Shown: piece after piece, positions 1 to 64,000 of the stretch
Layout of the letters: the number at the start of each line of letters is the position of its first letter
Position numbering within the stretch: position 1 is the first letter of the stretch
DNA from: an uncultured Chlorobiaceae bacterium
GTDB taxonomy: Bacteria > Bacteroidota > Ignavibacteria > UBA10030 > SZUA-254
NCBI GenBank assembly: GCA_964523395.1
Contig: CAZFXS010000008.1
Coordinates: 74,693 to 138,692, forward strand
Direction: 5' to 3'
Length of the DNA: 64,000 nucleotides
Translations under genes and position numbers: made by a program
The notes under the pieces: generated by a model
Told to the model about the DNA's origin: nothing
What the model saw: only the letters and a program-made list of their open reading frames with translations
Database searches by the model: none

Positions 1-568
1 TGCCGCCTATGCGCAGGAACAATTTGAACTTCCGCCGCCACCCCCGGCACAAATATTCGATGTGCGCTTTGGCACCGGCGTGTGGCTTGTATCCGTAAAT
101 GCCGGGTATAACGATGAACATTCCATCAGCATTTCGGGATCCTTTTTTCCTGTGAATATCAGTGTTCGAATAAAGGAGGCAGATATTAAAGGAGAGATAC
201 AGGTAGGAACAAACAGCATAACACTTTCTGAATTCACTTCCGCTGAAATTCTGAACCCGGAAGAATATATCGCACTGAGGTTTTCGCCTGCGCAACAGCT
301 TCCTGCTAACTATGTATTGCTTCAAAATTACCCGAACCCATTTAATCCTTCGACGCTGATCCGTTATGGGTTGCCGGAGGAAAGCCGCGTTACATTAAAA
401 ATCATCAACACACTGGGACAGGAAGTTCGTACTCTCGTCGACGAGATCCAAGCTGCCGGTTACAGGTCAGTCAGTGTTGATGCGGATAATTTGCCAAGCG
501 GGGTATACTTTTACCGTTTGCAGGCGGGAAGGTTTACCGACACGAAGAAACTTCTGCTCGTAAAATAG
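1..568 (+). CDS. T9SS C-terminal sorting domain-containing secreted protein (5'-truncated at window edge)
   Basis: The frame is open from base 2 with no upstream stop. The C-terminus [20 protein letters not shown]...[21 protein letters not shown] matches the Por_Secre_tail (T9SS CTD) pattern. Confidence 0.7.
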
Positions 569-793
569 GCCGCCCCTACGGGGCTAACCTGAATTTTGTA
601 TCCATCATTACAAACAGATCGTCCCTAACGGGACTCGAAATCAGCGATTTGTTCTAAGCTCTGCTAACAGATCACTTCTGATGTTATTCCATCCTCATTT
701 CAAACCAAGGGTTGCCGACCAAACCCAAATTTTACCGTATCCCTTACGGGACTCTTATCGCGGAACTTCGATAGGAGCGAACTGTTTCTTTCG

Positions 794-3700
794 TTAATTC
801 CCCGTCCCGGCAATTAGCGCTTCAGCAGGTTGAACCGGCGCGGGCGAATGCATTTCTTCCTGTTGCTCTTCCGATTCATGTTTCTCTTTTATGAAACGTG
901 ACAGAAGCGTGTACAACACCGGCACAAGCACAAGCGTCAGGAACGTGGAGAAAAACATTCCACCGACAACCGCAAGACCCAGCGGACGGCGCGATTCGGC
1001 ACCGGCGCCAAGCCCCAGTGCGATGGGAAGCACGCCGAAGATCGTGGAGAACGATGTCATCAGAATTGGGCGCAACCTGATCGTTGCCGCCTCGATAACG
1101 GCATCAGTCAGCGATTTCCCCTGTTCACGCAACTGGTTCGAGAACTCCACAATCAGAATGGAATTCTTCGTCACCAATCCCACAAGCATGATCAATCCGA
1201 TTTGAGAATAGATGTTCAGGCTTTCCCTGAAAATGAAGAGCGTCAGCAGGGCGCCGAACACCGCCAGCGGCACCGCGAGCAGAATGGTGAACGGATGGAC
1301 AAAACTTTCGAACTGCGCCGCAAGGACCAGGTAAATAAACACAACGGCAAGAAGAAACATAATATAGAGGCTCGAGCTGGAGGATTTAAATTCCAGCGAC
1401 TGCCCGGCGTACTCCCGTTTCATTCCCGCGGGAAGTTTTTCCGCGGCTATCCTGTCGAGATCATCCAGCGCCTGGCCGAGCGTGACACCCGGAACAATAT
1501 TCGCCGTAATCGTCGCCGAGCGGACTCTGTTATGGTGATTGAGTTCCTTCGGTGCAAGCGTTTCGTCAACGCGGACAACATTGGCAAGCTGTACCAGTCC
1601 GCTTTTACTGCGGATATAAATTTCCCTGATGGCGTCCGGCGTCGCCCGCGCGGCGGGTTTCATCTGCAGGATGACATCATACTGCTTTGTGCCGCGCTTG
1701 AAATTCGTCACTGCTCTTCCGCCAAGCAATGTCTCAAGCGTCGTACCGATATCGGAAACCGAAGCGCCGAGACCTGCCGCCCGTTCACGGTCGATAGTGA
1801 GATCAAGCTGCGGCTTATTAAGACGCAGATCAGTATCAAGATTAATAAGATATCCGAGCTTCGATGCTTCGGCAACCATTGTGCCGACAGCCTGATTCAG
1901 TTCTTCATAGCTGTCACCCTGCACAACATATTGCACAGGACTCGAGCTGAAATTTCCACCCAGACTGGGAGGATTGATGACAAACGCCAGAACGCCCGGA
2001 ATCGAAATCAACTGCGGAAAAAGCTCCTGCACAATTTGCTGTTGCGATTTATCCCGCTCGCTTTGTGGCTTTAAATTCAAAAAAATAAATCCGTTGGTCA
2101 CGCGGCCCGGGCCGCCGAAACCAAGTCCGATTGCGGTAAAGAGGGCACGACGCTCCGGAAGAGCGAGCAATCTGCGTTCAACTTCACGCATATATTTATC
2201 AGTGTAATCGAGCGTAGCGCCTTCAGGTGCAATCACAATCCCAAACCCGATGCCCCTGTCCTCCGTTGGCACAAGCTCACTTGGTAAAAATTTAAACAGG
2301 ACAAGACTGAGAACAACGGTAAGCACTGAAGCGACAATCATTAACGCGCGATGGCGCATTGCAAATCTGAGAGTTTTATCGTACACCCTGTTGAGTGATT
2401 CAAAAAACGCGTCGAATGAACGTGAAGCCCAGTTGTTTCCCGTATGATGCAATGGTTTCAGAATCTTTGAACAGAGCATCGGCGTCAGCGTCAACGCAAC
2501 AAATCCTGAAATGAGCACGGATACCGCAAGTGTTACACCAAATTCGTTAAACAATCTTCCAACGGATCCCGTGAGAAACGCGAGCGGAACAAATACCGCA
2601 ACAAGTGTGATCGTCGTTGCTACAACTGCAAAACCGATTTCACTGCTGCCATCGAACGCCGCGCGACGGCGATTCTTTCCCATTTCCATGTGACGGTAAA
2701 CGTTTTCCAGCACGACAATGGCATCGTCAACGACAAGCCCGATAGCAAGCACGAATGCAAGCAATGTGAGGATATTGATGGTGAATCCGGCAAAGTACGC
2801 CACCGCGAGAGCGCCAATAATAGAAATCGGGATTGCAACAGTGGGGATTGTCGTTGCGCGCATGCTTTTCAGGAACGCGAAAACAACCAGAATAACCAGG
2901 CAGAGCGCGATGAGCAGTGATTCTATAACTTCATCGATTGAATCGTTAATGAAATTGGATGAGTCGTACGCGACATCCAGTTTCATTCCTGCCGGCAATA
3001 ATGTTTTCAGATCATCAAGAGCGTTACGCACTTCTTCTGCGACGTCAACTGTACTCGCTTTGGATTGCTTGACGATACCGAGCCCCACCGCCGACTCGCC
3101 GTTATACCGCGCGACGGTCCGCTCATCTTCGGCACCGACACCCACTTCAGCGACATCGCGCAAACGGACGAGATCATCTTTGCTCTGGGAAACGATAATC
3201 GCACCGAATTCTTCCGGTTTGGAAAGCTCACCGCGGGTTTGCACGGAGAATTCACGCTCCGCGCCTTCAATTCTGCCGGCAGGTATTTCCGCGTTTTCCC
3301 TTCTGATCGCGGATTCGACATCCTGTACCGTTAACCCGTGCGCTGCCATACGCAGAGGATCGAGCCAGACTCTCATTGCATAGCGCCGTTCACCGCCGAT
3401 AATCACCGAGCCGACACCCGGCAGGCGTTGTATACGTTCCTTTAAAATACGGTCGGCAACATCGGTTAATTCCAGTCCGTTGTGACGCTCGCTAAACAGC
3501 GCGAGCCAGACAACCGCCTGCGCGTTCGCGTCAACTTTGGAAATAATCGGGTCATCGATTTCGCGGGGAAGGCTTCCGCGTACACGCGACGTTCTGTCAC
3601 GGACATCATTTGCCGCTTCGTCCACATTACGGCCGAGCTCGAACTCAATAGTAATAACAGAACCCTGTTCGCGGCTCGATGAAGTCAGCGTCTTTACCCC

Positions 3701-3925
3701 TTCGAGTGTTGCGTATTGTTCTTCAAGCACATTTGTAATTTCCGTTTCAACAACGCTCGGGCTGGCGCCGCGATAGAATGTTACGACGGAAATAATCGGC
3801 GGATCGATATCCGGATATTCGCGTACGGGTAATCGCGTGAACGCGATGATCCCGAACAGCAGGATGGTAAAGCTCATCACACTGGCAAAGACCGGACGTT
3901 TGATGGATGTGGTACTGATCTTCAT
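794..3925 (-). CDS. RND efflux transporter permease subunit (AcrB/HAE1 family)
   Basis: 1043 aa with a typical 12-TM AcrB-like architecture and conserved AcrB-like sequence blocks throughout. It sits with MFP and TolC genes. Confidence 0.9.
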   Translation of the reverse strand: MKISTTSIKRPVFASVMSFTILLFGIIAFTRLPVREYPDIDPPIISVVTFYRGASPSVVETEITNVLEEQYATLEGVKTLTSSSREQGSVITIEFELGRNVDEAANDVRDRTSRVRGSLPREIDDPIISKVDANAQAVVWLALFSERHNGLELTDVADRILKERIQRLPGVGSVIIGGERRYAMRVWLDPLRMAAHGLTVQDVESAIRRENAEIPAGRIEGAEREFSVQTRGELSKPEEFGAIIVSQSKDDLVRLRDVAEVGVGAEDERTVARYNGESAVGLGIVKQSKASTVDVAEEVRNALDDLKTLLPAGMKLDVAYDSSNFINDSIDEVIESLLIALCLVILVVFAFLKSMRATTIPTVAIPISIIGALAVAYFAGFTINILTLLAFVLAIGLVVDDAIVVLENVYRHMEMGKNRRRAAFDGSSEIGFAVVATTITLVAVFVPLAFLTGSVGRLFNEFGVTLAVSVLISGFVALTLTPMLCSKILKPLHHTGNNWASRSFDAFFESLNRVYDKTLRFAMRHRALMIVASVLTVVLSLVLFKFLPSELVPTEDRGIGFGIVIAPEGATLDYTDKYMREVERRLLALPERRALFTAIGLGFGGPGRVTNGFIFLNLKPQSERDKSQQQIVQELFPQLISIPGVLAFVINPPSLGGNFSSSPVQYVVQGDSYEELNQAVGTMVAEASKLGYLINLDTDLRLNKPQLDLTIDRERAAGLGASVSDIGTTLETLLGGRAVTNFKRGTKQYDVILQMKPAARATPDAIREIYIRSKSGLVQLANVVRVDETLAPKELNHHNRVRSATITANIVPGVTLGQALDDLDRIAAEKLPAGMKREYAGQSLEFKSSSSSLYIMFLLAVVFIYLVLAAQFESFVHPFTILLAVPLAVFGALLTLFIFRESLNIYSQIGLIMLVGLVTKNSILIVEFSNQLREQGKSLTDAVIEAATIRLRPILMTSFSTIFGVLPIALGLGAGAESRRPLGLAVVGGMFFSTFLTLVLVPVLYTLLSRFIKEKHESEEQQEEMHSPAPVQPAEALIAGTGN

Positions 3926-3930
3926 AATAG

Positions 3931-5010
3931 TTACCCTCCGGCTTTCGTTGTATCTTTCTGGCTCATCATCGGCATCACTTTTCCGCCGTCAAACAATTTC
4001 TGATGCCCCGCGCGGACTACGGTCATACCCGGTTCAAGTCCGTTAAGGACTTCCACGACATCGGGGTATCTTGTTCCCAATGTCAGCGGCGCGCGCGCCA
4101 CTGTACTGTCAGCTTTTACAATAAATACAAAGGATTGATTCCCACTGCCGAATACCGCTTCGCTGGGAATCGTTAATGCGTTGGGGCGTTCGCTTAACAC
4201 GGCAGAAATATTGGCGGACATACCTGGGCGGAATTTCCTGCCGGCATTCTGCACACGCGCCACAACGCGCGCACTTCGTGTTGTCGGATCTATAACTGGT
4301 TCCACGACAACTATTTTCCCAGATAACTCAACATCCGAGAACGCGGTTGTGGAAACGGTTACCGTCGCGCCCTGATTTAAACGCGAAAGAAAACGCTCCG
4401 GCGCCGAAAATGTCACCCTGATTTCATCGATGTTCGCAAGTTCTGTGACAGCCTGTCCGCCTCGGAGAAATGTTCCGACGCTTATTTTCCTTGCGCCAAT
4501 AATTCCATCGAACGGCGCGACAATTTTGGTTTTATCAAAGCGGGCTTTTGCAAGGGCAAGGTTTGCCTCCGCTACTTTTAGCGCAGCAGCCGCATCATCT
4601 AAATCCTGCGGTGCACCGGCTTTTTGATCGACGACTGATTTTACGCGGTCATACGTTGACTGGCTTTGCGCGCGTAACGCCTCGGCGCGGGAAAGCTCCG
4701 CGGCAAGTTGAGCATCATCAAGCTGTGCGATGATGCCTCCTTTTTCAATAAATCCACCTTCTCTGAATGGCAACGCTTTCACCGCCGCGTCAATTTCAGA
4801 GACAACAGTAATTGCTTCAATCGCCTCAATTGTGCCGACCGCTTCAAATTTATCATACACTTTTTGTACGGTCACCGGGCTAACCTCCACCGGCATCGGC
4901 GGCATGGAAAATCCGCCACCGGCTTTGTTCCCTCCGCAACCGGCAACAACAGATATCACAAGAACCGCAGAGATAATGAAAATATTTTTTTTCGACAGAG
5001 GATATATCAT
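3931..5010 (-). CDS. RND efflux periplasmic adaptor subunit (membrane fusion protein)
   Basis: Lipoprotein-like N-terminus, coiled-coil and beta-barrel segments typical of AcrA/HlyD-family adaptors. It lies 6 bp upstream of the RND permease. Confidence 0.85.
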   Translation of the reverse strand: MIYPLSKKNIFIISAVLVISVVAGCGGNKAGGGFSMPPMPVEVSPVTVQKVYDKFEAVGTIEAIEAITVVSEIDAAVKALPFREGGFIEKGGIIAQLDDAQLAAELSRAEALRAQSQSTYDRVKSVVDQKAGAPQDLDDAAAALKVAEANLALAKARFDKTKIVAPFDGIIGARKISVGTFLRGGQAVTELANIDEIRVTFSAPERFLSRLNQGATVTVSTTAFSDVELSGKIVVVEPVIDPTTRSARVVARVQNAGRKFRPGMSANISAVLSERPNALTIPSEAVFGSGNQSFVFIVKADSTVARAPLTLGTRYPDVVEVLNGLEPGMTVVRAGHQKLFDGGKVMPMMSQKDTTKAGG

Positions 5011-5046
5011 GAGAGTACCTTTATACCTTTCTCTTAAAGATCAAAC

Positions 5047-6600
5047 TTATTTTGCGGAAGAATACGACCCGGACGTCAGTAACTGTAAATCAACGGCGGC
5101 ATTCGCGCTGCGGATCAACGCCTGAGTGTATCGCTGTTGCGCCACCGCGAAATCTGCACCCAGCCTGACGAGTTCAAAGGCAGTGGTACGGCCGTTTTGA
5201 AATTCGATAATACCTATGCGCACCTGTTCCTGCGCCGCTTCTACGCCGGCACGCGCCGCGCTCAAGCGCGCCCTGCCGTGAGCCAATTCATTGTATGTCG
5301 ACCTCACCTGATCTTCCAGCATTCGTTTCTGCTGAATGTACCGCTGTTCCGCTATGACAACCTCCGCATTCAGCCTGTCTTTTTCCCCGAAACCACTGCG
5401 GAATCCCAATGGAATGCTTACTTCAACTCCAACACTCCACGACGGAAACTTTCTTTCAACCGCCTGGCTCACTGCATCGCTGAAATCTCCGTTCACTGTT
5501 GTCCGCAACGTATCACTTCCGAAAATAACATCCTGCGGTGTTCCGGAAAGTCCGTTCCCCCCCAAGGATCCGACAAGATTTACACTCGGTAATGCTTCCC
5601 ACCATGCGGCACTTGCCAGCGCGCGCTTTGCTTCAACATCAGATTCAGCCGCTTTAATCCCAAGATTATTCTGGATTGCCTGATTGATAAGAACATTTAT
5701 ATCCTGCAAAGGGAAATCTTCCCGGGGATTATCAACAGTAATAAACCGGTGCTGATTTCCTTCAGGGCGCACACCGATGAAGGTCGCAAGCTGATCGGAA
5801 AATCTGTCTAATTGTTCTTCACGTTCTAGGAGAAAAATTTCCTGTTCCGCCAGAAATGTTCTCGCGTTAGCGACCTGGTTCGGTCCCACGAGTCCTGCTT
5901 TCGCGCGCAATTCTGTTTCGCGCAAAAATGCTTCGCCGCGGTCACGGGTAAGTTTCTGCACGGCATAATCACGCTCGGCCGCGTAGAGCGCCCAGTAACT
6001 TTTCTCGGCCTGTGTTGAAGTCGCCAGAACTTCCTGATCGTAACGGGCCTTCGCAGCGTTTAATTCTTCCTCTGATTTTACAACCATTTTCCGCGCGGAA
6101 ACATGGAATCCGCCCAGCAGCGGCTGACGCAACGAGAGCGTCCCGACTGTAGTATATTGAGGATTCAGAAACGCAAACGATGAGTTTGAGTTCAACCTGA
6201 CGGAACTGAGCGATGCTTCAAGCCTTGTTCCGAGCGGAGATTTCCACCGCAGACCGGCACTGCTGTTTGTTTGTACCGTCGCAAGCACCTGCGCGCCGGC
6301 AAAGAACGAAGCCGACGGCTGTTTCTGATCAAAATAATTCAGCGAGAAAAAGAGCTCGGGATCAAATGCGCCTGACTCCCTGCGGTCCGCTCCCTGCGCG
6401 GCAAGAAACGATGCTTCTGCGGTTTTCACCGACGTCGCATTCTCCAGCGCGTATTGTAGCGCGGTTTGCAGCGGCAACGAGGTACCCTCTAATTTGTCGA
6501 GAATATTTTGCAGCGCGCTGTCCGGATTAAAGGCTGACTGACCAAAGCCGGCGTTTATTCCGATGAAGAATACAAGAAAAAATACTACAGAGTATTTCAT
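5047..6600 (-). CDS. TolC family outer membrane efflux protein
   Basis: About 515 aa with a signal peptide (MKYSVVFFLVFFIG...) and two repeated coiled-coil/beta halves typical of TolC/OprM. It is the first gene of the tolC-MFP-RND operon. The start was chosen at the internal Met that begins the signal peptide. Confidence 0.8.
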   Translation of the reverse strand: MKYSVVFFLVFFIGINAGFGQSAFNPDSALQNILDKLEGTSLPLQTALQYALENATSVKTAEASFLAAQGADRRESGAFDPELFFSLNYFDQKQPSASFFAGAQVLATVQTNSSAGLRWKSPLGTRLEASLSSVRLNSNSSFAFLNPQYTTVGTLSLRQPLLGGFHVSARKMVVKSEEELNAAKARYDQEVLATSTQAEKSYWALYAAERDYAVQKLTRDRGEAFLRETELRAKAGLVGPNQVANARTFLAEQEIFLLEREEQLDRFSDQLATFIGVRPEGNQHRFITVDNPREDFPLQDINVLINQAIQNNLGIKAAESDVEAKRALASAAWWEALPSVNLVGSLGGNGLSGTPQDVIFGSDTLRTTVNGDFSDAVSQAVERKFPSWSVGVEVSIPLGFRSGFGEKDRLNAEVVIAEQRYIQQKRMLEDQVRSTYNELAHGRARLSAARAGVEAAQEQVRIGIIEFQNGRTTAFELVRLGADFAVAQQRYTQALIRSANAAVDLQLLTSGSYSSAK

Positions 6601-6669
6601 TGCTATGTTTGAGTTAATAGGAAAAATTATCACTTGCTTATGGTAAGCAGTAAATGGAAAAGATTGTTG

Positions 6670-9084
6670 CTACTTCTTAACCTGTTTTGATGAAGCCCGC
6701 TCTCCGCCAAACACATACGGGATTGCTTCCAGGATAGTTTCAACAGGAACAATGTTCAATCCTTCTTTGACTTTATCCTGAATTTCAACCAGATCCTTTT
6801 CATTTTCTTTTGGAATGAGAACTGTTTTCATGCCGCTCCGTTGCGCGGCAAGCAATTTTTCGTTTAGTCCGCCGATGGCAAGAACATTGCCGCGAAGGGT
6901 TATCTCTCCGGTCATCGCAACATCGTTCCTCGCCGGTTTGTTTGATGCGGCAGAGATCATAGCCATCGCCATTGTAATGCCGGCAGACGGGCCATCTTTA
7001 GAAATAGCGCCTTCCGGCAGATGAATATGAATTTCTTTCTTCTGATAAAACGTCGGCGGAACGCCAAGCTCTTTTGCGTTTGAGCGGATATAACTCAATG
7101 CAGCTTGCGCTGATTCCTTCATTACTTCGCCGAGTTTGCCCGTTAATGTCAACCGCTCATTGCCATTCATTATTGTAACATCAACATTCAGGATATCACC
7201 GCCGACACTCGTCCACGCGAGGCCAACGACAGAACCAACACGCCGTTTTCTGTCAGCGCGCTTGTCCCTGTATTTCGTTACCCCGAGATATTCTTCGACT
7301 TTCTTTTCGTTGATGGTGACAGCTTTGGGGTGATGTTTTTTTCCGTTTTGCTGTTTGCGGAAAACAAGGTCTTTCGCGACTTTCCGGCACACGGAGGCAA
7401 TTTCCCGCTCGAGATTCCTTACTCCGGCTTCCCGTGTGTATTGCTGTATAATTTTGGTGATGGCTTTGTCGTCGAAAATAACTTTTTCTTTCGTTAAACC
7501 ATGCTCTGCGAGTTGTTTTGGAATAATATGCCGTTTTGCGATTTCAATTTTGTCATACTCCAGGTAACCCGGAAGCTCTATCACTTCCATTCTATCTAAA
7601 AGCGGAAGTGGAATATTGTACCGCACATTCGCAGTGGTAATAAACATCACGTGAGAGAGGTCGTAGTCGACATCAAGATAGTGGTCGTTGAACGAGGTGT
7701 TCTGTTCGGGATCAAGAACCTCGAGAAGTGCCGACGCCGGATCGCCGCGGAAGTCCATTGCCATTTTATCAACTTCGTCCATAAGAATGACCGGATTGAC
7801 AACACCGGCACGCCGTAACGATTGAATCAGCTTACCGGGCATTGAGCCGATATACGTACGGCGATGGCCATGAATCTCTGCTTCATCACGGACACCACCC
7901 AATGAAATACGTACAAATTTTCTGCCAAGCGCTCTCGCGATGGATTTACCAAGCGATGTTTTACCGACACCGGGCGGACCGACAAAGCAAAGAATCTGCC
8001 CGCGCATTTCTTTCACAAGATTCAGTACGGCAATATGTTCGAGAATACGTTCTTTCGGTTTTTCAAGTCCGAAATGATCTTCATCCAAAATCTGTTGGAC
8101 ATGCTTGATGTTAAGATCGTCTTCCGTCCGTTTGTACCAGGGAACTGCAATCATCCAGTCAAGATAATTGCGACTGACACCGAACTCAGGCGATTGCGGC
8201 GGAGTCTTTTTTAGTTTGGTGAATTCTTCCATCGCTTTGTCATGCACTTCCTTCGGCATTTTCGCCTCATCGATCTGTCGTTTCAGCTTCTCGAGTTCCG
8301 GCGGCATGATTTCATCGGAGCCAAGCTCATCCTGCAGAACGCGGATTTGTTCCTGCAGTAAAAATTTCTTTTGCGCGCGCTGGATGCTGTCGTGAACTTT
8401 GGTATCGATGTCTTTTTCAATTTTCAGGATGTCGAGTTCCGACGCAAGGATTTTCGCCACCTCAAAGTACTGATCTTTGATGGTGTGCCGCTGAAGTATT
8501 TTTTGTTTCACCTCAACGGTTTGCATGATGTTGGAGGCAATGTAAAACAGCTTATGCTTTGTATCGGTGATTTGTTCAAAGGAACCGAGGATATCCGCGG
8601 GGATGTTGCGGTTCAACTGGGCATACTCTGAGAACAACGACGAAGCATGTCGGATCAGCGCGTCGTTTTCCTGCGTGCTGATATACTCATCGTCGATGAC
8701 TTTAATCTGAGCTTCGAGGAATTCATTGTTCGTCCCGAAAGAGACTATCGATGCATGCGCGACGCCATCGACGAGAATTTTCATCAATCCGTTGGGGAGT
8801 TTTTGTGTCTGGACAATCTTGCCGATGGTTCCATCCCAGTAGATATCGTCCTTGCCCGGATCGTCCATCGTGGAATTTTTTTGCGCGCTGAGGAAGACGT
8901 AGTTCTGGTGACTGATGGCATGCGTTGCCGCGCGGAGGGAGGAGGTTCTTCCGATCAACACCGGGTAAAGCATGTAAGGGAAAAAGACCACATCGCGTAA
9001 CGGGAGGACAGGCAATCGTTCCGGAAATTTGTCATTGGTGACGGTGCGGTCATTAGCCGCAGAATGTGACTCTTTGCGTATCAT
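6670..9084 (-). CDS. lon: ATP-dependent protease Lon (endopeptidase La)
   Basis: 804 aa. It has an N-terminal LON substrate domain, a Walker A motif (GPPGVGKTS), an AAA+ module, and a C-terminal S16 protease region (PKDGPSAGITMAMA). Confidence 0.95.
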   Translation of the reverse strand: MIRKESHSAANDRTVTNDKFPERLPVLPLRDVVFFPYMLYPVLIGRTSSLRAATHAISHQNYVFLSAQKNSTMDDPGKDDIYWDGTIGKIVQTQKLPNGLMKILVDGVAHASIVSFGTNNEFLEAQIKVIDDEYISTQENDALIRHASSLFSEYAQLNRNIPADILGSFEQITDTKHKLFYIASNIMQTVEVKQKILQRHTIKDQYFEVAKILASELDILKIEKDIDTKVHDSIQRAQKKFLLQEQIRVLQDELGSDEIMPPELEKLKRQIDEAKMPKEVHDKAMEEFTKLKKTPPQSPEFGVSRNYLDWMIAVPWYKRTEDDLNIKHVQQILDEDHFGLEKPKERILEHIAVLNLVKEMRGQILCFVGPPGVGKTSLGKSIARALGRKFVRISLGGVRDEAEIHGHRRTYIGSMPGKLIQSLRRAGVVNPVILMDEVDKMAMDFRGDPASALLEVLDPEQNTSFNDHYLDVDYDLSHVMFITTANVRYNIPLPLLDRMEVIELPGYLEYDKIEIAKRHIIPKQLAEHGLTKEKVIFDDKAITKIIQQYTREAGVRNLEREIASVCRKVAKDLVFRKQQNGKKHHPKAVTINEKKVEEYLGVTKYRDKRADRKRRVGSVVGLAWTSVGGDILNVDVTIMNGNERLTLTGKLGEVMKESAQAALSYIRSNAKELGVPPTFYQKKEIHIHLPEGAISKDGPSAGITMAMAMISAASNKPARNDVAMTGEITLRGNVLAIGGLNEKLLAAQRSGMKTVLIPKENEKDLVEIQDKVKEGLNIVPVETILEAIPYVFGGERASSKQVKK

Positions 9085-9301
9085 ATGTGTCGTTTTAAGC
9101 TATTCTATCGATAAAAAAGTCCCGAAGGGAAACGGGACGCAAGAAGGGTGTTTCTTGACTGTAAAAATATACTAAGAACAACCTATGGAAGCAAGACGGG
9201 TGTAAACATATCTCATTCTGTTTGTAACCTTCGTTTTGATTCAACTGTTACAAATAATTTCTTATATTGGTCGTCGAACAGCCATTTCGCTCTATTATTA
9301 T

Positions 9302-10438
9302 ATGAACGATTTCACAAAACTCATTCAGAAATCATACGGCTCATTCAAGGTTAAAGATTTTACCGGCCGGAATTTCAAACCGGCGATGTTCCATTCCCTG
9401 CTCAAGGAACTGATAAAAAAATCCGACGGTATCATCTCACTTGAGCAGGCGGGGACATCATTCGAGAGCCGTCCAATTTATCTTATCCGCGTTGGAACCG
9501 GTGCAACAAAAGTTCTCCTCTGGTCGCAGATGCACGGCGATGAATCGACCGCAACGATGGCGATTGCCGATATATTGAACTACTTCATCCTCAACCGCAA
9601 TACTGATGAAGCACGAACATTGTTTTCATCATTGAGTCTGTATTTCGTCCCGATGCTGAACCCCGACGGAGCGGAACGGTTCCAGCGCCGCACGGCGCAG
9701 AACATCGACATGAACCGCGACGCGCTCGCGCTTGTCACTCCCGAAGCGAGGCTGCTCAAACAATTACAGAACGATCTCAAGCCGGAATTCGGATTCAACC
9801 TGCACGACCAGGAATTAAGCACCGTCAGCCAGGCAAAAGAACTGACGGCCATCGCGCTTCTCGCTCCGGCATTTAACGTGGAGAAATCAGATAATGAAGT
9901 CCGCACAAAAGCGAAACAACTCGGCGCAGTCTTTGCCTCAGCGATGCAGGAAATTATTCCGGGAAAGATGGCGCGCTACGACGACAGCTTTGAGCCGCGC
10001 GCATTCGGCGACAATATGCAAAAATGGGGGACAAGCACATTACTCGTGGAATCGGGACATTCACTGAACGATTCCGAAAAACATTTTATCCGCTCGCTCA
10101 ATGTTATCGGAATACTTTCGTGCTTTCATTCAATAGCTGATAAATCGTACGGGAAAGCGAACACCACGCACTACGAACAACTTCCTTTTAATGGGAAACG
10201 CGCCTATGATATCGTGATCAGAAATATCAGAGTGGATTATGGCGGAGGAAAAACTACAACAGCAGATTTAGGAATCTCATACCAGGTTGACACGCATTCG
10301 GAAACAACACCGAAACTCGTCGACCTCGGTGACCTTCATACATTCATGGGATTGAAAGAAATTGATGGGAAGGAAAAATTAATTTCATCGGCACTGCTTA
10401 CTCTCGGCAGTGCGTTTGAGTGGGAGAGATTTATATAA
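9302..10438 (+). CDS. M14-family zinc carboxypeptidase-like protein
   Basis: HxxE zinc motif (QMHGDE), NPDG and DMNRD motifs, and a later His (NLHDQE), all typical of peptidase M14. The start was placed at the internal ATG (MNDFTKL). Confidence 0.6.
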   Translation: MNDFTKLIQKSYGSFKVKDFTGRNFKPAMFHSLLKELIKKSDGIISLEQAGTSFESRPIYLIRVGTGATKVLLWSQMHGDESTATMAIADILNYFILNRNTDEARTLFSSLSLYFVPMLNPDGAERFQRRTAQNIDMNRDALALVTPEARLLKQLQNDLKPEFGFNLHDQELSTVSQAKELTAIALLAPAFNVEKSDNEVRTKAKQLGAVFASAMQEIIPGKMARYDDSFEPRAFGDNMQKWGTSTLLVESGHSLNDSEKHFIRSLNVIGILSCFHSIADKSYGKANTTHYEQLPFNGKRAYDIVIRNIRVDYGGGKTTTADLGISYQVDTHSETTPKLVDLGDLHTFMGLKEIDGKEKLISSALLTLGSAFEWERFI

Positions 10439-10499
10439 TAAAAAGGTGTCGGAGTTAAACTCCGACACCCTAATTAAACTTCCGACCCCGTAATTGTTA

Positions 10500-10811
10500 T
10501 TACTTACCCCAGCCTAACAGCGAGGCGCACACAATGTAAATGATCCACAACCCGAACACCACCGCCATACTTTTGCCGGCCGGCTGTCCGGTAACTTTTG
10601 ACATTCCGACACCGACAACCGACGTCTGCCAGATGGAAAAAACACTTAACGACGCAAGAAGATTGTGGACAAAATTTCCATGCTCAAACGAATCTTTGAT
10701 AAAAAAGACCGGTCCGGGCTGAGCGTACATCGAATCCATCGAGTACATCATTAAAAGTGAAATTAACGTTCCAAGCAATCCGATAAGAAAGCTCAATCCG
10801 TATACTTCCAA
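10500..10811 (-). CDS. hypothetical membrane protein (possible C-terminal half of a split Yip1-like gene; TTG start)
   Basis: Three predicted TM helices. It begins 12 nt after the upstream ORF's stop in the -1 frame, and that frame stays open upstream. Confidence 0.35.
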   Translation of the reverse strand: MEVYGLSFLIGLLGTLISLLMMYSMDSMYAQPGPVFFIKDSFEHGNFVHNLLASLSVFSIWQTSVVGVGMSKVTGQPAGKSMAVVFGLWIIYIVCASLLGWGK

Positions 10812-10822
10812 CAGTTTTTTTT

Positions 10823-11278
10823 TTACGTACCGGAATATTGCAGTATCACTTTTGAAGCAAGGAGCAGAACGAGCGGCACAAAAAAGAGTGTTGCGGTAAC
10901 AATCACAATCGTTCCGCCGATACCAAATGCCAGAAACATGCCGGGCTTCATAAATGACTCTGCCTGGTCAGCCTGTTCCTGCGTCATCTTTCCTTCCGCA
11001 ACCTGCTTTTGAATAGCATCACGCTGCGGCTGCATGATCTGGTCCTGAAGCGTCTGGTTGGAAAAAAGCGCGAACGTCATCAGGATACCGACAACGATGG
11101 CAAGTATATATGGAATAACCCATGATGTGGTTTGCACCGGAGTGGCAGCAACTTCGGTATACAGTTCCCCGGGAGCCATAAATACATTGGAAGCGCGGGT
11201 CATAAATGAGGAAATCTGGGGTGTTTCGGATGAAATTGAAGTGTTCTGTTCCATAGCCGTCTCCTTATTTTGGGACAA
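10823..11278 (-). CDS. hypothetical membrane protein (N-terminal half of a possible Yip1-like protein)
   Basis: Hydrophilic N-terminus followed by 2 TM helices. The stop codon lies immediately before a 10-nt homopolymer. Confidence 0.4.
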   Translation of the reverse strand: MSQNKETAMEQNTSISSETPQISSFMTRASNVFMAPGELYTEVAATPVQTTSWVIPYILAIVVGILMTFALFSNQTLQDQIMQPQRDAIQKQVAEGKMTQEQADQAESFMKPGMFLAFGIGGTIVIVTATLFFVPLVLLLASKVILQYSGT

Positions 11279-11458
11279 TAATAGAGATTTGAAATGTGAA
11301 TGTCAACTTTCTTTTCCCTCCCTATTGATTTTATAAAATGTCTTTGTTACTTTGTTTGTGTCGATTTTTCTCTCCGAATCTCAGATTGGTTCCGTGCCTA
11401 TACTAAATGGCGGCGGGGGTATCATGCCGGAACATCATGCGGAGTTTCAGCGCGACTT

Positions 11459-12022
11459 ATGTTCATGCCAGCACTTACAGTTGACGAAATACGGCGGCGT
11501 TTCGAACTCTCCAAAGAGTTCAACGAAATCTTTGACGCGTTCCAGCAGGCTCTCTGCCAACGCCTCGAAGACATCGAACTCTACCGCCAGCTCTTCTGGA
11601 ATCACTCGCTCTCACCCGATGAACTTCAGCTCTTCGGCGAAAAACTTGCCAAGGAGTTTTCTTCCATATCGTACGATGTTTATATGTGGCTCGCAAGCGT
11701 TTTTGAAGTCACGTATTCCCGTTGTGATAATTATGAGCTCGCGCTGAAATATTACCGCAAGGCCGCCGCGGTAAAGCCCTTTCAGCCGGACCCGTATCTT
11801 GATGCCGCCGATTGTTATGAACCCGACCTCAACATCCCGCCTGTTTCCGCGCTTATCGCGTTTCTGAAAGAAGGAGTGAAAACCGTCCCTGTTCCCCGCA
11901 CCTTGTATCAGAGATTATCGCATCTCTATGAGATTGCCGGGAATGATGAGATGAGCGATTTTTGCCGTCGCAAGGCGGAAGAAGGTTCACACCCTCCGAC
12001 GGAAACACCTCCCGCGCAATGA
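11459..12022 (+). CDS. hypothetical protein
   Basis: The ORF has no recognisable family hallmarks. The start was chosen at an internal ATG. The stop overlaps the next gene's start (ATGA). Confidence 0.4.
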   Translation: MFMPALTVDEIRRRFELSKEFNEIFDAFQQALCQRLEDIELYRQLFWNHSLSPDELQLFGEKLAKEFSSISYDVYMWLASVFEVTYSRCDNYELALKYYRKAAAVKPFQPDPYLDAADCYEPDLNIPPVSALIAFLKEGVKTVPVPRTLYQRLSHLYEIAGNDEMSDFCRRKAEEGSHPPTETPPAQ

Positions 12023-12900
12023 CATATCTTCGCGGGTATTTTTTCATCATCCTTGCCACTCTCTTCTGGGGCTTCTCGGCTACCATTGCCAAACTGCTAT
12101 TGACACAGCAGATCGATACGATTGTGCTTGTCCAGATGCGCATCACTATTTCCACAATAATTCTTCTTATCTATTTTTTTATTTTCAGGAAAGATGTTTT
12201 TCGTGTCCGCTTAAAAGATCTGTACCGTTTTGCCGCTTTGGGAATTATAGGAATAGCCGGATCCAACTTTTTTTATTACTTCACGATTAAAGAAACAAAT
12301 GTCGCGACGGCAATTTTACTCCAGTACATCGCTCCGCTGTTTGTCCTTTGTTATGCCGCCCTAACCCGCGAAGAAGAATTAACGTTCGTTAAACTTCTAG
12401 CGGGGCTCATTTCACTTGGGGGATGTTTTCTGGCAATCGCGGGGAAAGATTTTTCCGTTCTACACATCAGTACCATAGGGTTGCTGTCCGGTTTGGCGTC
12501 GGCATTTTCGTGGGGATTTACAAACATTTCGCTCAGGCATTTGCTGAAAGATTACAACATCTGGACCGCGCTTATCTATGCCTTTATTGCCGCGACACTG
12601 TTCTGGTTGTTTATTAATCCTCCATGGAATATTATAGAGGCGCACTATTCTTCCGGTGAATGGGGAATATATGTTCTGGTTGCGATTATTTCCGTGCTTA
12701 TCCCTCACTCATGTTATTTCGCGGGAATGAAATATCTGACTCCGTCGCGAGCAATTATCACCGCGACATTTGAACCGATTGTCGCGATTGTCTCCGCATT
12801 TTTTGTGGTGGGGGAAATGCTCGCACCGGTTCAGATTGCAGGTGCGATGCTTGTTATCAGTGCAATTGCGATATTACAGTTGAAGCAGGAAAATTCTTAA
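12019..12900 (+). CDS. EamA/DMT-superfamily transporter
   Basis: 10-TM protein with duplicated EamA-like halves (LFWGFSATIAKLL...; second half ...FEPIVAIVSAFF). Confidence 0.8.
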   Translation: MTYLRGYFFIILATLFWGFSATIAKLLLTQQIDTIVLVQMRITISTIILLIYFFIFRKDVFRVRLKDLYRFAALGIIGIAGSNFFYYFTIKETNVATAILLQYIAPLFVLCYAALTREEELTFVKLLAGLISLGGCFLAIAGKDFSVLHISTIGLLSGLASAFSWGFTNISLRHLLKDYNIWTALIYAFIAATLFWLFINPPWNIIEAHYSSGEWGIYVLVAIISVLIPHSCYFAGMKYLTPSRAIITATFEPIVAIVSAFFVVGEMLAPVQIAGAMLVISAIAILQLKQENS

Positions 12901-12908
12901 AATAAATT

Positions 12909-12960
12909 CACCGCGAAGACGCAGAGGGTATATCCCTGTGTACTCTGCGTCTCTGCGGTG
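12909..12960. repeat. 18-bp-stem palindrome (CACCGCGAAGACGCAGAG...CTCTGCGTCTCTGCGGTG) immediately 3' of the EamA gene
   Basis: A near-perfect inverted repeat read directly from the sequence. It may act as a terminator. Confidence 0.6.
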
Positions 12961-12979
12961 AAAGAATATCATAAGATAT

Positions 12980-13561
12980 ATGACCGAACGACGAAAAGAA
13001 AAAATACTTTCTGTACTTAATCACCGCCAGCCAAACCTCACAATTGTTATGGAGGATATCCACGACCCGCATAATGTCAGTGCGATGCTGCGCTCCGCGG
13101 ATGCGGTTGGTGTTATGGAAGTGCAATTATTATACACTCAAGAGAAGTTCCCGCGGCTCGGAAAGAAAAGCTCCGCCAGCGCAACAAAATGGGTTAGCAG
13201 AAGAAAATTCAGCTCGATACAGGAATGCTATGATACATTGCGGAAGGAAGGGTTTCTGATTTATGCAACGCACATGGGTGCGTCTGCAGTTTCATTATAT
13301 GATCTTGATTTGACAAAGAATGTCGCGCTGGTCTTCGGCAATGAACACCGCGGTGTTTCGGATGAAGCCGCAAAACTCGCCGACGGCAATTTCCTGATAC
13401 CGATGACAGGCATGATTCAAAGCTTAAACGTCTCGGTCGCTTGCGCGGTAACGTTGTACGAGGCCTTCCGCCAGCGTTCATTGTTGCCGCCCAAAAAACG
13501 CGCGTCACTTTCTCCAGATGCTCTCAAATCCACATTTGATGAGTGGATGAAGAAACGATAA
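12980..13561 (+). CDS. TrmH/SpoU-family RNA 2'-O-methyltransferase
   Basis: SPOUT-family conserved blocks: LGNEHRGVS and a C-terminal knot motif (IPMTGMIQSLNVSVA). Confidence 0.85.
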   Translation: MTERRKEKILSVLNHRQPNLTIVMEDIHDPHNVSAMLRSADAVGVMEVQLLYTQEKFPRLGKKSSASATKWVSRRKFSSIQECYDTLRKEGFLIYATHMGASAVSLYDLDLTKNVALVFGNEHRGVSDEAAKLADGNFLIPMTGMIQSLNVSVACAVTLYEAFRQRSLLPPKKRASLSPDALKSTFDEWMKKR

Positions 13562-13643
13562 ACCACACCATCCGGCAACCTGTCACCCTGAGTCCCGCCT
13601 ATAGCGGGACGGGTATTGGCTCAATTTCATTAACATTTTTAAA

Positions 13644-13720
13644 CGCGGAGGCGCAGAGTTCGCAGAGTATCGCAAAGCAATTTATTCTCTGCGTTTCTTT
13701 GCGGTCTCTGCTGCTCTGCG
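13644..13720. repeat. compound palindromic element built from CGCAGAG/CTCTGCG units
   Basis: Contains GCGCAGAGTTCGCAGAG...CTCTGCGTTTCTTTGCGGTCTCTGCTGCTCTGCG. It shares motifs with the palindrome at 12909-12960. Confidence 0.5.
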
Positions 13721-13782
13721 TTATTCTTTTCTTCAAACTGAGCCTGTACCGTGATACGAAGGGTCTTTTTTAAAGATAACAA

Positions 13783-14592
13783 TTGCCAATGCTTGTAAGA
13801 ATTTACGAAACAAAGGTGTATGTTGAACGGCTTGGAACCGGAAAGCCGTTGGTTCTCATCCACGGCCTCGGCACTCCCTCCGTCTGGATGCACGTTCAGC
13901 AGCAACTCTCGCAATCCTTTGATGTCGTCATCATTCATCTTCCCGGATTCGGGCTCTCTGATCCTCCGGTATCACTTCTGACAACCAAACATCACGCAAA
14001 CCTCATAAAAGAAGTTCTCGATCAATTACAGATTCATAAAGTCAGCATTGGGGGAATTTCGTACGGCGGGCAGATTGCGGCTACTTTCTGTCAACTATAT
14101 CCTGAACAAGTTGAACGGCTCGTTCTTATTTGCAGTTCGGGACTCATGAGCCGCTTTAGCTGTCTTCGTTTTTCTTTTCTCCGGCGTATCATTTCTTCGG
14201 CAGCCGCATTTACTATTTTCAAAAGCAAGACACTGGTCCGATTCACAAACAGAGTATTGTATTACGACCCTCATAAACAACCTCCCGAAATAGTTTCCCA
14301 GTTTTACAACACAATGTTGCGAAAAGAAAGAAGAGTAAGTTGGTTTCAGTGCGCATGGAATGCAGCTTATCCCGCAGAAGACTTTGCGGAAAAGCTTTCA
14401 ACACTGAATATTCCAACATTAATTTTATGGGGAAGAAATGACCGCGTTATTCACATGAAGTATGCTGATGAATTTCAACAGCGGATTAATGGATCACAGT
14501 TGAAAATTCTGGGGGAGTGTGGACACGCGTTGCCGATTGAGAAGCCGAAGGAGTTTTATGACGAGGTTAGAAAATTCTTTGGAATTGATTAG
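13783..14592 (+). CDS. alpha/beta-fold hydrolase
   Basis: HGLG oxyanion motif and a GISYGG nucleophile elbow (GxSxG), followed by C-terminal Asp and His (ECGHALPIEKP). Confidence 0.8.
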   Translation: MPMLVRIYETKVYVERLGTGKPLVLIHGLGTPSVWMHVQQQLSQSFDVVIIHLPGFGLSDPPVSLLTTKHHANLIKEVLDQLQIHKVSIGGISYGGQIAATFCQLYPEQVERLVLICSSGLMSRFSCLRFSFLRRIISSAAAFTIFKSKTLVRFTNRVLYYDPHKQPPEIVSQFYNTMLRKERRVSWFQCAWNAAYPAEDFAEKLSTLNIPTLILWGRNDRVIHMKYADEFQQRINGSQLKILGECGHALPIEKPKEFYDEVRKFFGID

Positions 14593-14627
14593 CCACAAAC
14601 TCTTCCTCCCAAGCGACGTATTAATTA

Positions 14628-16847
14628 TTATCTTAAATGAATCATTTTTCGCACAAACATTTCATTCTCCGTTGTCATCCGATACATATAAATTCCACTG
14701 CCAAATTCTTCCATCGACAAAGTTACAGTATATATATCCGGATTATGTACTTCATCTGTAAGAATTCTTAGCACCCTCCCGAGGATATCTATGATTTCCA
14801 ATTTCACCCTAGTTCTTTTTGAAACAGAATATCGAATTACGGACACAGAGTTAAATGGATTGGGGTAATTTTGTAATAAACTATTTTTTTTAGGTAACCC
14901 AAGAATATTATCAGATAGAATTACCGATTGTGTACCATCAACTAGTTGATATACCCCTCCACCATCGGTACCTGCATAGATATTCCCAGCTACACTCTGG
15001 GAGAAAACGTGGATCTTGGATTGAGCCAGTCCCGTTTTAATTAGTTCCCAAGTATCGCCGCCATCAGTTGATCGGTATGCCCCTGAATCTGATGCTACGA
15101 GAACTCCAATTTTAGAATCAGTCAATAGTGAATAATAGGAAGCGGGAGGAAGAGATTTATCAACTCTTGACCAAGTTAACCCGCTATCGTTCGAACGATA
15201 AATTCCGCCGGTTATCCAGAGATAATAAAAATCTCCAGTGGTGGCAATTAAGCGACCTTGAGAATCAAACGATAAACCGGTAACAATCGAACCAGTGGAA
15301 AACGTGGACACTTGGGTAAATGATACACCATTATTCTGCGATCTATAGATTCCCCGGTTAACATACGTTCCAAAATAAATATCTCCATTATCTCCAAAGC
15401 AAAATGAAGTAATAGGGCCTTCATTCGAAACACGCTTTTCAATCCATGTTAGACCATAATTCGTGGACCGGTAGAATTTTCCACCTGTTTCTGCCCCTAA
15501 AAAAATATCCCCCCATGGGCTTATTGAAATACTCCGCACCCCACCTCCACAACCAAAATTAGATGCACACAAGGAATCTAATTGCCATGTTTCACCATTG
15601 TCGACTGTAGAGTTTGAACCCGAAGTAAGAAACCCAGCAAATACTTTACCCCAAGGATGAGAAGCAAAAGAATTGAGAATATTAGAGGACTGGTCAAAAT
15701 TAAGTGAAATGTCTTCCCATGTAACACCATTGTCGGTAGAACGAAATGATGGACAATTATGCCCGCCGGCAAACAAAACACCATTTGAAGAAGAAGTCAG
15801 CGCATAGATTTCAGCTGAGAGAATTCCCTTAGATTTCTTCATCCATGTAACACCATCGTCGGCTGAGAAATAAATTCCGTCCGAAGAAGAAACATAGACA
15901 TAACCTAAACTATCAGTTGCTATATCATAAGCTAAGTGCGGAAATGGAATGTTTAGCCATGTATCGCCATTATTAATAGATCGACTAATGGAACCATCTC
16001 CTCCGTACTTAATAAGAATTAAAGTTTGGTTTTTTGTTATTCTGAGAAGAGGGGCGAATCCAACGGAAAGGAGACCATTGTTAACGTAATCCCATGTTCC
16101 ACCTTCATCGTTCGACCGTAATACTCCAAAAGGGGGGTAACCGGCAAACAAGTACCCGATATCGTTCTGTACTATATTTGGTATTGTATTGGGAATTGAT
16201 CCTACAAAGGAACTTTCCCAACTCACACCGTCGTCAGTTGAGCGAAGGATATACCCATTGGTTGTTGTTCCAAAAATATTGTCGTGCTGACTTTTAAAAA
16301 TACATTTATTGCCGCCACCTAGAAGATGTTCCCAGGTACTACCGTAGTCTGTAGATCGGAAAACTCCGCTGTCACCTGTTGCTATATACATTCTTCCTTG
16401 ATCATCAAATGATATCAACGAAATAAAATCTAAATTTCTAGGGGCCTCACGGATTATTTCCCAAGAGAGTCCATTATCAGTGGACTGAAGAAGTCCCTCT
16501 GAACCTGTCGTAGACGCCGAACTAGCGTAAATAAATCCATTTGGCCCTATTGTCATGGTTTCGAAAGGTAGGGCTGGATTTCCGAGGTTCACCCATGATT
16601 CTGCATGATCTGAAGAAAAGTACAGTGTACCGTACGAGGCGCGGTCTGCTGGATAAAAATAACCCCCTCGTTTCGCGTATGAAAAAAGTTCGCCATTAGG
16701 TTTTATCTCAATCTGAGTCATTTGACCTCCTTCAGGACCGGGCAACTGCTTCCATTGAAGCTGACTTTGGGCCATGGAAAAGGAAAGAAATGAAAATACT
16801 ATCAAGACTATAATGGTCCCTTGTCCTTCGTAAGTAATGTTAATCAA
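14628..16847 (-). CDS. BNR/Asp-box repeat (sortilin/PSII-stability-factor-like) protein with T9SS C-terminal sorting domain
   Basis: Signal peptide, many S-x-D-x-G-x-T-W Asp-box repeats, and a C-terminal [17 protein letters not shown]...GIYMYRM Por_Secre_tail. Confidence 0.75.
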   Translation of the reverse strand: MINITYEGQGTIIVLIVFSFLSFSMAQSQLQWKQLPGPEGGQMTQIEIKPNGELFSYAKRGGYFYPADRASYGTLYFSSDHAESWVNLGNPALPFETMTIGPNGFIYASSASTTGSEGLLQSTDNGLSWEIIREAPRNLDFISLISFDDQGRMYIATGDSGVFRSTDYGSTWEHLLGGGNKCIFKSQHDNIFGTTTNGYILRSTDDGVSWESSFVGSIPNTIPNIVQNDIGYLFAGYPPFGVLRSNDEGGTWDYVNNGLLSVGFAPLLRITKNQTLILIKYGGDGSISRSINNGDTWLNIPFPHLAYDIATDSLGYVYVSSSDGIYFSADDGVTWMKKSKGILSAEIYALTSSSNGVLFAGGHNCPSFRSTDNGVTWEDISLNFDQSSNILNSFASHPWGKVFAGFLTSGSNSTVDNGETWQLDSLCASNFGCGGGVRSISISPWGDIFLGAETGGKFYRSTNYGLTWIEKRVSNEGPITSFCFGDNGDIYFGTYVNRGIYRSQNNGVSFTQVSTFSTGSIVTGLSFDSQGRLIATTGDFYYLWITGGIYRSNDSGLTWSRVDKSLPPASYYSLLTDSKIGVLVASDSGAYRSTDGGDTWELIKTGLAQSKIHVFSQSVAGNIYAGTDGGGVYQLVDGTQSVILSDNILGLPKKNSLLQNYPNPFNSVSVIRYSVSKRTRVKLEIIDILGRVLRILTDEVHNPDIYTVTLSMEEFGSGIYMYRMTTENEMFVRKMIHLR

Positions 16848-16888
16848 GATTCACTAAAAGGCTGGTTAGTATAATCAGGCTTTTTCAT

Positions 16889-18331
16889 TTACACCCTGTC
16901 AACTTTAATCGTATTTGTCGGATGCCCTTCGAACAAGGGAATTCCCGCCAGCATCACAATTGTTTCGCCTTTTGTGATGTAGCCTTCCTGAAGAAGCTGT
17001 TCCTGTATTTTCTTGAATGTCGCGTCGGTGTCTTTCTTTAAGTCTTCGACAATGAGGCCGCGAATGCCCCATATGAGATTAAGACGGCGCATGATTTTTT
17101 CGCGGTCGGTGACCGCAAGGATTTTCGCGGGCGGGCGGAATTTTGCCACGTGCGCCGCAGTTGAGCCGGAATGCGTCAGCACCACTATGGTCGATGCGTG
17201 CAGTTGATCCGCGAGGATGCACGCGGAACGGCTCAACGGATCATACTCATGTGTTGAAGGAATCCAGTCCGGATCAAATTTGGAATTCTGCCGCACCTGC
17301 TCTTCCGTTTTGCGGATGATCCTGTCCATCATGTGAATTGCCTGAAGCGGATACTTCCCGACTGACGTTTCACCGCTCAACATCACCGCGTCGGCGCCGT
17401 CGAGCACCGCGTTGGCAACGTCGCTTGTCTCCGCGCGCGTTGGGGTCGGATTTTGTATCATCGTCTCCAGCATCTGCGTCGCGATAATCACCGGCTTGCC
17501 TTGCTCGTTGCATTTCCTCACGACCATCTTCTGTAACAGCGGGACGTCTTCTGTCGGCAGTTCGACGCCAAGATCGCCGCGCGCCACCATAACAGCATCG
17601 GTTTCTTTCAGAATCTCATCGATATTGGCAATCGCCTCGCCCTTTTCGATCTTCGCGATAATCGGGATTTTTCTTCCTTTCGGTCCATGCTCTATAATAA
17701 AGTCGCGAAGCAGTGCAATATCATGTGCCCGCCTGACAAATGAGAGCGCGACATAGTCCACGTCGTGTTCAAACGCAAAGAGTAAATCTTCTTTGTCTTT
17801 TTCCGTCAGTGAAGGTGCGGAGACGGAAACGCCGGGAAGATTGATTCCTTTGTGGGCACTTAGTACTCCTCCAACGACAACGTTAAGCAGGACGTCATGT
17901 CCTGTTACGCTTGTTACCTGGAGCTCGACTTTTCCGTCATCCAGCAAAACACGGTCACCCGCCTTGACGTCCAGCGGAAGATGCTGATAGGTTGTGGAAA
18001 ATCTTTTCTCATCCCCCACACATTCATCGACGGTAATAGTAACAGGATTTCCAGGAACCAGAACGATTGTCGGAGTTTTCAGTTCACCGATCCGTATTTT
18101 CGGCCCCTGTAAATCCTGAATGATGCCTACCGGCTCACCCATTGCTTTCGACGCAGCTATTACATGTTTCAATGTTTGCTCATGCTCGGCGTGCGTGCCG
18201 TGAGAAAAATTGATTCTTGCGACATCCATTCCCGCACGTACCATCGACATGATCATTTCAAATGACGCTGATGCCGGACCAAGCGTGCAGATAATTTTTG
18301 TTTTCGCGAACGACTGTATATGATGCTGCAT
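16889..18331 (-). CDS. pyk: pyruvate kinase
   Basis: 480 aa with N-terminal KIICTLGPAS and the catalytic MVARGDLGVE block. Confidence 0.95.
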   Translation of the reverse strand: MQHHIQSFAKTKIICTLGPASASFEMIMSMVRAGMDVARINFSHGTHAEHEQTLKHVIAASKAMGEPVGIIQDLQGPKIRIGELKTPTIVLVPGNPVTITVDECVGDEKRFSTTYQHLPLDVKAGDRVLLDDGKVELQVTSVTGHDVLLNVVVGGVLSAHKGINLPGVSVSAPSLTEKDKEDLLFAFEHDVDYVALSFVRRAHDIALLRDFIIEHGPKGRKIPIIAKIEKGEAIANIDEILKETDAVMVARGDLGVELPTEDVPLLQKMVVRKCNEQGKPVIIATQMLETMIQNPTPTRAETSDVANAVLDGADAVMLSGETSVGKYPLQAIHMMDRIIRKTEEQVRQNSKFDPDWIPSTHEYDPLSRSACILADQLHASTIVVLTHSGSTAAHVAKFRPPAKILAVTDREKIMRRLNLIWGIRGLIVEDLKKDTDATFKKIQEQLLQEGYITKGETIVMLAGIPLFEGHPTNTIKVDRV

Positions 18332-18378
18332 GAAATGGTTTCTCTTAATTAGTATCTAAAATTACACTTCGCCTTCGC

Positions 18379-19146
18379 TCAGTGCAGAGTTTGTAAATTC
18401 ACTGATGCTATAGAGGGAAGAATTTTCCCCGAAGCACCAAGCAAAACTTCGTCAGCAACATTGCTGAGCTCAGTAGGTTCAATATTAATTTCCACCAGAA
18501 ACGCGCCTTTTCTCTTTGCCAGAAGCGGAAGCGACGCGGCAGGATAGACAACCGACGACGTTCCGACGGAAAAGAAAATTTCCGCCTGTTCCGCCGCTGC
18601 GACACTTTCGTCCCATTGATCGGCCGGAAGCATTTCACCGAACCAAACAACGTCGGGACGGACCAGCCCGTTGCATACACTGCATCTTGGCGCGGTTTCC
18701 ACCCGAAGAATTTCCTCGTTGGCCATGCTTTTGCCGCAATCGATGCAATAATTCCGCATAATATTTCCGTGAAGCTCATGAACGTTCCGGCTTCCCGCGC
18801 GCTGATGGAGGTTATCAATATTCTGCGTAATCACCGTGACCCGTTTGAACTGCGATTGCAGTTGCGCGAGGGCGTAATGTCCCGCGTTGGGTTGAACACT
18901 TTCGATTAATTGTTTCCGGTGCTTGTACCATTCCCACACTAATTCGGGATTTCTGATAAACGCATCAAAGTTTGCAAGCTCCTCGGGTTTAAACTTTTTC
19001 CACAACCCGTCATCGCCGCGGAACGTTGGCACGCCGCTTTCCGCCGACATACCCGCTCCGGTAAACACAACAATGTGTTCCGCTTCCTGCAATGTTGATT
19101 GCAGACACGGTGAGAGTTTTATAATACTATCAGTCACATTTATCAT
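18379..19146 (-). CDS. cobB: NAD-dependent protein deacylase, Sir2 family
   Basis: GAGMSAESGVPTFRG NAD-binding motif, a Zn-binding Cys pair (CxxC...CxxC), and the HG catalytic motif. Confidence 0.9.
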   Translation of the reverse strand: MINVTDSIIKLSPCLQSTLQEAEHIVVFTGAGMSAESGVPTFRGDDGLWKKFKPEELANFDAFIRNPELVWEWYKHRKQLIESVQPNAGHYALAQLQSQFKRVTVITQNIDNLHQRAGSRNVHELHGNIMRNYCIDCGKSMANEEILRVETAPRCSVCNGLVRPDVVWFGEMLPADQWDESVAAAEQAEIFFSVGTSSVVYPAASLPLLAKRKGAFLVEINIEPTELSNVADEVLLGASGKILPSIASVNLQTLH

Positions 19147-19148
19147 TG

Positions 19149-21569
19149 CTACGGACGAAGTTCAAGTTTATCCCAGCTGCTTTTACGGATTTCATTCCAG
19201 TCGATTGTGACCGAAAGATATCCCCCGTTGCGCCACAACGGGACTTGGTCATCATAATGTTTCTGTAACGGTTGGCCAGACTGTCCCGACGTAATAACAG
19301 TTGCCGCTTCTAACGGATGTGAAAGATCAACAATCTGCCGCATCGACGGACCCACCGAAACCGAATATGGAAGAGTAAATTTATACTCGGTTTTCATTAA
19401 CGTTGTCCCGCCGCCTTGCACAGGAAACGGCCCGACATTAAAAATATTATCAAGCGGTTTACGTGAACCAAACGGATGCTTGAAAGTTACTGTGTGCATC
19501 GTGCCCCATTGCCATGTTTTCATTTCAGAACCGAAAGATTTCTTCAGTTCTTCAATCGCGTCGGCAAGACTTTTCCGCAGCATCTCATCCTTTGTCTCGA
19601 TGGCTTCCGTATGAATATTATCAAACCAGAGTGAATTTTCGGATGCCAGCAACGAACCCGTTACACGATACGGAATTGCGCCAAAAAACACAAAGTCTTT
19701 AAAAAGATCGGGGCCGAGCTCATCTTCGTAAATATTGGAGAGCAGTTTCACAAAAAATGAATTAAATATTGTTGTCGCAACATCATGTTGCGCGAAGCGG
19801 TAATCCCAATTCCGCAAATACGTAATCGCATCTGCCACCGGCTGTTCCTGTTCGGCGTTATCCCTGTATGCATTCAGCAAGACGGAAGTAATATCATGCG
19901 CATACGGAGAAGTTATATCCATCTGAAACTGACGGAAATCCTCCGGTGCAAATTTTTCGCTTGACTGAAGCAATTGCCGGATTCTTGTAATACGCGACGG
20001 CGGCTCCCACAGCGTTGATAAATAGTAGGGATACGATGCATCAGCAATCATCTGGTTCGAACAGGCAATAAATCCTTCAGGAGGATTTTTGAGATGCGGC
20101 AGTTTATCAAACGGTACAAACCCGTTCCACTCGTTATCTGCCGATGCATTTCGCTGGGGCAACATTGCGTTATAATTTCCACGAATGGGGACACGCCCTG
20201 CAGTCCAGTACGCAATATTTCCATCCACATCAGCGTAGACAACCGATTGCCCCGGAACGGTGAGCTCTTTTAATCCCCGCTCAAAATCCTTCGGCGTCGA
20301 AGCTTTATTCATGAGGGAAAAACCGTACAGTTCATCGCTGATGTCAAGCCCGGTCCAGCGCATAGCAACCGGAGAGCGGTGCTGAAGCGAGTCCTGATGT
20401 TTGTGACGGGGATGAACGTCGTTAATGACAGGGCCGTGCTTAGTAGATCGAGTCTGAATAACAACGCTGTCCGAGGATTTAATGTAAATTGTTTCTTCAC
20501 GAAGAGTAAATGGCTCTGAATTTCCATGATAAAGATAATGATTGTTCTTTGCCGTATCTTCCTGCTCTATATAGAAGTCCGCATCATCGAGCATTGCGTT
20601 GGTTAAGCCCCACGCAATCCGGTCGTTGTGGCCTATAACAACAACAGGCATTCCCGGCAGTGAGACACCGGCAACATTCCACCCCTGCGTTGAAAGGTGA
20701 AGAAGATACCATCGCGCCGGCGCCGGCATCGCAAGGTGAGGATCATTTGCCAGCATCGGTTTTCCTGTCAGCGACTTTGTGGAATCAACAGCCCAGGCGT
20801 TGCTTCCTGCCTCCAGTGAACCAAGATTGAACAAGCCGCGATATAATCTGACGGCATCCATAAACTCACGCGCATCTGCCGTTGATTTCGTTCCTTTTAT
20901 TGGCGGAACCGTGACAGCAATGGAATCAGGGACTGTGGGAATGATTTCACGAAGTAATTCCGGAGAAACCTTTTCGGCAATCTCACCGTACGTGAGATCG
21001 GTCCACCAGGCAAGATTCAGCTCCCATGCGATAAGTCTCCCAATGAGAATACTATGTTCCGGTTTCCATGGTTCGGGATTGTATTTCAGCATATCAAATT
21101 CAATCGGATACTTTCCCTGGTGTGTCGCAATAAATGCATTCACTCCTTCCGCATAATCCTCAAGCATCTGTTTTGATTCGGGATGCATATTCGCCTTAAT
21201 CGCAGTGCTGACTTCTTTTATTCCAATTGTACGGAACAGGATATCAATATCCAGCGTGGGCTCACCAAGAATTTCCGATAATCTGCCTTCTCCCGCCCGC
21301 CGCATCAGATCCATCTGCCAGAGGCGGTCCTGCGCATGCACGTATCCCGTTGCCAACATCAAATCATGAGTATCTTCCGCCTCAATATGCGGAACACCAT
21401 ACTCATCTCTGTAAATAGTAACCGGCGAGTGAAGTCCTGCGATGTTTACCGAACCGTTGTATTGCGGAAATGATTTTGTGACAAGGTGATAGAGAAAAAC
21501 CGAAACAGCGATCGCGATGATGAGAAGGGAAAAGCTAATACCAATGAAAGCTTTTGTAAATTTTGACAA
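19149..21569 (-). CDS. penicillin acylase family protein (peptidase S45, Ntn-hydrolase)
   Basis: 806 aa with an N-terminal TM/signal segment. Family conservation runs throughout, including a SNAW-type N-terminal nucleophile region (GSNAWAVD). Confidence 0.85.
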   Translation of the reverse strand: MSKFTKAFIGISFSLLIIAIAVSVFLYHLVTKSFPQYNGSVNIAGLHSPVTIYRDEYGVPHIEAEDTHDLMLATGYVHAQDRLWQMDLMRRAGEGRLSEILGEPTLDIDILFRTIGIKEVSTAIKANMHPESKQMLEDYAEGVNAFIATHQGKYPIEFDMLKYNPEPWKPEHSILIGRLIAWELNLAWWTDLTYGEIAEKVSPELLREIIPTVPDSIAVTVPPIKGTKSTADAREFMDAVRLYRGLFNLGSLEAGSNAWAVDSTKSLTGKPMLANDPHLAMPAPARWYLLHLSTQGWNVAGVSLPGMPVVVIGHNDRIAWGLTNAMLDDADFYIEQEDTAKNNHYLYHGNSEPFTLREETIYIKSSDSVVIQTRSTKHGPVINDVHPRHKHQDSLQHRSPVAMRWTGLDISDELYGFSLMNKASTPKDFERGLKELTVPGQSVVYADVDGNIAYWTAGRVPIRGNYNAMLPQRNASADNEWNGFVPFDKLPHLKNPPEGFIACSNQMIADASYPYYLSTLWEPPSRITRIRQLLQSSEKFAPEDFRQFQMDITSPYAHDITSVLLNAYRDNAEQEQPVADAITYLRNWDYRFAQHDVATTIFNSFFVKLLSNIYEDELGPDLFKDFVFFGAIPYRVTGSLLASENSLWFDNIHTEAIETKDEMLRKSLADAIEELKKSFGSEMKTWQWGTMHTVTFKHPFGSRKPLDNIFNVGPFPVQGGGTTLMKTEYKFTLPYSVSVGPSMRQIVDLSHPLEAATVITSGQSGQPLQKHYDDQVPLWRNGGYLSVTIDWNEIRKSSWDKLELRP

Positions 21570-21608
21570 AGATATTCTTCCTGGCGGTGTGGTCTGTCTG
21601 CTTAAATA

Positions 21609-21638
21609 AAAATCCCGTCACGGTGAATCGTGACGGGA
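21609..21638 (-). terminator. Rho-independent terminator-like hairpin downstream of the FadL-like gene
   Basis: TCCCGTCACG-gtgaat-CGTGACGGGA forms a 10-bp stem. On the minus strand it is followed by a T-tract (A-tract at 21605-21612 on plus). Confidence 0.55.
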
Positions 21639-21674
21639 CAATATACATCTTTGGTGTTATTCTTGCAAAAAGAC

Positions 21675-23108
21675 TTAGAAGCGGTAGGAAACTGTAGAAA
21701 TCAGATTATGTGTTTTGATGTTTTCCACTTTCGTGAATGTTCCGTCATAAATCTGGCGGAAGGTATCCCATGTGCCGTACGCATATCCGAGGTCAACGGC
21801 AACGGAATTTTCAATAAGGAAACCGATACCGCCCGTGATATACTTTTGCGCGAAGTCTGACGGATCGCCATCATACGGAGAGGGGAGATACGCGTACCCG
21901 CCGCGAAGACGTACATCGCTGTTCTGTATCGCGAACTCGGCACCGAACCGGAGGTTAACCGTCGGCCGGTATATTTCTTTTATATCGAGATTATAACTTA
22001 ACAACCGTGCGTTCGCGTTACGAAATTCCATTTGTGTCCAATCTGTATATTCGATATCGCCGGCGAGTGTAAGGTTTTCAATTCCAAAAGAAAGTCCGCC
22101 CGACAAGACATACGGCGTGGTAACATCGTACTCGTTTCCTGTTCCTGGATCACCGTCAACAGGATCATTCCTAACATCACCGTTATCAAACACACTTTGT
22201 GCATCAGATGAATATGTTTCCCGCACAGTTATCCACGAGGGTGTTTTTAACGCAAGACCGAGTTTTCCCTGAGGACTGAATTTATAGAGTAAACCAAATT
22301 TCGCTGTGAATCCGCTAAGGTCTGCATCAATAATATCCCGCACGGTAAGTTCTGAGAAATCAAAGGGAAACGCATTATACCGGTCTGCGAGATCCTGTTC
22401 CATGTATGTCCGGCTGTACGAATACGAGCCTGTGATAAAATTAAGAGTTACGCCGAGGTAAAGATTACGCGCAGCTTCTGCGGCACCAGAGAACGAAACG
22501 TAATTTAGTCCGCCGCCTTCAAGAAGTTTTCCGCTCTGCGTGAGGCTGTCTCTGATCGGACTGATAAATGTTCCGGCATTCGTATCTACGCGTGCAAGCT
22601 CAAGTGCTTCTGCGCGTGTAAGATCCGGAGGATACGGTTGACCATCCGGTGCCCAGACTTGGATAATGCTGCTCAGCGGATTAAATCCTTTGAATGAAAG
22701 TCCGCTCGTGTAATCAGCCTGCTTTCCGTAACCGATACCAAGAACAAGACTTCCCCGGGTCGCGGGAACAACATACGCAAGCCCGAAATTATTGAGACTT
22801 GTCGAGCTGTTGGTAAACGACTGGGAACTGTTCATGAAGGAACTATTATTATTGTGGGAAACGTGTGAAAGCCCAAACGACAGTTCGTTTAATTCAAGCT
22901 GAGCAAGGCCGGCGGGATTCCAGTACGATCCGGAAAAATCATTGGCAAGCGCTGTATAGGCTGTTCCCATTCCGAGGGAGCGGGCCCCGACTCCCAACCC
23001 AAGTGTTGAATACCTTAAGGCATCTTCGGGAAATTGCGCTGAAGTCAGAGAAGTTATTGCCAGAATTGTAATGAAGAGAAATGTTATTCGTGTCGCTATC
23101 GTTTTCAT
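21675..23108 (-). CDS. outer-membrane beta-barrel transport protein, FadL/OmpP1/TodX-like (PorV-like also possible)
   Basis: Signal peptide, an N-terminal hatch-like region (LGLGVGARSLGMGTAYTALAND...GSYWNPAGLAQ), a C-terminal aromatic beta-barrel terminus (VSYRF), and alternating beta-strand periodicity. Confidence 0.55.
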   Translation of the reverse strand: MKTIATRITFLFITILAITSLTSAQFPEDALRYSTLGLGVGARSLGMGTAYTALANDFSGSYWNPAGLAQLELNELSFGLSHVSHNNNSSFMNSSQSFTNSSTSLNNFGLAYVVPATRGSLVLGIGYGKQADYTSGLSFKGFNPLSSIIQVWAPDGQPYPPDLTRAEALELARVDTNAGTFISPIRDSLTQSGKLLEGGGLNYVSFSGAAEAARNLYLGVTLNFITGSYSYSRTYMEQDLADRYNAFPFDFSELTVRDIIDADLSGFTAKFGLLYKFSPQGKLGLALKTPSWITVRETYSSDAQSVFDNGDVRNDPVDGDPGTGNEYDVTTPYVLSGGLSFGIENLTLAGDIEYTDWTQMEFRNANARLLSYNLDIKEIYRPTVNLRFGAEFAIQNSDVRLRGGYAYLPSPYDGDPSDFAQKYITGGIGFLIENSVAVDLGYAYGTWDTFRQIYDGTFTKVENIKTHNLISTVSYRF

Positions 23109-23148
23109 AAATATTCATCAATAAATAATAGTTACAAGATCATACCTG

Positions 23149-24186
23149 TTACGGGCGCCCACCGCGTGTACTGCCGCCGCGGCTGGTTCCTGAATTTGAC
23201 GGCGTTGAACTGCCGCCGCGATTTGACGGAGCCGGCTGGTTTTGCGGTGCCGGCGGAGGTGTGTACGTTGGTGCTTTGTCGCGGGAAGAACCCGCGTCGC
23301 GCGTTCCCGAATCTTTTGTCGGTGGCGCGTACGTCGGCGGCGCTGAAGCTGACCTGTCGCCGCTGCTTCCCTGCTGTGTCGCGGAACCGCGCTGACGATA
23401 CACACGTGATGTGTTCGTGCGTGTTCCTGAACTGCGGGAACTGCCTTCACTTTTTCTTGCCGCGGATCCGCTGCGTGAAACTGTTCCGCGCGAGCTTCCG
23501 TTATCACGCGATCCGTTAATTACTGCCGGATCGGTATTCGCCCGCTGGGAAGAACTATTTGCGCCGCCGATGCGTGAACCTGTCGGAAGCGTTTGCCCGC
23601 TGACGTCAATTCTGTCAACGGAAGGATTGCGTGAACCGGCATCCATTGTCGATCTGTCGCCACGGGTAGTACCGATATCTCTTCCGCCGCGCTGAACCGG
23701 CTTTCCGTTGTACGTGTACCAATAGTTCGGATAGTATCCGTAATACGGATAATACGAAGAGTAATATCCTCCATAAGGGTAGTAACTGACATACGGACTA
23801 CCGCACCACCATGGGTCATAATAATTGTAGCTGTAATACCACGGATCGTATGCGCGGTAATAATGATACGCCCAGGGGTTCGCGTACTCTACCGCGAACG
23901 CGTATGAAGGCCAGTAGGTTGAAGGATAATAATAGGAAAAACCAACACGGGTCCGGTTTTCCCAATCCTGATCATCGTTTGTGTAATATCCGCCATCATC
24001 ATCGTCGTACTCCTGCTCATTTCCGTTGTACGATTCGTTGTCATCTTTCTCGTCATCAGCAGATGAATACTCCTGATTGCGCCGTTCATCTCTCGTAGCT
24101 CCAATCTGTGTATAACATCCGGAGAGGATTATTGATGCCACAATCAGAAGCGACATCAGAACGATAAGTTGTAGTTTCTGTTTCAT
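23149..24186 (-). CDS. low-complexity Tyr/Trp/Pro-rich lipoprotein (hypothetical)
   Basis: Lipobox (LSGC), then an acidic D/E-rich segment, then a roughly 90-aa region with about 40% Tyr plus Trp/Pro, then a long S/R/G/T-rich tail. No recognisable family hallmarks. Confidence 0.55.
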   Translation of the reverse strand: MKQKLQLIVLMSLLIVASIILSGCYTQIGATRDERRNQEYSSADDEKDDNESYNGNEQEYDDDDGGYYTNDDQDWENRTRVGFSYYYPSTYWPSYAFAVEYANPWAYHYYRAYDPWYYSYNYYDPWWCGSPYVSYYPYGGYYSSYYPYYGYYPNYWYTYNGKPVQRGGRDIGTTRGDRSTMDAGSRNPSVDRIDVSGQTLPTGSRIGGANSSSQRANTDPAVINGSRDNGSSRGTVSRSGSAARKSEGSSRSSGTRTNTSRVYRQRGSATQQGSSGDRSASAPPTYAPPTKDSGTRDAGSSRDKAPTYTPPPAPQNQPAPSNRGGSSTPSNSGTSRGGSTRGGRP

Positions 24187-24371
24187 ACGGGCCTGCACTT
24201 TCTTCTAAAATTTCCGCTCTTTTATTAGCAATACCAATGCCAACTCTTATAATTTTCCTACTCGAATTTAGGCATATATTAGCATGAAAACAAGACCCCT
24301 CGTGATATTAGAGGGCTAATGGTGTGTAATGATGTAGACAGGGGGGGTGTAAACGTTGGGATTTCAGCACA

Positions 24372-25154
24372 TTAGAGGGGTTGAATGAACTCGACGGTGA
24401 CCGTCCGGTTTCCCACAGATATGGTCTGTTGGTTGCGGAAAATGTCCTTCAAGTTTACTCCCATAGTTAATCCCGCCCCAAAGGAGGCACGAAGCCCAAC
24501 ATTTAAGTACCCTCTACCGCGACCCAGTGCATCACTGTTTGTATCATTGAGGGCAAGGTCATACTCAGCTATAGCTGAAACAATCGAGCCGATTGTTTTT
24601 TCGATTCCAACAAAAATATCCGGATCGGTATCATCATCGCCGCGTTCAAGGCTATAATTTATTCCGCCATGGAAACTAAGAAATCCCGCCGCATCATAAT
24701 TCTTGCTCGCCACAGCATACAATCCTCTTGATTTGATTGTGTAACGGTCCGGGTTGTTGAGGTATTCTTCTTTACCCTGACTGTCAAACCCAAGTGCAAT
24801 CGCAGGAAATGCGGTTGACTCTTCAATAATCCGTAACCTGATCGCAAAGCCGGGACTGTTATTCCACGATGGGCTTCCGGTTCCAATAATACCAACGCCT
24901 CCGTACGAAATTCCGGCAAGAAGCCGGTTAAACAATCCGATGTTCACTCCCATAAGAAGCCCACCCGATTGGTAGAAATCCAGATCGAGGGCAAGCGTGT
25001 TATTGGGAAGCATTCCGGCAGTGGGAAGATCTATAAGATACCGCGGTTCATAATTTGCCGAACCTCCTGCTGAACCTTGCGCCAACATACATTCCATGTA
25101 TAATAGACATGCCGCGGAAACTATTATCCTGCCGATAAGCCTTTTCGTATTCAT
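24372..25154 (-). CDS. hypothetical outer-membrane beta-barrel protein
   Basis: Signal peptide (MNTKRLIGRIIVSAACLL...), then amphipathic beta-strand periodicity and Gly/aromatic-rich strands. The start was chosen at the internal Met. Confidence 0.45.
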   Translation of the reverse strand: MNTKRLIGRIIVSAACLLYMECMLAQGSAGGSANYEPRYLIDLPTAGMLPNNTLALDLDFYQSGGLLMGVNIGLFNRLLAGISYGGVGIIGTGSPSWNNSPGFAIRLRIIEESTAFPAIALGFDSQGKEEYLNNPDRYTIKSRGLYAVASKNYDAAGFLSFHGGINYSLERGDDDTDPDIFVGIEKTIGSIVSAIAEYDLALNDTNSDALGRGRGYLNVGLRASFGAGLTMGVNLKDIFRNQQTISVGNRTVTVEFIQPL

Positions 25155-25267
25155 GGATATGAATATACGCAAATGATTCTTTTGCGGCAACGATGACATT
25201 ACATTGCATTTTTCTTCAAAAGAATCTACATTAAAATGAACTACCACAAGCATATTCTTCAGACCTT

Positions 25268-26779
25268 ATGAACCAACCCCTGACCATCGGTGAGTTACGA
25301 AAAAGCGGTTATCATGTTCACACCGTTAAAGATGAAATCCGGAATAACCTCATCGCGAAAATCAACCGAAAGGAAACGCTCTTTCCCGGCATCATTGGAT
25401 TCGGGAAAACAGTTATCCCTGCAATCATCAACGCGGTACTCGCCAAGCATGATATCATGTTATTGGGATTACGCGGGCAGGCAAAATCACGAATCGTCCG
25501 CCAGCTTCCTTCATTGCTGGATGAATATATTCCGATCATCAAAGGATGTGAGATTAATGATAACCCGTATCATCCCGTTTGCAAACGATGCACCGATTTA
25601 GTAAAAGAGAATGGAGACAATACTGAGATTGAGTGGCTTCACCGCGATGCAAGACTTGGTGAAAAATTAGCAACGCCTGACGTCACCATTGCCGATTTAA
25701 TCGGCGACATTGACCCGATCAAAGCCGCATCGCAACGGTTACACTATTCTCATGAAGGCGCGATTCACTTCGGCATCATTCCTCGTACAAACCGCGGCAT
25801 CTTCGCCATCAACGAACTTCCCGATCTTCAGCCTCGCATACAAGTAGGACTCTTTAATATCATGCAGGAAAAAGACATTCAGATCAGGGGATTCAATGTA
25901 CGGATCCCTCTCGATATCATGATTGTCTTCACCGCGAACCCCGAAGATTATACCAATCGCGGTAGCATTATCACTCCGCTCAAGGACCGGATAGATTCAC
26001 AAATCTTCACCCATTATCCGAAGACCATTGAAGACGCCATTCACATCACACAGCAGGAAGCGCATATTGAACGTGATGGAAAGGACATCATCATCCCCCA
26101 TTACTTCAAAGAGATTATAGAGCAGATTGCGTTCGAAGCGCGCAAGAGCGAGTTTGTTGATCAGAAATCGGGCGTCAGTGCGCGCATGACGATTGCCGCG
26201 CTGGAAAATCTCGTAAGCAACGCCGAACGCCGCGCGATTTTATTAGGCGACAGGCAAATTGTCCCCCGTGTTTGCGATCTGGCTTCCGTGCTTCCCGGAA
26301 TGACCGGTAAAATAGAGCTTGTATTTGAAGGAGAACAGGAAGGTCCGCTAAAAGTAGGAAAAGCATTGATCGGAAAAGCTGTGCGCGATGTCTTCAAAAA
26401 ATATTTTCCAGACCCGTTGCAGCGACGCCCTGTACGCGGACAATCACAGGAACAGCGCCAGCAACCCGAAGACACGGAGTATGGCAAAATTATTTCGTGG
26501 TTCGAATCGGGAAACAAAATTGAAATTTCTGATGATATGACCATCGATGAGTATATTCATGAGTTACAGAAAGTAAAGAACCTCTCCGATATTACAACAC
26601 GTCACATGAAAATCGCTTCCAACAATAAATATGAGCTTGCCTCTGCGATGGAATTTGTCCTGGACGGGCTGCACCAATTTTCAAAAATCGCAAAGGAGGA
26701 AGCCGAGCACCGCGTGGAATATAAAGACCTTGTGGGAAGTATTTTTACAGGAAGAGGGAAAGGGGAGGAAGATGATTGA
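25268..26779 (+). CDS. AAA+ ATPase, Mg-chelatase ChlI/MoxR-like
   Basis: ChlI-like N-terminal block FPGIIG...VLL.GLRGQAKS (degenerate Walker A) and a Walker B/sensor region (GIFAINELPDL...DIMIVFTANPED). It is paired with a downstream VWA protein. Confidence 0.65.
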   Translation: MNQPLTIGELRKSGYHVHTVKDEIRNNLIAKINRKETLFPGIIGFGKTVIPAIINAVLAKHDIMLLGLRGQAKSRIVRQLPSLLDEYIPIIKGCEINDNPYHPVCKRCTDLVKENGDNTEIEWLHRDARLGEKLATPDVTIADLIGDIDPIKAASQRLHYSHEGAIHFGIIPRTNRGIFAINELPDLQPRIQVGLFNIMQEKDIQIRGFNVRIPLDIMIVFTANPEDYTNRGSIITPLKDRIDSQIFTHYPKTIEDAIHITQQEAHIERDGKDIIIPHYFKEIIEQIAFEARKSEFVDQKSGVSARMTIAALENLVSNAERRAILLGDRQIVPRVCDLASVLPGMTGKIELVFEGEQEGPLKVGKALIGKAVRDVFKKYFPDPLQRRPVRGQSQEQRQQPEDTEYGKIISWFESGNKIEISDDMTIDEYIHELQKVKNLSDITTRHMKIASNNKYELASAMEFVLDGLHQFSKIAKEEAEHRVEYKDLVGSIFTGRGKGEEDD

Positions 26780-26785
26780 TAAAAT

Positions 26786-26829
26786 TGCGAATTTCGGATT
26801 GCGAATTTCGGATTTCATACAATTCGCAA
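26786..26829. promoter_or_regulatory. perfect 14-bp tandem repeat (TGCGAATTTCGGAT x2) plus inverted copy (AATTCGCAA) in the AAA-VWA spacer
   Basis: Read directly from the sequence. The palindromic arrangement TTGCGAATT...AATTCGCAA resembles an operator or attenuator. Confidence 0.35.
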
Positions 26830-26854
26830 TTCACAATCCTCAATTCGAAATCCC

Positions 26855-27955
26855 ATGAGATATATTTACCAAAAATGGACCCCGCAATCCCAGACTGATG
26901 AGCAACGACTCGAACAGTTGACGTCGTTGTTCAGCTATTTGCTTCTGCAAACAAACGGTGATGTTGAAGAGGCAATGGAATGGCTCCGCCAACTTGCCGA
27001 AGAGCATGGTATCTTCGATGAAAACCTGACGATGGATGATCTCATCGATAAATTGCGGGAAATGGGAATCATTGAGGAGATTAACGACACTCCGACATTA
27101 ACCACTAAAGGCCTTCAACGTATCCGCCAGGACGCACTGAAGGAAATTTTCACGTCACTTAAAAAAGGAGGCGTCGGTTCGCACGATACACCGCAAACAG
27201 GAACGGGCGTTGAGCGGTTAAGCGAAACAAAGAAGTGGGCACTCGGCGATGCGCCGACAAATATTGACCTCACATCAACTCTTACCAACGCGTTCAAACG
27301 CGGCGGCATCGATGAGTTCTCACTGAAAGAAGAAGACCTCGAAGTCTACGAAACCGAACATACCACTTCGTGCGCCACAATCCTGATGCTCGATATCAGC
27401 CACAGCATGATTCTGTACGGTGAGGACCGTATTACTCCGGCAAAACAGGTCGCACTTGCTCTTTCCGAACTTATCATGATGAAATACCCGAAAGATTATC
27501 TCGCCCTTGTTGTCTTCGGCAATGAAGCAAGTCTGATGAGTCTCAATGAATTACCTTTCCTTTCCGTAGGACCTTACCATACGAACACGCGAGCGGGATT
27601 ACAGTTGGCGCGGAATCTTTTAAGAAGAAAACGGACGGCAAACAAGCAGATATTCATGATCACCGACGGGAAACCTTCCGCGATGTTCGATGATAACGGG
27701 AGGTTGTACAAAAATTCCTTTGGACTTGACCCGCGAATAGTAAATAAAACACTCGATGAAGCGGTTGCCTGCCGTCGCGAGAAGATTACCATCAGCACAT
27801 TCATGGTCGCGCGCGACCCCTACCTGATTAACTTCGTGGAAGAGCTGACTAAAGCCAACCAAGGACGCGCGTATTATACCGGCTTACAAAATCTTGGTGA
27901 GTTTATTTTTGTGGATTACATCCGGAACAGAAGGAAGAAGTTTGGGACGATGTGA
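26855..27955 (+). CDS. VWA domain-containing protein (CoxE-like)
   Basis: The C-terminal half has MIDAS-type motifs (LDISHSM...T...ITDG). It is partnered with an AAA+ ATPase, as in the ChlI/ChlD, CoxD/CoxE and NorQ/NorD systems. Confidence 0.7.
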   Translation: MRYIYQKWTPQSQTDEQRLEQLTSLFSYLLLQTNGDVEEAMEWLRQLAEEHGIFDENLTMDDLIDKLREMGIIEEINDTPTLTTKGLQRIRQDALKEIFTSLKKGGVGSHDTPQTGTGVERLSETKKWALGDAPTNIDLTSTLTNAFKRGGIDEFSLKEEDLEVYETEHTTSCATILMLDISHSMILYGEDRITPAKQVALALSELIMMKYPKDYLALVVFGNEASLMSLNELPFLSVGPYHTNTRAGLQLARNLLRRKRTANKQIFMITDGKPSAMFDDNGRLYKNSFGLDPRIVNKTLDEAVACRREKITISTFMVARDPYLINFVEELTKANQGRAYYTGLQNLGEFIFVDYIRNRRKKFGTM

Positions 27956-28010
27956 AATGAATTATTATTTAACACTCTTATAAACACTATTTTAAAAGCG
28001 CTGTTTAGCC

Positions 28011-29528
28011 TTAATCTTTCCAGACATAAACACCCCCATTCTGATTTATTCTTTTTAGCCCAACTAACAATCTTTTATTTCCCTTGCTCACATCTACTAC
28101 ATTTGAAAAACCATGAGGCAAACCCATACTGACATCAACCCATTTACATTGCTCACACTTTGAACTGTATACTCCTAAACTCGATGATAGAATTGATTCA
28201 GAAGAATTGAATTGATTAAATTCCAAACCATTGTAACCATCGGCGCTGTCATTTACGGTAATGCGTGTCCAGGAAACACCGTTGTTTTTTGAGACGTAAA
28301 AACCTTGAAAGTCGACACTAGCATATACAACATTCGAATCTGACGGATCAACCTGAACTAATGTAACCACAGATTCGGTTTGACCTAATCCTGTAACACT
28401 CCAATTTGTCCCTCCATCTGTACTCTTAAGTAACAACCCTATCCCCGGAGTTCCGACATAGATAATATTTGGATTCCATGGATTGATAGCTATGCTTACA
28501 ACGCCCTCTCTTAAATAATTATTATTTGACGCAAGGTCGATCCATGTCGTTCCGGCATCAGTACTTTTGTATAAAGACCCTCCAAAAAAACCTCCGGTTC
28601 CGGCAAAAAGGATTGACGGGTTGTTTGGATCAATAGCCAAGCTTTGTAACCGAGTTTCAGGATCGATAAAGATATTACTCGCACTTTCAAACCATGATAC
28701 TCCGCCATCAATACTTTTATACAACGAAAAGGGAATCGTGTACATTGTGTCAGGATGTATAGGATTTAAAATAATATCAAGATAACTCCCGCCGATAAGC
28801 ATGGTATCCCATGAAACTCCCTGGTCAACAGACCTAAAAAGTTTACCGGGAATCCCTTCACTAAAATTATATTGAGAACCGACGAATATTACATTTGAAT
28901 CTGATGGATGTGTCTTAATTGAGACTATGGTTTCTTCTGTCAAACCAACCGACTCCCACCGACCCGTCGAAAACGTGCCGTTAATTTCAGTTCTTATCCA
29001 ATACCCTTTCCCGGGAATTATGGAATCCGTTATTTGATATCCTTTGTTGGGAGTATACGAATACAATACTGTGTGTTCTAGCATGTCAGGCAAAGGAATA
29101 ATACTATCGGTAGATATACTTTGCAAAAATGAGGAAACCATATTCCAGCCATTACCAACAGAGTAGGCTTCAACAAGTGGTTGTGTACCATTAATGAGGA
29201 AGGAATCATTGGAGGGAAACTTTATCCAGTAGCTCTTACCATACTGGAGTGTATCACTTTTCTTGTAGCCCCCATCAAACTCCCATGCCTGAGAAATTGC
29301 TGTTGGAAAAAGTGTGGTTACGCGCGAATCAGGGACTAGAAGCGGAATGGAAACAATATTCCATCCCGAATCAATCAATACATACATCGAGTCGAGAACT
29401 GTGCCTGATGATAAAACACGATTCTCAAGATCTCCACCAACGGCTGACATTACTTCTCTATGGGCAAAGGAACCATTAAACAGAAAAATCAAAGCTGCGG
29501 ACAAGCCGAATGAAAAATAAGGTTTCAT
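28011..29528 (-). CDS. BNR/Asp-box repeat secreted protein (glycosyl-hydrolase/sortilin-like beta-propeller)
   Basis: Signal peptide and multiple S-x-D-x-G-x-T/S-W repeats (SVDQGVSW, SIDGGVSW, STDAGTTW, STDGGTNW, SKNNGVSW). No T9SS tail was detected. Confidence 0.7.
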   Translation of the reverse strand: MKPYFSFGLSAALIFLFNGSFAHREVMSAVGGDLENRVLSSGTVLDSMYVLIDSGWNIVSIPLLVPDSRVTTLFPTAISQAWEFDGGYKKSDTLQYGKSYWIKFPSNDSFLINGTQPLVEAYSVGNGWNMVSSFLQSISTDSIIPLPDMLEHTVLYSYTPNKGYQITDSIIPGKGYWIRTEINGTFSTGRWESVGLTEETIVSIKTHPSDSNVIFVGSQYNFSEGIPGKLFRSVDQGVSWDTMLIGGSYLDIILNPIHPDTMYTIPFSLYKSIDGGVSWFESASNIFIDPETRLQSLAIDPNNPSILFAGTGGFFGGSLYKSTDAGTTWIDLASNNNYLREGVVSIAINPWNPNIIYVGTPGIGLLLKSTDGGTNWSVTGLGQTESVVTLVQVDPSDSNVVYASVDFQGFYVSKNNGVSWTRITVNDSADGYNGLEFNQFNSSESILSSSLGVYSSKCEQCKWVDVSMGLPHGFSNVVDVSKGNKRLLVGLKRINQNGGVYVWKD

Positions 29529-29589
29529 TTGTTTATTAAGTAAAAGTAAACTTCTGTAAAGTACATAAAATTAATTTCATTGCCACTAA

Positions 29590-29710
29590 CCCCACGATTT
29601 ATCGTGGGGTACAAGCAATCCCCAATTCCCGCCCAGTGGCTTCAGCCACTTACGCGGGGGTTAAAACCTATTAACCTACTTTCCCGCAACCCCCAAACTA
29701 AAGTTTGGGG
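29590..29710. repeat. cluster of three perfect GC-clamped hairpins (CCCCACGA-TTTA-TCGTGGGG; CCCGC..GTGGC-TTCA-GCCAC..GCGGG; CCCCAAAC-TAAA-GTTTGGGG)
   Basis: Read directly from the sequence. The same architecture recurs at 50453-50510 and 51351-51395. Confidence 0.6.
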
Positions 29711-29752
29711 TTACGTCCTATACTTCCACTAAAACTGCAAGATTAAATAGAG

Positions 29753-29807
29753 TCTCCATAATCCTATCATTCTTCCGTTTGAATTTCACCTATTTTTTCA
29801 GCATTTT
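29753..29807 (+). promoter_or_regulatory. conserved upstream motif TCTCCAT..CCGTTTGAATTTCACCTATTTTTTCAGCATTTT (copy A)
   Basis: About 31 of 34 nt identical to 37327-37367, and partly similar to 42981-43010. All copies lie upstream of plus-strand operons. Confidence 0.45.
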
Positions 29808-29830
29808 AGGGCTGGCAATATCAAATACTT

Positions 29831-30583
29831 ATGCTTCTTATAATTCCGGCAATAGAAATCAAAGGCGGCAAGTGTGTGCAGATGGTGCAGGGCATCGAGG
29901 GATTTGTCTATTCCGACGATCCCATCGAGATGGCGAAACTCTGGCGCAAGGAAAACGCGAAGTCGCTCCATGTCACCGACGTTGACGGCGCCATCGAAGG
30001 CCGCCTTGTCAACTTCGATGTCATCGAACGGATGGTGAAGACCGTCGATATTCCGGTTGAACTGGGCGGCGGGTTGCGGACATTCGAAGAAATAAAAAGA
30101 GCATTCGACGCAGGCATCTACCGCGTTGTCATCAGCACAATGGTCATCGAAAACCCCGACGAAGCCAAACGCATCATCGAAACATACGGTCCGAGCAAAG
30201 TCATTCTCGGCATCGACGCGAAAAACGGTATTGTAAAGACAAAAGGGTGGGCGGCAGATTCAGGTCTTACGGCAATCAGTGTCGCGCTTAACGCCAAGGC
30301 TCTTGGTTTTAAACGCGTCGCGTATACCGACATCCTCCTCTCCGGCATGATGCGCGGCGTCAACATGGACGCGCTTCATACGCTCGCCGAAAAGACCGGC
30401 ATGCGCATTACCGCTTCGGGCGGCATTTCAAGTCTTGATGATCTTTTGAAATTACAGGAGATGGAATCACTTGGCGTGGACTCGGTCGTCATCGGCAGGG
30501 CATTGTATGAAAATAAATTCGCCTGCCAGGAGTTGTGGAGATTGTGCGAGGCCGGAAATTATCCGTACACCGCAAAGATTTAG
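29831..30583 (+). CDS. hisA: HisA-family (beta/alpha)8 isomerase (ProFAR isomerase-like)
   Basis: N-terminus IIPAIEIKGGKCVQMVQG...VYSDDPIEMAKLW...LHVTDVDGA and a C-terminal GVDSVVIGRALYE motif, both typical of HisA. No other his genes are nearby. Confidence 0.6.
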   Translation: MLLIIPAIEIKGGKCVQMVQGIEGFVYSDDPIEMAKLWRKENAKSLHVTDVDGAIEGRLVNFDVIERMVKTVDIPVELGGGLRTFEEIKRAFDAGIYRVVISTMVIENPDEAKRIIETYGPSKVILGIDAKNGIVKTKGWAADSGLTAISVALNAKALGFKRVAYTDILLSGMMRGVNMDALHTLAEKTGMRITASGGISSLDDLLKLQEMESLGVDSVVIGRALYENKFACQELWRLCEAGNYPYTAKI

Positions 30584-30586
30584 AAC

Positions 30587-31525
30587 ATGACTATCACCGT
30601 CATAGGCCACCTCTGTCTCGACGTCATCCACCACGCTGACGGATCGGAAACGCAAAGTTACGGCGGAATATTTTTCTCCGTCGCGGCACTGGCAAACCTG
30701 CTCGGCCCCGGTGACACCATCCATCCCGTCTTTGGCGTCGGCAAAGATGAGTATCAAGCGTTCATTGAACGTCTCGAACCGTACCCGAACATTGACACTT
30801 CTGGTATTTACAAATTTAACGGTCCCACAAATCAGGTATCCCTCCACTATAAAGACAAGCGAGAGCGGATCGAGTGCTCCAAACATATCTCGGAACCAAT
30901 TCCCCTCAAAAAAATCCGGCCGTATCTCGACGCGGATATGATTCTAATTAACATGATTTCCGGTTTTGACATCACACTCGAAACGCTTGATGAAATTCGG
31001 ATGGAAGTCCGCGAACAGCACACTCCCGTTTATATTGACATTCATAGCTTAACGCTCGGAATCAAAGACGATTTCACGCGCTTTCACCGCCCGGTAGAGC
31101 TATGGCGGCGGTGGCTGTTCATGCTTCACGGCGCGCAGATGAACGAAGAAGAGGCCGCGATTCTCGCGACGGAAAAACTCGACGAAGCAAATCTTGCCAA
31201 ACATATCCTCGCTCTTAATACCAAAACACTCATCGTAACCCGCGGTGAACGCGGTTGCACGGCATACGTCGATGACAAGAAACATATTCATAGAACGGAC
31301 ATCGACGGCATCAATGCCGGCGGAAGCGAAGACCCGACCGGTTGCGGCGACGTATTCGCGGCGGCATACTCAGCGCATTACCTTATGACAAAGGATGTTG
31401 AGGCATCTGCCAACTTTGCCAACAAAGTCGCCGCGCAGAAATCCACAATGAACGGCTCCAACGATATCGACAACCTTTCCACCTTCCGCCTGTCCAAATC
31501 ATCATTGAAAGAAAAAACAGCATGA
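30587..31525 (+). CDS. PfkB-family carbohydrate/nucleoside kinase
   Basis: Ribokinase-like fold with the conserved anion-hole motif (GCGDVFAAAY) and an N-terminal GG dipeptide region. Confidence 0.8.
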   Translation: MTITVIGHLCLDVIHHADGSETQSYGGIFFSVAALANLLGPGDTIHPVFGVGKDEYQAFIERLEPYPNIDTSGIYKFNGPTNQVSLHYKDKRERIECSKHISEPIPLKKIRPYLDADMILINMISGFDITLETLDEIRMEVREQHTPVYIDIHSLTLGIKDDFTRFHRPVELWRRWLFMLHGAQMNEEEAAILATEKLDEANLAKHILALNTKTLIVTRGERGCTAYVDDKKHIHRTDIDGINAGGSEDPTGCGDVFAAAYSAHYLMTKDVEASANFANKVAAQKSTMNGSNDIDNLSTFRLSKSSLKEKTA

Positions 31526-32259
31526 ACATCGCCCTCATCGGATACGGCAAGATGGGAAAAGAAATTGAACGGATTGCGAAAGAACGCCGCATCGCTGTAA
31601 AGAAAATATTTGAGGAGAAGGATAACCTGAACGGACGGGGTATTACGAAAGAGTCAATGAAAGGAATTGACGTTTGCATCGAGTTCTCATCGCCTGCGGC
31701 ATGCGTCGGCAACATCAAAGCTGTCGCGGAATGCGGTGTTAATATCGTCGTCGGAACCACCGGATGGTACGAGCGGCTAGATGATGTGAAGAGACTCATT
31801 AAATCAAAAAAGACCGGGTTGCTTTACTCGCCGAATTTTTCCTTAGGCATGAATGTTTTTGCTAAACTTGTGTCTGATGCCGCGCAGATGATGGATAAAC
31901 TCGATATGTACGACGCCGCGTTACACGAAATCCATCACAAAGGAAAAGCCGACAGTCCCAGCGGCACGGCCCTCATGCTCGGACAAACAATGCTTCAGCA
32001 GATGAAGCGTAAGAAAGAGATCCTGCAGGAAACATCCCACAAAACAATCAAGCCGGATCAATTGCACATTACTTCCGCACGCGTCGGAAATGTTGTCGGC
32101 AAACATCAGGTGATGTTCGATTCCGAGGCCGACACCATCGAACTGACTCACAACGCCAAGAACCGCACCGGCTTCGCTCTCGGCGCGCTCGTTGCGGCTG
32201 AGTGGCTCAAAGGCAAAAAAGGTGTTTATACAATGAACGATGTCATGGCATCACTATGA
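31522..32259 (+). CDS. dapB: 4-hydroxy-tetrahydrodipicolinate reductase
   Basis: N-terminal NAD(P)-binding motif (IALIGYGKMGKEI) and the E.HHKGK.DSPSGTA catalytic block. Confidence 0.9.
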   Translation: MNIALIGYGKMGKEIERIAKERRIAVKKIFEEKDNLNGRGITKESMKGIDVCIEFSSPAACVGNIKAVAECGVNIVVGTTGWYERLDDVKRLIKSKKTGLLYSPNFSLGMNVFAKLVSDAAQMMDKLDMYDAALHEIHHKGKADSPSGTALMLGQTMLQQMKRKKEILQETSHKTIKPDQLHITSARVGNVVGKHQVMFDSEADTIELTHNAKNRTGFALGALVAAEWLKGKKGVYTMNDVMASL

Positions 32260-32879
32260 GCATGATGTTTGTTCTTCTGATTCCATGGTTTTTAAGTACT
32301 TCATGTGAACAAGAATTCACATTACTTGGGTTTATATTGGGAGAACCGTCAACGTTTTGGATTCTTGAAGATGTGGGCGGTGAGTGTAATTATTCCCGCC
32401 TGATCCAAATTTCTTTAAGTAAGGATAGAAAGATTAATGAAGGTGCAAGTTTCTTTGCTCAATACAAGCAGACTAAAAAGTTTCAAGAATCTATTTCGGA
32501 GCTAAACCATGTTAATGTTGATACGTTAATTTCTAAAAATGGGAGGCTAACAGTTCCTTCCAAATCATGGTTATTATCACCACCACCTCTTAACGATTCA
32601 TTATATGGTGAATATTCATATAATGCTAATGCGAATTTTACCCCCGCTCAATGGAATACCGAGAAAGCGGTCAAGGGGATAATGCAACCTAATTTTGAAA
32701 ATTGTACTAGTCAATTACTTTACATATATCCCAACGGCTTGTATGTTAATTATGATTTTGATAAGGGATATTATCTTAGAGATAGAGGTTTGATTATCAT
32801 ATTTACCAAAAATCAACATCGTGGTTCTGGATTAGATTCAATGTATGGATTTCTTATTTATCAGGTTAAGGATGTTTAG
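32256..32879 (+). CDS. hypothetical secreted/lipoprotein (AT-rich orphan inserted in dap operon)
   Basis: Signal-peptide-like N-terminus (MSMMFVLLIPWFLSTSC). Composition is markedly more AT-rich than the flanking dap genes. No recognisable family hallmarks. Confidence 0.45.
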   Translation: MSMMFVLLIPWFLSTSCEQEFTLLGFILGEPSTFWILEDVGGECNYSRLIQISLSKDRKINEGASFFAQYKQTKKFQESISELNHVNVDTLISKNGRLTVPSKSWLLSPPPLNDSLYGEYSYNANANFTPAQWNTEKAVKGIMQPNFENCTSQLLYIYPNGLYVNYDFDKGYYLRDRGLIIIFTKNQHRGSGLDSMYGFLIYQVKDV

Positions 32880-32881
32880 GT

Positions 32882-33778
32882 ATGAAGAACAATAAACTGA
32901 TTTTTAAAGGAACAGGAACCGCACTCGTAACACCGTTTACTGACAGCGGGTCAATCGATGAGCGCGCATTGCGCAGACTTGTTGATTTCCAGATAAAAAA
33001 CGGCGTTGAAGCGTTGCTTCCCACAGGCACCACAGGTGAAAGCGTAACACTTTCGGACGACGAACAATATCATGTCGTTTCAATTGTGGCTGAACAAACC
33101 CGCAACCGTATACCGGTCATTGCCGGTGCGGGAAGTAATTCCACCGAAAAAGCTATTTCCCTTTCAAAGAAAATGCTTGCCGCGGGTGCAGATGGCATAC
33201 TTTCCGTCGGGCCCTACTATAATAAGCCGACGCAGGAAGGGTATTTCCGCCATTACGAAGCAATAGCTTCCTCTATCGATGCTCCTATAATAGTGTACAA
33301 CGTCCCGGGACGAACCGCCTCCAACATCGAACCCGAAACCACATTGCGTATCGCCGAAGAACTTCCCTCCGTTGCCGGCATCAAGGAAGCTTCCGCTAAC
33401 TTTACACAGATCATGGAAATATTGAAACATCGCCCGGCTGGATTTGGTGTTTGGTCGGGGGATGATTCTATCACACTCCCATTGGTTGCACTTGGCGCGG
33501 ACGGAGTTGTCTCCGTTGTTTCAAACGAAACTCCGAAAATGTTTTCCGAACTGGTACGTCTTGCTTTGCGCGGAAAGTTTGCCGAAGCAAATAAACTCCA
33601 GTACAAATTGCTGGCGCTGATGAATTTCAACTTTGTCGAATCAAACCCGATCCCTGTCAAAGCCGCACTCGCGGCGATGGGCATGATTAAAGAGCAGTAC
33701 CGCCTGCCGCTTGTTCCTCTCAGTCAGAAGCATCACCCGAAGCTGAAAGCAATACTGAAAGAGCTGGGGCTGATATAA
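32882..33778 (+). CDS. dapA: 4-hydroxy-tetrahydrodipicolinate synthase
   Basis: DHDPS blocks: GTTGE, the Schiff-base Lys region (AGIKEAS) and YNVPGRT. Confidence 0.9.
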
Positions 33779-34608
33779 TGATACTTGAACAAATCATCAA
33801 CCGGTTGTTTGAGTTCTCCGCGGAAACCGTTGACATCGAAGATGCGCGCCTCGCTGTTCAGCAGTTAAAAGATTTGCTGAACAAAGGTGAAGTCCGCGCC
33901 GCAGAGTATCACGCAGGAACATGGCGGGTCAACACATGGGTGAAAAAAGGAATCCTTCTGGCATTCCGCGTCGGGAAAATTGTGGAATCCACTGACAGCA
34001 TCTTTTCATTTTTCGATAAAGATACGATTCCTCTTAAAAGACTATCGGTAAATGACCGCGTCCGCATCGTGCCGGGCGGCAGTACAATCCGCGACGGCGC
34101 GTATGTGGCGCCGGGCGTTGTCATGATGCCGCCGGCGTATGTCAACATCGGCGCATACATTGACGAGAATACAATGATCGACTCTCATGCGCTCGTGGGT
34201 TCGTGCGCGCAAATCGGGAAGCGTGTTCACCTGAGCGCGGCGGCGCAAATCGGCGGCGTGCTTGAACCGATTGGCTCGATGCCTGTTATAATAGAGGATG
34301 ATGTGTTCATGGGCGGCAATACCGGTATTTATGAAGGAACGATCGTGAAACGCCGCGCCGTTATCGGCGCGGGAGTGATATTGACCGGTTCGACACCTGT
34401 GTATGATTTGGTGAACAAAAAAATCTACAAGAAATCCCCCGATGCACCGCTTGTTATTCCCGCAGGCGCCGTGGTTATTCCCGGCAACCGGCATATCCAT
34501 GACCCGTTCGCAAAGGAACATCACCTCTCGATTTACGCGCCGATCATTATTAAATACCGTGACGAGAAAACCGATGCCGCAACCGTACTCGAAGAAGGAT
34601 TGCGATGA
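33778..34608 (+). CDS. dapD: 2,3,4,5-tetrahydropyridine-2,6-dicarboxylate N-acyltransferase (DapD-like)
   Basis: N-terminal helical domain followed by left-handed beta-helix hexapeptide repeats. It lies in the dapB-dapA context. Whether it is a succinyl- or acetyl-transferase was not resolved. Confidence 0.7.
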
Positions 34609-35546
34609 GCCAGCCGGTTGTACGTGTGCTTATCACGGGCAGTAACGGACTGCTCGGGCAAAAGCTCACCGAATTATTTTCCCACATCAGTTCATTCAAC
34701 TTGATGCTCTGCTCGCGGCAGGATCAGTCTGTGTTTCCCGAGGAAACTCTCACCTACCGGAAGCTCGATATCACCAGCAGAACCGACGTCAAGAAAGTTA
34801 TTGAAGAATTCGAGCCGGATGTGATTGTCAATTCCGCCGCTATCACCAATGTGGACGCGTGCGAAACGGAACGTGAGGTGGCATGGCGGATTAACGTCAG
34901 TGGTGTAGAAAATATTGTGCAGGCGGCAAAGCTGACCGGCTCCAAACTGATTCATGTTTCCACCGATTATGTGTTTGACGGGAAAACCGGACCGTACTCC
35001 GAAGTTGACCGCCCGAACCCGATGAGTTATTACGGCAGGACAAAGCTTGCGAGCGAGAATGTTATCACCACCAGCGGTATTCCTCACGCCATCGTAAGAA
35101 CGATGGTGCTGTATGGGATTGGCTATGGAGTAAAACTCAATTTCGCGCTCTGGCTGTTACGCGAGTTAAGCCAGGAAAATCCCGTGCGTGTTGTTGACGA
35201 CCAGGTCTGTAATCCCACACTTGCCGATGACCTTGCCTACGCGATATTAAAGATTATCGAGTTGAATCGCACAGGACTTTACCACGTCTCCGGCTCCGAC
35301 CTGATGAGTCGCTACGAGTTCGCAATGATGCTCGCGCGCGCGTTCCGCTACAACCGCCGGCTGATAACTCCGGTAAAAACCGCAACACTAAAACAACCCG
35401 CCGTGCGACCGTTGAGGTCAGGGTTTGTCACATTAAAAGCGCAGGTTGATCTTGGCATAAAACCTTCCGGTGTTGAGCAGGGGTTGACGATTTTTAAGAA
35501 TCAGGTGAGTACTTATAGTAAGGAAGAGAATAGTGTTGATCAATAA
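34605..35546 (+). CDS. NAD(P)-dependent sugar-nucleotide reductase, dTDP-4-dehydrorhamnose reductase (RmlD)-like
   Basis: Rossmann motif [11 protein letters not shown], a catalytic YGRTK (YxxxK), and an RmlD-like length. The sugar specificity is not established. Confidence 0.6.
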
Positions 35547-35698
35547 ATAGTTTTTTTTAACACCTTCTCTCCGGCGCTGGCTCACTTTAGGTGAGATTGG
35601 CTCAGTTAGATTTATCCGACAATTACTAGAAAGAGCATGATAAAAGCCCCGATGCCAACGCCCACTATCATTGGAATAATAATTTGTAAAACCATTTC

Positions 35699-36328
35699 AT
35701 GAAGCCCAAAATGCAAATTCTTATTTATGTTGTTGCGAGTCTTAGTGCAATCGTCCTGGCTGTTGGTGGATACGTTTTCGTTTTTCATAAGTCTGCCTCG
35801 ATCTGGATATTCTTCGGAGGAATAGTCTTGGGATTTCTTGCGTTAGCACTTGTCTTGCAAGAAAAAGTTTGGAAAGATAATGAAGCATCTTTGAAAAAGG
35901 AGTATGCTCCGTATGTTAGTTTTCGGGACATAGAATTGATTTCATTTGAAGCTGGTAAGATTCCAACAGCCAAATTGACCTTTAAGAATATTTCTACGGA
36001 CACTCCGGCGTTTCGCTCCTACGTTGAAACTCATATGTCGTTCAGAGCTACTAAGGCTTTCACCGGATTTATGCCACCCAAGTCCACAGAACAACCAACT
36101 AAAGTAGATGTAATGCCCCAAAACGAAATATTTGGATGGGCTACCGGTCCAGTTCTTACGCCTGAACACATACAGGCAGTTAAGGATACCTCGGGATGGC
36201 TCTTTGTTTATGGGTTTATCGCTTACCAAGACCCACTCGGAATAGACCACAAGACCGAATACTGCGTTAGATATGAGCCCGATGTGGGCTCTTTCGGTTA
36301 CTGTGAATCGAATAACACGGCGAAATGA
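35699..36328 (+). CDS. hypothetical membrane protein
   Basis: Two N-terminal TM helices followed by a soluble domain. Composition is AT-rich. No recognisable family hallmarks. Confidence 0.45.
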   Translation: MKPKMQILIYVVASLSAIVLAVGGYVFVFHKSASIWIFFGGIVLGFLALALVLQEKVWKDNEASLKKEYAPYVSFRDIELISFEAGKIPTAKLTFKNISTDTPAFRSYVETHMSFRATKAFTGFMPPKSTEQPTKVDVMPQNEIFGWATGPVLTPEHIQAVKDTSGWLFVYGFIAYQDPLGIDHKTEYCVRYEPDVGSFGYCESNNTAK

Positions 36329-36389
36329 ACATCGCTTATTTTGATACGGAGAGGGAAGCGAGATTTTCAAAACAACTTCCCCTGACCAG

Positions 36390-37253
36390 GTGAAACCAAA
36401 CTACGCCGTCCTCGCTAACATCAAGGTGAACCAAATGAGCCTCTTGAACCTCTCCAGAACCCCTTATCCACATTCCTGTAATTCTTTCTCCCACTCTATC
36501 GCGAAAATATCTTGCCTGATATTTCTGACACTCACCCTTTGCAATATTGCAGATAGTCAAGTTGACAGCTCTGGAACCGCTCTTTTCATATTGCTCAATA
36601 AGGGCAGACTGACAATTGCCACTGAAAGAGGTGTCGGAAGCGGGGGCAAAGTAACTGCAATGAAGGAATCGAAGATCAACGAGGTTAACGGAACCTACAT
36701 TACTGCAACTGGATACTCCACCTTTAGTGATGTTTTGGATACTATTCGCACCGATACCACCCTCACGCTTAAAGAACAGGTTGCCAAGTTTGAGGCTCTT
36801 ATCACGCCAAGACTTACCGCTTATTGCGAAAGGAGCATCAAGAAAGACGGGATTAAATATTTTGACAACGATAGGAACGGAGACCCGCTTTTCATTTTTT
36901 TCGCTAGACGAGCCAAAAGCCAAATAGTTTATATAGCTCTGACTTTTAGAATGGTGGCCGAAGATGGGGGCTACGTTCTTAAGCCTTTCTTTGATAGCTG
37001 TCTTGACTCTATGTGTGCTTCTCAAACGTTTTACACCATCCAACCCTCCACCGCCCTTCAGCAATTCCCAGACTCTACGCTCGAAAGACTTTGGAGGAAC
37101 GAACCCGCCATGCTCTGTTGTTCTTTCATACGCAAGGCTATTGATATGGAACCTAAAAAATACCTTGCCCCAATAGACGTGCTCTTAATTACCCCCGAAA
37201 GCGCACGGTGGTATCTTGATGTGAAAGATTGCAAGAATATAAAATACGAGTAA
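36390..37253 (+). CDS. hypothetical secreted protein
   Basis: Internal signal-peptide-like segment (ISCLIFLTLTLC). Composition is AT-rich. No recognisable family hallmarks. The start is uncertain (36390 or 36435). Confidence 0.4.
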   Translation: MKPNYAVLANIKVNQMSLLNLSRTPYPHSCNSFSHSIAKISCLIFLTLTLCNIADSQVDSSGTALFILLNKGRLTIATERGVGSGGKVTAMKESKINEVNGTYITATGYSTFSDVLDTIRTDTTLTLKEQVAKFEALITPRLTAYCERSIKKDGIKYFDNDRNGDPLFIFFARRAKSQIVYIALTFRMVAEDGGYVLKPFFDSCLDSMCASQTFYTIQPSTALQQFPDSTLERLWRNEPAMLCCSFIRKAIDMEPKKYLAPIDVLLITPESARWYLDVKDCKNIKYE

Positions 37254-37326
37254 GGCCACTCTTATTGGGACGAGTTCTCCCTCATTTCAAACTGAACCAA
37301 TCTTAATCATAATGAGCCAGTACCCT

Positions 37327-37367
37327 CTCTCCATTTCGTTTGAATTTCACCTGTTTTTTCACCATTT
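37327..37367 (+). promoter_or_regulatory. conserved upstream motif TCTCCATTTCGTTTGAATTTCACCTGTTTTTTCACCATTTT (copy B)
   Basis: See copy A at 29753-29807. This copy lies 60 bp upstream of the serS start. Confidence 0.45.
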
Positions 37368-37427
37368 TGGTTTTGCTTTAACATACATTTCTGCTGTAAT
37401 TCGCTCAAACAAAGGAAAAACATATTC

Positions 37428-38690
37428 ATGCTAGATATAAAATTCATACGCGAACACCCCGATCTCGTCAGGGAAGGGATTCGCAACAAAGGGGAACACG
37501 ACACCATCGATGAACTGCTCTCGCTTGATGCGAAGCGGCGCGAGATCATACAAAAAGTCGAGGTGCTTAAAAGCCGCCGCAACACAGTCTCGGAGGAAGT
37601 CGGCAAACTGAAGCGCGAAAAGAAAGACGCTTCCGCTGTCATCGCCGAAATGGAAACCGTTAAGAACGACATCAAGGCGTTCGATGATGAACTCGCGGCC
37701 GTCGATGCCGACCTGAACAAACGTATGCTGACGGTGCCGAACATCCCGCACCCGTCGGTCCCTGTCGGTAAAAATCCCAACGACAACCAGGCAATCGCCA
37801 CATGGGGCGAGCTTCCCGTCATCGATTTCAAACCGAAACCGCACTGGGAGCTTGTCGATAAGCACGACATCATCGACTTCGAGCGCGGCGTCAAAATTAC
37901 CGGCGCGGGATTTCCCGTGTACAAAGGCGCGGGCGCGAAACTCCAGCGCGCGCTCATCAATTTCTTTCTGGATGAAGCCGCGACAAAAGGCTATAAGGAA
38001 ATCCAGCCGCCGCTCATGGTCAATACCGCCAGCGCGACCGGCACAGGACAGCTGCCCGACAAAGAAGACCTGATGTATGTCGCGACAAAAGATGAATTAT
38101 ATCTTGTCCCGACTGCCGAAGTCCCCGTTACGAATATCCACCGCGATGAAATTCTGAACGAAGATGATCTTCCCACAAAGTACTGCGCCTACACTCCATG
38201 CTTCCGTCGTGAGGCAGGATCGTACGGCAAAGATGTCCGTGGATTGAACCGTCTGCATCAGTTTGATAAAGTCGAGCTGGTGAAGTTCGTCCATCCCGGG
38301 GTTTCGTACAACGAACTCGAATCGCTTCGGCAGGACGCGGAACAGCTCCTGCAAAAACTCGGCCTCCGTTACCGTGTGCTGTTGATGTGCACCGGCGATA
38401 TGGGCTTCACGCAGACAAAGAAATATGATTTGGAAGTATGGAGCATCGGCCAGGAACGCTGGCTGGAAGTTTCTTCCATCAGCAACTTTGAGGCGTTCCA
38501 GGCGCGCAGGACAAACATCCGCTTCCGCCCGCGCGGCGGAGGGAAACCTGAATTTGTACATACGCTCAACGGCTCCGGCCTCGCGCTCCCCCGTGTCGTT
38601 GCCGCGCTGATTGAGCAATACCAGACACCGGAAGGCAAAATCATCATCCCGAAAGTCCTGCAAAAATATACCGGCTTCGAGATCATCTAA
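37428..38690 (+). CDS. serS: serine--tRNA ligase
   Basis: N-terminal coiled-coil arm ([12 protein letters not shown]...), followed by class II synthetase motifs (FRRE...[12 protein letters not shown]; GSGLALPR). Confidence 0.95.
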
Positions 38691-38704
38691 CTGCTAAAGT
38701 TTTA

Positions 38705-38773
38705 TTGCCACAAAGACACGAAGGCACAAAGAAAACTTTGTGATCCTTAGTGTCTTTGTGACTTAGTGGCAAC
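38705..38773. repeat. nested palindromic element (TTGCCAC-AAAGACAC..[CACAAAG-aaaa-CTTTGTG]..GTGTCTTTGTG..GTGGCAA) 3' of serS
   Basis: Inverted repeats read directly from the sequence. It may be a terminator or attenuator structure. Confidence 0.5.
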
Positions 38774-38857
38774 ATACTACCTACCCATGCTTTTCTCTCA
38801 ACTCTTTTGTATCTTAAATCATTCAAACAGAACAACAGAAAAGCATTTTCCAGACGA

Positions 38858-40618
38858 ATGAAATCCCTTCTCCGGCTCAAGCCGTACCTTTTCAAATATA
38901 AACGAACGTTAGTCTTAGGGCTTCTCACCGTTGTCGGTAGTAATCTTTTTACGGTCGTCCAACCGAAACTTGTTGGTGAGGCAGTAGATACACTAAAGCA
39001 AGGCATCGAAACCAGCAACATTGATTCAGACGGATTATTACTTTACGCCGGTGCAATTGTCGGACTTTCCCTTGTCGCGGGGATTTTTACATTCCTGACA
39101 CGGCAAACACTTATTGTGATGTCACGGCATATCGAGTTCGATCTCCGCAATGATTTTCTGGGACACATCCAAAAACTTCCGCTTTCGTATTTCCAAAACA
39201 CACCAACAGGCGACCTGATGGCACACGCGACCAACGACATCAGCGCGGTGCGCAACGTGGTGGGACCCGGCGTGATGTACCCGAGCGACACACTCATGAC
39301 ATTCACCATGACGCTCGCGATGATGCTCTGGAGTGACTGGCAGTTAACACTCATGGCGCTCGTTCCTTTGCCACTCGTATCGTACGCTGTGTACCGTTTA
39401 GGAAAACTTATCCATGAAAAATTTGAAGGGCGGCAGGAACAATTTTCCAAACTGACCATGCGCGCACAGGAGAATCTCTCCGGCATCCGCATCGTAAAGG
39501 CATACGTCCGCGAAGAGTACGAAATCAACCGCTTCTTCGACTTGAGTAAGGATTACCTGCGGCGCAACCTTGTCCTCGCGAAAATCCAGTCGCTGATGTG
39601 GCCGTTGATGTTTCTGCTCGTCGGTTTTTCGCTTGTCATTACCGTCTATTATGGTGGATTGCGTGTTATCAACGGAGAAATTTCCATTGGTACGCTCACC
39701 GCCTTCTTCGGATACTTGATTTTACTGATCTGGCCGATGATCGCGTTCGGGTGGGTGACAAACATGCTGCAGCAGGGCGCCGCCTCAATGGAGCGTCTCG
39801 CGAAAATCATGGATACGAAACCGGACATCAGCGATTCTTCGGAAACGGACTACTCTATTAAAGATATCCGGGGTGGAATTGAATTCCGCAACGCGTCGTT
39901 TATGCATAAAAATGCGGTAAAACCGACGCTGGACAATATTAATCTCAAAATCTCTCAGGGACAAACAGTTGCGGTTGTCGGATATACCGGTTCAGGAAAA
40001 TCAACACTTATCAATCTTATTCCCAGATTGTATGATATCACTGCGGGCGACGTGCTGATTGATGGCGTGAACATTAAAAGCATCCCGCTTGATGTGCTGC
40101 GTTCTCATATCGGGTATGTCCAGCAGGAAACATTTTTGTTCTCGGATACTCTGAGCGACAACATTTCTTACGGAACAGATAACGGAACTGAAGGGCATGT
40201 AAAAACCGCGGCGGAAATTTCCCAGATCGCGCGCGATGTGCAGGAGTTTCCCAAAGGTTTCGAGACGATGATCGGCGAGCGGGGCATCACGCTCTCCGGC
40301 GGACAGAAACAACGTACCAGCATCGCCCGCGCCGTCATGCGCAATCCGAAAATTCTGATACTCGACGATGCCTTGTCTGCTGTCGATACTTATACAGAAG
40401 AGGAAATCCTCAAACGCCTCCGCGGCGTGATGAAAAACCGGACAAGCATTATCATCAGCCACCGTATTTCCACAGTAAAAGATGCCGATCTGATTATTGT
40501 TTTGGATAACGGAACGATAAAAGAACGCGGAACGCATGAACAGTTGGTCGCGTTGGGTGGGATCTATGCGGATCTGTATGAGAAGCAGTTGCTGGAGGAG
40601 GAGTTGGAGCAGCTATGA
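38858..40618 (+). CDS. ABC transporter permease/ATP-binding protein (type I exporter half-transporter)
   Basis: 6-TM domain followed by an NBD: Walker A (GYTGSGKST), signature (LSGGQKQR), Walker B (ILILDDALSAVD) and H-loop (SHRIST). Confidence 0.85.
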   Translation: MKSLLRLKPYLFKYKRTLVLGLLTVVGSNLFTVVQPKLVGEAVDTLKQGIETSNIDSDGLLLYAGAIVGLSLVAGIFTFLTRQTLIVMSRHIEFDLRNDFLGHIQKLPLSYFQNTPTGDLMAHATNDISAVRNVVGPGVMYPSDTLMTFTMTLAMMLWSDWQLTLMALVPLPLVSYAVYRLGKLIHEKFEGRQEQFSKLTMRAQENLSGIRIVKAYVREEYEINRFFDLSKDYLRRNLVLAKIQSLMWPLMFLLVGFSLVITVYYGGLRVINGEISIGTLTAFFGYLILLIWPMIAFGWVTNMLQQGAASMERLAKIMDTKPDISDSSETDYSIKDIRGGIEFRNASFMHKNAVKPTLDNINLKISQGQTVAVVGYTGSGKSTLINLIPRLYDITAGDVLIDGVNIKSIPLDVLRSHIGYVQQETFLFSDTLSDNISYGTDNGTEGHVKTAAEISQIARDVQEFPKGFETMIGERGITLSGGQKQRTSIARAVMRNPKILILDDALSAVDTYTEEEILKRLRGVMKNRTSIIISHRISTVKDADLIIVLDNGTIKERGTHEQLVALGGIYADLYEKQLLEEELEQL

Positions 40619-40634
40619 AAAAGCTAAGATAATT

Positions 40635-40664
40635 CAAAAGTCAAAAATAAAAAGTAAAAAGGGA
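40635..40664. repeat. AT-rich repeat (inverted copy) TCAAAAGTCAAAAATAAAAAGTAAAAAGGG upstream of four-helix-bundle ORF
   Basis: Reverse-complement-related to the direct copies at 41051-41087 and 47125-47160. Confidence 0.5.
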
Positions 40665-40670
40665 GGAGTT

Positions 40671-41033
40671 ATGTATCAAGATATCAAGGAGCGGACATTT
40701 TCGTTTGCTGTAGTAATTACGAGATTGGTAAAAACACTGTATAGAAACAGAGAGGATGATGTTTTGACAAAACAGGTATTTCGGTCAGGAACATCAATCG
40801 GCGCAAACGTGGAAGAGGCAGCTGCTTCGTATAGTAGAGATGAATATATTTACAAAATGAACATTGCGCTTAAGGAAGCCAGGGAAACTCACTATTGGCT
40901 TAGAATACTTAGAGAGTCCGAAATTGTTGAAGCAAAGCGTATACAGAATATCATTGATGAAAGTGAAGAAATCAAAAAAGTACTTGGAGCAATTGTAAGT
41001 AAGTTAAGAAACAAATCAAAGGTCAAAAATTAA
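40671..41033 (+). CDS. four-helix-bundle protein (family recalled as TIGR02436, the 23S rRNA intervening-sequence-type protein)
   Basis: About 120 aa with family blocks FRSGTSIGANVEEA and EARETHYWL. A GGAGG RBS precedes it. Composition is AT-rich. Confidence 0.8.
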   Translation: MYQDIKERTFSFAVVITRLVKTLYRNREDDVLTKQVFRSGTSIGANVEEAAASYSRDEYIYKMNIALKEARETHYWLRILRESEIVEAKRIQNIIDESEEIKKVLGAIVSKLRNKSKVKN

Positions 41034-41050
41034 CCATTATCATTAAATCC

Positions 41051-41087
41051 ATTTTTTACTTTTGACTTTTAACTTTTTACTTAATCC
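41051..41087. repeat. AT-rich repeat ATTTTTTACTTTTGACTTTTAACTTTTTACTTAATCC (direct copy 1)
   Basis: Nearly identical to the copy at 47125-47160, and an inverted relative of 40635-40664. Confidence 0.55.
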
Positions 41088-41105
41088 AGACTAAACTTAG
41101 CCCCT

Positions 41106-42884
41106 ATGCAGGAAGAAGAAATACTCGGCAAGGCATACGACAGCCGCCTGATGAAGCGCCTCATCAAGTACCTCTCGCCGTACAAATGGTACGTCGCGCT
41201 GGGGGTGCTGACGAGCGTTGCTGTATCAGGCATGGAAGCGGTGCGGCCGTGGTTTACCAAGCATGCCGTCGATGTGAATATCGCGCAGGGCGATAAGGAA
41301 GGCCTGCTGGTGACAACACTCGGCTTTCTCGGCCTGCTGATTCTGCGCGGCGCGGTTCAATACGCTAACGCGTACCTCACGCAGTGGATCGGGCAAAAAA
41401 CAATCCTCGACCTGCGCATGGAGGTGTTCCGCCATCTTCAAAGCCTCGGACTGAAATTCTTCGACCGGAATCCTATCGGCAGGCTCATCACGCGCGTCAC
41501 CAACGACATCGAGGTGTTGAACGAAATGTTCTCCTCCGGCATCGTCATGGCATTCAGCGATGTGTTTACCATTATCGGCATTCTCTATTTCATGTTCTCG
41601 ATGAACTGGGAACTCGCGCTGATCTCGCTCAGTGTTTTGCCGCTGTTGTTTTACGGGACGTTTCTGTTCAGGAAGAAAGCGCGCGAAGCGTACCGCGAAG
41701 TCCGCATACAACTGGCCCGCATCAACACGTTCATGCAGGAACATATCACCGGAATGATGGTCGATCAGATTTTTAACCGGGAAAAGAAATCCTATGAAAA
41801 ATTCTCCGGCATCAACGCGCTTCACCGCGACGCGAATATCAAATCGATACTGTATTATTCCTTTTTCTATCCCGGTGTTGAATTGATCGGCGCGCTGGCT
41901 GTCGGTTTGATTATCTGGTACGCCGGCGTGGATGCTCTCGGGGGTTCCATCACGATAGGAACAGTGATGGCATTTCTGCAATTCAATGAAATGTTCTGGC
42001 GGCCGATCCGCGACCTTTCGGAGAAATACAACATCATGCAGACCGCCATGGCGTCATCCGAGCGTGTGTTTAAATTGCTGGATGATGATACGCTGGTTCC
42101 GGTTCCTTTATCACCGTCACCGTTACAGGAGCTTCGGGGTGAGATTGAATTCCGCAATGTCTGGTTCGCGTATGTGGATGAAGATTGGGTGCTGAAAAAC
42201 GCATCCTTCACTATTAAGCCGGGAGAAACGGTGGCATTCGTCGGACATACCGGCGCGGGGAAAACGACAATCATTAATCTCCTTACAAGATTCTATGAAT
42301 TTCAACGGGGAGAAATACTTGTTGACGGTATCGATATCCGCAACATTCATCCCCATGAATTACGGAAACATCTCGCCATAGTGTTGCAGGATGTGTTTCT
42401 CTTCTCAGGAGATATTAAATCCAATATCAATCTTGGCAACGATGAAATTTCCCTTGACCGGATCAAAGCCGCTGCAAGAGTGGTGGGCGCGCACCGGTTT
42501 ATCGAACAGCTTCCCAATCAGTACGATCAGGAAGTGAAAGAACGCGGGTCGACATTGTCTGTCGGCCAGAAGCAGTTAATTTCCTTCGCGCGCGCGCTTG
42601 CCGTAAATCCGAAAATCCTCATTCTCGACGAAGCAACATCCAGCATTGATACCGAAACAGAAATCCTTATTCAGCAAGCAATACGCAAGCTTCTGCAGGG
42701 ACGGACATCACTCGTTATCGCGCACCGGCTTTCGACCATACAGCGGGCAAACAAAATTATCGTGATGCACAAGGGGGAAATCCGCGAAATGGGGACGCAT
42801 CAGGAATTGCTTTCGCTTGGAGGAATTTATTATAAATTATATCGATTGCAATACAAAGAACAGGAAATAACGGTCAATAATTAA
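41106..42884 (+). CDS. ABC transporter permease/ATP-binding protein (type I exporter half-transporter, probable heterodimer partner)
   Basis: 6-TM domain followed by an NBD: Walker A (GHTGAGKTT), signature (LSVGQKQL), Walker B (ILILDEATSSID) and H-loop (AHRLST). Confidence 0.9.
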   Translation: MQEEEILGKAYDSRLMKRLIKYLSPYKWYVALGVLTSVAVSGMEAVRPWFTKHAVDVNIAQGDKEGLLVTTLGFLGLLILRGAVQYANAYLTQWIGQKTILDLRMEVFRHLQSLGLKFFDRNPIGRLITRVTNDIEVLNEMFSSGIVMAFSDVFTIIGILYFMFSMNWELALISLSVLPLLFYGTFLFRKKAREAYREVRIQLARINTFMQEHITGMMVDQIFNREKKSYEKFSGINALHRDANIKSILYYSFFYPGVELIGALAVGLIIWYAGVDALGGSITIGTVMAFLQFNEMFWRPIRDLSEKYNIMQTAMASSERVFKLLDDDTLVPVPLSPSPLQELRGEIEFRNVWFAYVDEDWVLKNASFTIKPGETVAFVGHTGAGKTTIINLLTRFYEFQRGEILVDGIDIRNIHPHELRKHLAIVLQDVFLFSGDIKSNINLGNDEISLDRIKAAARVVGAHRFIEQLPNQYDQEVKERGSTLSVGQKQLISFARALAVNPKILILDEATSSIDTETEILIQQAIRKLLQGRTSLVIAHRLSTIQRANKIIVMHKGEIREMGTHQELLSLGGIYYKLYRLQYKEQEITVNN

Positions 42885-42892
42885 CCTCTGTC

Positions 42893-42919
42893 CACGACCT
42901 GAGGGTCGTGGCTTTTTCA
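42893..42919 (+). terminator. Rho-independent terminator
   Basis: CCACGACC-tgag-GGTCGTGG forms a perfect 8-bp stem and is followed by CTTTTTC. Confidence 0.8.
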
Positions 42920-43037
42920 TTTACTACAGTAATGAACAGCCATCATATTTTAAATACATTTGTGGGAACTTTAATATTTCTTCTTCCGTTGAAACTTTGT
43001 ATTTTGTCGCCAACATCCACTTGGAAGGAATTTTGAT

Positions 43038-44540
43038 ATGAAACGCACCGCACTAATCCTTGTATTCCTGTTTAATTTTCAGTTTCTCCTAGCACAAAGC
43101 AAACAATCAAACGCGGGTGAACGGACTTCGGTCGATCTCACCATCTACAATCAAAACTTATCGCTGATACGCGAAGAGCGAACCATCAATATCGCGAAAG
43201 GGCTGAGTAAAGTCGTAATTCCGGATATTCCGGCAACAATCGACGGCACGTCTCTTCACTTCCTCAGCCGTACAGCCCCGGCAGCGGTTAGTGTTCTCGA
43301 GCAAAATTATCAGTATGACCTTGTCAGCCAGGGGAAACTCCTTGAAAAGTACATCGGAAAGGAAGTAGAATTCATCCGTGTTAACGAAGAAACTAAAAAA
43401 GAATACACAGTCAAGGGAAAAATCCTCTCCACCGGTTACCAGGTTCAGCCCATATATGGAAGTTCTGCTACGAATTACGCGTACGTTGGAGGTATGGTAG
43501 CGGAGATTAACGGTAAAATCGAAATGAATCCGGCAGGACGCCTTGTGCTTCCGAGCTTGCCGGAAGGCTTAATACTAAAACCGCAGTTAGAATGGCTGGT
43601 CAGCAATTCACAGCCTGGCGACCACAAAAGTGAAATCAGTTATCTTGCCGGCGGGCTTTCGTGGAACGCGAATTATGTCGCGCTGCTGAATAAAGACGAC
43701 AACCAGCTCGACCTCACGGGATGGGTAACGCTGACAAACAGTTCAGGCACATCGTTTAGTAATGCAGGCTTAAAACTTGTTGCGGGCGATGTTAATGTTG
43801 TACAGGATGAGCTCGCGTTCAGAGGCGGGCGCATGATGGAGACTATGGCAAAATCCGCAGATCAGCAGCAGTTCAAACAAACCGAACTGTTCGAATATAA
43901 ACTTTACTCCCTGCAGCGAAAGACAAATCTGAACAACAATGAAACCAAACAGATTGAGCTTGTCTCCGGGAATAATGTCAGCTCGAAGAAAGTGTTTATT
44001 TATGACGGGCTGGCCGATCAATGGCGTTCATGGTACAATAATTATTCTTACAGAAATCAGGAAAGCTTCGGACAGCAATCGAATACGAAAGTCGGAGTGT
44101 TCGTTACATTTAAAAATGACGAGAAATCAGGACTGGGTATTCCACTCCCGAAAGGGAAAGTCCGCGTTTACAAACGGGATGATGATGGAAAAGAGCAGTT
44201 CATCGGCGAGGATCAGATTGATCATACACCGAAAGATGAAGAGTTACGATTATATCTCGGCAATGCATTTGATCTTGTGGGTGAACGCGCGCAGACAAAT
44301 TTCAAATCATTCCCCGGCGGACGGATGATTGAAGAGACCGTTCAGATAAAAGTCCGCAACCATAAAAATGAAACTGCAGAAGTTCAGGTATATGAGCATC
44401 CCTGGCGGTGGAGCCAGTGGGAAATTACCAAAAGCAGTACTGAGTACGTGAAGGTGGATCAGTCGACTGTGAAATTTCCAGTGAAGATTGAAAAGGATGG
44501 AGAGAAGGTGGTAACCTATACCATCAGATACAGTTGGTAA
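43038..44540 (+). CDS. hypothetical secreted protein (DUF4139/MuiA-like, tentative)
   Basis: Signal peptide. The general layout matches DUF4139-type proteins as recalled. No catalytic motifs were seen. Confidence 0.4.
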   Translation: MKRTALILVFLFNFQFLLAQSKQSNAGERTSVDLTIYNQNLSLIREERTINIAKGLSKVVIPDIPATIDGTSLHFLSRTAPAAVSVLEQNYQYDLVSQGKLLEKYIGKEVEFIRVNEETKKEYTVKGKILSTGYQVQPIYGSSATNYAYVGGMVAEINGKIEMNPAGRLVLPSLPEGLILKPQLEWLVSNSQPGDHKSEISYLAGGLSWNANYVALLNKDDNQLDLTGWVTLTNSSGTSFSNAGLKLVAGDVNVVQDELAFRGGRMMETMAKSADQQQFKQTELFEYKLYSLQRKTNLNNNETKQIELVSGNNVSSKKVFIYDGLADQWRSWYNNYSYRNQESFGQQSNTKVGVFVTFKNDEKSGLGIPLPKGKVRVYKRDDDGKEQFIGEDQIDHTPKDEELRLYLGNAFDLVGERAQTNFKSFPGGRMIEETVQIKVRNHKNETAEVQVYEHPWRWSQWEITKSSTEYVKVDQSTVKFPVKIEKDGEKVVTYTIRYSW

Positions 44541-44545
44541 GTTGA

Positions 44546-44655
44546 CAGCGGATTAAGGGATAATATCGGATAAAGCAAATGACAACAGATGACAGCGAAT
44601 GAAGAGAAATAAAAAGATTTGTTGATCCATTCGTAACCCTTTTATCCGCTGTAAT
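44546..44655. repeat. palindromic repeat region built on TGACAGCGGAT units (direct copies 44546-44562, 44583-44600; inverted copy 44636-44655)
   Basis: TGACAGCGGATTAAGGG versus the reverse complement of CCCTTTTATCCGCTGT. A further inverted copy, ATCCGTTGTCA, lies at 45096-45106 on the far side of the GxxExxY gene. Confidence 0.5.
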
Positions 44656-45064
44656 CTTTTAATCCACTGTTACGTTGCTGCCACTTTTTAGGAGGAAGGA
44701 TTCGTTTATACTGCAACTTACCTTGCCCAAAATTGACTAGGAGCCCCACCCTTAGATTAGTGAGCTGGAGATATTTAAGAACCTGAAATAAATGAAGATC
44801 GGTAAGTTCTTTGACAGATTTAATTTCCAGTATCAAACAATTATCAATTTCGAAATCGAAAAAGTTTTTCCCGATCTGCACATTTTTATACTTCATTGAA
44901 AAGTGTTTTTGCGGTGTTGCGGTAAGTTGTTGATTTGAAAACTCGAGTTGAAGTGCTCTTTGGTAATACCTTTCATGAAACCCCGGTCCAATCTCCCTGT
45001 GAACCTCCATGCAGATCCCGATTACTTTATAAGTGAGATCAGTAATATCCTTCCCTAACTCCAT
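44642..45064 (-). CDS. GxxExxY protein (PD-(D/E)XK-like small protein family)
   Basis: N-terminal KVIGICMEVHREIGPGFHERYYQ matches the GxxExxY signature, and a C-terminal LLVNFGQGKLQYKRI block is present. Confidence 0.75.
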   Translation of the reverse strand: MELGKDITDLTYKVIGICMEVHREIGPGFHERYYQRALQLEFSNQQLTATPQKHFSMKYKNVQIGKNFFDFEIDNCLILEIKSVKELTDLHLFQVLKYLQLTNLRVGLLVNFGQGKLQYKRILPPKKWQQRNSGLKDYSG

Positions 45065-45124
45065 TTATCCTCCCATTTAATTCGATCTAATCCATTTATC
45101 CGTTGTCAATCATGTAATCCGCCG

Positions 45125-46135
45125 TCACCTTTTTCCCTGAAGAAACTCTTCGCAAAGTTTTACATCTTCTTCACTGCCCAGGAATACCGGAGTATGCTGA
45201 TGCAACGATGTCGGCTGTACGTTGAGGATGCTTGTTTTACCGTTACTGGATTTTCCTCCGGCCTGTTCAATGATATAGGCCATCGGATTGCACTCATACA
45301 TCAGACGCAGTTTGCCGTCAGGATTTTTCTTATCGCCGGGGTAGGCAAAGATTCCTCCATAGAGAAGCGTACGGTGTGCATCGCCGACCATTGTGCCGAT
45401 ATAGCGGAGAGAGTACGGACGGTTCGTGGCTTTGTCGGGAGTTTTTAAATATTGAATATATTTTTGCATCCCTTCATCCCAATTCCCGTAATTGCCTTCA
45501 TTCATGCTGTAGATTTTTCCCTTCTTGGGAATTCTAATATTCTCATGAGACAGCAAAAACTCTCCGACACTGGGATCCAGAGTAAATCCGTGAACACCTT
45601 TCCCTGTTGAATACACAAAAATTGTGCTTGAGCCATAGATAATATATCCTGCCGCAACCTGCTTGTAGCCGGGCTGGAGACAGTCTTCGCGCGTTCCTTT
45701 TCCGCTTGTCGTTACACGCTTGAAGATGCTGAAAATAGAACCGATGGTAATGTTAGCATCGATGTTTGAAGAACCATCCAGCGGATCATAGAGAAGAACG
45801 TATTTTCCGGCAAAATACTCGTCGGGAATATGCAGAATGTCTTCGTTTTCTTCCGACGCCATCACGCACACATGTCCGCCGTGATCCATCGCCTTGAAAA
45901 TGGTTTCGTCGGCAAACACATCCAGTTTCTTTACGATATCGCCGCTGGTATTCGTCTGATCTGTCGTGCCGAGAACATCCACAAGTCCCGCTTTACTCAC
46001 TTCGCGCCAGACAAGTTTTGCCGCAAGAGAAAGATCGTGAAGCAAACCGGAAAATTCACCGGTCGCACCAGGATGCATTTCTTCCTGTTCGTTGATAAAA
46101 CGTTCGAGTGTCATGAATTTTTTCGGCGGCGCCAT
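45125..46135 (-). CDS. fbp: fructose-1,6-bisphosphatase class 1
   Basis: FBPase-1 blocks: DPLDGSSN metal-binding motif and a GKLRLMYECNPMA block. Length is 336 aa. Confidence 0.9.
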   Translation of the reverse strand: MAPPKKFMTLERFINEQEEMHPGATGEFSGLLHDLSLAAKLVWREVSKAGLVDVLGTTDQTNTSGDIVKKLDVFADETIFKAMDHGGHVCVMASEENEDILHIPDEYFAGKYVLLYDPLDGSSNIDANITIGSIFSIFKRVTTSGKGTREDCLQPGYKQVAAGYIIYGSSTIFVYSTGKGVHGFTLDPSVGEFLLSHENIRIPKKGKIYSMNEGNYGNWDEGMQKYIQYLKTPDKATNRPYSLRYIGTMVGDAHRTLLYGGIFAYPGDKKNPDGKLRLMYECNPMAYIIEQAGGKSSNGKTSILNVQPTSLHQHTPVFLGSEEDVKLCEEFLQGKR

Positions 46136-46327
46136 ACTTTTCTTCCCGGTGATTAAACGTGAGTGAGATTGCCTTCAGAACGGAAAAATGTAGCAAAATC
46201 CGCTCTGAGTTGCAAGGCGGTTTCTTGCCTTTCTGATGAAATCTCGGTATATTTGTCGTGCAACTACGAGGGTCTCTTCACATGAATGCCTCTCTCAGCA
46301 ACATCACATACTCACAAGAACTGAACC

Positions 46328-47074
46328 ATGAAATGTATAGTTTGTGTTAATCACGTTCCCGACACTGAAACAAAAGTAAAAATCGGCAATGACGGCAAAG
46401 TCATTGATAAAGCGGGCGTGAACTTTATGCTCAACCCCTACGACGAGTTTGCCATCGAGGCGGCATTAAAACTCAAGGAAAAATTCGGCGGTGACACACT
46501 CGCGATTTCGCTCGGCGGTGACAGTCATAAGGAAACACTCCGTAAGGCATTGGCAATGGGTGTGGACAAGGCCGTGTTACTTAAAGATGAAACCCCTCGT
46601 GATTCATATTCAATTGCACGCGCCCTTGCAGAAGAACTGAAAACACTTTCCCCCGATTGTGTGCTATTCGGCAAACAGTCGATTGATTATTCTGATGAAC
46701 AACTGCCGGGACTTGTCGCGGAATTCCTGGGATTTCCTTCCGTTTCCGTCGCGGTAAAATTAGATGTTCAGGATGGTAAAGTCATGTGTGAACGCGAAAT
46801 CGAAGGCGGGCATGAAGTCGTAGAAACAAAATTACCTGCGGTTATTTCAGCACAAAAAGGATTGAACGAACCCCGCTATCCATCACTTAAAGGAATCATG
46901 GCGGCGAAAACAAAACCGATTGAAGAGCGCCAGCCGAAAGCGTTCCCTTCAGCGGTGGAAGTTGTTACAATGAACAAACCCCCAGCAAAGCAGGCCGGCA
47001 AAGTGGTGGGAACCGATGCGACAGCCGTACCGGAGTTGGTAAGATTGCTGCATGAAGAAGCAAAGGTGATCTAA
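46328..47074 (+). CDS. etfB: electron transfer flavoprotein subunit beta
   Basis: N-terminus MKCIVCVNHVPDTETKVKI, typical of ETF-beta. Paired with etfA. Confidence 0.85.
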   Translation: MKCIVCVNHVPDTETKVKIGNDGKVIDKAGVNFMLNPYDEFAIEAALKLKEKFGGDTLAISLGGDSHKETLRKALAMGVDKAVLLKDETPRDSYSIARALAEELKTLSPDCVLFGKQSIDYSDEQLPGLVAEFLGFPSVSVAVKLDVQDGKVMCEREIEGGHEVVETKLPAVISAQKGLNEPRYPSLKGIMAAKTKPIEERQPKAFPSAVEVVTMNKPPAKQAGKVVGTDATAVPELVRLLHEEAKVI

Positions 47075-47124
47075 TACATTTACGATTTTCAATTGCCAGT
47101 TTACAATTTTTTATACAAAACTCA

Positions 47125-47160
47125 AATCTTTTTACTTTTGACTTTTTAATTTTTACTTGA
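47125..47160. repeat. AT-rich repeat AATCTTTTTACTTTTGACTTTTTAATTTTTACTTGA (direct copy 2)
   Basis: About 29 of 31 nt identical to 41051-41087. It lies in the etfB-etfA spacer immediately before the etfA ATG. Confidence 0.55.
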
Positions 47161-47162
47161 TT

Positions 47163-48137
47163 ATGAACATACTCGCATTTGCGGAACAACGCGAAGGAAA
47201 ATTTAAGAAATCGGCGTATGAAGTAACCCAGGCGGCGAAGAAAGCTGCCGATCAACTTGGGGGAGAACTTATCACTGTTGTCGTTGGTGATAATATTGCC
47301 GGAATTGCACCTCAACTCGGATCATATGGGGCGACAAAGGTGCTCGCCGTTCAGGATCCCCGCCTTCATTTTTACTCTACATCAGCATACGCTAAAGTTA
47401 TTGCCGACATCGCGAAACAGCATCAGGCGACTGTTCTGTTCTTTCCCGCAAGCCAGATGGGAAAGGATCTTGCGCCTCGCGTCGCGGCAAAACTTGATGC
47501 GGGACTTGCGGCTGATTGTGTCGCGCTGAATGCTTCGGGCGGCGATATTGTTGCTACCCGGCCGGTATATGCCGGAAAAGCATCTGTGGATGTAAAAGTC
47601 GTTACACCAGTAAAAGTATTTACGCTCCGGCCCAATGTGTTTACCGCATCCGCTGCAAATAATTCATCCGCAACGGTTGAATCGGCAAATGTAGTACTAT
47701 CCGATTCTGATTTCTCGGTAAAAGTCACCGGTGTTAAAATCGCCGAAGGGCGCCCCGACGTCACCGAAGCAGGCATTATTGTTTCCGGTGGCAGGGGAAT
47801 GAAAGGTCCCGAACATTTTCATCTCGTGGAAAAACTCGCAGACGTTCTTGGCGGAGCAGTAGGGGCCTCGCGTGCTGTAGTCGACGCAGGCTGGCGTCCT
47901 CACGACGAGCAAGTCGGGCAAACCGGAAAAACTGTTTCTCCCTCTCTGTATATCGCATGCGGAATATCCGGTGCGGTCCAGCATCTTGCGGGAATGTCAT
48001 CTTCTAAGTATATTGTTGCCATCAATAAAGATAAAGACGCACCGATTTTTCAGATAGCGGATTACGGTGTTGTCGGGGATGTGTTTGAAATACTTCCCGC
48101 GCTGACAGACGAACTTAAAAAAACACTTGGTAAATAA
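47163..48137 (+). CDS. etfA: electron transfer flavoprotein subunit alpha
   Basis: FAD-binding C-terminal domain with [19 protein letters not shown]. Confidence 0.85.
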
Positions 48138-48152
48138 TCGGGCAGAGAGATT

Positions 48153-48719
48153 GTGGAAAAAATTCAGGTAGATATTCTGGGACTTTCAACAAGTCCCGCA
48201 AGCGGCGGAGCGTACGCGTTGATTCTGAAGGAGGTCAACGGAAACCGGAGATTACCGATTATCATCGGTGCATTCGAAGCACAATCTATTGCTCTGGAAA
48301 TGGAAGGAATAAAACCTCCCCGGCCGCTCACGCACGACCTGATGAAGAACATCATCGAATCGATGGGTACGGAACTCGCCGAAATAGTTATCAGCGAACT
48401 GCGTGACGGAACATTTTACGCCAAGCTTGCTTTCGACGGCCAGGAAGTCGACGCACGGCCTAGCGATGCGATTGCACTTGCCGTCAGATTTGGAGCGCCT
48501 ATTTTTGTTTCCGACAAAGTGATGGAGGAAGCCGCCTTCCTTCCCGAGAATGAAGAACAGGAAGGCGTCGAAGGAACGGGTCAATCAAAAGGAAAAGAGG
48601 GTAAACTGACAAAAGTTGAAGCCCTCCGCGCACAGTTAAAAGAAGCTATTGAACGGGAGGATTATGAAAAGGCAGCTCATCTGCGGGATGAAATCAGGAA
48701 TATAGAGCAGAAGCACTAA
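48153..48719 (+). CDS. bifunctional nuclease (DUF151/BFN) family protein with C-terminal UVR motif
   Basis: BFN-domain N-terminus (GLSTSPASGGAYALILKE...PIIIGAFEAQSIA) and a UvrB/C-like C-terminal helix (DYEKAAHLRDEI). GTG start. Confidence 0.65.
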   Translation: MEKIQVDILGLSTSPASGGAYALILKEVNGNRRLPIIIGAFEAQSIALEMEGIKPPRPLTHDLMKNIIESMGTELAEIVISELRDGTFYAKLAFDGQEVDARPSDAIALAVRFGAPIFVSDKVMEEAAFLPENEEQEGVEGTGQSKGKEGKLTKVEALRAQLKEAIEREDYEKAAHLRDEIRNIEQKH

Positions 48720-48807
48720 GAGCAGTCAATAGTAACCGGTCAGCGGCCAAGAGGGATCAGCAATTTTCTGACGAATATCTGACATCGAACATCTTTCTAC
48801 TTCAATT

Positions 48808-49518
48808 TCAGTTTACTAAATCCACCATTTCCTTTACCGCATTTTCCAGCCCCACTTCTAGCGCCCGCACAATAACAGCGTGTCCAATACTGACTTCTTC
48901 AATGTCCCGTATCGCAGCGACACGATGGATATTAGTGTAATCAAGGCCGTGCCCCGCATTTACAACTATCCCTAACGATCTTCCGAATGAAGCCATTGCT
49001 TTGATACGTTTCAAATGAAATTCCGATTGCCGGGTACTTTTCGCATCAGCATATTCACCGGTATGGATTTCAATCATATCGGCACCTATCTCTTTTGATG
49101 TTTCCACCTGATCGCGGTCAGGATCGATAAAGAGGCTGACCGGTATACCCTTATTATGAAATTCCGCAATTACTTTTTGAAGATGTTTTTTCAACCTGAC
49201 AACATCCAAACCTCCTTCTGTCGTCAGCTCTTTTCTTTTTTCGGGGACAAGAGTAACCAAATCCGGTTTGATTTTTTTTGCAATCGCAATAATTTCCGGA
49301 GTTGCCGCCATTTCAAGATCAAGTTGAGTGGTAACACTCTTGCGAAGACGTATTACATCCGCATCACGGATATGACGGCGGTCTTCCCGCAAATGGCAGA
49401 CAATGCCGTCGGCGCCGGCTTTTTCCGCAATAAGCGCCGCTTTAACAGGATCAGGAACAATACCGCCACGCGCATTACGCAATGTAGCTATATGATCAAT
49501 ATTGATACAAAGTCTCAA
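48808..49518 (-). CDS. pdxJ: pyridoxine 5'-phosphate synthase
   Basis: N-terminus MRLCINIDHIATLRNARGG and TIM-barrel PdxJ blocks. Length is 236 aa. Confidence 0.9.
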   Translation of the reverse strand: MRLCINIDHIATLRNARGGIVPDPVKAALIAEKAGADGIVCHLREDRRHIRDADVIRLRKSVTTQLDLEMAATPEIIAIAKKIKPDLVTLVPEKRKELTTEGGLDVVRLKKHLQKVIAEFHNKGIPVSLFIDPDRDQVETSKEIGADMIEIHTGEYADAKSTRQSEFHLKRIKAMASFGRSLGIVVNAGHGLDYTNIHRVAAIRDIEEVSIGHAVIVRALEVGLENAVKEMVDLVN

Positions 49519-49522
49519 GAAG

Positions 49523-50446
49523 TTATAACCTTTTGCGTATGATAAACTGCACTCTCTCAGGTTTTCTGCTGATAATTTTTAATTCTTCAGGAATGTTAAG
49601 CATGGGTATAATTGACTCAATTGAATCTTTCGTCAATAACTGATAATTAACAGTTGCCTGAATGCCATCATGTGAGATTGCGGATAGTTTTTCGATCCCG
49701 CCCCGTATGATAATATCAATCTTTGGAGGAGAAAAAATAACCTCCCGATTAGCTGGGACGGCTATTGCTGTTACCGGAACACCTGAAAATATTTTTTCCG
49801 CAAACGGCTGAACATTCATCGAGATATGCGTCAGAGTGCGGTTAATACGTACTGCAAATGTACCGGGTTCTTCGAGCGGAATATCCATGTTCACTGGAAT
49901 TTTCAGGCTCTCAAATTTTTTGTATATCGTCGGCCACTCTGAAATCTGGTCAATTCCGGATGCAGGACCGCCGATGATAACGCTTTCCGGCTGTATTGTT
50001 AAAGGACCAACTTGTCCATATCCTTCATGAAAATCGAACACAATCCGTGAAATAATCTTTACGCGTTTTTCTTTGTACTCCTCCATGGCAAGCACGAGAG
50101 TGTCAGGTTTAATGTCGGTAACCTGAACCGAAACAGGGAGTTTGATATGTTCGAGGACGTCTTTAGAGGTGACGATATATTTTTCCCGGCTTAGCGATGA
50201 GACATCAATATAATATTTGATGTCGGGAGTCAGCGAAAGCGCGGCAAGCATCCATCCGGTCCCGTGAAAGCGAACCATCATCTGTTTTGGAACTGGGTAT
50301 TTTAATGCCATCCCCTCCTTTTCATTTTCAAGCACTATTGGTATACTGCGAAACACCGTATACTCATTCCGCAAATTTACCGATATCCAGGTCACAAGCG
50401 CGAACAGGATCGATGCGATGACGATATGGTAGCGTTTATTTTCCAT
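49523..50446 (-). CDS. hypothetical membrane-anchored protein (possibly YbbR-like)
   Basis: N-terminal TM helix followed by repeated beta-rich segments. The family assignment is tentative. Confidence 0.35.
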   Translation of the reverse strand: MENKRYHIVIASILFALVTWISVNLRNEYTVFRSIPIVLENEKEGMALKYPVPKQMMVRFHGTGWMLAALSLTPDIKYYIDVSSLSREKYIVTSKDVLEHIKLPVSVQVTDIKPDTLVLAMEEYKEKRVKIISRIVFDFHEGYGQVGPLTIQPESVIIGGPASGIDQISEWPTIYKKFESLKIPVNMDIPLEEPGTFAVRINRTLTHISMNVQPFAEKIFSGVPVTAIAVPANREVIFSPPKIDIIIRGGIEKLSAISHDGIQATVNYQLLTKDSIESIIPMLNIPEELKIISRKPERVQFIIRKRL

Positions 50447-50602
50447 ACATAAGGGGCTGAAGCCCCTGTCTTCCTTTGTGTTTCCTTATTCCCCATGCTA
50501 AAGCATGGGGTTATGAAAAACCATGTTGTACTATAACCCTGCTCTTTAGAGTGGGGATCCAACTACAGAACAGTTATGGGCCTTAGCCATGACATGTTAT
50601 AA

Positions 50603-50640
50603 AATAAAAAACTCCATCCGTGATACACAGATGGAGTTTG
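50603..50640 (-). terminator. Rho-independent terminator (bidirectional-type hairpin) downstream of BMC-H gene
   Basis: AACTCCATC-cgtgatacaca-GATGGAGTT, flanked by an A-tract on the plus strand (a T-tract for minus-strand transcripts). Confidence 0.7.
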
Positions 50641-50655
50641 TTTTGTCCAACTACA

Positions 50656-51264
50656 TCATTTCGAAAATTTCGCCTTAATCAACTCCGCAATCAGTTCATC
50701 CCTGTTGGCACGCGAAATTTGCCTGCCAAAAATCGAGAGCCCCTGCACACCCCTTGCGTAATGCCTCAACTGATGGACCGACATCGCTTCAAGTTGCCCG
50801 CGATATGTTTGTTCATCGTTGCTCATTTCCATTGGTTCAGGTGAAGCGGGTGTTTGCTCCTCAGGCTTATTTGCAGTCGGGTCGATGGCAATTACAGCAG
50901 GTTTTTCTCTTTTGGGACGAGCGGGTTGTTTTTTCTCGCGAGCAGAAGTTGAAGGGCTTTCCTCGCGCGGCTTTTCTTTTGTTTGTCCGGGAGGCGGGTA
51001 AATCATAATTTCTGTATCATCGTCGGGGCGCGGGATAACATGGACGGAAACCAGCTCACCCACACGCTGTGCCGCTGCTGCACCGGCATCAACGGCGGCT
51101 CGCACTGCAGCGACATCGCCTTTGATTTTTATGGTCATCAATCCGGCATCGGCGCGTTCGCGGCCTACGAGTTCAATGTCGGCGGCTTTCGTTGCGGCAT
51201 CTGCCGCTTCAATTGCACCGATAAGCCCTTTGGTTTCTATGAGTCCTAATGCGTAATCAAGCAT
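50656..51264 (-). CDS. BMC-H (Pfam00936) microcompartment shell protein with Pro/Glu/Lys-rich linker and C-terminal Rho_N/SAP-like domain
   Basis: N-terminus LGLIETKGLIGAIEAADAATKAA...[32 protein letters not shown] is a canonical BMC domain. The C-terminus LEAMSVHQLRHYARGVQGLSIFGRQISRANRDELIAELI resembles the Rho termination factor N-terminal helix-extended-helix motif. Confidence 0.75.
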   Translation of the reverse strand: MLDYALGLIETKGLIGAIEAADAATKAADIELVGRERADAGLMTIKIKGDVAAVRAAVDAGAAAAQRVGELVSVHVIPRPDDDTEIMIYPPPGQTKEKPREESPSTSAREKKQPARPKREKPAVIAIDPTANKPEEQTPASPEPMEMSNDEQTYRGQLEAMSVHQLRHYARGVQGLSIFGRQISRANRDELIAELIKAKFSK

Positions 51265-51395
51265 GAAAATAATCCTGGAACCTTGTCCTGAGGAGTCCCC
51301 GCGTTAGCAGGAATGACGAAGGACCTGCCCTTGCTGGAGAGGATCCTTCGCCCCGATGAAATCGGGGCTCAGGATGATTCCTGCTAAAGCAGGAA

Positions 51396-51692
51396 TCACT
51401 TGCCTTGGGGACGTTTGGGAAGAATCATCTCCACATCCATGTGCGGACGCGGGATAACATGGACGGAAACCAATTCACCGACACGCTGAGCCGCTGCGGC
51501 TCCGGCATCTGTTGCCGCTTTTACTGCACCGACATCACCGCGCACCATCACCGTGACATATCCGCCGCCGATGACTTCTTTGCCGATGAGCGTAACCTTC
51601 GCGGCTTTTACCATTGCATCGGCTGCTTCGATGGAGCCGACGAGTCCTTTTGTCTCGACCATGCCTAACGCGTCGAGTGAAATATCTGCCAT
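51396..51692 (-). CDS. BMC-H microcompartment shell protein (PduA/EutM/CcmK-like)
   Basis: 98 aa. [25 protein letters not shown]...[35 protein letters not shown] is near-canonical PduA-type sequence. Confidence 0.85.
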
Positions 51693-51824
51693 GTAGAAAC
51701 TCCTTTCCGTCTATTATATATGGCCAAAATACGTGAATCGAATATACTGAATCGGGAGCATATTGTCAATTGCACCGCTTGTTTATGATTTTGGTGAAAA
51801 GCGGTTGATTTCTAATAAAAACAG

Positions 51825-51853
51825 TTGATAGAGACCGGTTTTTTTGGTAATAT
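51825..51853 (+). promoter_or_regulatory. sigma70-like promoter candidate TTGATA-17 bp-TAATAT upstream of mod
   Basis: Read directly from the sequence. It lies about 70 bp upstream of the mod ATG. Confidence 0.35.
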
Positions 51854-51925
51854 GCTCCACACCATACCGTTCAGTTACTTTCTCAAAAGTAAAGCAAAGG
51901 GATATGATTTTTATTAGGAGTGAGG

Positions 51926-53980
51926 ATGAGCTTTAATTCTAAACTAACAGACCTGCTTAAAACTAACCCAAAATTTGTCGACGACAATGATGAATTACTC
52001 ATTGCCGCTGTACAAGACTTTGCATGGAAACTCGACCGGGATTTGATCAAGCTACTCCTTTCAAACGACGACATCAAAGCCAAGTTCTTCACCGAGATAG
52101 AAAAGCACTGGATTTTCAACATTAACACTTTCATTGATTACATCTCACAAAAGAATTTTCTAGACAATTCCTATACGCGTTTCAAAAACCGGATCGGGTT
52201 GACAATTGATGGCAAATATTTGCGCGAACGGGGTGAAGTAGCATTAGTCTGGCCATATAAGGACACAATCCTTGAGGGTGGACAAACAAAGGAAGAAGAA
52301 AAACGCCAGGAAATCTTTTTCAATGAAGTGCTCGCACCAGACGAGATTAACCGCTTGCTTGACCCAAAGGTTTTGACAAGCTTCACACGTTATACCGCTA
52401 AGGGTAAAGAAAACGTTAAGAGCTTCACGCGTGATGAGAACGGCATAATACGCGAAAACTTAATTCTCAAAGGGAACAACCTACTCGCTTTACATACACT
52501 CAAAAGCGAGTTTCGTGGACAAGTCAAATTGATTTATATTGACCCGCCGTACAATCTTGGCAACGATTCATTCGGATATAACGATAGTTTTAATCATTCC
52601 AGTTGGCTTACTTTCATGAAAAGCCGACTTGAAATTGCACATCAACTGTTAGAAAATAATGGGGCAATTTTTATCCAAATTGATTTACATGAATTAGGTT
52701 ACTTACAAGTATTGATGGATGAAATATTTGGCACAGAAAACAGAGTTCAGATTATCGCTGTAAAAACAGCCTCGCCAGCTGGGTTCAAAACAGTTAACCC
52801 TGGACCAATTGATGTTACAGAGTATATTTTGTTTTATACAAAAGATAGGAAATCTTTTAAATTCAGGAGAAATTATGTTGCAGTAGATTACGATGAGAAT
52901 TACGATTTATTCATTGACAACATTGACGACAAACCCGAAAAATGGAAACTCTTTCCATTGAGGGACGTGATTTATAATTTGAATGGTATTGAAATTGGCA
53001 AGACGGCACAGGCCTCATCAACAAATGCAAAAAAGATATGGGGTGAACATTGGAGGATTATTCGTCATCAAGTAATTGCAAAGTTTGCGCTTGAAAATGC
53101 AAATAAAGTTGTAAGTGTGCGGGACCCTCATAAGCCATCAACAAGGCTTAAAGAGGCTTTGCTTCAATCTAAAGAGAATCCTTCAAAAGTTATGGTATTC
53201 AAAAAAAATATTGATGATGATGAAATAAATGAAGACGCCAAAGGTGAAGCTTATTTATACAATGGTGGTGCTCTCTCTTTTTATTCGAACAAAGTCATTA
53301 TGTTGGACGGCGAGAAAACTCCAACTATGCTTTTAACTGATTTCTGGAATGATTTAAGTTGGGATGGTATTGCCAAAGAAGGTGGTGTTAAACTAAAGAA
53401 TGGCAAAAAACCAGAGAAGTTGATAAAAAGAATTATTGAAATGTCAGTTTCAAAAGGAGATGTAGTATTAGACTACCATTTAGGTAGCGGAACAACTGCT
53501 GCTGTAGCCCACAAATTAGGATGTCAGTACATTGGCATTGAACAACTTGATTACGGCGATAATGATAGTGTTAAAAGATTACAAAATGTTATTGAGGGTG
53601 ACACGTCTGGAATATCGAAATCCATTAACTGGCAAGGTGGTGGAAATTTTATTTACTGTGAACTAATGAAATACAACGACGTGTTCATCGATCGCATTCA
53701 GGCGGCAAAGACAAGCAAGGAATTGCTGAAAATCTGGCAAGAGATTGCCGAAGGTTCGTTCCTGAACTGGTATGTCAATCCGGAAATGCCCGATGATGCC
53801 GTGAAGGATTTCGAAGCGTTAGGAAATGAAGAAAACGGCTTTGAAAAACAACAACATTTGCTGGCAAGCCTCCTCGACAAGAACCAGTTATATGTGAATT
53901 ACTCGGAGATTGATGATGCAATGTTCAAGGTCAGCAAAGAAGACAAGGAATTGAACAAGGCGTTCTACGGGGAAATATAA
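51926..53980 (+). CDS. mod: Type III restriction-modification system methyltransferase (Mod) subunit, N6-adenine
   Basis: DPPY motif IV (LIYIDPPYNLG) and an AdoMet-binding region near the C-terminal third (VLDYHLGSGTT). Length is about 685 aa and a Res gene follows immediately. Confidence 0.85.
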   Translation: MSFNSKLTDLLKTNPKFVDDNDELLIAAVQDFAWKLDRDLIKLLLSNDDIKAKFFTEIEKHWIFNINTFIDYISQKNFLDNSYTRFKNRIGLTIDGKYLRERGEVALVWPYKDTILEGGQTKEEEKRQEIFFNEVLAPDEINRLLDPKVLTSFTRYTAKGKENVKSFTRDENGIIRENLILKGNNLLALHTLKSEFRGQVKLIYIDPPYNLGNDSFGYNDSFNHSSWLTFMKSRLEIAHQLLENNGAIFIQIDLHELGYLQVLMDEIFGTENRVQIIAVKTASPAGFKTVNPGPIDVTEYILFYTKDRKSFKFRRNYVAVDYDENYDLFIDNIDDKPEKWKLFPLRDVIYNLNGIEIGKTAQASSTNAKKIWGEHWRIIRHQVIAKFALENANKVVSVRDPHKPSTRLKEALLQSKENPSKVMVFKKNIDDDEINEDAKGEAYLYNGGALSFYSNKVIMLDGEKTPTMLLTDFWNDLSWDGIAKEGGVKLKNGKKPEKLIKRIIEMSVSKGDVVLDYHLGSGTTAAVAHKLGCQYIGIEQLDYGDNDSVKRLQNVIEGDTSGISKSINWQGGGNFIYCELMKYNDVFIDRIQAAKTSKELLKIWQEIAEGSFLNWYVNPEMPDDAVKDFEALGNEENGFEKQQHLLASLLDKNQLYVNYSEIDDAMFKVSKEDKELNKAFYGEI

Positions 53981-56572
53981 ATGCCAGATCAGTTTTTATA
54001 TCAGTCTTTAGACGCTTTCTCACAATTTGGCGGGTTGAAAAAAGAAATTCCCGATTCGATTAAATTGAATCTCAATCCTAAATTCGAGTTGCGCCCTTAT
54101 CAAGTAGAAGCCTTTGCGCGTTTTTTCCATTGCCATAACAATGACTTTCCCAACAAAACATTACCCCTGCATTTCCTCTTCAACATGGCTACGGGAAGCG
54201 GCAAAACACTTATCATGGCAGGACTGATTCTTCATCTTTTTCAGCAAGGCTACCGTAATTTCCTTTTCTTTGTTAATTCCACCAATATCATTGAAAAGAC
54301 CAGGGACAATTTCCTGAACCCGGCTTCCATAAAATACCTTTTCAATTCAGAAATCAATATCGGAAACCGTCATGTTCGCATTACGCCTGTCAACAATTTT
54401 GAAGGGGTAAGCCAAAACGATATTAACATCTGCTTTACCACGATTCAAAAACTCCATTCCGATCTGACGACCGAAAAAGAAAACGCCATTACCTTTGAGG
54501 ATTTCCGCAAGCACAAGGTTGTGCTGATAGCCGATGAAGCACACCATATGAATGTGCAGACAAAGACACAGGAAGAGATGTTTGAAAACTGGGAGAACAC
54601 AGTGCAGAAAATTTTCGAGCAGAACTGGGAAAACCTGTTGCTCGAATTTACCGCAACGCATGATTTTACTTATCCGGCAATGGTAGAAAAATATCGCAAC
54701 AAAGTCATTTTCCGCTACGACCTGCCGGAATTCCGGAATGACCGTTTTTCCAAAGATGTCACGCTGGTATATTCTGACTTTGATTTAAACGAACGGATAC
54801 TTCAGGCGCTGATTCTTAGTCAATACAAACAGGAAGTTGCCGCAAAATATCGAATTAACCTGAAACCGGTTATTCTTTTTAAAGCACAACGGACTATAGC
54901 ACAGTCGCAGGAAAACAAAACCAATTTTCACGCTATCATTGAGGCATTAAACTCAAAGCATATCGCTAAAATCCGCAAATCGGACATTCAAATTATTCAA
55001 CGCGCTTTTCAGTTCTTCGACGAAAACAATATCAGCGATCAGCAGCTTACGGAAAGATTAAGGAGGGAATTTCACAACGATTTTTGCCTGTCAGTCAATG
55101 ACGAAGAAGAAAAGGAAAATTATCAAGTCCTCGTTAATACGCTTGAAGACAAAAACAATCGCATCCGGGCAATTTTTGCAGTACAAAAACTAAATGAAGG
55201 CTGGGACGTTCTAAACCTGTTCGATATTGTTCGCTGTTATGAAACACGCGACGCGCGATATGGAAAACCCGGAAGCACAACGACATCAGAGGCTCAATTG
55301 ATTGGTCGTGGAGCTCGTTATTTTCCGTTTGTTCTTTCTGAAGAGTTTAGCATCAGCGGGATTGAAGCAAACGACCGTTTCCGCCGAAAGTTTGACGGTA
55401 ATCTTGATCACGAGCTGCGGGTTATAGAAGAGTTGCACTATCATAGTATCAACGACAATCGTTATATCCCCGAAATAACACGCGCACTCATTGAGCATGG
55501 TATCATCGATGAGACGGAGATTACAAAAGAAATTAAACTCAAAGAATCTTTCAAGAAAGCGGAGTTTTATAAATATGGCCTGGTCTTCATAAACGATCGG
55601 ATAAAAAAGGATTATCAGAGCGTTCATTCTTTTTCAGACTTAGGTGTAAAGAAAAGGAATTATATACACGTTATCGCCACCGGCCACGGAGGCGCTCAAG
55701 CTGTTTTGGCGAAGAGTAATAAAGGTACGATTACTAAGGAGGAAACCAGAAAAGATATACCTCTCAAACAAATCGAAACTAACATTACACAATCAGCTAT
55801 TGCCAGAAATCCCTTCTATCGATTTAGCACACTCAAGCAATACTTTCCCCACCTCGAATCCATGCGGGAATTTATTTTATCTGAGCAATATCTTGGCGGA
55901 TTGGAAATTACATTTCAAGGCAACGTTTATCAAATTGAAAACAATAAGATTGAAAAGCTAAATGCCGTGCAGGCTTTGCTCGGGGAAATTGAAGCAGGGA
56001 TCCGCCAACAAATTACAGAGTATCAGGGATCAAAAAACTTTCGAAACAACCGTATTCAAGATGTCTTTACAAACAAGTTGCTAAAATTCTCCAAAGACAA
56101 TGAACGCGGTAAAGACGATAGTCAATTTGAACACTTTGTGTCTACAAAAGACTGGTTTGCCTTCAACACAATTTATGGAACTAGTGAAGAAAAGGCATTT
56201 GTTCGTATGCTGGACAGGCATATTGAGAAACTAAAGGCACAATTTCAAAGCATTTACCTTCTCCGTAACGAAGGTCATTTTGCGATATACAATTTCTCCG
56301 ATGGAAGGGCATTTCAACCTGATTTCGTTTTGTTCATACAAGAAAAAAACGGAAAATCGCTTACCTTTCAATTGTTTATCGAGCCAAAAGGAGCTCATCT
56401 CAAAGAGCACGACCGCTGGAAAGAAACATTCCTGAAGGAAATTAAAGAAGAATTCGGGAACAAGATTTTGAAGATCGAAGATAAATCGAAGTATCGTTTG
56501 ATCGGCGTACCATTTTATAACAATGAGGATGAAAATGATTTTAAGGAAAACCTTTGGAAAGCCATTTCCTAA
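53981..56572 (+). CDS. res: Type III restriction endonuclease (Res) subunit, SF2 helicase-like
   Basis: Walker A (MATGSGKT) and a DEAH box (IADEAHH). Length is 863 aa. The start codon lies 1 nt after the mod stop. Confidence 0.85.
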   Translation: MPDQFLYQSLDAFSQFGGLKKEIPDSIKLNLNPKFELRPYQVEAFARFFHCHNNDFPNKTLPLHFLFNMATGSGKTLIMAGLILHLFQQGYRNFLFFVNSTNIIEKTRDNFLNPASIKYLFNSEINIGNRHVRITPVNNFEGVSQNDINICFTTIQKLHSDLTTEKENAITFEDFRKHKVVLIADEAHHMNVQTKTQEEMFENWENTVQKIFEQNWENLLLEFTATHDFTYPAMVEKYRNKVIFRYDLPEFRNDRFSKDVTLVYSDFDLNERILQALILSQYKQEVAAKYRINLKPVILFKAQRTIAQSQENKTNFHAIIEALNSKHIAKIRKSDIQIIQRAFQFFDENNISDQQLTERLRREFHNDFCLSVNDEEEKENYQVLVNTLEDKNNRIRAIFAVQKLNEGWDVLNLFDIVRCYETRDARYGKPGSTTTSEAQLIGRGARYFPFVLSEEFSISGIEANDRFRRKFDGNLDHELRVIEELHYHSINDNRYIPEITRALIEHGIIDETEITKEIKLKESFKKAEFYKYGLVFINDRIKKDYQSVHSFSDLGVKKRNYIHVIATGHGGAQAVLAKSNKGTITKEETRKDIPLKQIETNITQSAIARNPFYRFSTLKQYFPHLESMREFILSEQYLGGLEITFQGNVYQIENNKIEKLNAVQALLGEIEAGIRQQITEYQGSKNFRNNRIQDVFTNKLLKFSKDNERGKDDSQFEHFVSTKDWFAFNTIYGTSEEKAFVRMLDRHIEKLKAQFQSIYLLRNEGHFAIYNFSDGRAFQPDFVLFIQEKNGKSLTFQLFIEPKGAHLKEHDRWKETFLKEIKEEFGNKILKIEDKSKYRLIGVPFYNNEDENDFKENLWKAIS

Positions 56573-56645
56573 ATAAAAACCGGAACTCGGCTCGGAGGTC
56601 ACAACAATGATGCAGTGTAGTGAAATAAAATAGTGCCGTAAAATC

Positions 56646-57284
56646 ATGCCCGGATCTATCCCGCAACCCACATATATTTACAGAATAGCGCATTATTCCA
56701 ATCTCGAGTTTATTCTTCACAATGGTTTATGCTGTCCAAACCATGAAATACGGGATCCAAATTATATGAACATCGGGCATCGAACACTCATTGATTCCCG
56801 TGGATTACGGGAAGTTCCCATTGCACCGTTTGGGGTTCTTAATGATTACGTACCGTTCTACTTCACCAAGAAATCCCCAATGTTATATGTTATTTCGAAA
56901 CATAATGTCCCTGATTATACCGGTGGACAGGGCGAGATTATTTACCTCGTTAGCTCCGCGCAAGATGTTGCACAGGCGAATATTCCCTTTGTCTTTACCA
57001 ACAGACATTCGAAAATTGGGTACGCTGAATTTCGTAACAATTTGAAGGATCTTTCAATAATCGATTGGGATGTGATTAAAGGAGAACGGTGGAATAATAC
57101 ACCAACAGAGTACGATCGCCAAGAGAAGAAGCAAGCTGAATTCCTGGTGCATCAGCGAATGCCGATTGAACTGGTACGGGGCATCGCTTGCTTTAATGAT
57201 AAAATTTTTCATATTATTCAACAAACGCTCTTAGAAAACAACAAAACAATTCCTGTACGCAAAATGCCGAGCTGGTACTATTGA
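56646..57284 (+). CDS. darT: DarT-like ssDNA thymidine ADP-ribosyltransferase toxin (DUF4433)
   Basis: N-terminus IYRIAHYSNLEFILHNGL matches the DUF4433 start. A conserved Glu lies in the QAEFLV block near the C-terminus. A macrodomain gene follows immediately downstream. Confidence 0.65.
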   Translation: MPGSIPQPTYIYRIAHYSNLEFILHNGLCCPNHEIRDPNYMNIGHRTLIDSRGLREVPIAPFGVLNDYVPFYFTKKSPMLYVISKHNVPDYTGGQGEIIYLVSSAQDVAQANIPFVFTNRHSKIGYAEFRNNLKDLSIIDWDVIKGERWNNTPTEYDRQEKKQAEFLVHQRMPIELVRGIACFNDKIFHIIQQTLLENNKTIPVRKMPSWYY

Positions 57285-57288
57285 TCGC

Positions 57289-58344
57289 ATGATAACAACT
57301 ACAAAAGGAAATATCCTTCAAGCCGATACCGAGGCAATCGTTAATACCGTAAATACGGTCGGTGTTATGGGAAAGGGAATTGCTTTACAATTCAAAGAAA
57401 CTTTCCCTGAAAATTACAAATTATATCGTGATGCAGTCGCAAGAAAAGAAATTGCTGTCGGAAAAGTATTTGTAACCGAGACACATCAACTTTCAAACCC
57501 TAAATACATTATTAACTTTCCGACAAAAACTCATTGGAAAGGAAAATCCAAATACGAATTTATTGAGAAGGGTCTTGAAGACTTATCAAGAATCATTACA
57601 GAAAAAAAGATTCACTCTGTATCGGTTCCTCCCTTAGGATGCGGAAACGGCGGACTCCGCTGGGAAAAAGTCCGGAAATTAATTGTCGAGAAATTGCAGG
57701 GATTGAAGAACGTTACGATTGTACTATATGAACCTATTGCCTTGGTTCCTCAACTGAATAAACAAGAAAAACCTGCTGAGCTTACTCAATCCCGTGCATT
57801 AGTTTTAGCATTGATTAAACGCTATACCATTCTTGGATATGAAGTCACATTACTCGAAATTCAAAAGCTGGCATATTTTCTTCAGCGGTTCGGTGAGCAA
57901 TTAAAACTTCAATATGTAGCTCAAGATTTCGGGCCTTATGCATATAATCTAATGTTTTTGCTGCGCAACCTTGAGGGACCATACCTTACCGGGAAGAAGA
58001 AAATTGCCGATACAAAGCCTTTTGACACAATCAACATCCAGCAAGACAAAATCAATGCTGTCGAAACGTATATTCTAAAAAATTGCACATCTGAGCAACA
58101 ACAAAGACTTCAGACAGTGTATGATCTTATCCAAGGATTCGAATCTCCATTGGGAATGGAACTACTCGCAACCGTCGACTGGATTATGAATAAGACTGCA
58201 AATGACCAACGTACTATTGAAAATACCATTGCAGGCGTACATAGTTGGAATGAGCGTAAAAAGAAGCTTATGAAGGCGCAATACATAAAAGCTGCATACG
58301 ATCGGTTAATTACATTCAACAAAACCCTCTACGCTAATAATTAA
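57289..58344 (+). CDS. darG: DarG-like antitoxin (N-terminal macrodomain + C-terminal DarT-binding domain)
   Basis: Macro domain with GNILQADTEAIVNTVNTVGVMGKGIALQF and PPLGCGNGG. Length is about 350 aa. The start lies 4 nt after the darT stop. Confidence 0.7.
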   Translation: MITTTKGNILQADTEAIVNTVNTVGVMGKGIALQFKETFPENYKLYRDAVARKEIAVGKVFVTETHQLSNPKYIINFPTKTHWKGKSKYEFIEKGLEDLSRIITEKKIHSVSVPPLGCGNGGLRWEKVRKLIVEKLQGLKNVTIVLYEPIALVPQLNKQEKPAELTQSRALVLALIKRYTILGYEVTLLEIQKLAYFLQRFGEQLKLQYVAQDFGPYAYNLMFLLRNLEGPYLTGKKKIADTKPFDTINIQQDKINAVETYILKNCTSEQQQRLQTVYDLIQGFESPLGMELLATVDWIMNKTANDQRTIENTIAGVHSWNERKKKLMKAQYIKAAYDRLITFNKTLYANN

Positions 58345-58429
58345 GTAAGTCGCGATCCTCTCGCTTCTTTGCCTTTCTCCCCTCATTTCAATATATTTTT
58401 ATTGGAAGCAATCCAATAAGGGGACAATC

Positions 58430-60970
58430 ATGGCGTTCACCAGGACAGTAAAAATCTGGACTATCATTCTCGGCATTCCGGTATTTCTCCTCCTCGCCGG
58501 AGTCATATTTGCCAAAGTCTATTTTACATCAGAGCGGCTGAAAGCAATGGTGATCCCGCAAATTGTCGATGCCACGCATAGAGATGTTGGACTAAAAGAT
58601 ATTTCCCTCTCTGTCTTCCCCACGATCGCAGTTTCCATGGAAAGCCTGACAATTGCCAACCCCACAACCGGCACGTTTGAATCCGCTCATTTTATTTCCC
58701 TCGGAGAACTGGATGTTAACGTCAAAATATTGCCATTACTTGGCGGTAGCGTTGAGATCAGCGAAATAATCCTGAACAACCCGCACATTGCACTCGAAGT
58801 AACAAAAGACGGATTGAAGAATTATAAATTTGGCAAAGGAGATGAACCCGCTTCTGCTCCGAAAACATCGGCGGAGGGTTCTTCCGGCGAATTACTCATC
58901 GGAAATTTTCAGATACATAACGGCACTATAGAATCCATCAATAAAAAGTTCGATACGAGGATGCTCATCGAGGGCTTTGAGCAGACAACAAGCGCTGAAA
59001 TGCACCAGGGAGAGAACGCGTTAAAAATTCACGGAAGAACTTCCATCTCAACGTTCAGCTATGGCACACTCGGCGCGTGGTACATCAGCGATCAACCGGT
59101 GACGGCAACTGAAGAGCTTTCCTACTCCGCCGGAAAAGATGTTTTAACATTTGACGCGACTGAAATAAAAATAAGAGACTTGCCTCTGAAAGTGACCGGA
59201 ACAATTGCAGATGTAATGCAGGAAACATTGCAGATGGATCTTGCCGTCACCGCACCGAATGTTACCATGCAGCAGCTTCTTTCGTTGATTCCTCCCGAAA
59301 AACTAAAAGCCGCCGAAGGCATGACAAGCACCGGCGATGTCAGTTTCAGCTTGACGATGAAAGGCCCTTCAAGTGAGACCATGAACCCGGAAACGAAAGG
59401 AACATTTACGATATCAAACGGAACTGTCCAATACTCGGGGTTACCAAAGGCAATTACCGGCATTCAGGTCAACGGCATGTTTGAGCAACCATCCGCGCCG
59501 ATCGATAATAAGGATATCGGCACATTCAGCATCAATCAATTTTCGGCGAAGCTCGGAACAAACACCATCGACGGCAAACTGAAGGTGAATAACTTTAATA
59601 ACCCGACTCTTGCTACAACGCTCAATTGCGCAATGAATCTCGACGAGGTAAAAGAATTTTATCCGCTCGAGAAAGGAACAGAGCTTCACGGACTCATGAA
59701 AGCTGCTGTTACAATTAACGGTAAGCCGAAGATTCAGGAGTCTATCAAAGCCGATGGAAATGTCGAGTTTAAGAACGTGACAATGAAAACCGCGACTTCA
59801 CCGAAACCGTTGCAGAATCTTAACGGCAACATTACATTTAACAACCAAGTGGTCGAATCGAAACAGCTTGCAATGAACATCGGCGAGTCTGATATGAATC
59901 TTTCTTTCAGCGTGAAAAATTACCTTGGCATGGTGATGAAAGATTCTGCAAAGGGCAGCAGCAAGCCAACGGCAGCCCTCACACTAAAATCGAAACAGCT
60001 TCGCATAGCCGACCTCATGTCCGAAGAAAGTGCCGCAGCACCCGCATCATCGGGCGCCGGAAAAAGCGCACCACCTGCTGCAGCGGGCATCCTGCCGGGA
60101 ATGAAAGTCAATGCTGATGTTTCCATCGACAAACTCGTCACAGAAAAATTCACATTTACCAATGCCCGCGGTACTGCCGCCATGTCGGACGGCATTATTA
60201 ACCTCAATCAGTTTTCTGTCAATGCCTTTGACGGCACGATCAATACCAAGGGGATGATCGACCTCCGCGATCCGAAGAAAACTCCGTTTGATTTCAATCT
60301 CGATATCAAGAATGTGGAATCAAGTTCTCTCTTACCGAATTTCACATCGTTTGGCAAATATCTCTTTGGGAAATTTTCCACCTCTACAAAATTGAAGGGC
60401 GATCTGAATGATACGCTTGGATTAGACCCACAGTCATTACTCGGCAATGGCACTGTGTTGATTTCGGAAGGAAAGCTCCTCGGATTGCCGATCATGGAGA
60501 AACTTTCCAATCTTATTAACGTGAGCGAATTGAAGTCGGTGAATTTTAAGGATTGGACAAACGGATTCACCATTGAAAACGGCAGACTAAGCGTAAAAGA
60601 CCTTAAAGTGAATGCAGGAGAAACAGGGTTCTTCCTGAACGGTTCACAAGGGCTTGACGGTTCGTTAGATTATTCTCTGAATGTTAAATTGCCGGAATCA
60701 TTTTCCAACCGGATTAAACTTCCCGGTGTCGGCAATCAGTTATTAGAATATTTCAAGGACAAGGATGGAAAGATCAGTTTGAGTTTTGGTGTCGGCGGCG
60801 CAATGGATAACCCGGCGATCAAAATAGATACTAAGTCGCAGGAGGAAATGGCAAAGCAGGCGCTTGAACAAAAGAAACAAAAAGCGATTGATGACGCGAA
60901 GAAGAAACTTGATGATGAGCTGAAGAAAAAGCTTGGCGACGGGCTCAAGAACATTTTAAAGAAACCGTAA
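58430..60970 (+). CDS. AsmA-family outer-membrane assembly protein
   Basis: N-terminal TM anchor. A long beta-rich periplasmic region with AsmA-like organisation. A C-terminal Lys/Glu-rich helix. Confidence 0.65.
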   Translation: MAFTRTVKIWTIILGIPVFLLLAGVIFAKVYFTSERLKAMVIPQIVDATHRDVGLKDISLSVFPTIAVSMESLTIANPTTGTFESAHFISLGELDVNVKILPLLGGSVEISEIILNNPHIALEVTKDGLKNYKFGKGDEPASAPKTSAEGSSGELLIGNFQIHNGTIESINKKFDTRMLIEGFEQTTSAEMHQGENALKIHGRTSISTFSYGTLGAWYISDQPVTATEELSYSAGKDVLTFDATEIKIRDLPLKVTGTIADVMQETLQMDLAVTAPNVTMQQLLSLIPPEKLKAAEGMTSTGDVSFSLTMKGPSSETMNPETKGTFTISNGTVQYSGLPKAITGIQVNGMFEQPSAPIDNKDIGTFSINQFSAKLGTNTIDGKLKVNNFNNPTLATTLNCAMNLDEVKEFYPLEKGTELHGLMKAAVTINGKPKIQESIKADGNVEFKNVTMKTATSPKPLQNLNGNITFNNQVVESKQLAMNIGESDMNLSFSVKNYLGMVMKDSAKGSSKPTAALTLKSKQLRIADLMSEESAAAPASSGAGKSAPPAAAGILPGMKVNADVSIDKLVTEKFTFTNARGTAAMSDGIINLNQFSVNAFDGTINTKGMIDLRDPKKTPFDFNLDIKNVESSSLLPNFTSFGKYLFGKFSTSTKLKGDLNDTLGLDPQSLLGNGTVLISEGKLLGLPIMEKLSNLINVSELKSVNFKDWTNGFTIENGRLSVKDLKVNAGETGFFLNGSQGLDGSLDYSLNVKLPESFSNRIKLPGVGNQLLEYFKDKDGKISLSFGVGGAMDNPAIKIDTKSQEEMAKQALEQKKQKAIDDAKKKLDDELKKKLGDGLKNILKKP

Positions 60971-60973
60971 CGA

Positions 60974-61792
60974 ATGCGGAAACAGCTCGCAGTCCGCATC
61001 AAACCTAAACAATCCCTTGGGCAGAATTTTCTTGTTGACGATAATATTGTCCGCAATATTGTCAGAGACCTTAATTTACAAAAAGACGATATTGTAGTTG
61101 AAATCGGGCCGGGATTAGGTGCGCTTACCAGGGAACTTGCAAAGAACCTTGAGCGATTGATTGTTGTAGAAATTGATCAACGGGCGGTTGAAAAACTCAC
61201 AAAGGAATTTTCGGGATCAAATGTCACTGTTATCCATGGCGATATACTTGATATTCCTTTCGCGAACATCAGCAAGCAATCAGGCCGCAATATCAGGGTG
61301 ATCGGAAATATCCCGTACCACCTGACAAGTCCAATCCTGTTCAAAGTGTTTGATGAGCACGCCTCCGTCCGCGATCTTACCATCATGATTCAGCGTGAGG
61401 TTGCCAAACGTATACTTGCGGAGCCGGGATCAAAAGAGTACGGAATTTTATCCGTGATAACCCGTTGGCACGGCAAGCCAAGGATGTTATTCAGTGTCTC
61501 GCCAAATTGTTTTTATCCGAAACCGAAAGTAACCTCAGCCGTTATACAGATTACTCTTCATAAAAACGCGCCTTATAATGTAAATAATGTTATATTGACG
61601 ACCATCGTCAAGACCGCGTTTGGAAAAAGACGGAAAGTATTGCGGAACAGTTTGACCTATCTTCCATACGACGAGGCAATTGTACGAAAAATAATTTCCG
61701 AACAACGGGAAATGATGGACCGGCGTCCGGAACAGCTTACATTGGAAGAATTCGCAGAACTCGCAGGAATATTTCAACAGAATATGCAATGA
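60974..61792 (+). CDS. rsmA: 16S rRNA (adenine1518/1519-N6)-dimethyltransferase
   Basis: N-terminus LGQNFLVDDNIV, an AdoMet motif (VVEIGPGLGALT) and the NIPYHLTSPIL block. Confidence 0.9.
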   Translation: MRKQLAVRIKPKQSLGQNFLVDDNIVRNIVRDLNLQKDDIVVEIGPGLGALTRELAKNLERLIVVEIDQRAVEKLTKEFSGSNVTVIHGDILDIPFANISKQSGRNIRVIGNIPYHLTSPILFKVFDEHASVRDLTIMIQREVAKRILAEPGSKEYGILSVITRWHGKPRMLFSVSPNCFYPKPKVTSAVIQITLHKNAPYNVNNVILTTIVKTAFGKRRKVLRNSLTYLPYDEAIVRKIISEQREMMDRRPEQLTLEEFAELAGIFQQNMQ

Positions 61793-63225
61793 CAGAGCAG
61801 CAAAACAACAATATTGATCCGATTATCGTCAGTGAAGATCCGGTTCTTACATCGCAGGTTCGCGGCGTAAAAACCATTGAAGTTGATGATGAGTTGATGG
61901 ATGATATCCGGGAACTTGTGCGCGACCGCGCAGGCGCTATCCTGCTTAACATTATCACAGATCTGCATGCCGCTGACATTGCCGAAATAATCGACCGGCT
62001 CGATGCCGAAGACCGCGCGTTTGTCTTCAACCTGCTCGAGCCATCCGTCGGCAGCGCTGTCCTTCTTGAATTGAACGATGATGTCCGCAGCGCGTTACTC
62101 GAACCGCTGACATCGGAAAAAATCACTTCATATGTTGACACACTCGCTTCGGATGATGCCGCGGATCTTGTCGCAGAACTGCCGCCGAGCGTTGCGGATA
62201 CCGTTCTTCGTTCCATGCCTGCAGAAGATTCCTCCGAAGTCAAAGAGCTCATGCAGTATGGCGAGGACACCGCCGGCGGTATCATGGGAACTGAGTTTAT
62301 CTCGGTAAAAATGAACGACACCGTGAACCAGGCAATACGCGAAGTACGTGCAAGCGCGAAACAGGGAATGCAGATTTATAATGTCTTTGTTGTGAATGAA
62401 GAAGGTGTGCTCGTCGGTGTGCTGCCGCTGCAATCACTGGTGCTTCATTCGCCAAACCGCAGAGTGTATAAAATTATGGAAACAGATGTGAAAAGCATCA
62501 GCACTGATGTGGACCAGGAGGAAGTGGCTTCGATGTTCCGTAAGTACGACCTGATTTCGCTTGCGGTTGTTGACAAAGAGAGTAAACTTGTCGGACGCAT
62601 CACTATCGATGATGTTGTGGACGTTATCGAACAGGAGCACAGCGAGGATGTCGCGCGCTTGGTCGGTTCCGACGCGGAAGAACTTGAACGACGCTCACCT
62701 GCGCAAATTGCGTTACTCCGTTTGCCATGGGTACTAATAACGCTTGCGCTTGAATTCATGGCCGGTATTGTTATCCACTATTTCGATTCAACGCTCAGCC
62801 GCGTAATTTTGCTTGCGTCGTTCATGCCTATTATTTCAGCTATCTCGGGAAATACAGGTTTACAGTCAGCCGCGATTATTGTTCGAGCGATGGCAACAGG
62901 GCATGTTTCTCTCGATCGCTGGTGGCAACCTGTGTGGAAACAGCTTCAAACAACTCTCATCATTGGTTCAGTATGTGGAATTGTCATTGGAGTAGTCGGC
63001 GCAATTTGGCAGGGGAAGTGGGAGTTTGGGCTTGTTGTGGGAGTATCAATGCTCACCTCGATCAATATCTCAGGTGTTGTAGGAACTTGCTCACCGATGC
63101 TTTCTAAACGTTTTGGTTTTGATCCTGCACTTACCGCAGGGCCGTTTGAAACGGCATTCCAGGATGTTGTCGGAATATCGATCTTCCTTTCACTGGCAAC
63201 ATTCCTTCTTCACTGGATAGCGTAA
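61789..63225 (+). CDS. mgtE: magnesium transporter MgtE
   Basis: N-domain, tandem CBS domains, and a C-terminal 5-TM MgtE domain (AGIMGTEF...[14 protein letters not shown]). Confidence 0.9.
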
Positions 63226-63235
63226 TCTTCATATC

Positions 63236-64000
63236 ATGACGGCACTCAGAAATTTTTTCCTGAACCTCAGGCCGGTTGATATTCTTATCATTATATTTCT
63301 TCTTCTTCTCCCTGTTATTCATTTGTTCAACGCTTCGTCTGTGATTGGATGGGGAGCATTATTTTTCCTCAACATCATTATTATCATCCTCATTCAACGA
63401 ATCGCAACCGCGTCAATTTCTTCTCAGTCAAATGCGCTACGCATCGTGTACGATTTTTATCCGGTACCGATGATTCTTTTTGTGTTTAAGGAAATTCATG
63501 TTGTCATACAATCAATGGCAAGGGCTGACCTCGACAATATTTTTATCGCAATTGACCGCGCTATGTTTGGCGTCGACCCGACTGTCTGGATGATGCAGTT
63601 TACAACTCCCGTGCTGACGGAGATTCTCCAGCTTGCATACGTCAGTTATTACTTTCTCATGCTCTTGCTGGGAATCGAACTTTACAGAAAGAAGCAACAC
63701 GACCAGTTTTCTCTTGTGCTCTTTGCCATCGTATATGGATTTTTTCTTTCATATATCGGCTACATCCTTTTTCCCGGAGTGGGTCCCCGTTTTACGCTCC
63801 ACAATTTTACCACACTGAATGATGAATTACCCGGTCTTTGGTTATCAAACGCAATCAGAGATTTTATCAACGCCGGAGAGTCCATACCCAAAGGCGTTGA
63901 AAACGCAATGGCCCTGGCTCAGCGAGACGCGTTCCCGAGCGGCCACACACAAATGACGCTTATTGTTATGTATTACGCACAAAAGTTTTCCATCCGGTCG
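63236..64000 (+). CDS. PAP2-superfamily membrane phosphatase/transferase (3'-truncated at window edge)
   Basis: Multi-TM protein with PAP2 motif 2 (FPSGHT) near the window end. The frame is open to the last base. Confidence 0.55.
   Translation, partial: MTALRNFFLNLRPVDILIIIFLLLLPVIHLFNASSVIGWGALFFLNIIIIILIQRIATASISSQSNALRIVYDFYPVPMILFVFKEIHVVIQSMARADLDNIFIAIDRAMFGVDPTVWMMQFTTPVLTEILQLAYVSYYFLMLLLGIELYRKKQHDQFSLVLFAIVYGFFLSYIGYILFPGVGPRFTLHNFTTLNDELPGLWLSNAIRDFINAGESIPKGVENAMALAQRDAFPSGHTQMTLIVMYYAQKFSIRS

Follow-up and report, generated by a model that had tools for sequence, protein, structure and literature searches.

Two kinds of described system, together with an EPEC island treated below, are closest to the locus reported here. 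The first is the type III restriction-modification (R-M) systems of the EcoP15I/EcoP1I type, and the second is the DarTG2 toxin-antitoxin systems, known from Thermus aquaticus, Thermus sp. 2.9, M. tuberculosis (Rv0059-Rv0060) and EPEC. The biochemistry of DarTG has been described (PMC5179494, PMC9967889, PMC11543638). A macrodomain partner defines DarTG2, and a NADAR partner defines DarTG1 (PMC11543638). DarTG has been known since 2016 to be inserted in type I R-M operons (PMC5179494), and in 2025 the linkage of type I R-M with DarTG was shown to be functional; a type I R-M and DarTG2 island protects E. coli from phages (PMC12255303).

We analysed a stretch of 64,000 nucleotides (the window) from an uncultured Chlorobiaceae bacterium. 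An ORF check found four intact plus-strand genes, mod, res, darT and darG, in this order at 51926-58344 (Table 1). They had been read in a preliminary description as a type III Mod and Res followed by DarT and DarG, and these assignments hold, with very strong matches to Pfam, PADLOC and NCBIfam models; both of the ORFs proposed as DarTG match, one to DUF4433 and the other to a macrodomain. The motifs quoted in that description were all located (DPPY at residue 206 of Mod, MATGSGKT at 72 and IADEAHH at 185 of Res, QAEFLV at 163 of DarT), and the catalytic residues of the four proteins are intact. A Pfam search verified the neighbours as BMC shell proteins and an AsmA-family protein.

Table 1. 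Features of the locus and its borders (positions in the window).
Feature	Position	Strand	Description
BMC-H promoter	51741..51769	-	host landmark outside the island, TTGACA-17-TATATT
left junction zone	51770..51864		host's own fast-evolving spacer, ending at the ATGCTCC motif
mod	51926..53980	+	type III N6-adenine DNA methyltransferase, 684 aa
res	53981..56572	+	type III restriction subunit, 863 aa
res-darT spacer	56573..56645	+	73 nt
darT	56646..57284	+	ssDNA ADP-ribosyltransferase toxin, 212 aa, DarT2 (macrodomain-associated) type
darG	57289..58344	+	antitoxin, 351 aa
right junction in asmA promoter	58369..58397	+	promoter scan, BLAST breakpoint

The locus resembles the EPEC island RptR-HsdM-HsdS-DarT-DarG-HsdR-M48 (PMC12255303): in both, DarTG2 and R-M genes form a tight cluster, apparently with joint transcription, on an island gained by horizontal transfer. 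The R-M system of the EPEC island is of type I, whereas that of the locus is of type III, and the EPEC DarTG lies between hsdS and hsdR, whereas here it trails res. The locus also lacks the RptR-like regulator gene, the M48 peptidase and the flanking IS elements of the EPEC island. It adds a type III partner to the known kinds.

Mod matches the Pfam families N6_N4_Mtase (PF01555, 4e-43) and TypeIII_RM_meth (PF12564, 5e-22) and the PADLOC model MTase_III (5e-190). Its motifs are in the order of the beta class, DPPY preceding GSG at 518. The start of mod is the ATG at 51926, with AGGAG ahead of it at 51916-51920 (the mechanical ORF start is the GTG at 51920), and the product has an exact match on record. 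Its relatives in the PDB are EcoP15I Mod (4ZCF, 7.5e-25) and 6K0W. Tandem Repeats Finder detected no simple-repeat phase-variation tracts in mod. Res matches ResIII in Pfam (5e-32) and REase_III in PADLOC (1e-140, across residues 21-858). GSGKT at 72, DEAH at 185, TAT at 224, QLIGRGAR (QxxGRxxR) at 439 and PD...EPK at 780-803 give it the architecture of an SF2 helicase-like ATPase with a C-terminal PD-ExK nuclease. The stop codon of mod ends at 53980 and the ATG of res begins at 53981, and mod directly precedes res in most of 80 related loci as well. The beta-class Mod with its N-terminal domain, the motifs of Res and the order of the genes are thus those of a type III R-M system.

Abutting genes with mod upstream of res, a beta-class N6-adenine Mod with a TypeIII_RM_meth N-terminus, and a Res with SF2 helicase motifs and a C-terminal PD-ExK motif are likewise found in the EcoP15I/EcoP1I type. 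Res has diverged too far from EcoP15I Res for a phmmer match and, unlike that type, falls in a very conserved and widespread environmental clade. Homologues at 72-82% identity occur in many metagenomes, on contigs labelled Chloroflexota, Smithellaceae, Saprospiraceae and Nitrospinae.

DarT matches the whole of the Pfam DarT/DUF4433 profile (PF14487, 3e-56, positions 1-201 of 201), the PADLOC model (6e-67) and the NCBIfam toxin_DarT equivalog (232 bits, cut-off 150). It is about 40% identical to Thermus DarT (7OMV, 3e-41), and R52, Y72, M79, H121 and E165 align to Thermus R51, Y71, M78, H119 and E160, residues whose roles have been described (PMC9967889; also PMC5179494). Thermus H65 is replaced by Asn; M. 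tuberculosis DarT has Ser there and likewise lacks the His. Thermus H13 and T15 are replaced by Arg and Ala. The macrodomain partner and the similarity to Thermus DarT suggest that DarT is specific for thymidine.

The darG gene begins 4 nt past the darT stop, in the darT-then-darG order of known DarTG2 systems. DarG matches Macro in Pfam (2e-25), and it covers the PADLOC DarG model (3e-124) and the NCBIfam antitoxin_DarG equivalog (427 bits, cut-off 250) end to end. Its macrodomain matches those of M. tuberculosis (5M3I, 6e-50) and T. aquaticus (5M31). The catalytic K80 lies within PTK80THW, and N22, K29 and the loop GCGNGGL at 117-123 are present; the catalytic residues of the DarG macrodomain have been described (PMC5179494). 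Residues 186-341 match the C-terminal domain of M. tuberculosis DarG (7YK3_B, 3.9e-16). DarG is thus built of an N-terminal macrodomain ADP-ribosyl glycohydrolase followed by a DarT-binding domain. A full-length DarT with the catalytic residues, a K80 macrodomain and this C-terminal domain place the pair in DarTG2. The upstream partner differs, being the type III res here and type I genes in known DarTG2.

The gap between res and darT had been given as 74 bp, one more than its actual length. No plus-strand terminator was found in this spacer by a terminator scan, and it contains no predicted promoter or stable structure (folding z-score +0.22). Tandem Repeats Finder identified a near-tandem 13-nt duplication at 56626-56650, which overlaps the start of darT.

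The island had been described as visibly AT-rich. GC is indeed lower in all four genes (0.38-0.41, against 0.473 +/- 0.040 in the 45 other ORFs of the window), but the shift is modest (GC3 z-scores of -0.8 to -1.9), synonymous-codon usage does not deviate, and four further ORFs of the window are as AT-rich. Because codon usage is ordinary and the GC shift is modest, composition alone is no proof of a foreign origin.

Comparison with related loci shows that the four genes are a real insertion of about 6.5 kb. As had been predicted, BMC-H directly neighbours asmA in loci without the four genes, namely L092, L001 and L096, and the distance between the two genes is only 362-451 bp in L092 and two more distant relatives. 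L092 is 90.3% identical to the window over 45144-51769 and 90.4% identical over 58375-64000, and 231 bp of unrelated sequence replaces window positions 51770-58374; the slot is also empty in L001 and L096. The same slot, between the same landmarks, is filled in L093 and L095 by a BMC-associated metabolic operon.

The left junction is at about 51865 and the right one at 58372-58374. On the left, nucleotide homology to L092 and L001 ends at 51769. This limit of the flank homology is the BMC-H promoter, which has 11 of 12 consensus matches and is near-identical in all six related loci. The motif ATGCTCC occurs at 51852-51858, and a 13-mer at 51852-51864 is common to the window and L092 (equalled in 5 of 500 shuffles); ATGCTCC and its inverted partner GGAGCAT are 55-97 nt apart in all six related loci. 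On the right, homology restarts at 58375, and the insertion therefore ends within the -35 hexamer of the asmA promoter, which reads TTGCCT-17-TATATT in the window and TTGATA-17-TATATT in relatives. This promoter motif is kept in L092, L001, L093 and L095. Around the island we detected neither an integrase or transposase nor a tRNA, and no direct repeats flank it.

Two proposals of the preliminary description concern this border region. A palindrome-rich spacer, suggested as a boundary, lies at 51265-51395 between two BMC genes and away from the junctions; it is a host feature, because it is inside the block that is about 90% identical to L092. The candidate mod promoter (TTGATA-17-TAATAT, 51825-51853) does have its hexamers, with 9 of 12 matches and a TG before the -10, but such a match is at chance level, the region containing 18 promoter-like matches against 17.5 +/- 4.2 in shuffles. 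Its -10 overlaps the host motif ATGCTCC, which is conserved in all relatives.

The four genes had also been thought to be acquired as a unit. This is not borne out: the two modules have separate ancestry, differing in their nearest relatives and being linked nowhere else in the data compared. DarT is present at none of the 80 loci of close Res relatives, in 56 of which the sequence continues for at least 700 nt past res. The nucleotide homology of mod-res to other loci is confined to 51931-56554, and sequence resembling the res-darT spacer is absent from every related locus compared. The closest relatives of DarT and DarG are only 56-69% and 56-64% identical, respectively, and in the nearest DarTG pairs the preceding gene encodes a type I HsdR in L091, a type IIG enzyme in L005 and Schlafen/AlbA_2 proteins in L002 and L003.

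We propose that the locus is a horizontally acquired two-system defence island, extending from about 51865 to 58372, in a variable intergenic slot between BMC-H and asmA of an Ignavibacteria-like chromosome, and give this reading a probability of roughly 85%. It is an ordinary defence island and not a new kind of system. Established knowledge of the two families suggests that the four proteins would be enzymatically active in anti-phage defence. Mod would methylate adenine N6 on one strand of a short asymmetric site, leaving the host genome hemimethylated, and Mod-Res would cut unmethylated incoming DNA by means of the helicase-like ATPase and PD-ExK nuclease of Res. Cleavage by type III systems depends on ATP and on a pair of unmethylated sites in inverse orientation. 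DarT would use NAD+ to ADP-ribosylate thymidines in ssDNA, which would block replication. DarG would restrain it in two ways, its macrodomain (K80) stripping the modification and its C-terminal domain binding DarT. Infection may tip the balance between DarT and DarG, so that DarT modifies phage DNA and the infection is aborted. The two modules are probably co-transcribed, since there is no terminator between them, and probably provide two independent lines of defence, restriction acting first and abortive infection standing behind it.

It is also conceivable, if unlikely, that DarTG is mainly an addiction module, stabilising the island or the R-M genes by post-segregational killing and contributing little to phage defence. 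Such a role is an alternative that the discoverers of DarTG put forward to account for its presence within type I operons (PMC5179494). The close spacing of darT and darG fits such a role, as does the closest DarG relative (L089, L090), in which darT is frameshifted and darG intact, a decay typical of selfish toxin-antitoxin pairs. However, phage defence by both DarTG1 and DarTG2 has proved robust in tests (summarised in PMC12255303), and stabilising and defence roles can coexist. The locus is moreover chromosomal, and nothing in it points to a mobile element in need of stabilisation.

The anticodon nuclease PrrC fires when anti-restriction factors disable EcoprrI. DarTG might be coupled to its restriction enzyme in a similar way, as a guard set off once anti-restriction factors of a phage have put R-M out of action, or the coupling might lie in cross-talk between ADP-ribosylation and methylation on DNA; we consider either improbable. 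DarT-type modules do stand directly after or within the restriction genes of three types of R-M system, in lineages that are independent. The type III case is the present one, where res and darT are 73 nt apart with no terminator in between; the gene is that of a type IIG enzyme in L005, where the gap is 2 bp, and of a type I HsdR in L091. In L069 and L077 a DarT-Macro fusion lies within a type III operon, between mod and res, and the type I linkage with its possible cross-talk was already remarked upon (PMC5179494). Against coupling, DarTG is a self-contained toxin-antitoxin and defence system without any R-M (PMC5179494; PMC12255303), its close relatives also lie behind the non-R-M genes of L002 and L003, and it is missing from all 80 loci of close Res relatives. 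Defence genes are expected to cluster even when they are not functionally coupled. It is similarly doubtful that DarT/macrodomain modules preferentially dock beside restriction-subunit genes of any R-M type on account of a functional link to them, for example by co-regulation or as guards. If they do, the type III R-M system and DarTG of the window would be one case of a general architecture of R-M plus ADP-ribosylation back-up, and not a chance neighbourhood.

It is very hard to credit that the four genes stood at this site from the outset and that the relatives lost them by deletion. In favour of this reading, the related loci examined are only five, and the slots of L093 and L095 are also occupied, by different genes. 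Against it, empty slots occur at very different distances (AsmA 93% and 55% identical), and precise deletions would therefore have had to recur. The island proteins also have their nearest relatives in unrelated phyla, at a higher similarity than host core proteins show within Ignavibacteria (only 55-73% identity to the proteins of one Ignavibacteria MAG), and GC is lower over the whole block.

As an acquired defence island the locus carries little mechanistic weight, both systems belonging to textbook families. It provides a cleanly delimited and apparently intact DarTG2 and type III R-M system from a little-studied group, the Ignavibacteria, and the exact empty site is available for comparison. 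The locus also points to a variable slot in the chromosome that lies between two conserved, divergently oriented promoters and whose cargo differs among relatives. It supports the view of DarTG as a portable module of two genes that inserts behind the restriction genes of several R-M types, and extends the published association with type I.

The island consists of a predicted Type III restriction-modification (R-M) system, encoded by mod and res, and a predicted DarTG toxin-antitoxin pair, encoded by darT and darG. The four consecutive plus-strand reading frames of the preliminary description are all present as it described them, and three independent HMM libraries (Pfam, PADLOC and NCBIfam) agree on the predicted families. 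The 684 amino acid Mod read from the ATG at 51926 is the product recorded in the protein collection. Res matched no PDB entry in a phmmer search; the HMM libraries and its motifs are the basis for assigning it to Type III. The neighbours of the island were identified with Pfam as two BMC shell proteins, both on the minus strand, and one AsmA-family protein.

Genes of the island, with their positions in the window and best matches in three HMM libraries
Gene	Position	Strand	Start and spacing	Pfam	PADLOC	NCBIfam
mod	51920 (GTG)-53980	+	likely start ATG 51926, preceded by AGGAG 51916-51920	N6_N4_Mtase 4e-43; TypeIII_RM_meth 5e-22	MTase_III 5e-190	only weak adenine-methyltransferase matches, all under cut-off
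res	53981-56572	+	ATG right after mod stop codon	ResIII 5e-32	REase_III 1e-140, almost full length	no match
darT	56646-57284	+	73-nt gap from res	DarT 3e-56, entire profile	DarT 6e-67	toxin_DarT 232 bits (cut-off 150)
darG	57289-58344	+	4-nt gap from darT	Macro 2e-25	DarG 3e-124	antitoxin_DarG 427 bits (cut-off 250)

In sequence, the catalytic machinery of these proteins is intact. DarT aligns to the Thermus DarT (7OMV, 3e-41), and after correction for a one-residue offset in the numbering of the PDB chain its R52, Y72, M79 and H121 correspond to Thermus R51, Y71, M78 and H119, whose roles have been described (PMC9967889). E165, the glutamate of the QAEFLV motif, occupies the position of Thermus E160, which is alanine in the crystallised mutant. 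Thermus H65 is replaced by asparagine in the window protein; the active DarT of M. tuberculosis has serine at the same position. The DarG macrodomain matches those of M. tuberculosis (6e-50) and T. aquaticus (8e-49) and retains N22, K29, K80 and a glycine loop at residues 117-123 (with PMC5179494 as reference). Residues 186-341 match the C-terminal domain with which M. tuberculosis DarG binds DarT (7YK3_B, 4e-16). A macrodomain antitoxin, as opposed to a NADAR antitoxin, characterises DarTG2, the thymidine-modifying type (PMC11543638), and the window pair was assigned to DarTG2 on this basis. In Mod the DPPY motif (206) lies ahead of the GSG motif (518), the order of the beta class, and no phase-variation repeats were found in mod. 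Res contains Walker A, DEAH, motif III and motif VI, with a PD...EPK nuclease motif at its C-terminal end.

Comparison with related host loci indicates that the four-gene block is an insertion with placeable junctions. In the JGI contig L092, whose AsmA is 93% identical to that of the window, nucleotide identity is 90.3% over window positions 45144-51769 and 90.4% over 58375-64000. In place of window 51770-58374 this contig has 231 unrelated bases, and the distance from the BMC-H shell gene to asmA is only 362 bp. The slot between these two genes is also empty in the Ignavibacteria MAG locus L001 (451 bp) and in locus L096 (388 bp), both of them more distant relatives. The preliminary description suggested that a palindrome-rich spacer may mark the insertion boundary; this was rejected because the palindromic spacer, between the BMC shell genes, is located within the flank conserved with L092. 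The 131-nt spacer between the BMC shell genes (51265-51395, minus strand) is predicted to form a very stable fold (-60 kcal/mol, z-score -5.8), equalled by 0 of 200 shuffles; it is part of the block conserved with L092 and has no Rfam match.

Two promoters serve as landmarks for the junctions. The minus-strand BMC-H promoter TTGACA-17-TATATT (window 51769..51741) is present in all six loci, and in each the inverted partner motif ATGCTCC (window 51852-51858) lies 55-97 nt from it. The asmA promoter is TTGATA-17-TATATT in four relatives. Its -35 hexamer in the window reads TTGCCT (58369-58374) and homology starts again at 58375, which places the right junction inside the hexamer. On the left, the segment 51770-51864 is probably host sequence, a rapidly evolving spacer with the conserved ATGCTCC motif at its end. 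When the sequence ahead of mod was aligned locally with the spacers of the relatives, the matches were insignificant except for a 13-mer at the end of this segment common to the window and L092, with a score reached by 5 of 500 shuffles. If the segment is assigned to the host, the island contributes about 61 nt ahead of the mod start. No integrase, tRNA or flanking repeats were found for the island; the junctions have neither direct repeats on their flanks nor terminal inverted repeats, the repeats listed being short, chance-level pairs, and no tRNA or Rfam family occurs anywhere in the window. We infer entry by replacement, through recombination in the conserved flanks. The right end of the island has replaced the TTGATA of the asmA promoter and no terminator follows darG; transcription continuing out of the island may now account for part of asmA expression.

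The preliminary description also remarked on the low GC content of the island. The drop is visible and modest for each gene (GC 0.38-0.41 against 0.473 +/- 0.040, GC3 z-scores -0.8 to -1.9), but the deviation in codon usage that the same description proposed as a test was not found for synonymous codons, and the window contains four further reading frames that are equally AT-rich. The claim of an insertion is therefore carried by the synteny. These four frames (14628-16847, 28011-29528, 32202-32879 and 40536-41033) have a GC of 0.35-0.41 and GC3 z-scores of -1.7 to -2.6, codon usage is deviant in two of them, and these genes may likewise have been acquired. The first is weakly similar to a Por_Secre_tail protein. 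Comparison with L092 shows a second, small insertion at 44541-45143 (603 bp in the window, 109 bp in L092); it carries a 140 amino acid minus-strand frame (44642-45064) that belongs to the PDDEXK_3 nuclease family (3e-35).

In L093 (3852-9800) and L095 (4948-9866), loci whose AsmA is 67-68% identical to that of the window, the slot corresponding to window 51770-58374 is occupied by a divergent operon encoding an aminotransferase, an ATP-dependent PEPCK, an RnfC/Complex1_51K-like protein and a 183 amino acid BMC protein, with an additional Por_Secre_tail protein in L093. The 64 kb of the window contain no homologue of any of the first four, and the two shell genes there may be the sole remnant of a microcompartment locus that was formerly larger. 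The inverted repeat GGAGCAT ... ATGCTCC (window 51755-51769 and 51844-51858) is conserved, with one arm within the BMC-H promoter spacer and the other 55-97 nt upstream. Both arms occur in the window, L092, L001, L096, L093 and L095; the sequence between them is not conserved. A regulator of the BMC shell genes may use the repeat as its operator.

The tight juxtaposition of the two systems had been read as a cassette acquired as a unit. The Res clade is very conserved: relatives with 72-82% identity are encoded on contigs that carry the labels Chloroflexota, Smithellaceae, Saprospiraceae and Nitrospinae. We sampled 80 metagenome loci with Res relatives (63-82% identity), in which mod almost always adjoins res and has a variable central recognition region. 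DarT was found in none of the 80, including the 56 with at least 700 nt downstream of res. The DarTG pairs nearest to that of the window have other partners: a pair in L091, with a DarT 69% identical to that of the window, lies behind a Type I HsdR C-terminus, in the Ignavibacteria MAG locus L005 a Type IIG MmeI/Eco57I-like enzyme ends 2 bp ahead of darT, and in L002 and L003 the pairs lie behind Schlafen/AlbA_2 proteins. At the nucleotide level the island is homologous to other mod-res loci only over 51931-56554, and its non-coding parts had no match in the 96 loci fetched. Taken together, the DarT-free Res loci, the other partners of DarTG and the homology limited to mod-res show that the two modules have had separate histories, and their combination is unique among the data reachable in this analysis. 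The relatives with empty sites lack both modules, arrival in one event and in two are thus both compatible with the data.

The idea that res of this family is habitually trailed by a toxin-antitoxin or abortive-infection gene did not hold; the genes 3' of res are heterogeneous and include housekeeping genes, an Mrr-like nuclease, an AAA_15 ATPase, HNH-repeat and nucleotidyltransferase proteins, and integrases. Two related loci (L069, 5686-6996; L077, 750-1928) encode a single 392 amino acid protein in which a DarT domain (PF14487, 1e-48) is fused to a macrodomain with the PTKKHW lysine and without the DarG C-terminal domain. The fusion gene is placed between mod, accompanied by a DUF3800 gene, and a Type III res of the same family, and its end lies about 10 bp ahead of res. 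The fusion independently provides a second link of this Res clade to DarT/macro modules. In L089 (2-431) and L090 (3-435), where the closest DarG relative is encoded (64% identity), darT is broken up between two frames and darG is intact, probably a decayed toxin beside a retained antitoxin.

Terminator and promoter scans and folding found no terminator, predicted promoter or structure in the spacer between res and darT, co-transcription of the two is therefore plausible. The hexamers of the sigma70-like promoter previously proposed ahead of mod are present, but at chance level (18 matches in the region against 17.5 +/- 4.2 expected). A near-tandem 13-nt duplication at 56626-56650 (TAAAATAGTGCCG / TAAAATCATGCCC) overlaps the darT start codon.

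A related arrangement is known from an EPEC island, HsdMS-DarTG2-HsdR, which defends against phages (PMC12255303). Our literature search found no description of DarTG linked to a Type III partner, which means that the window locus extends a known pattern in a minor way. The finding is correct and its limits are well defined, but it is an ordinary one; both systems are of known kinds. The recurrent docking of DarT modules at restriction genes is suggestive of functional coupling to restriction subunits across R-M types; we consider such coupling improbable, since clustering of defence genes is expected anyway. From established knowledge of these families, the Type III enzyme would restrict unmethylated incoming DNA, and DarTG would provide a self-contained abortive-infection back-up, in which DarT would ADP-ribosylate thymidines in single-stranded DNA and DarG would both reverse this modification and sequester DarT (PMC5179494, PMC9967889, PMC12255303).
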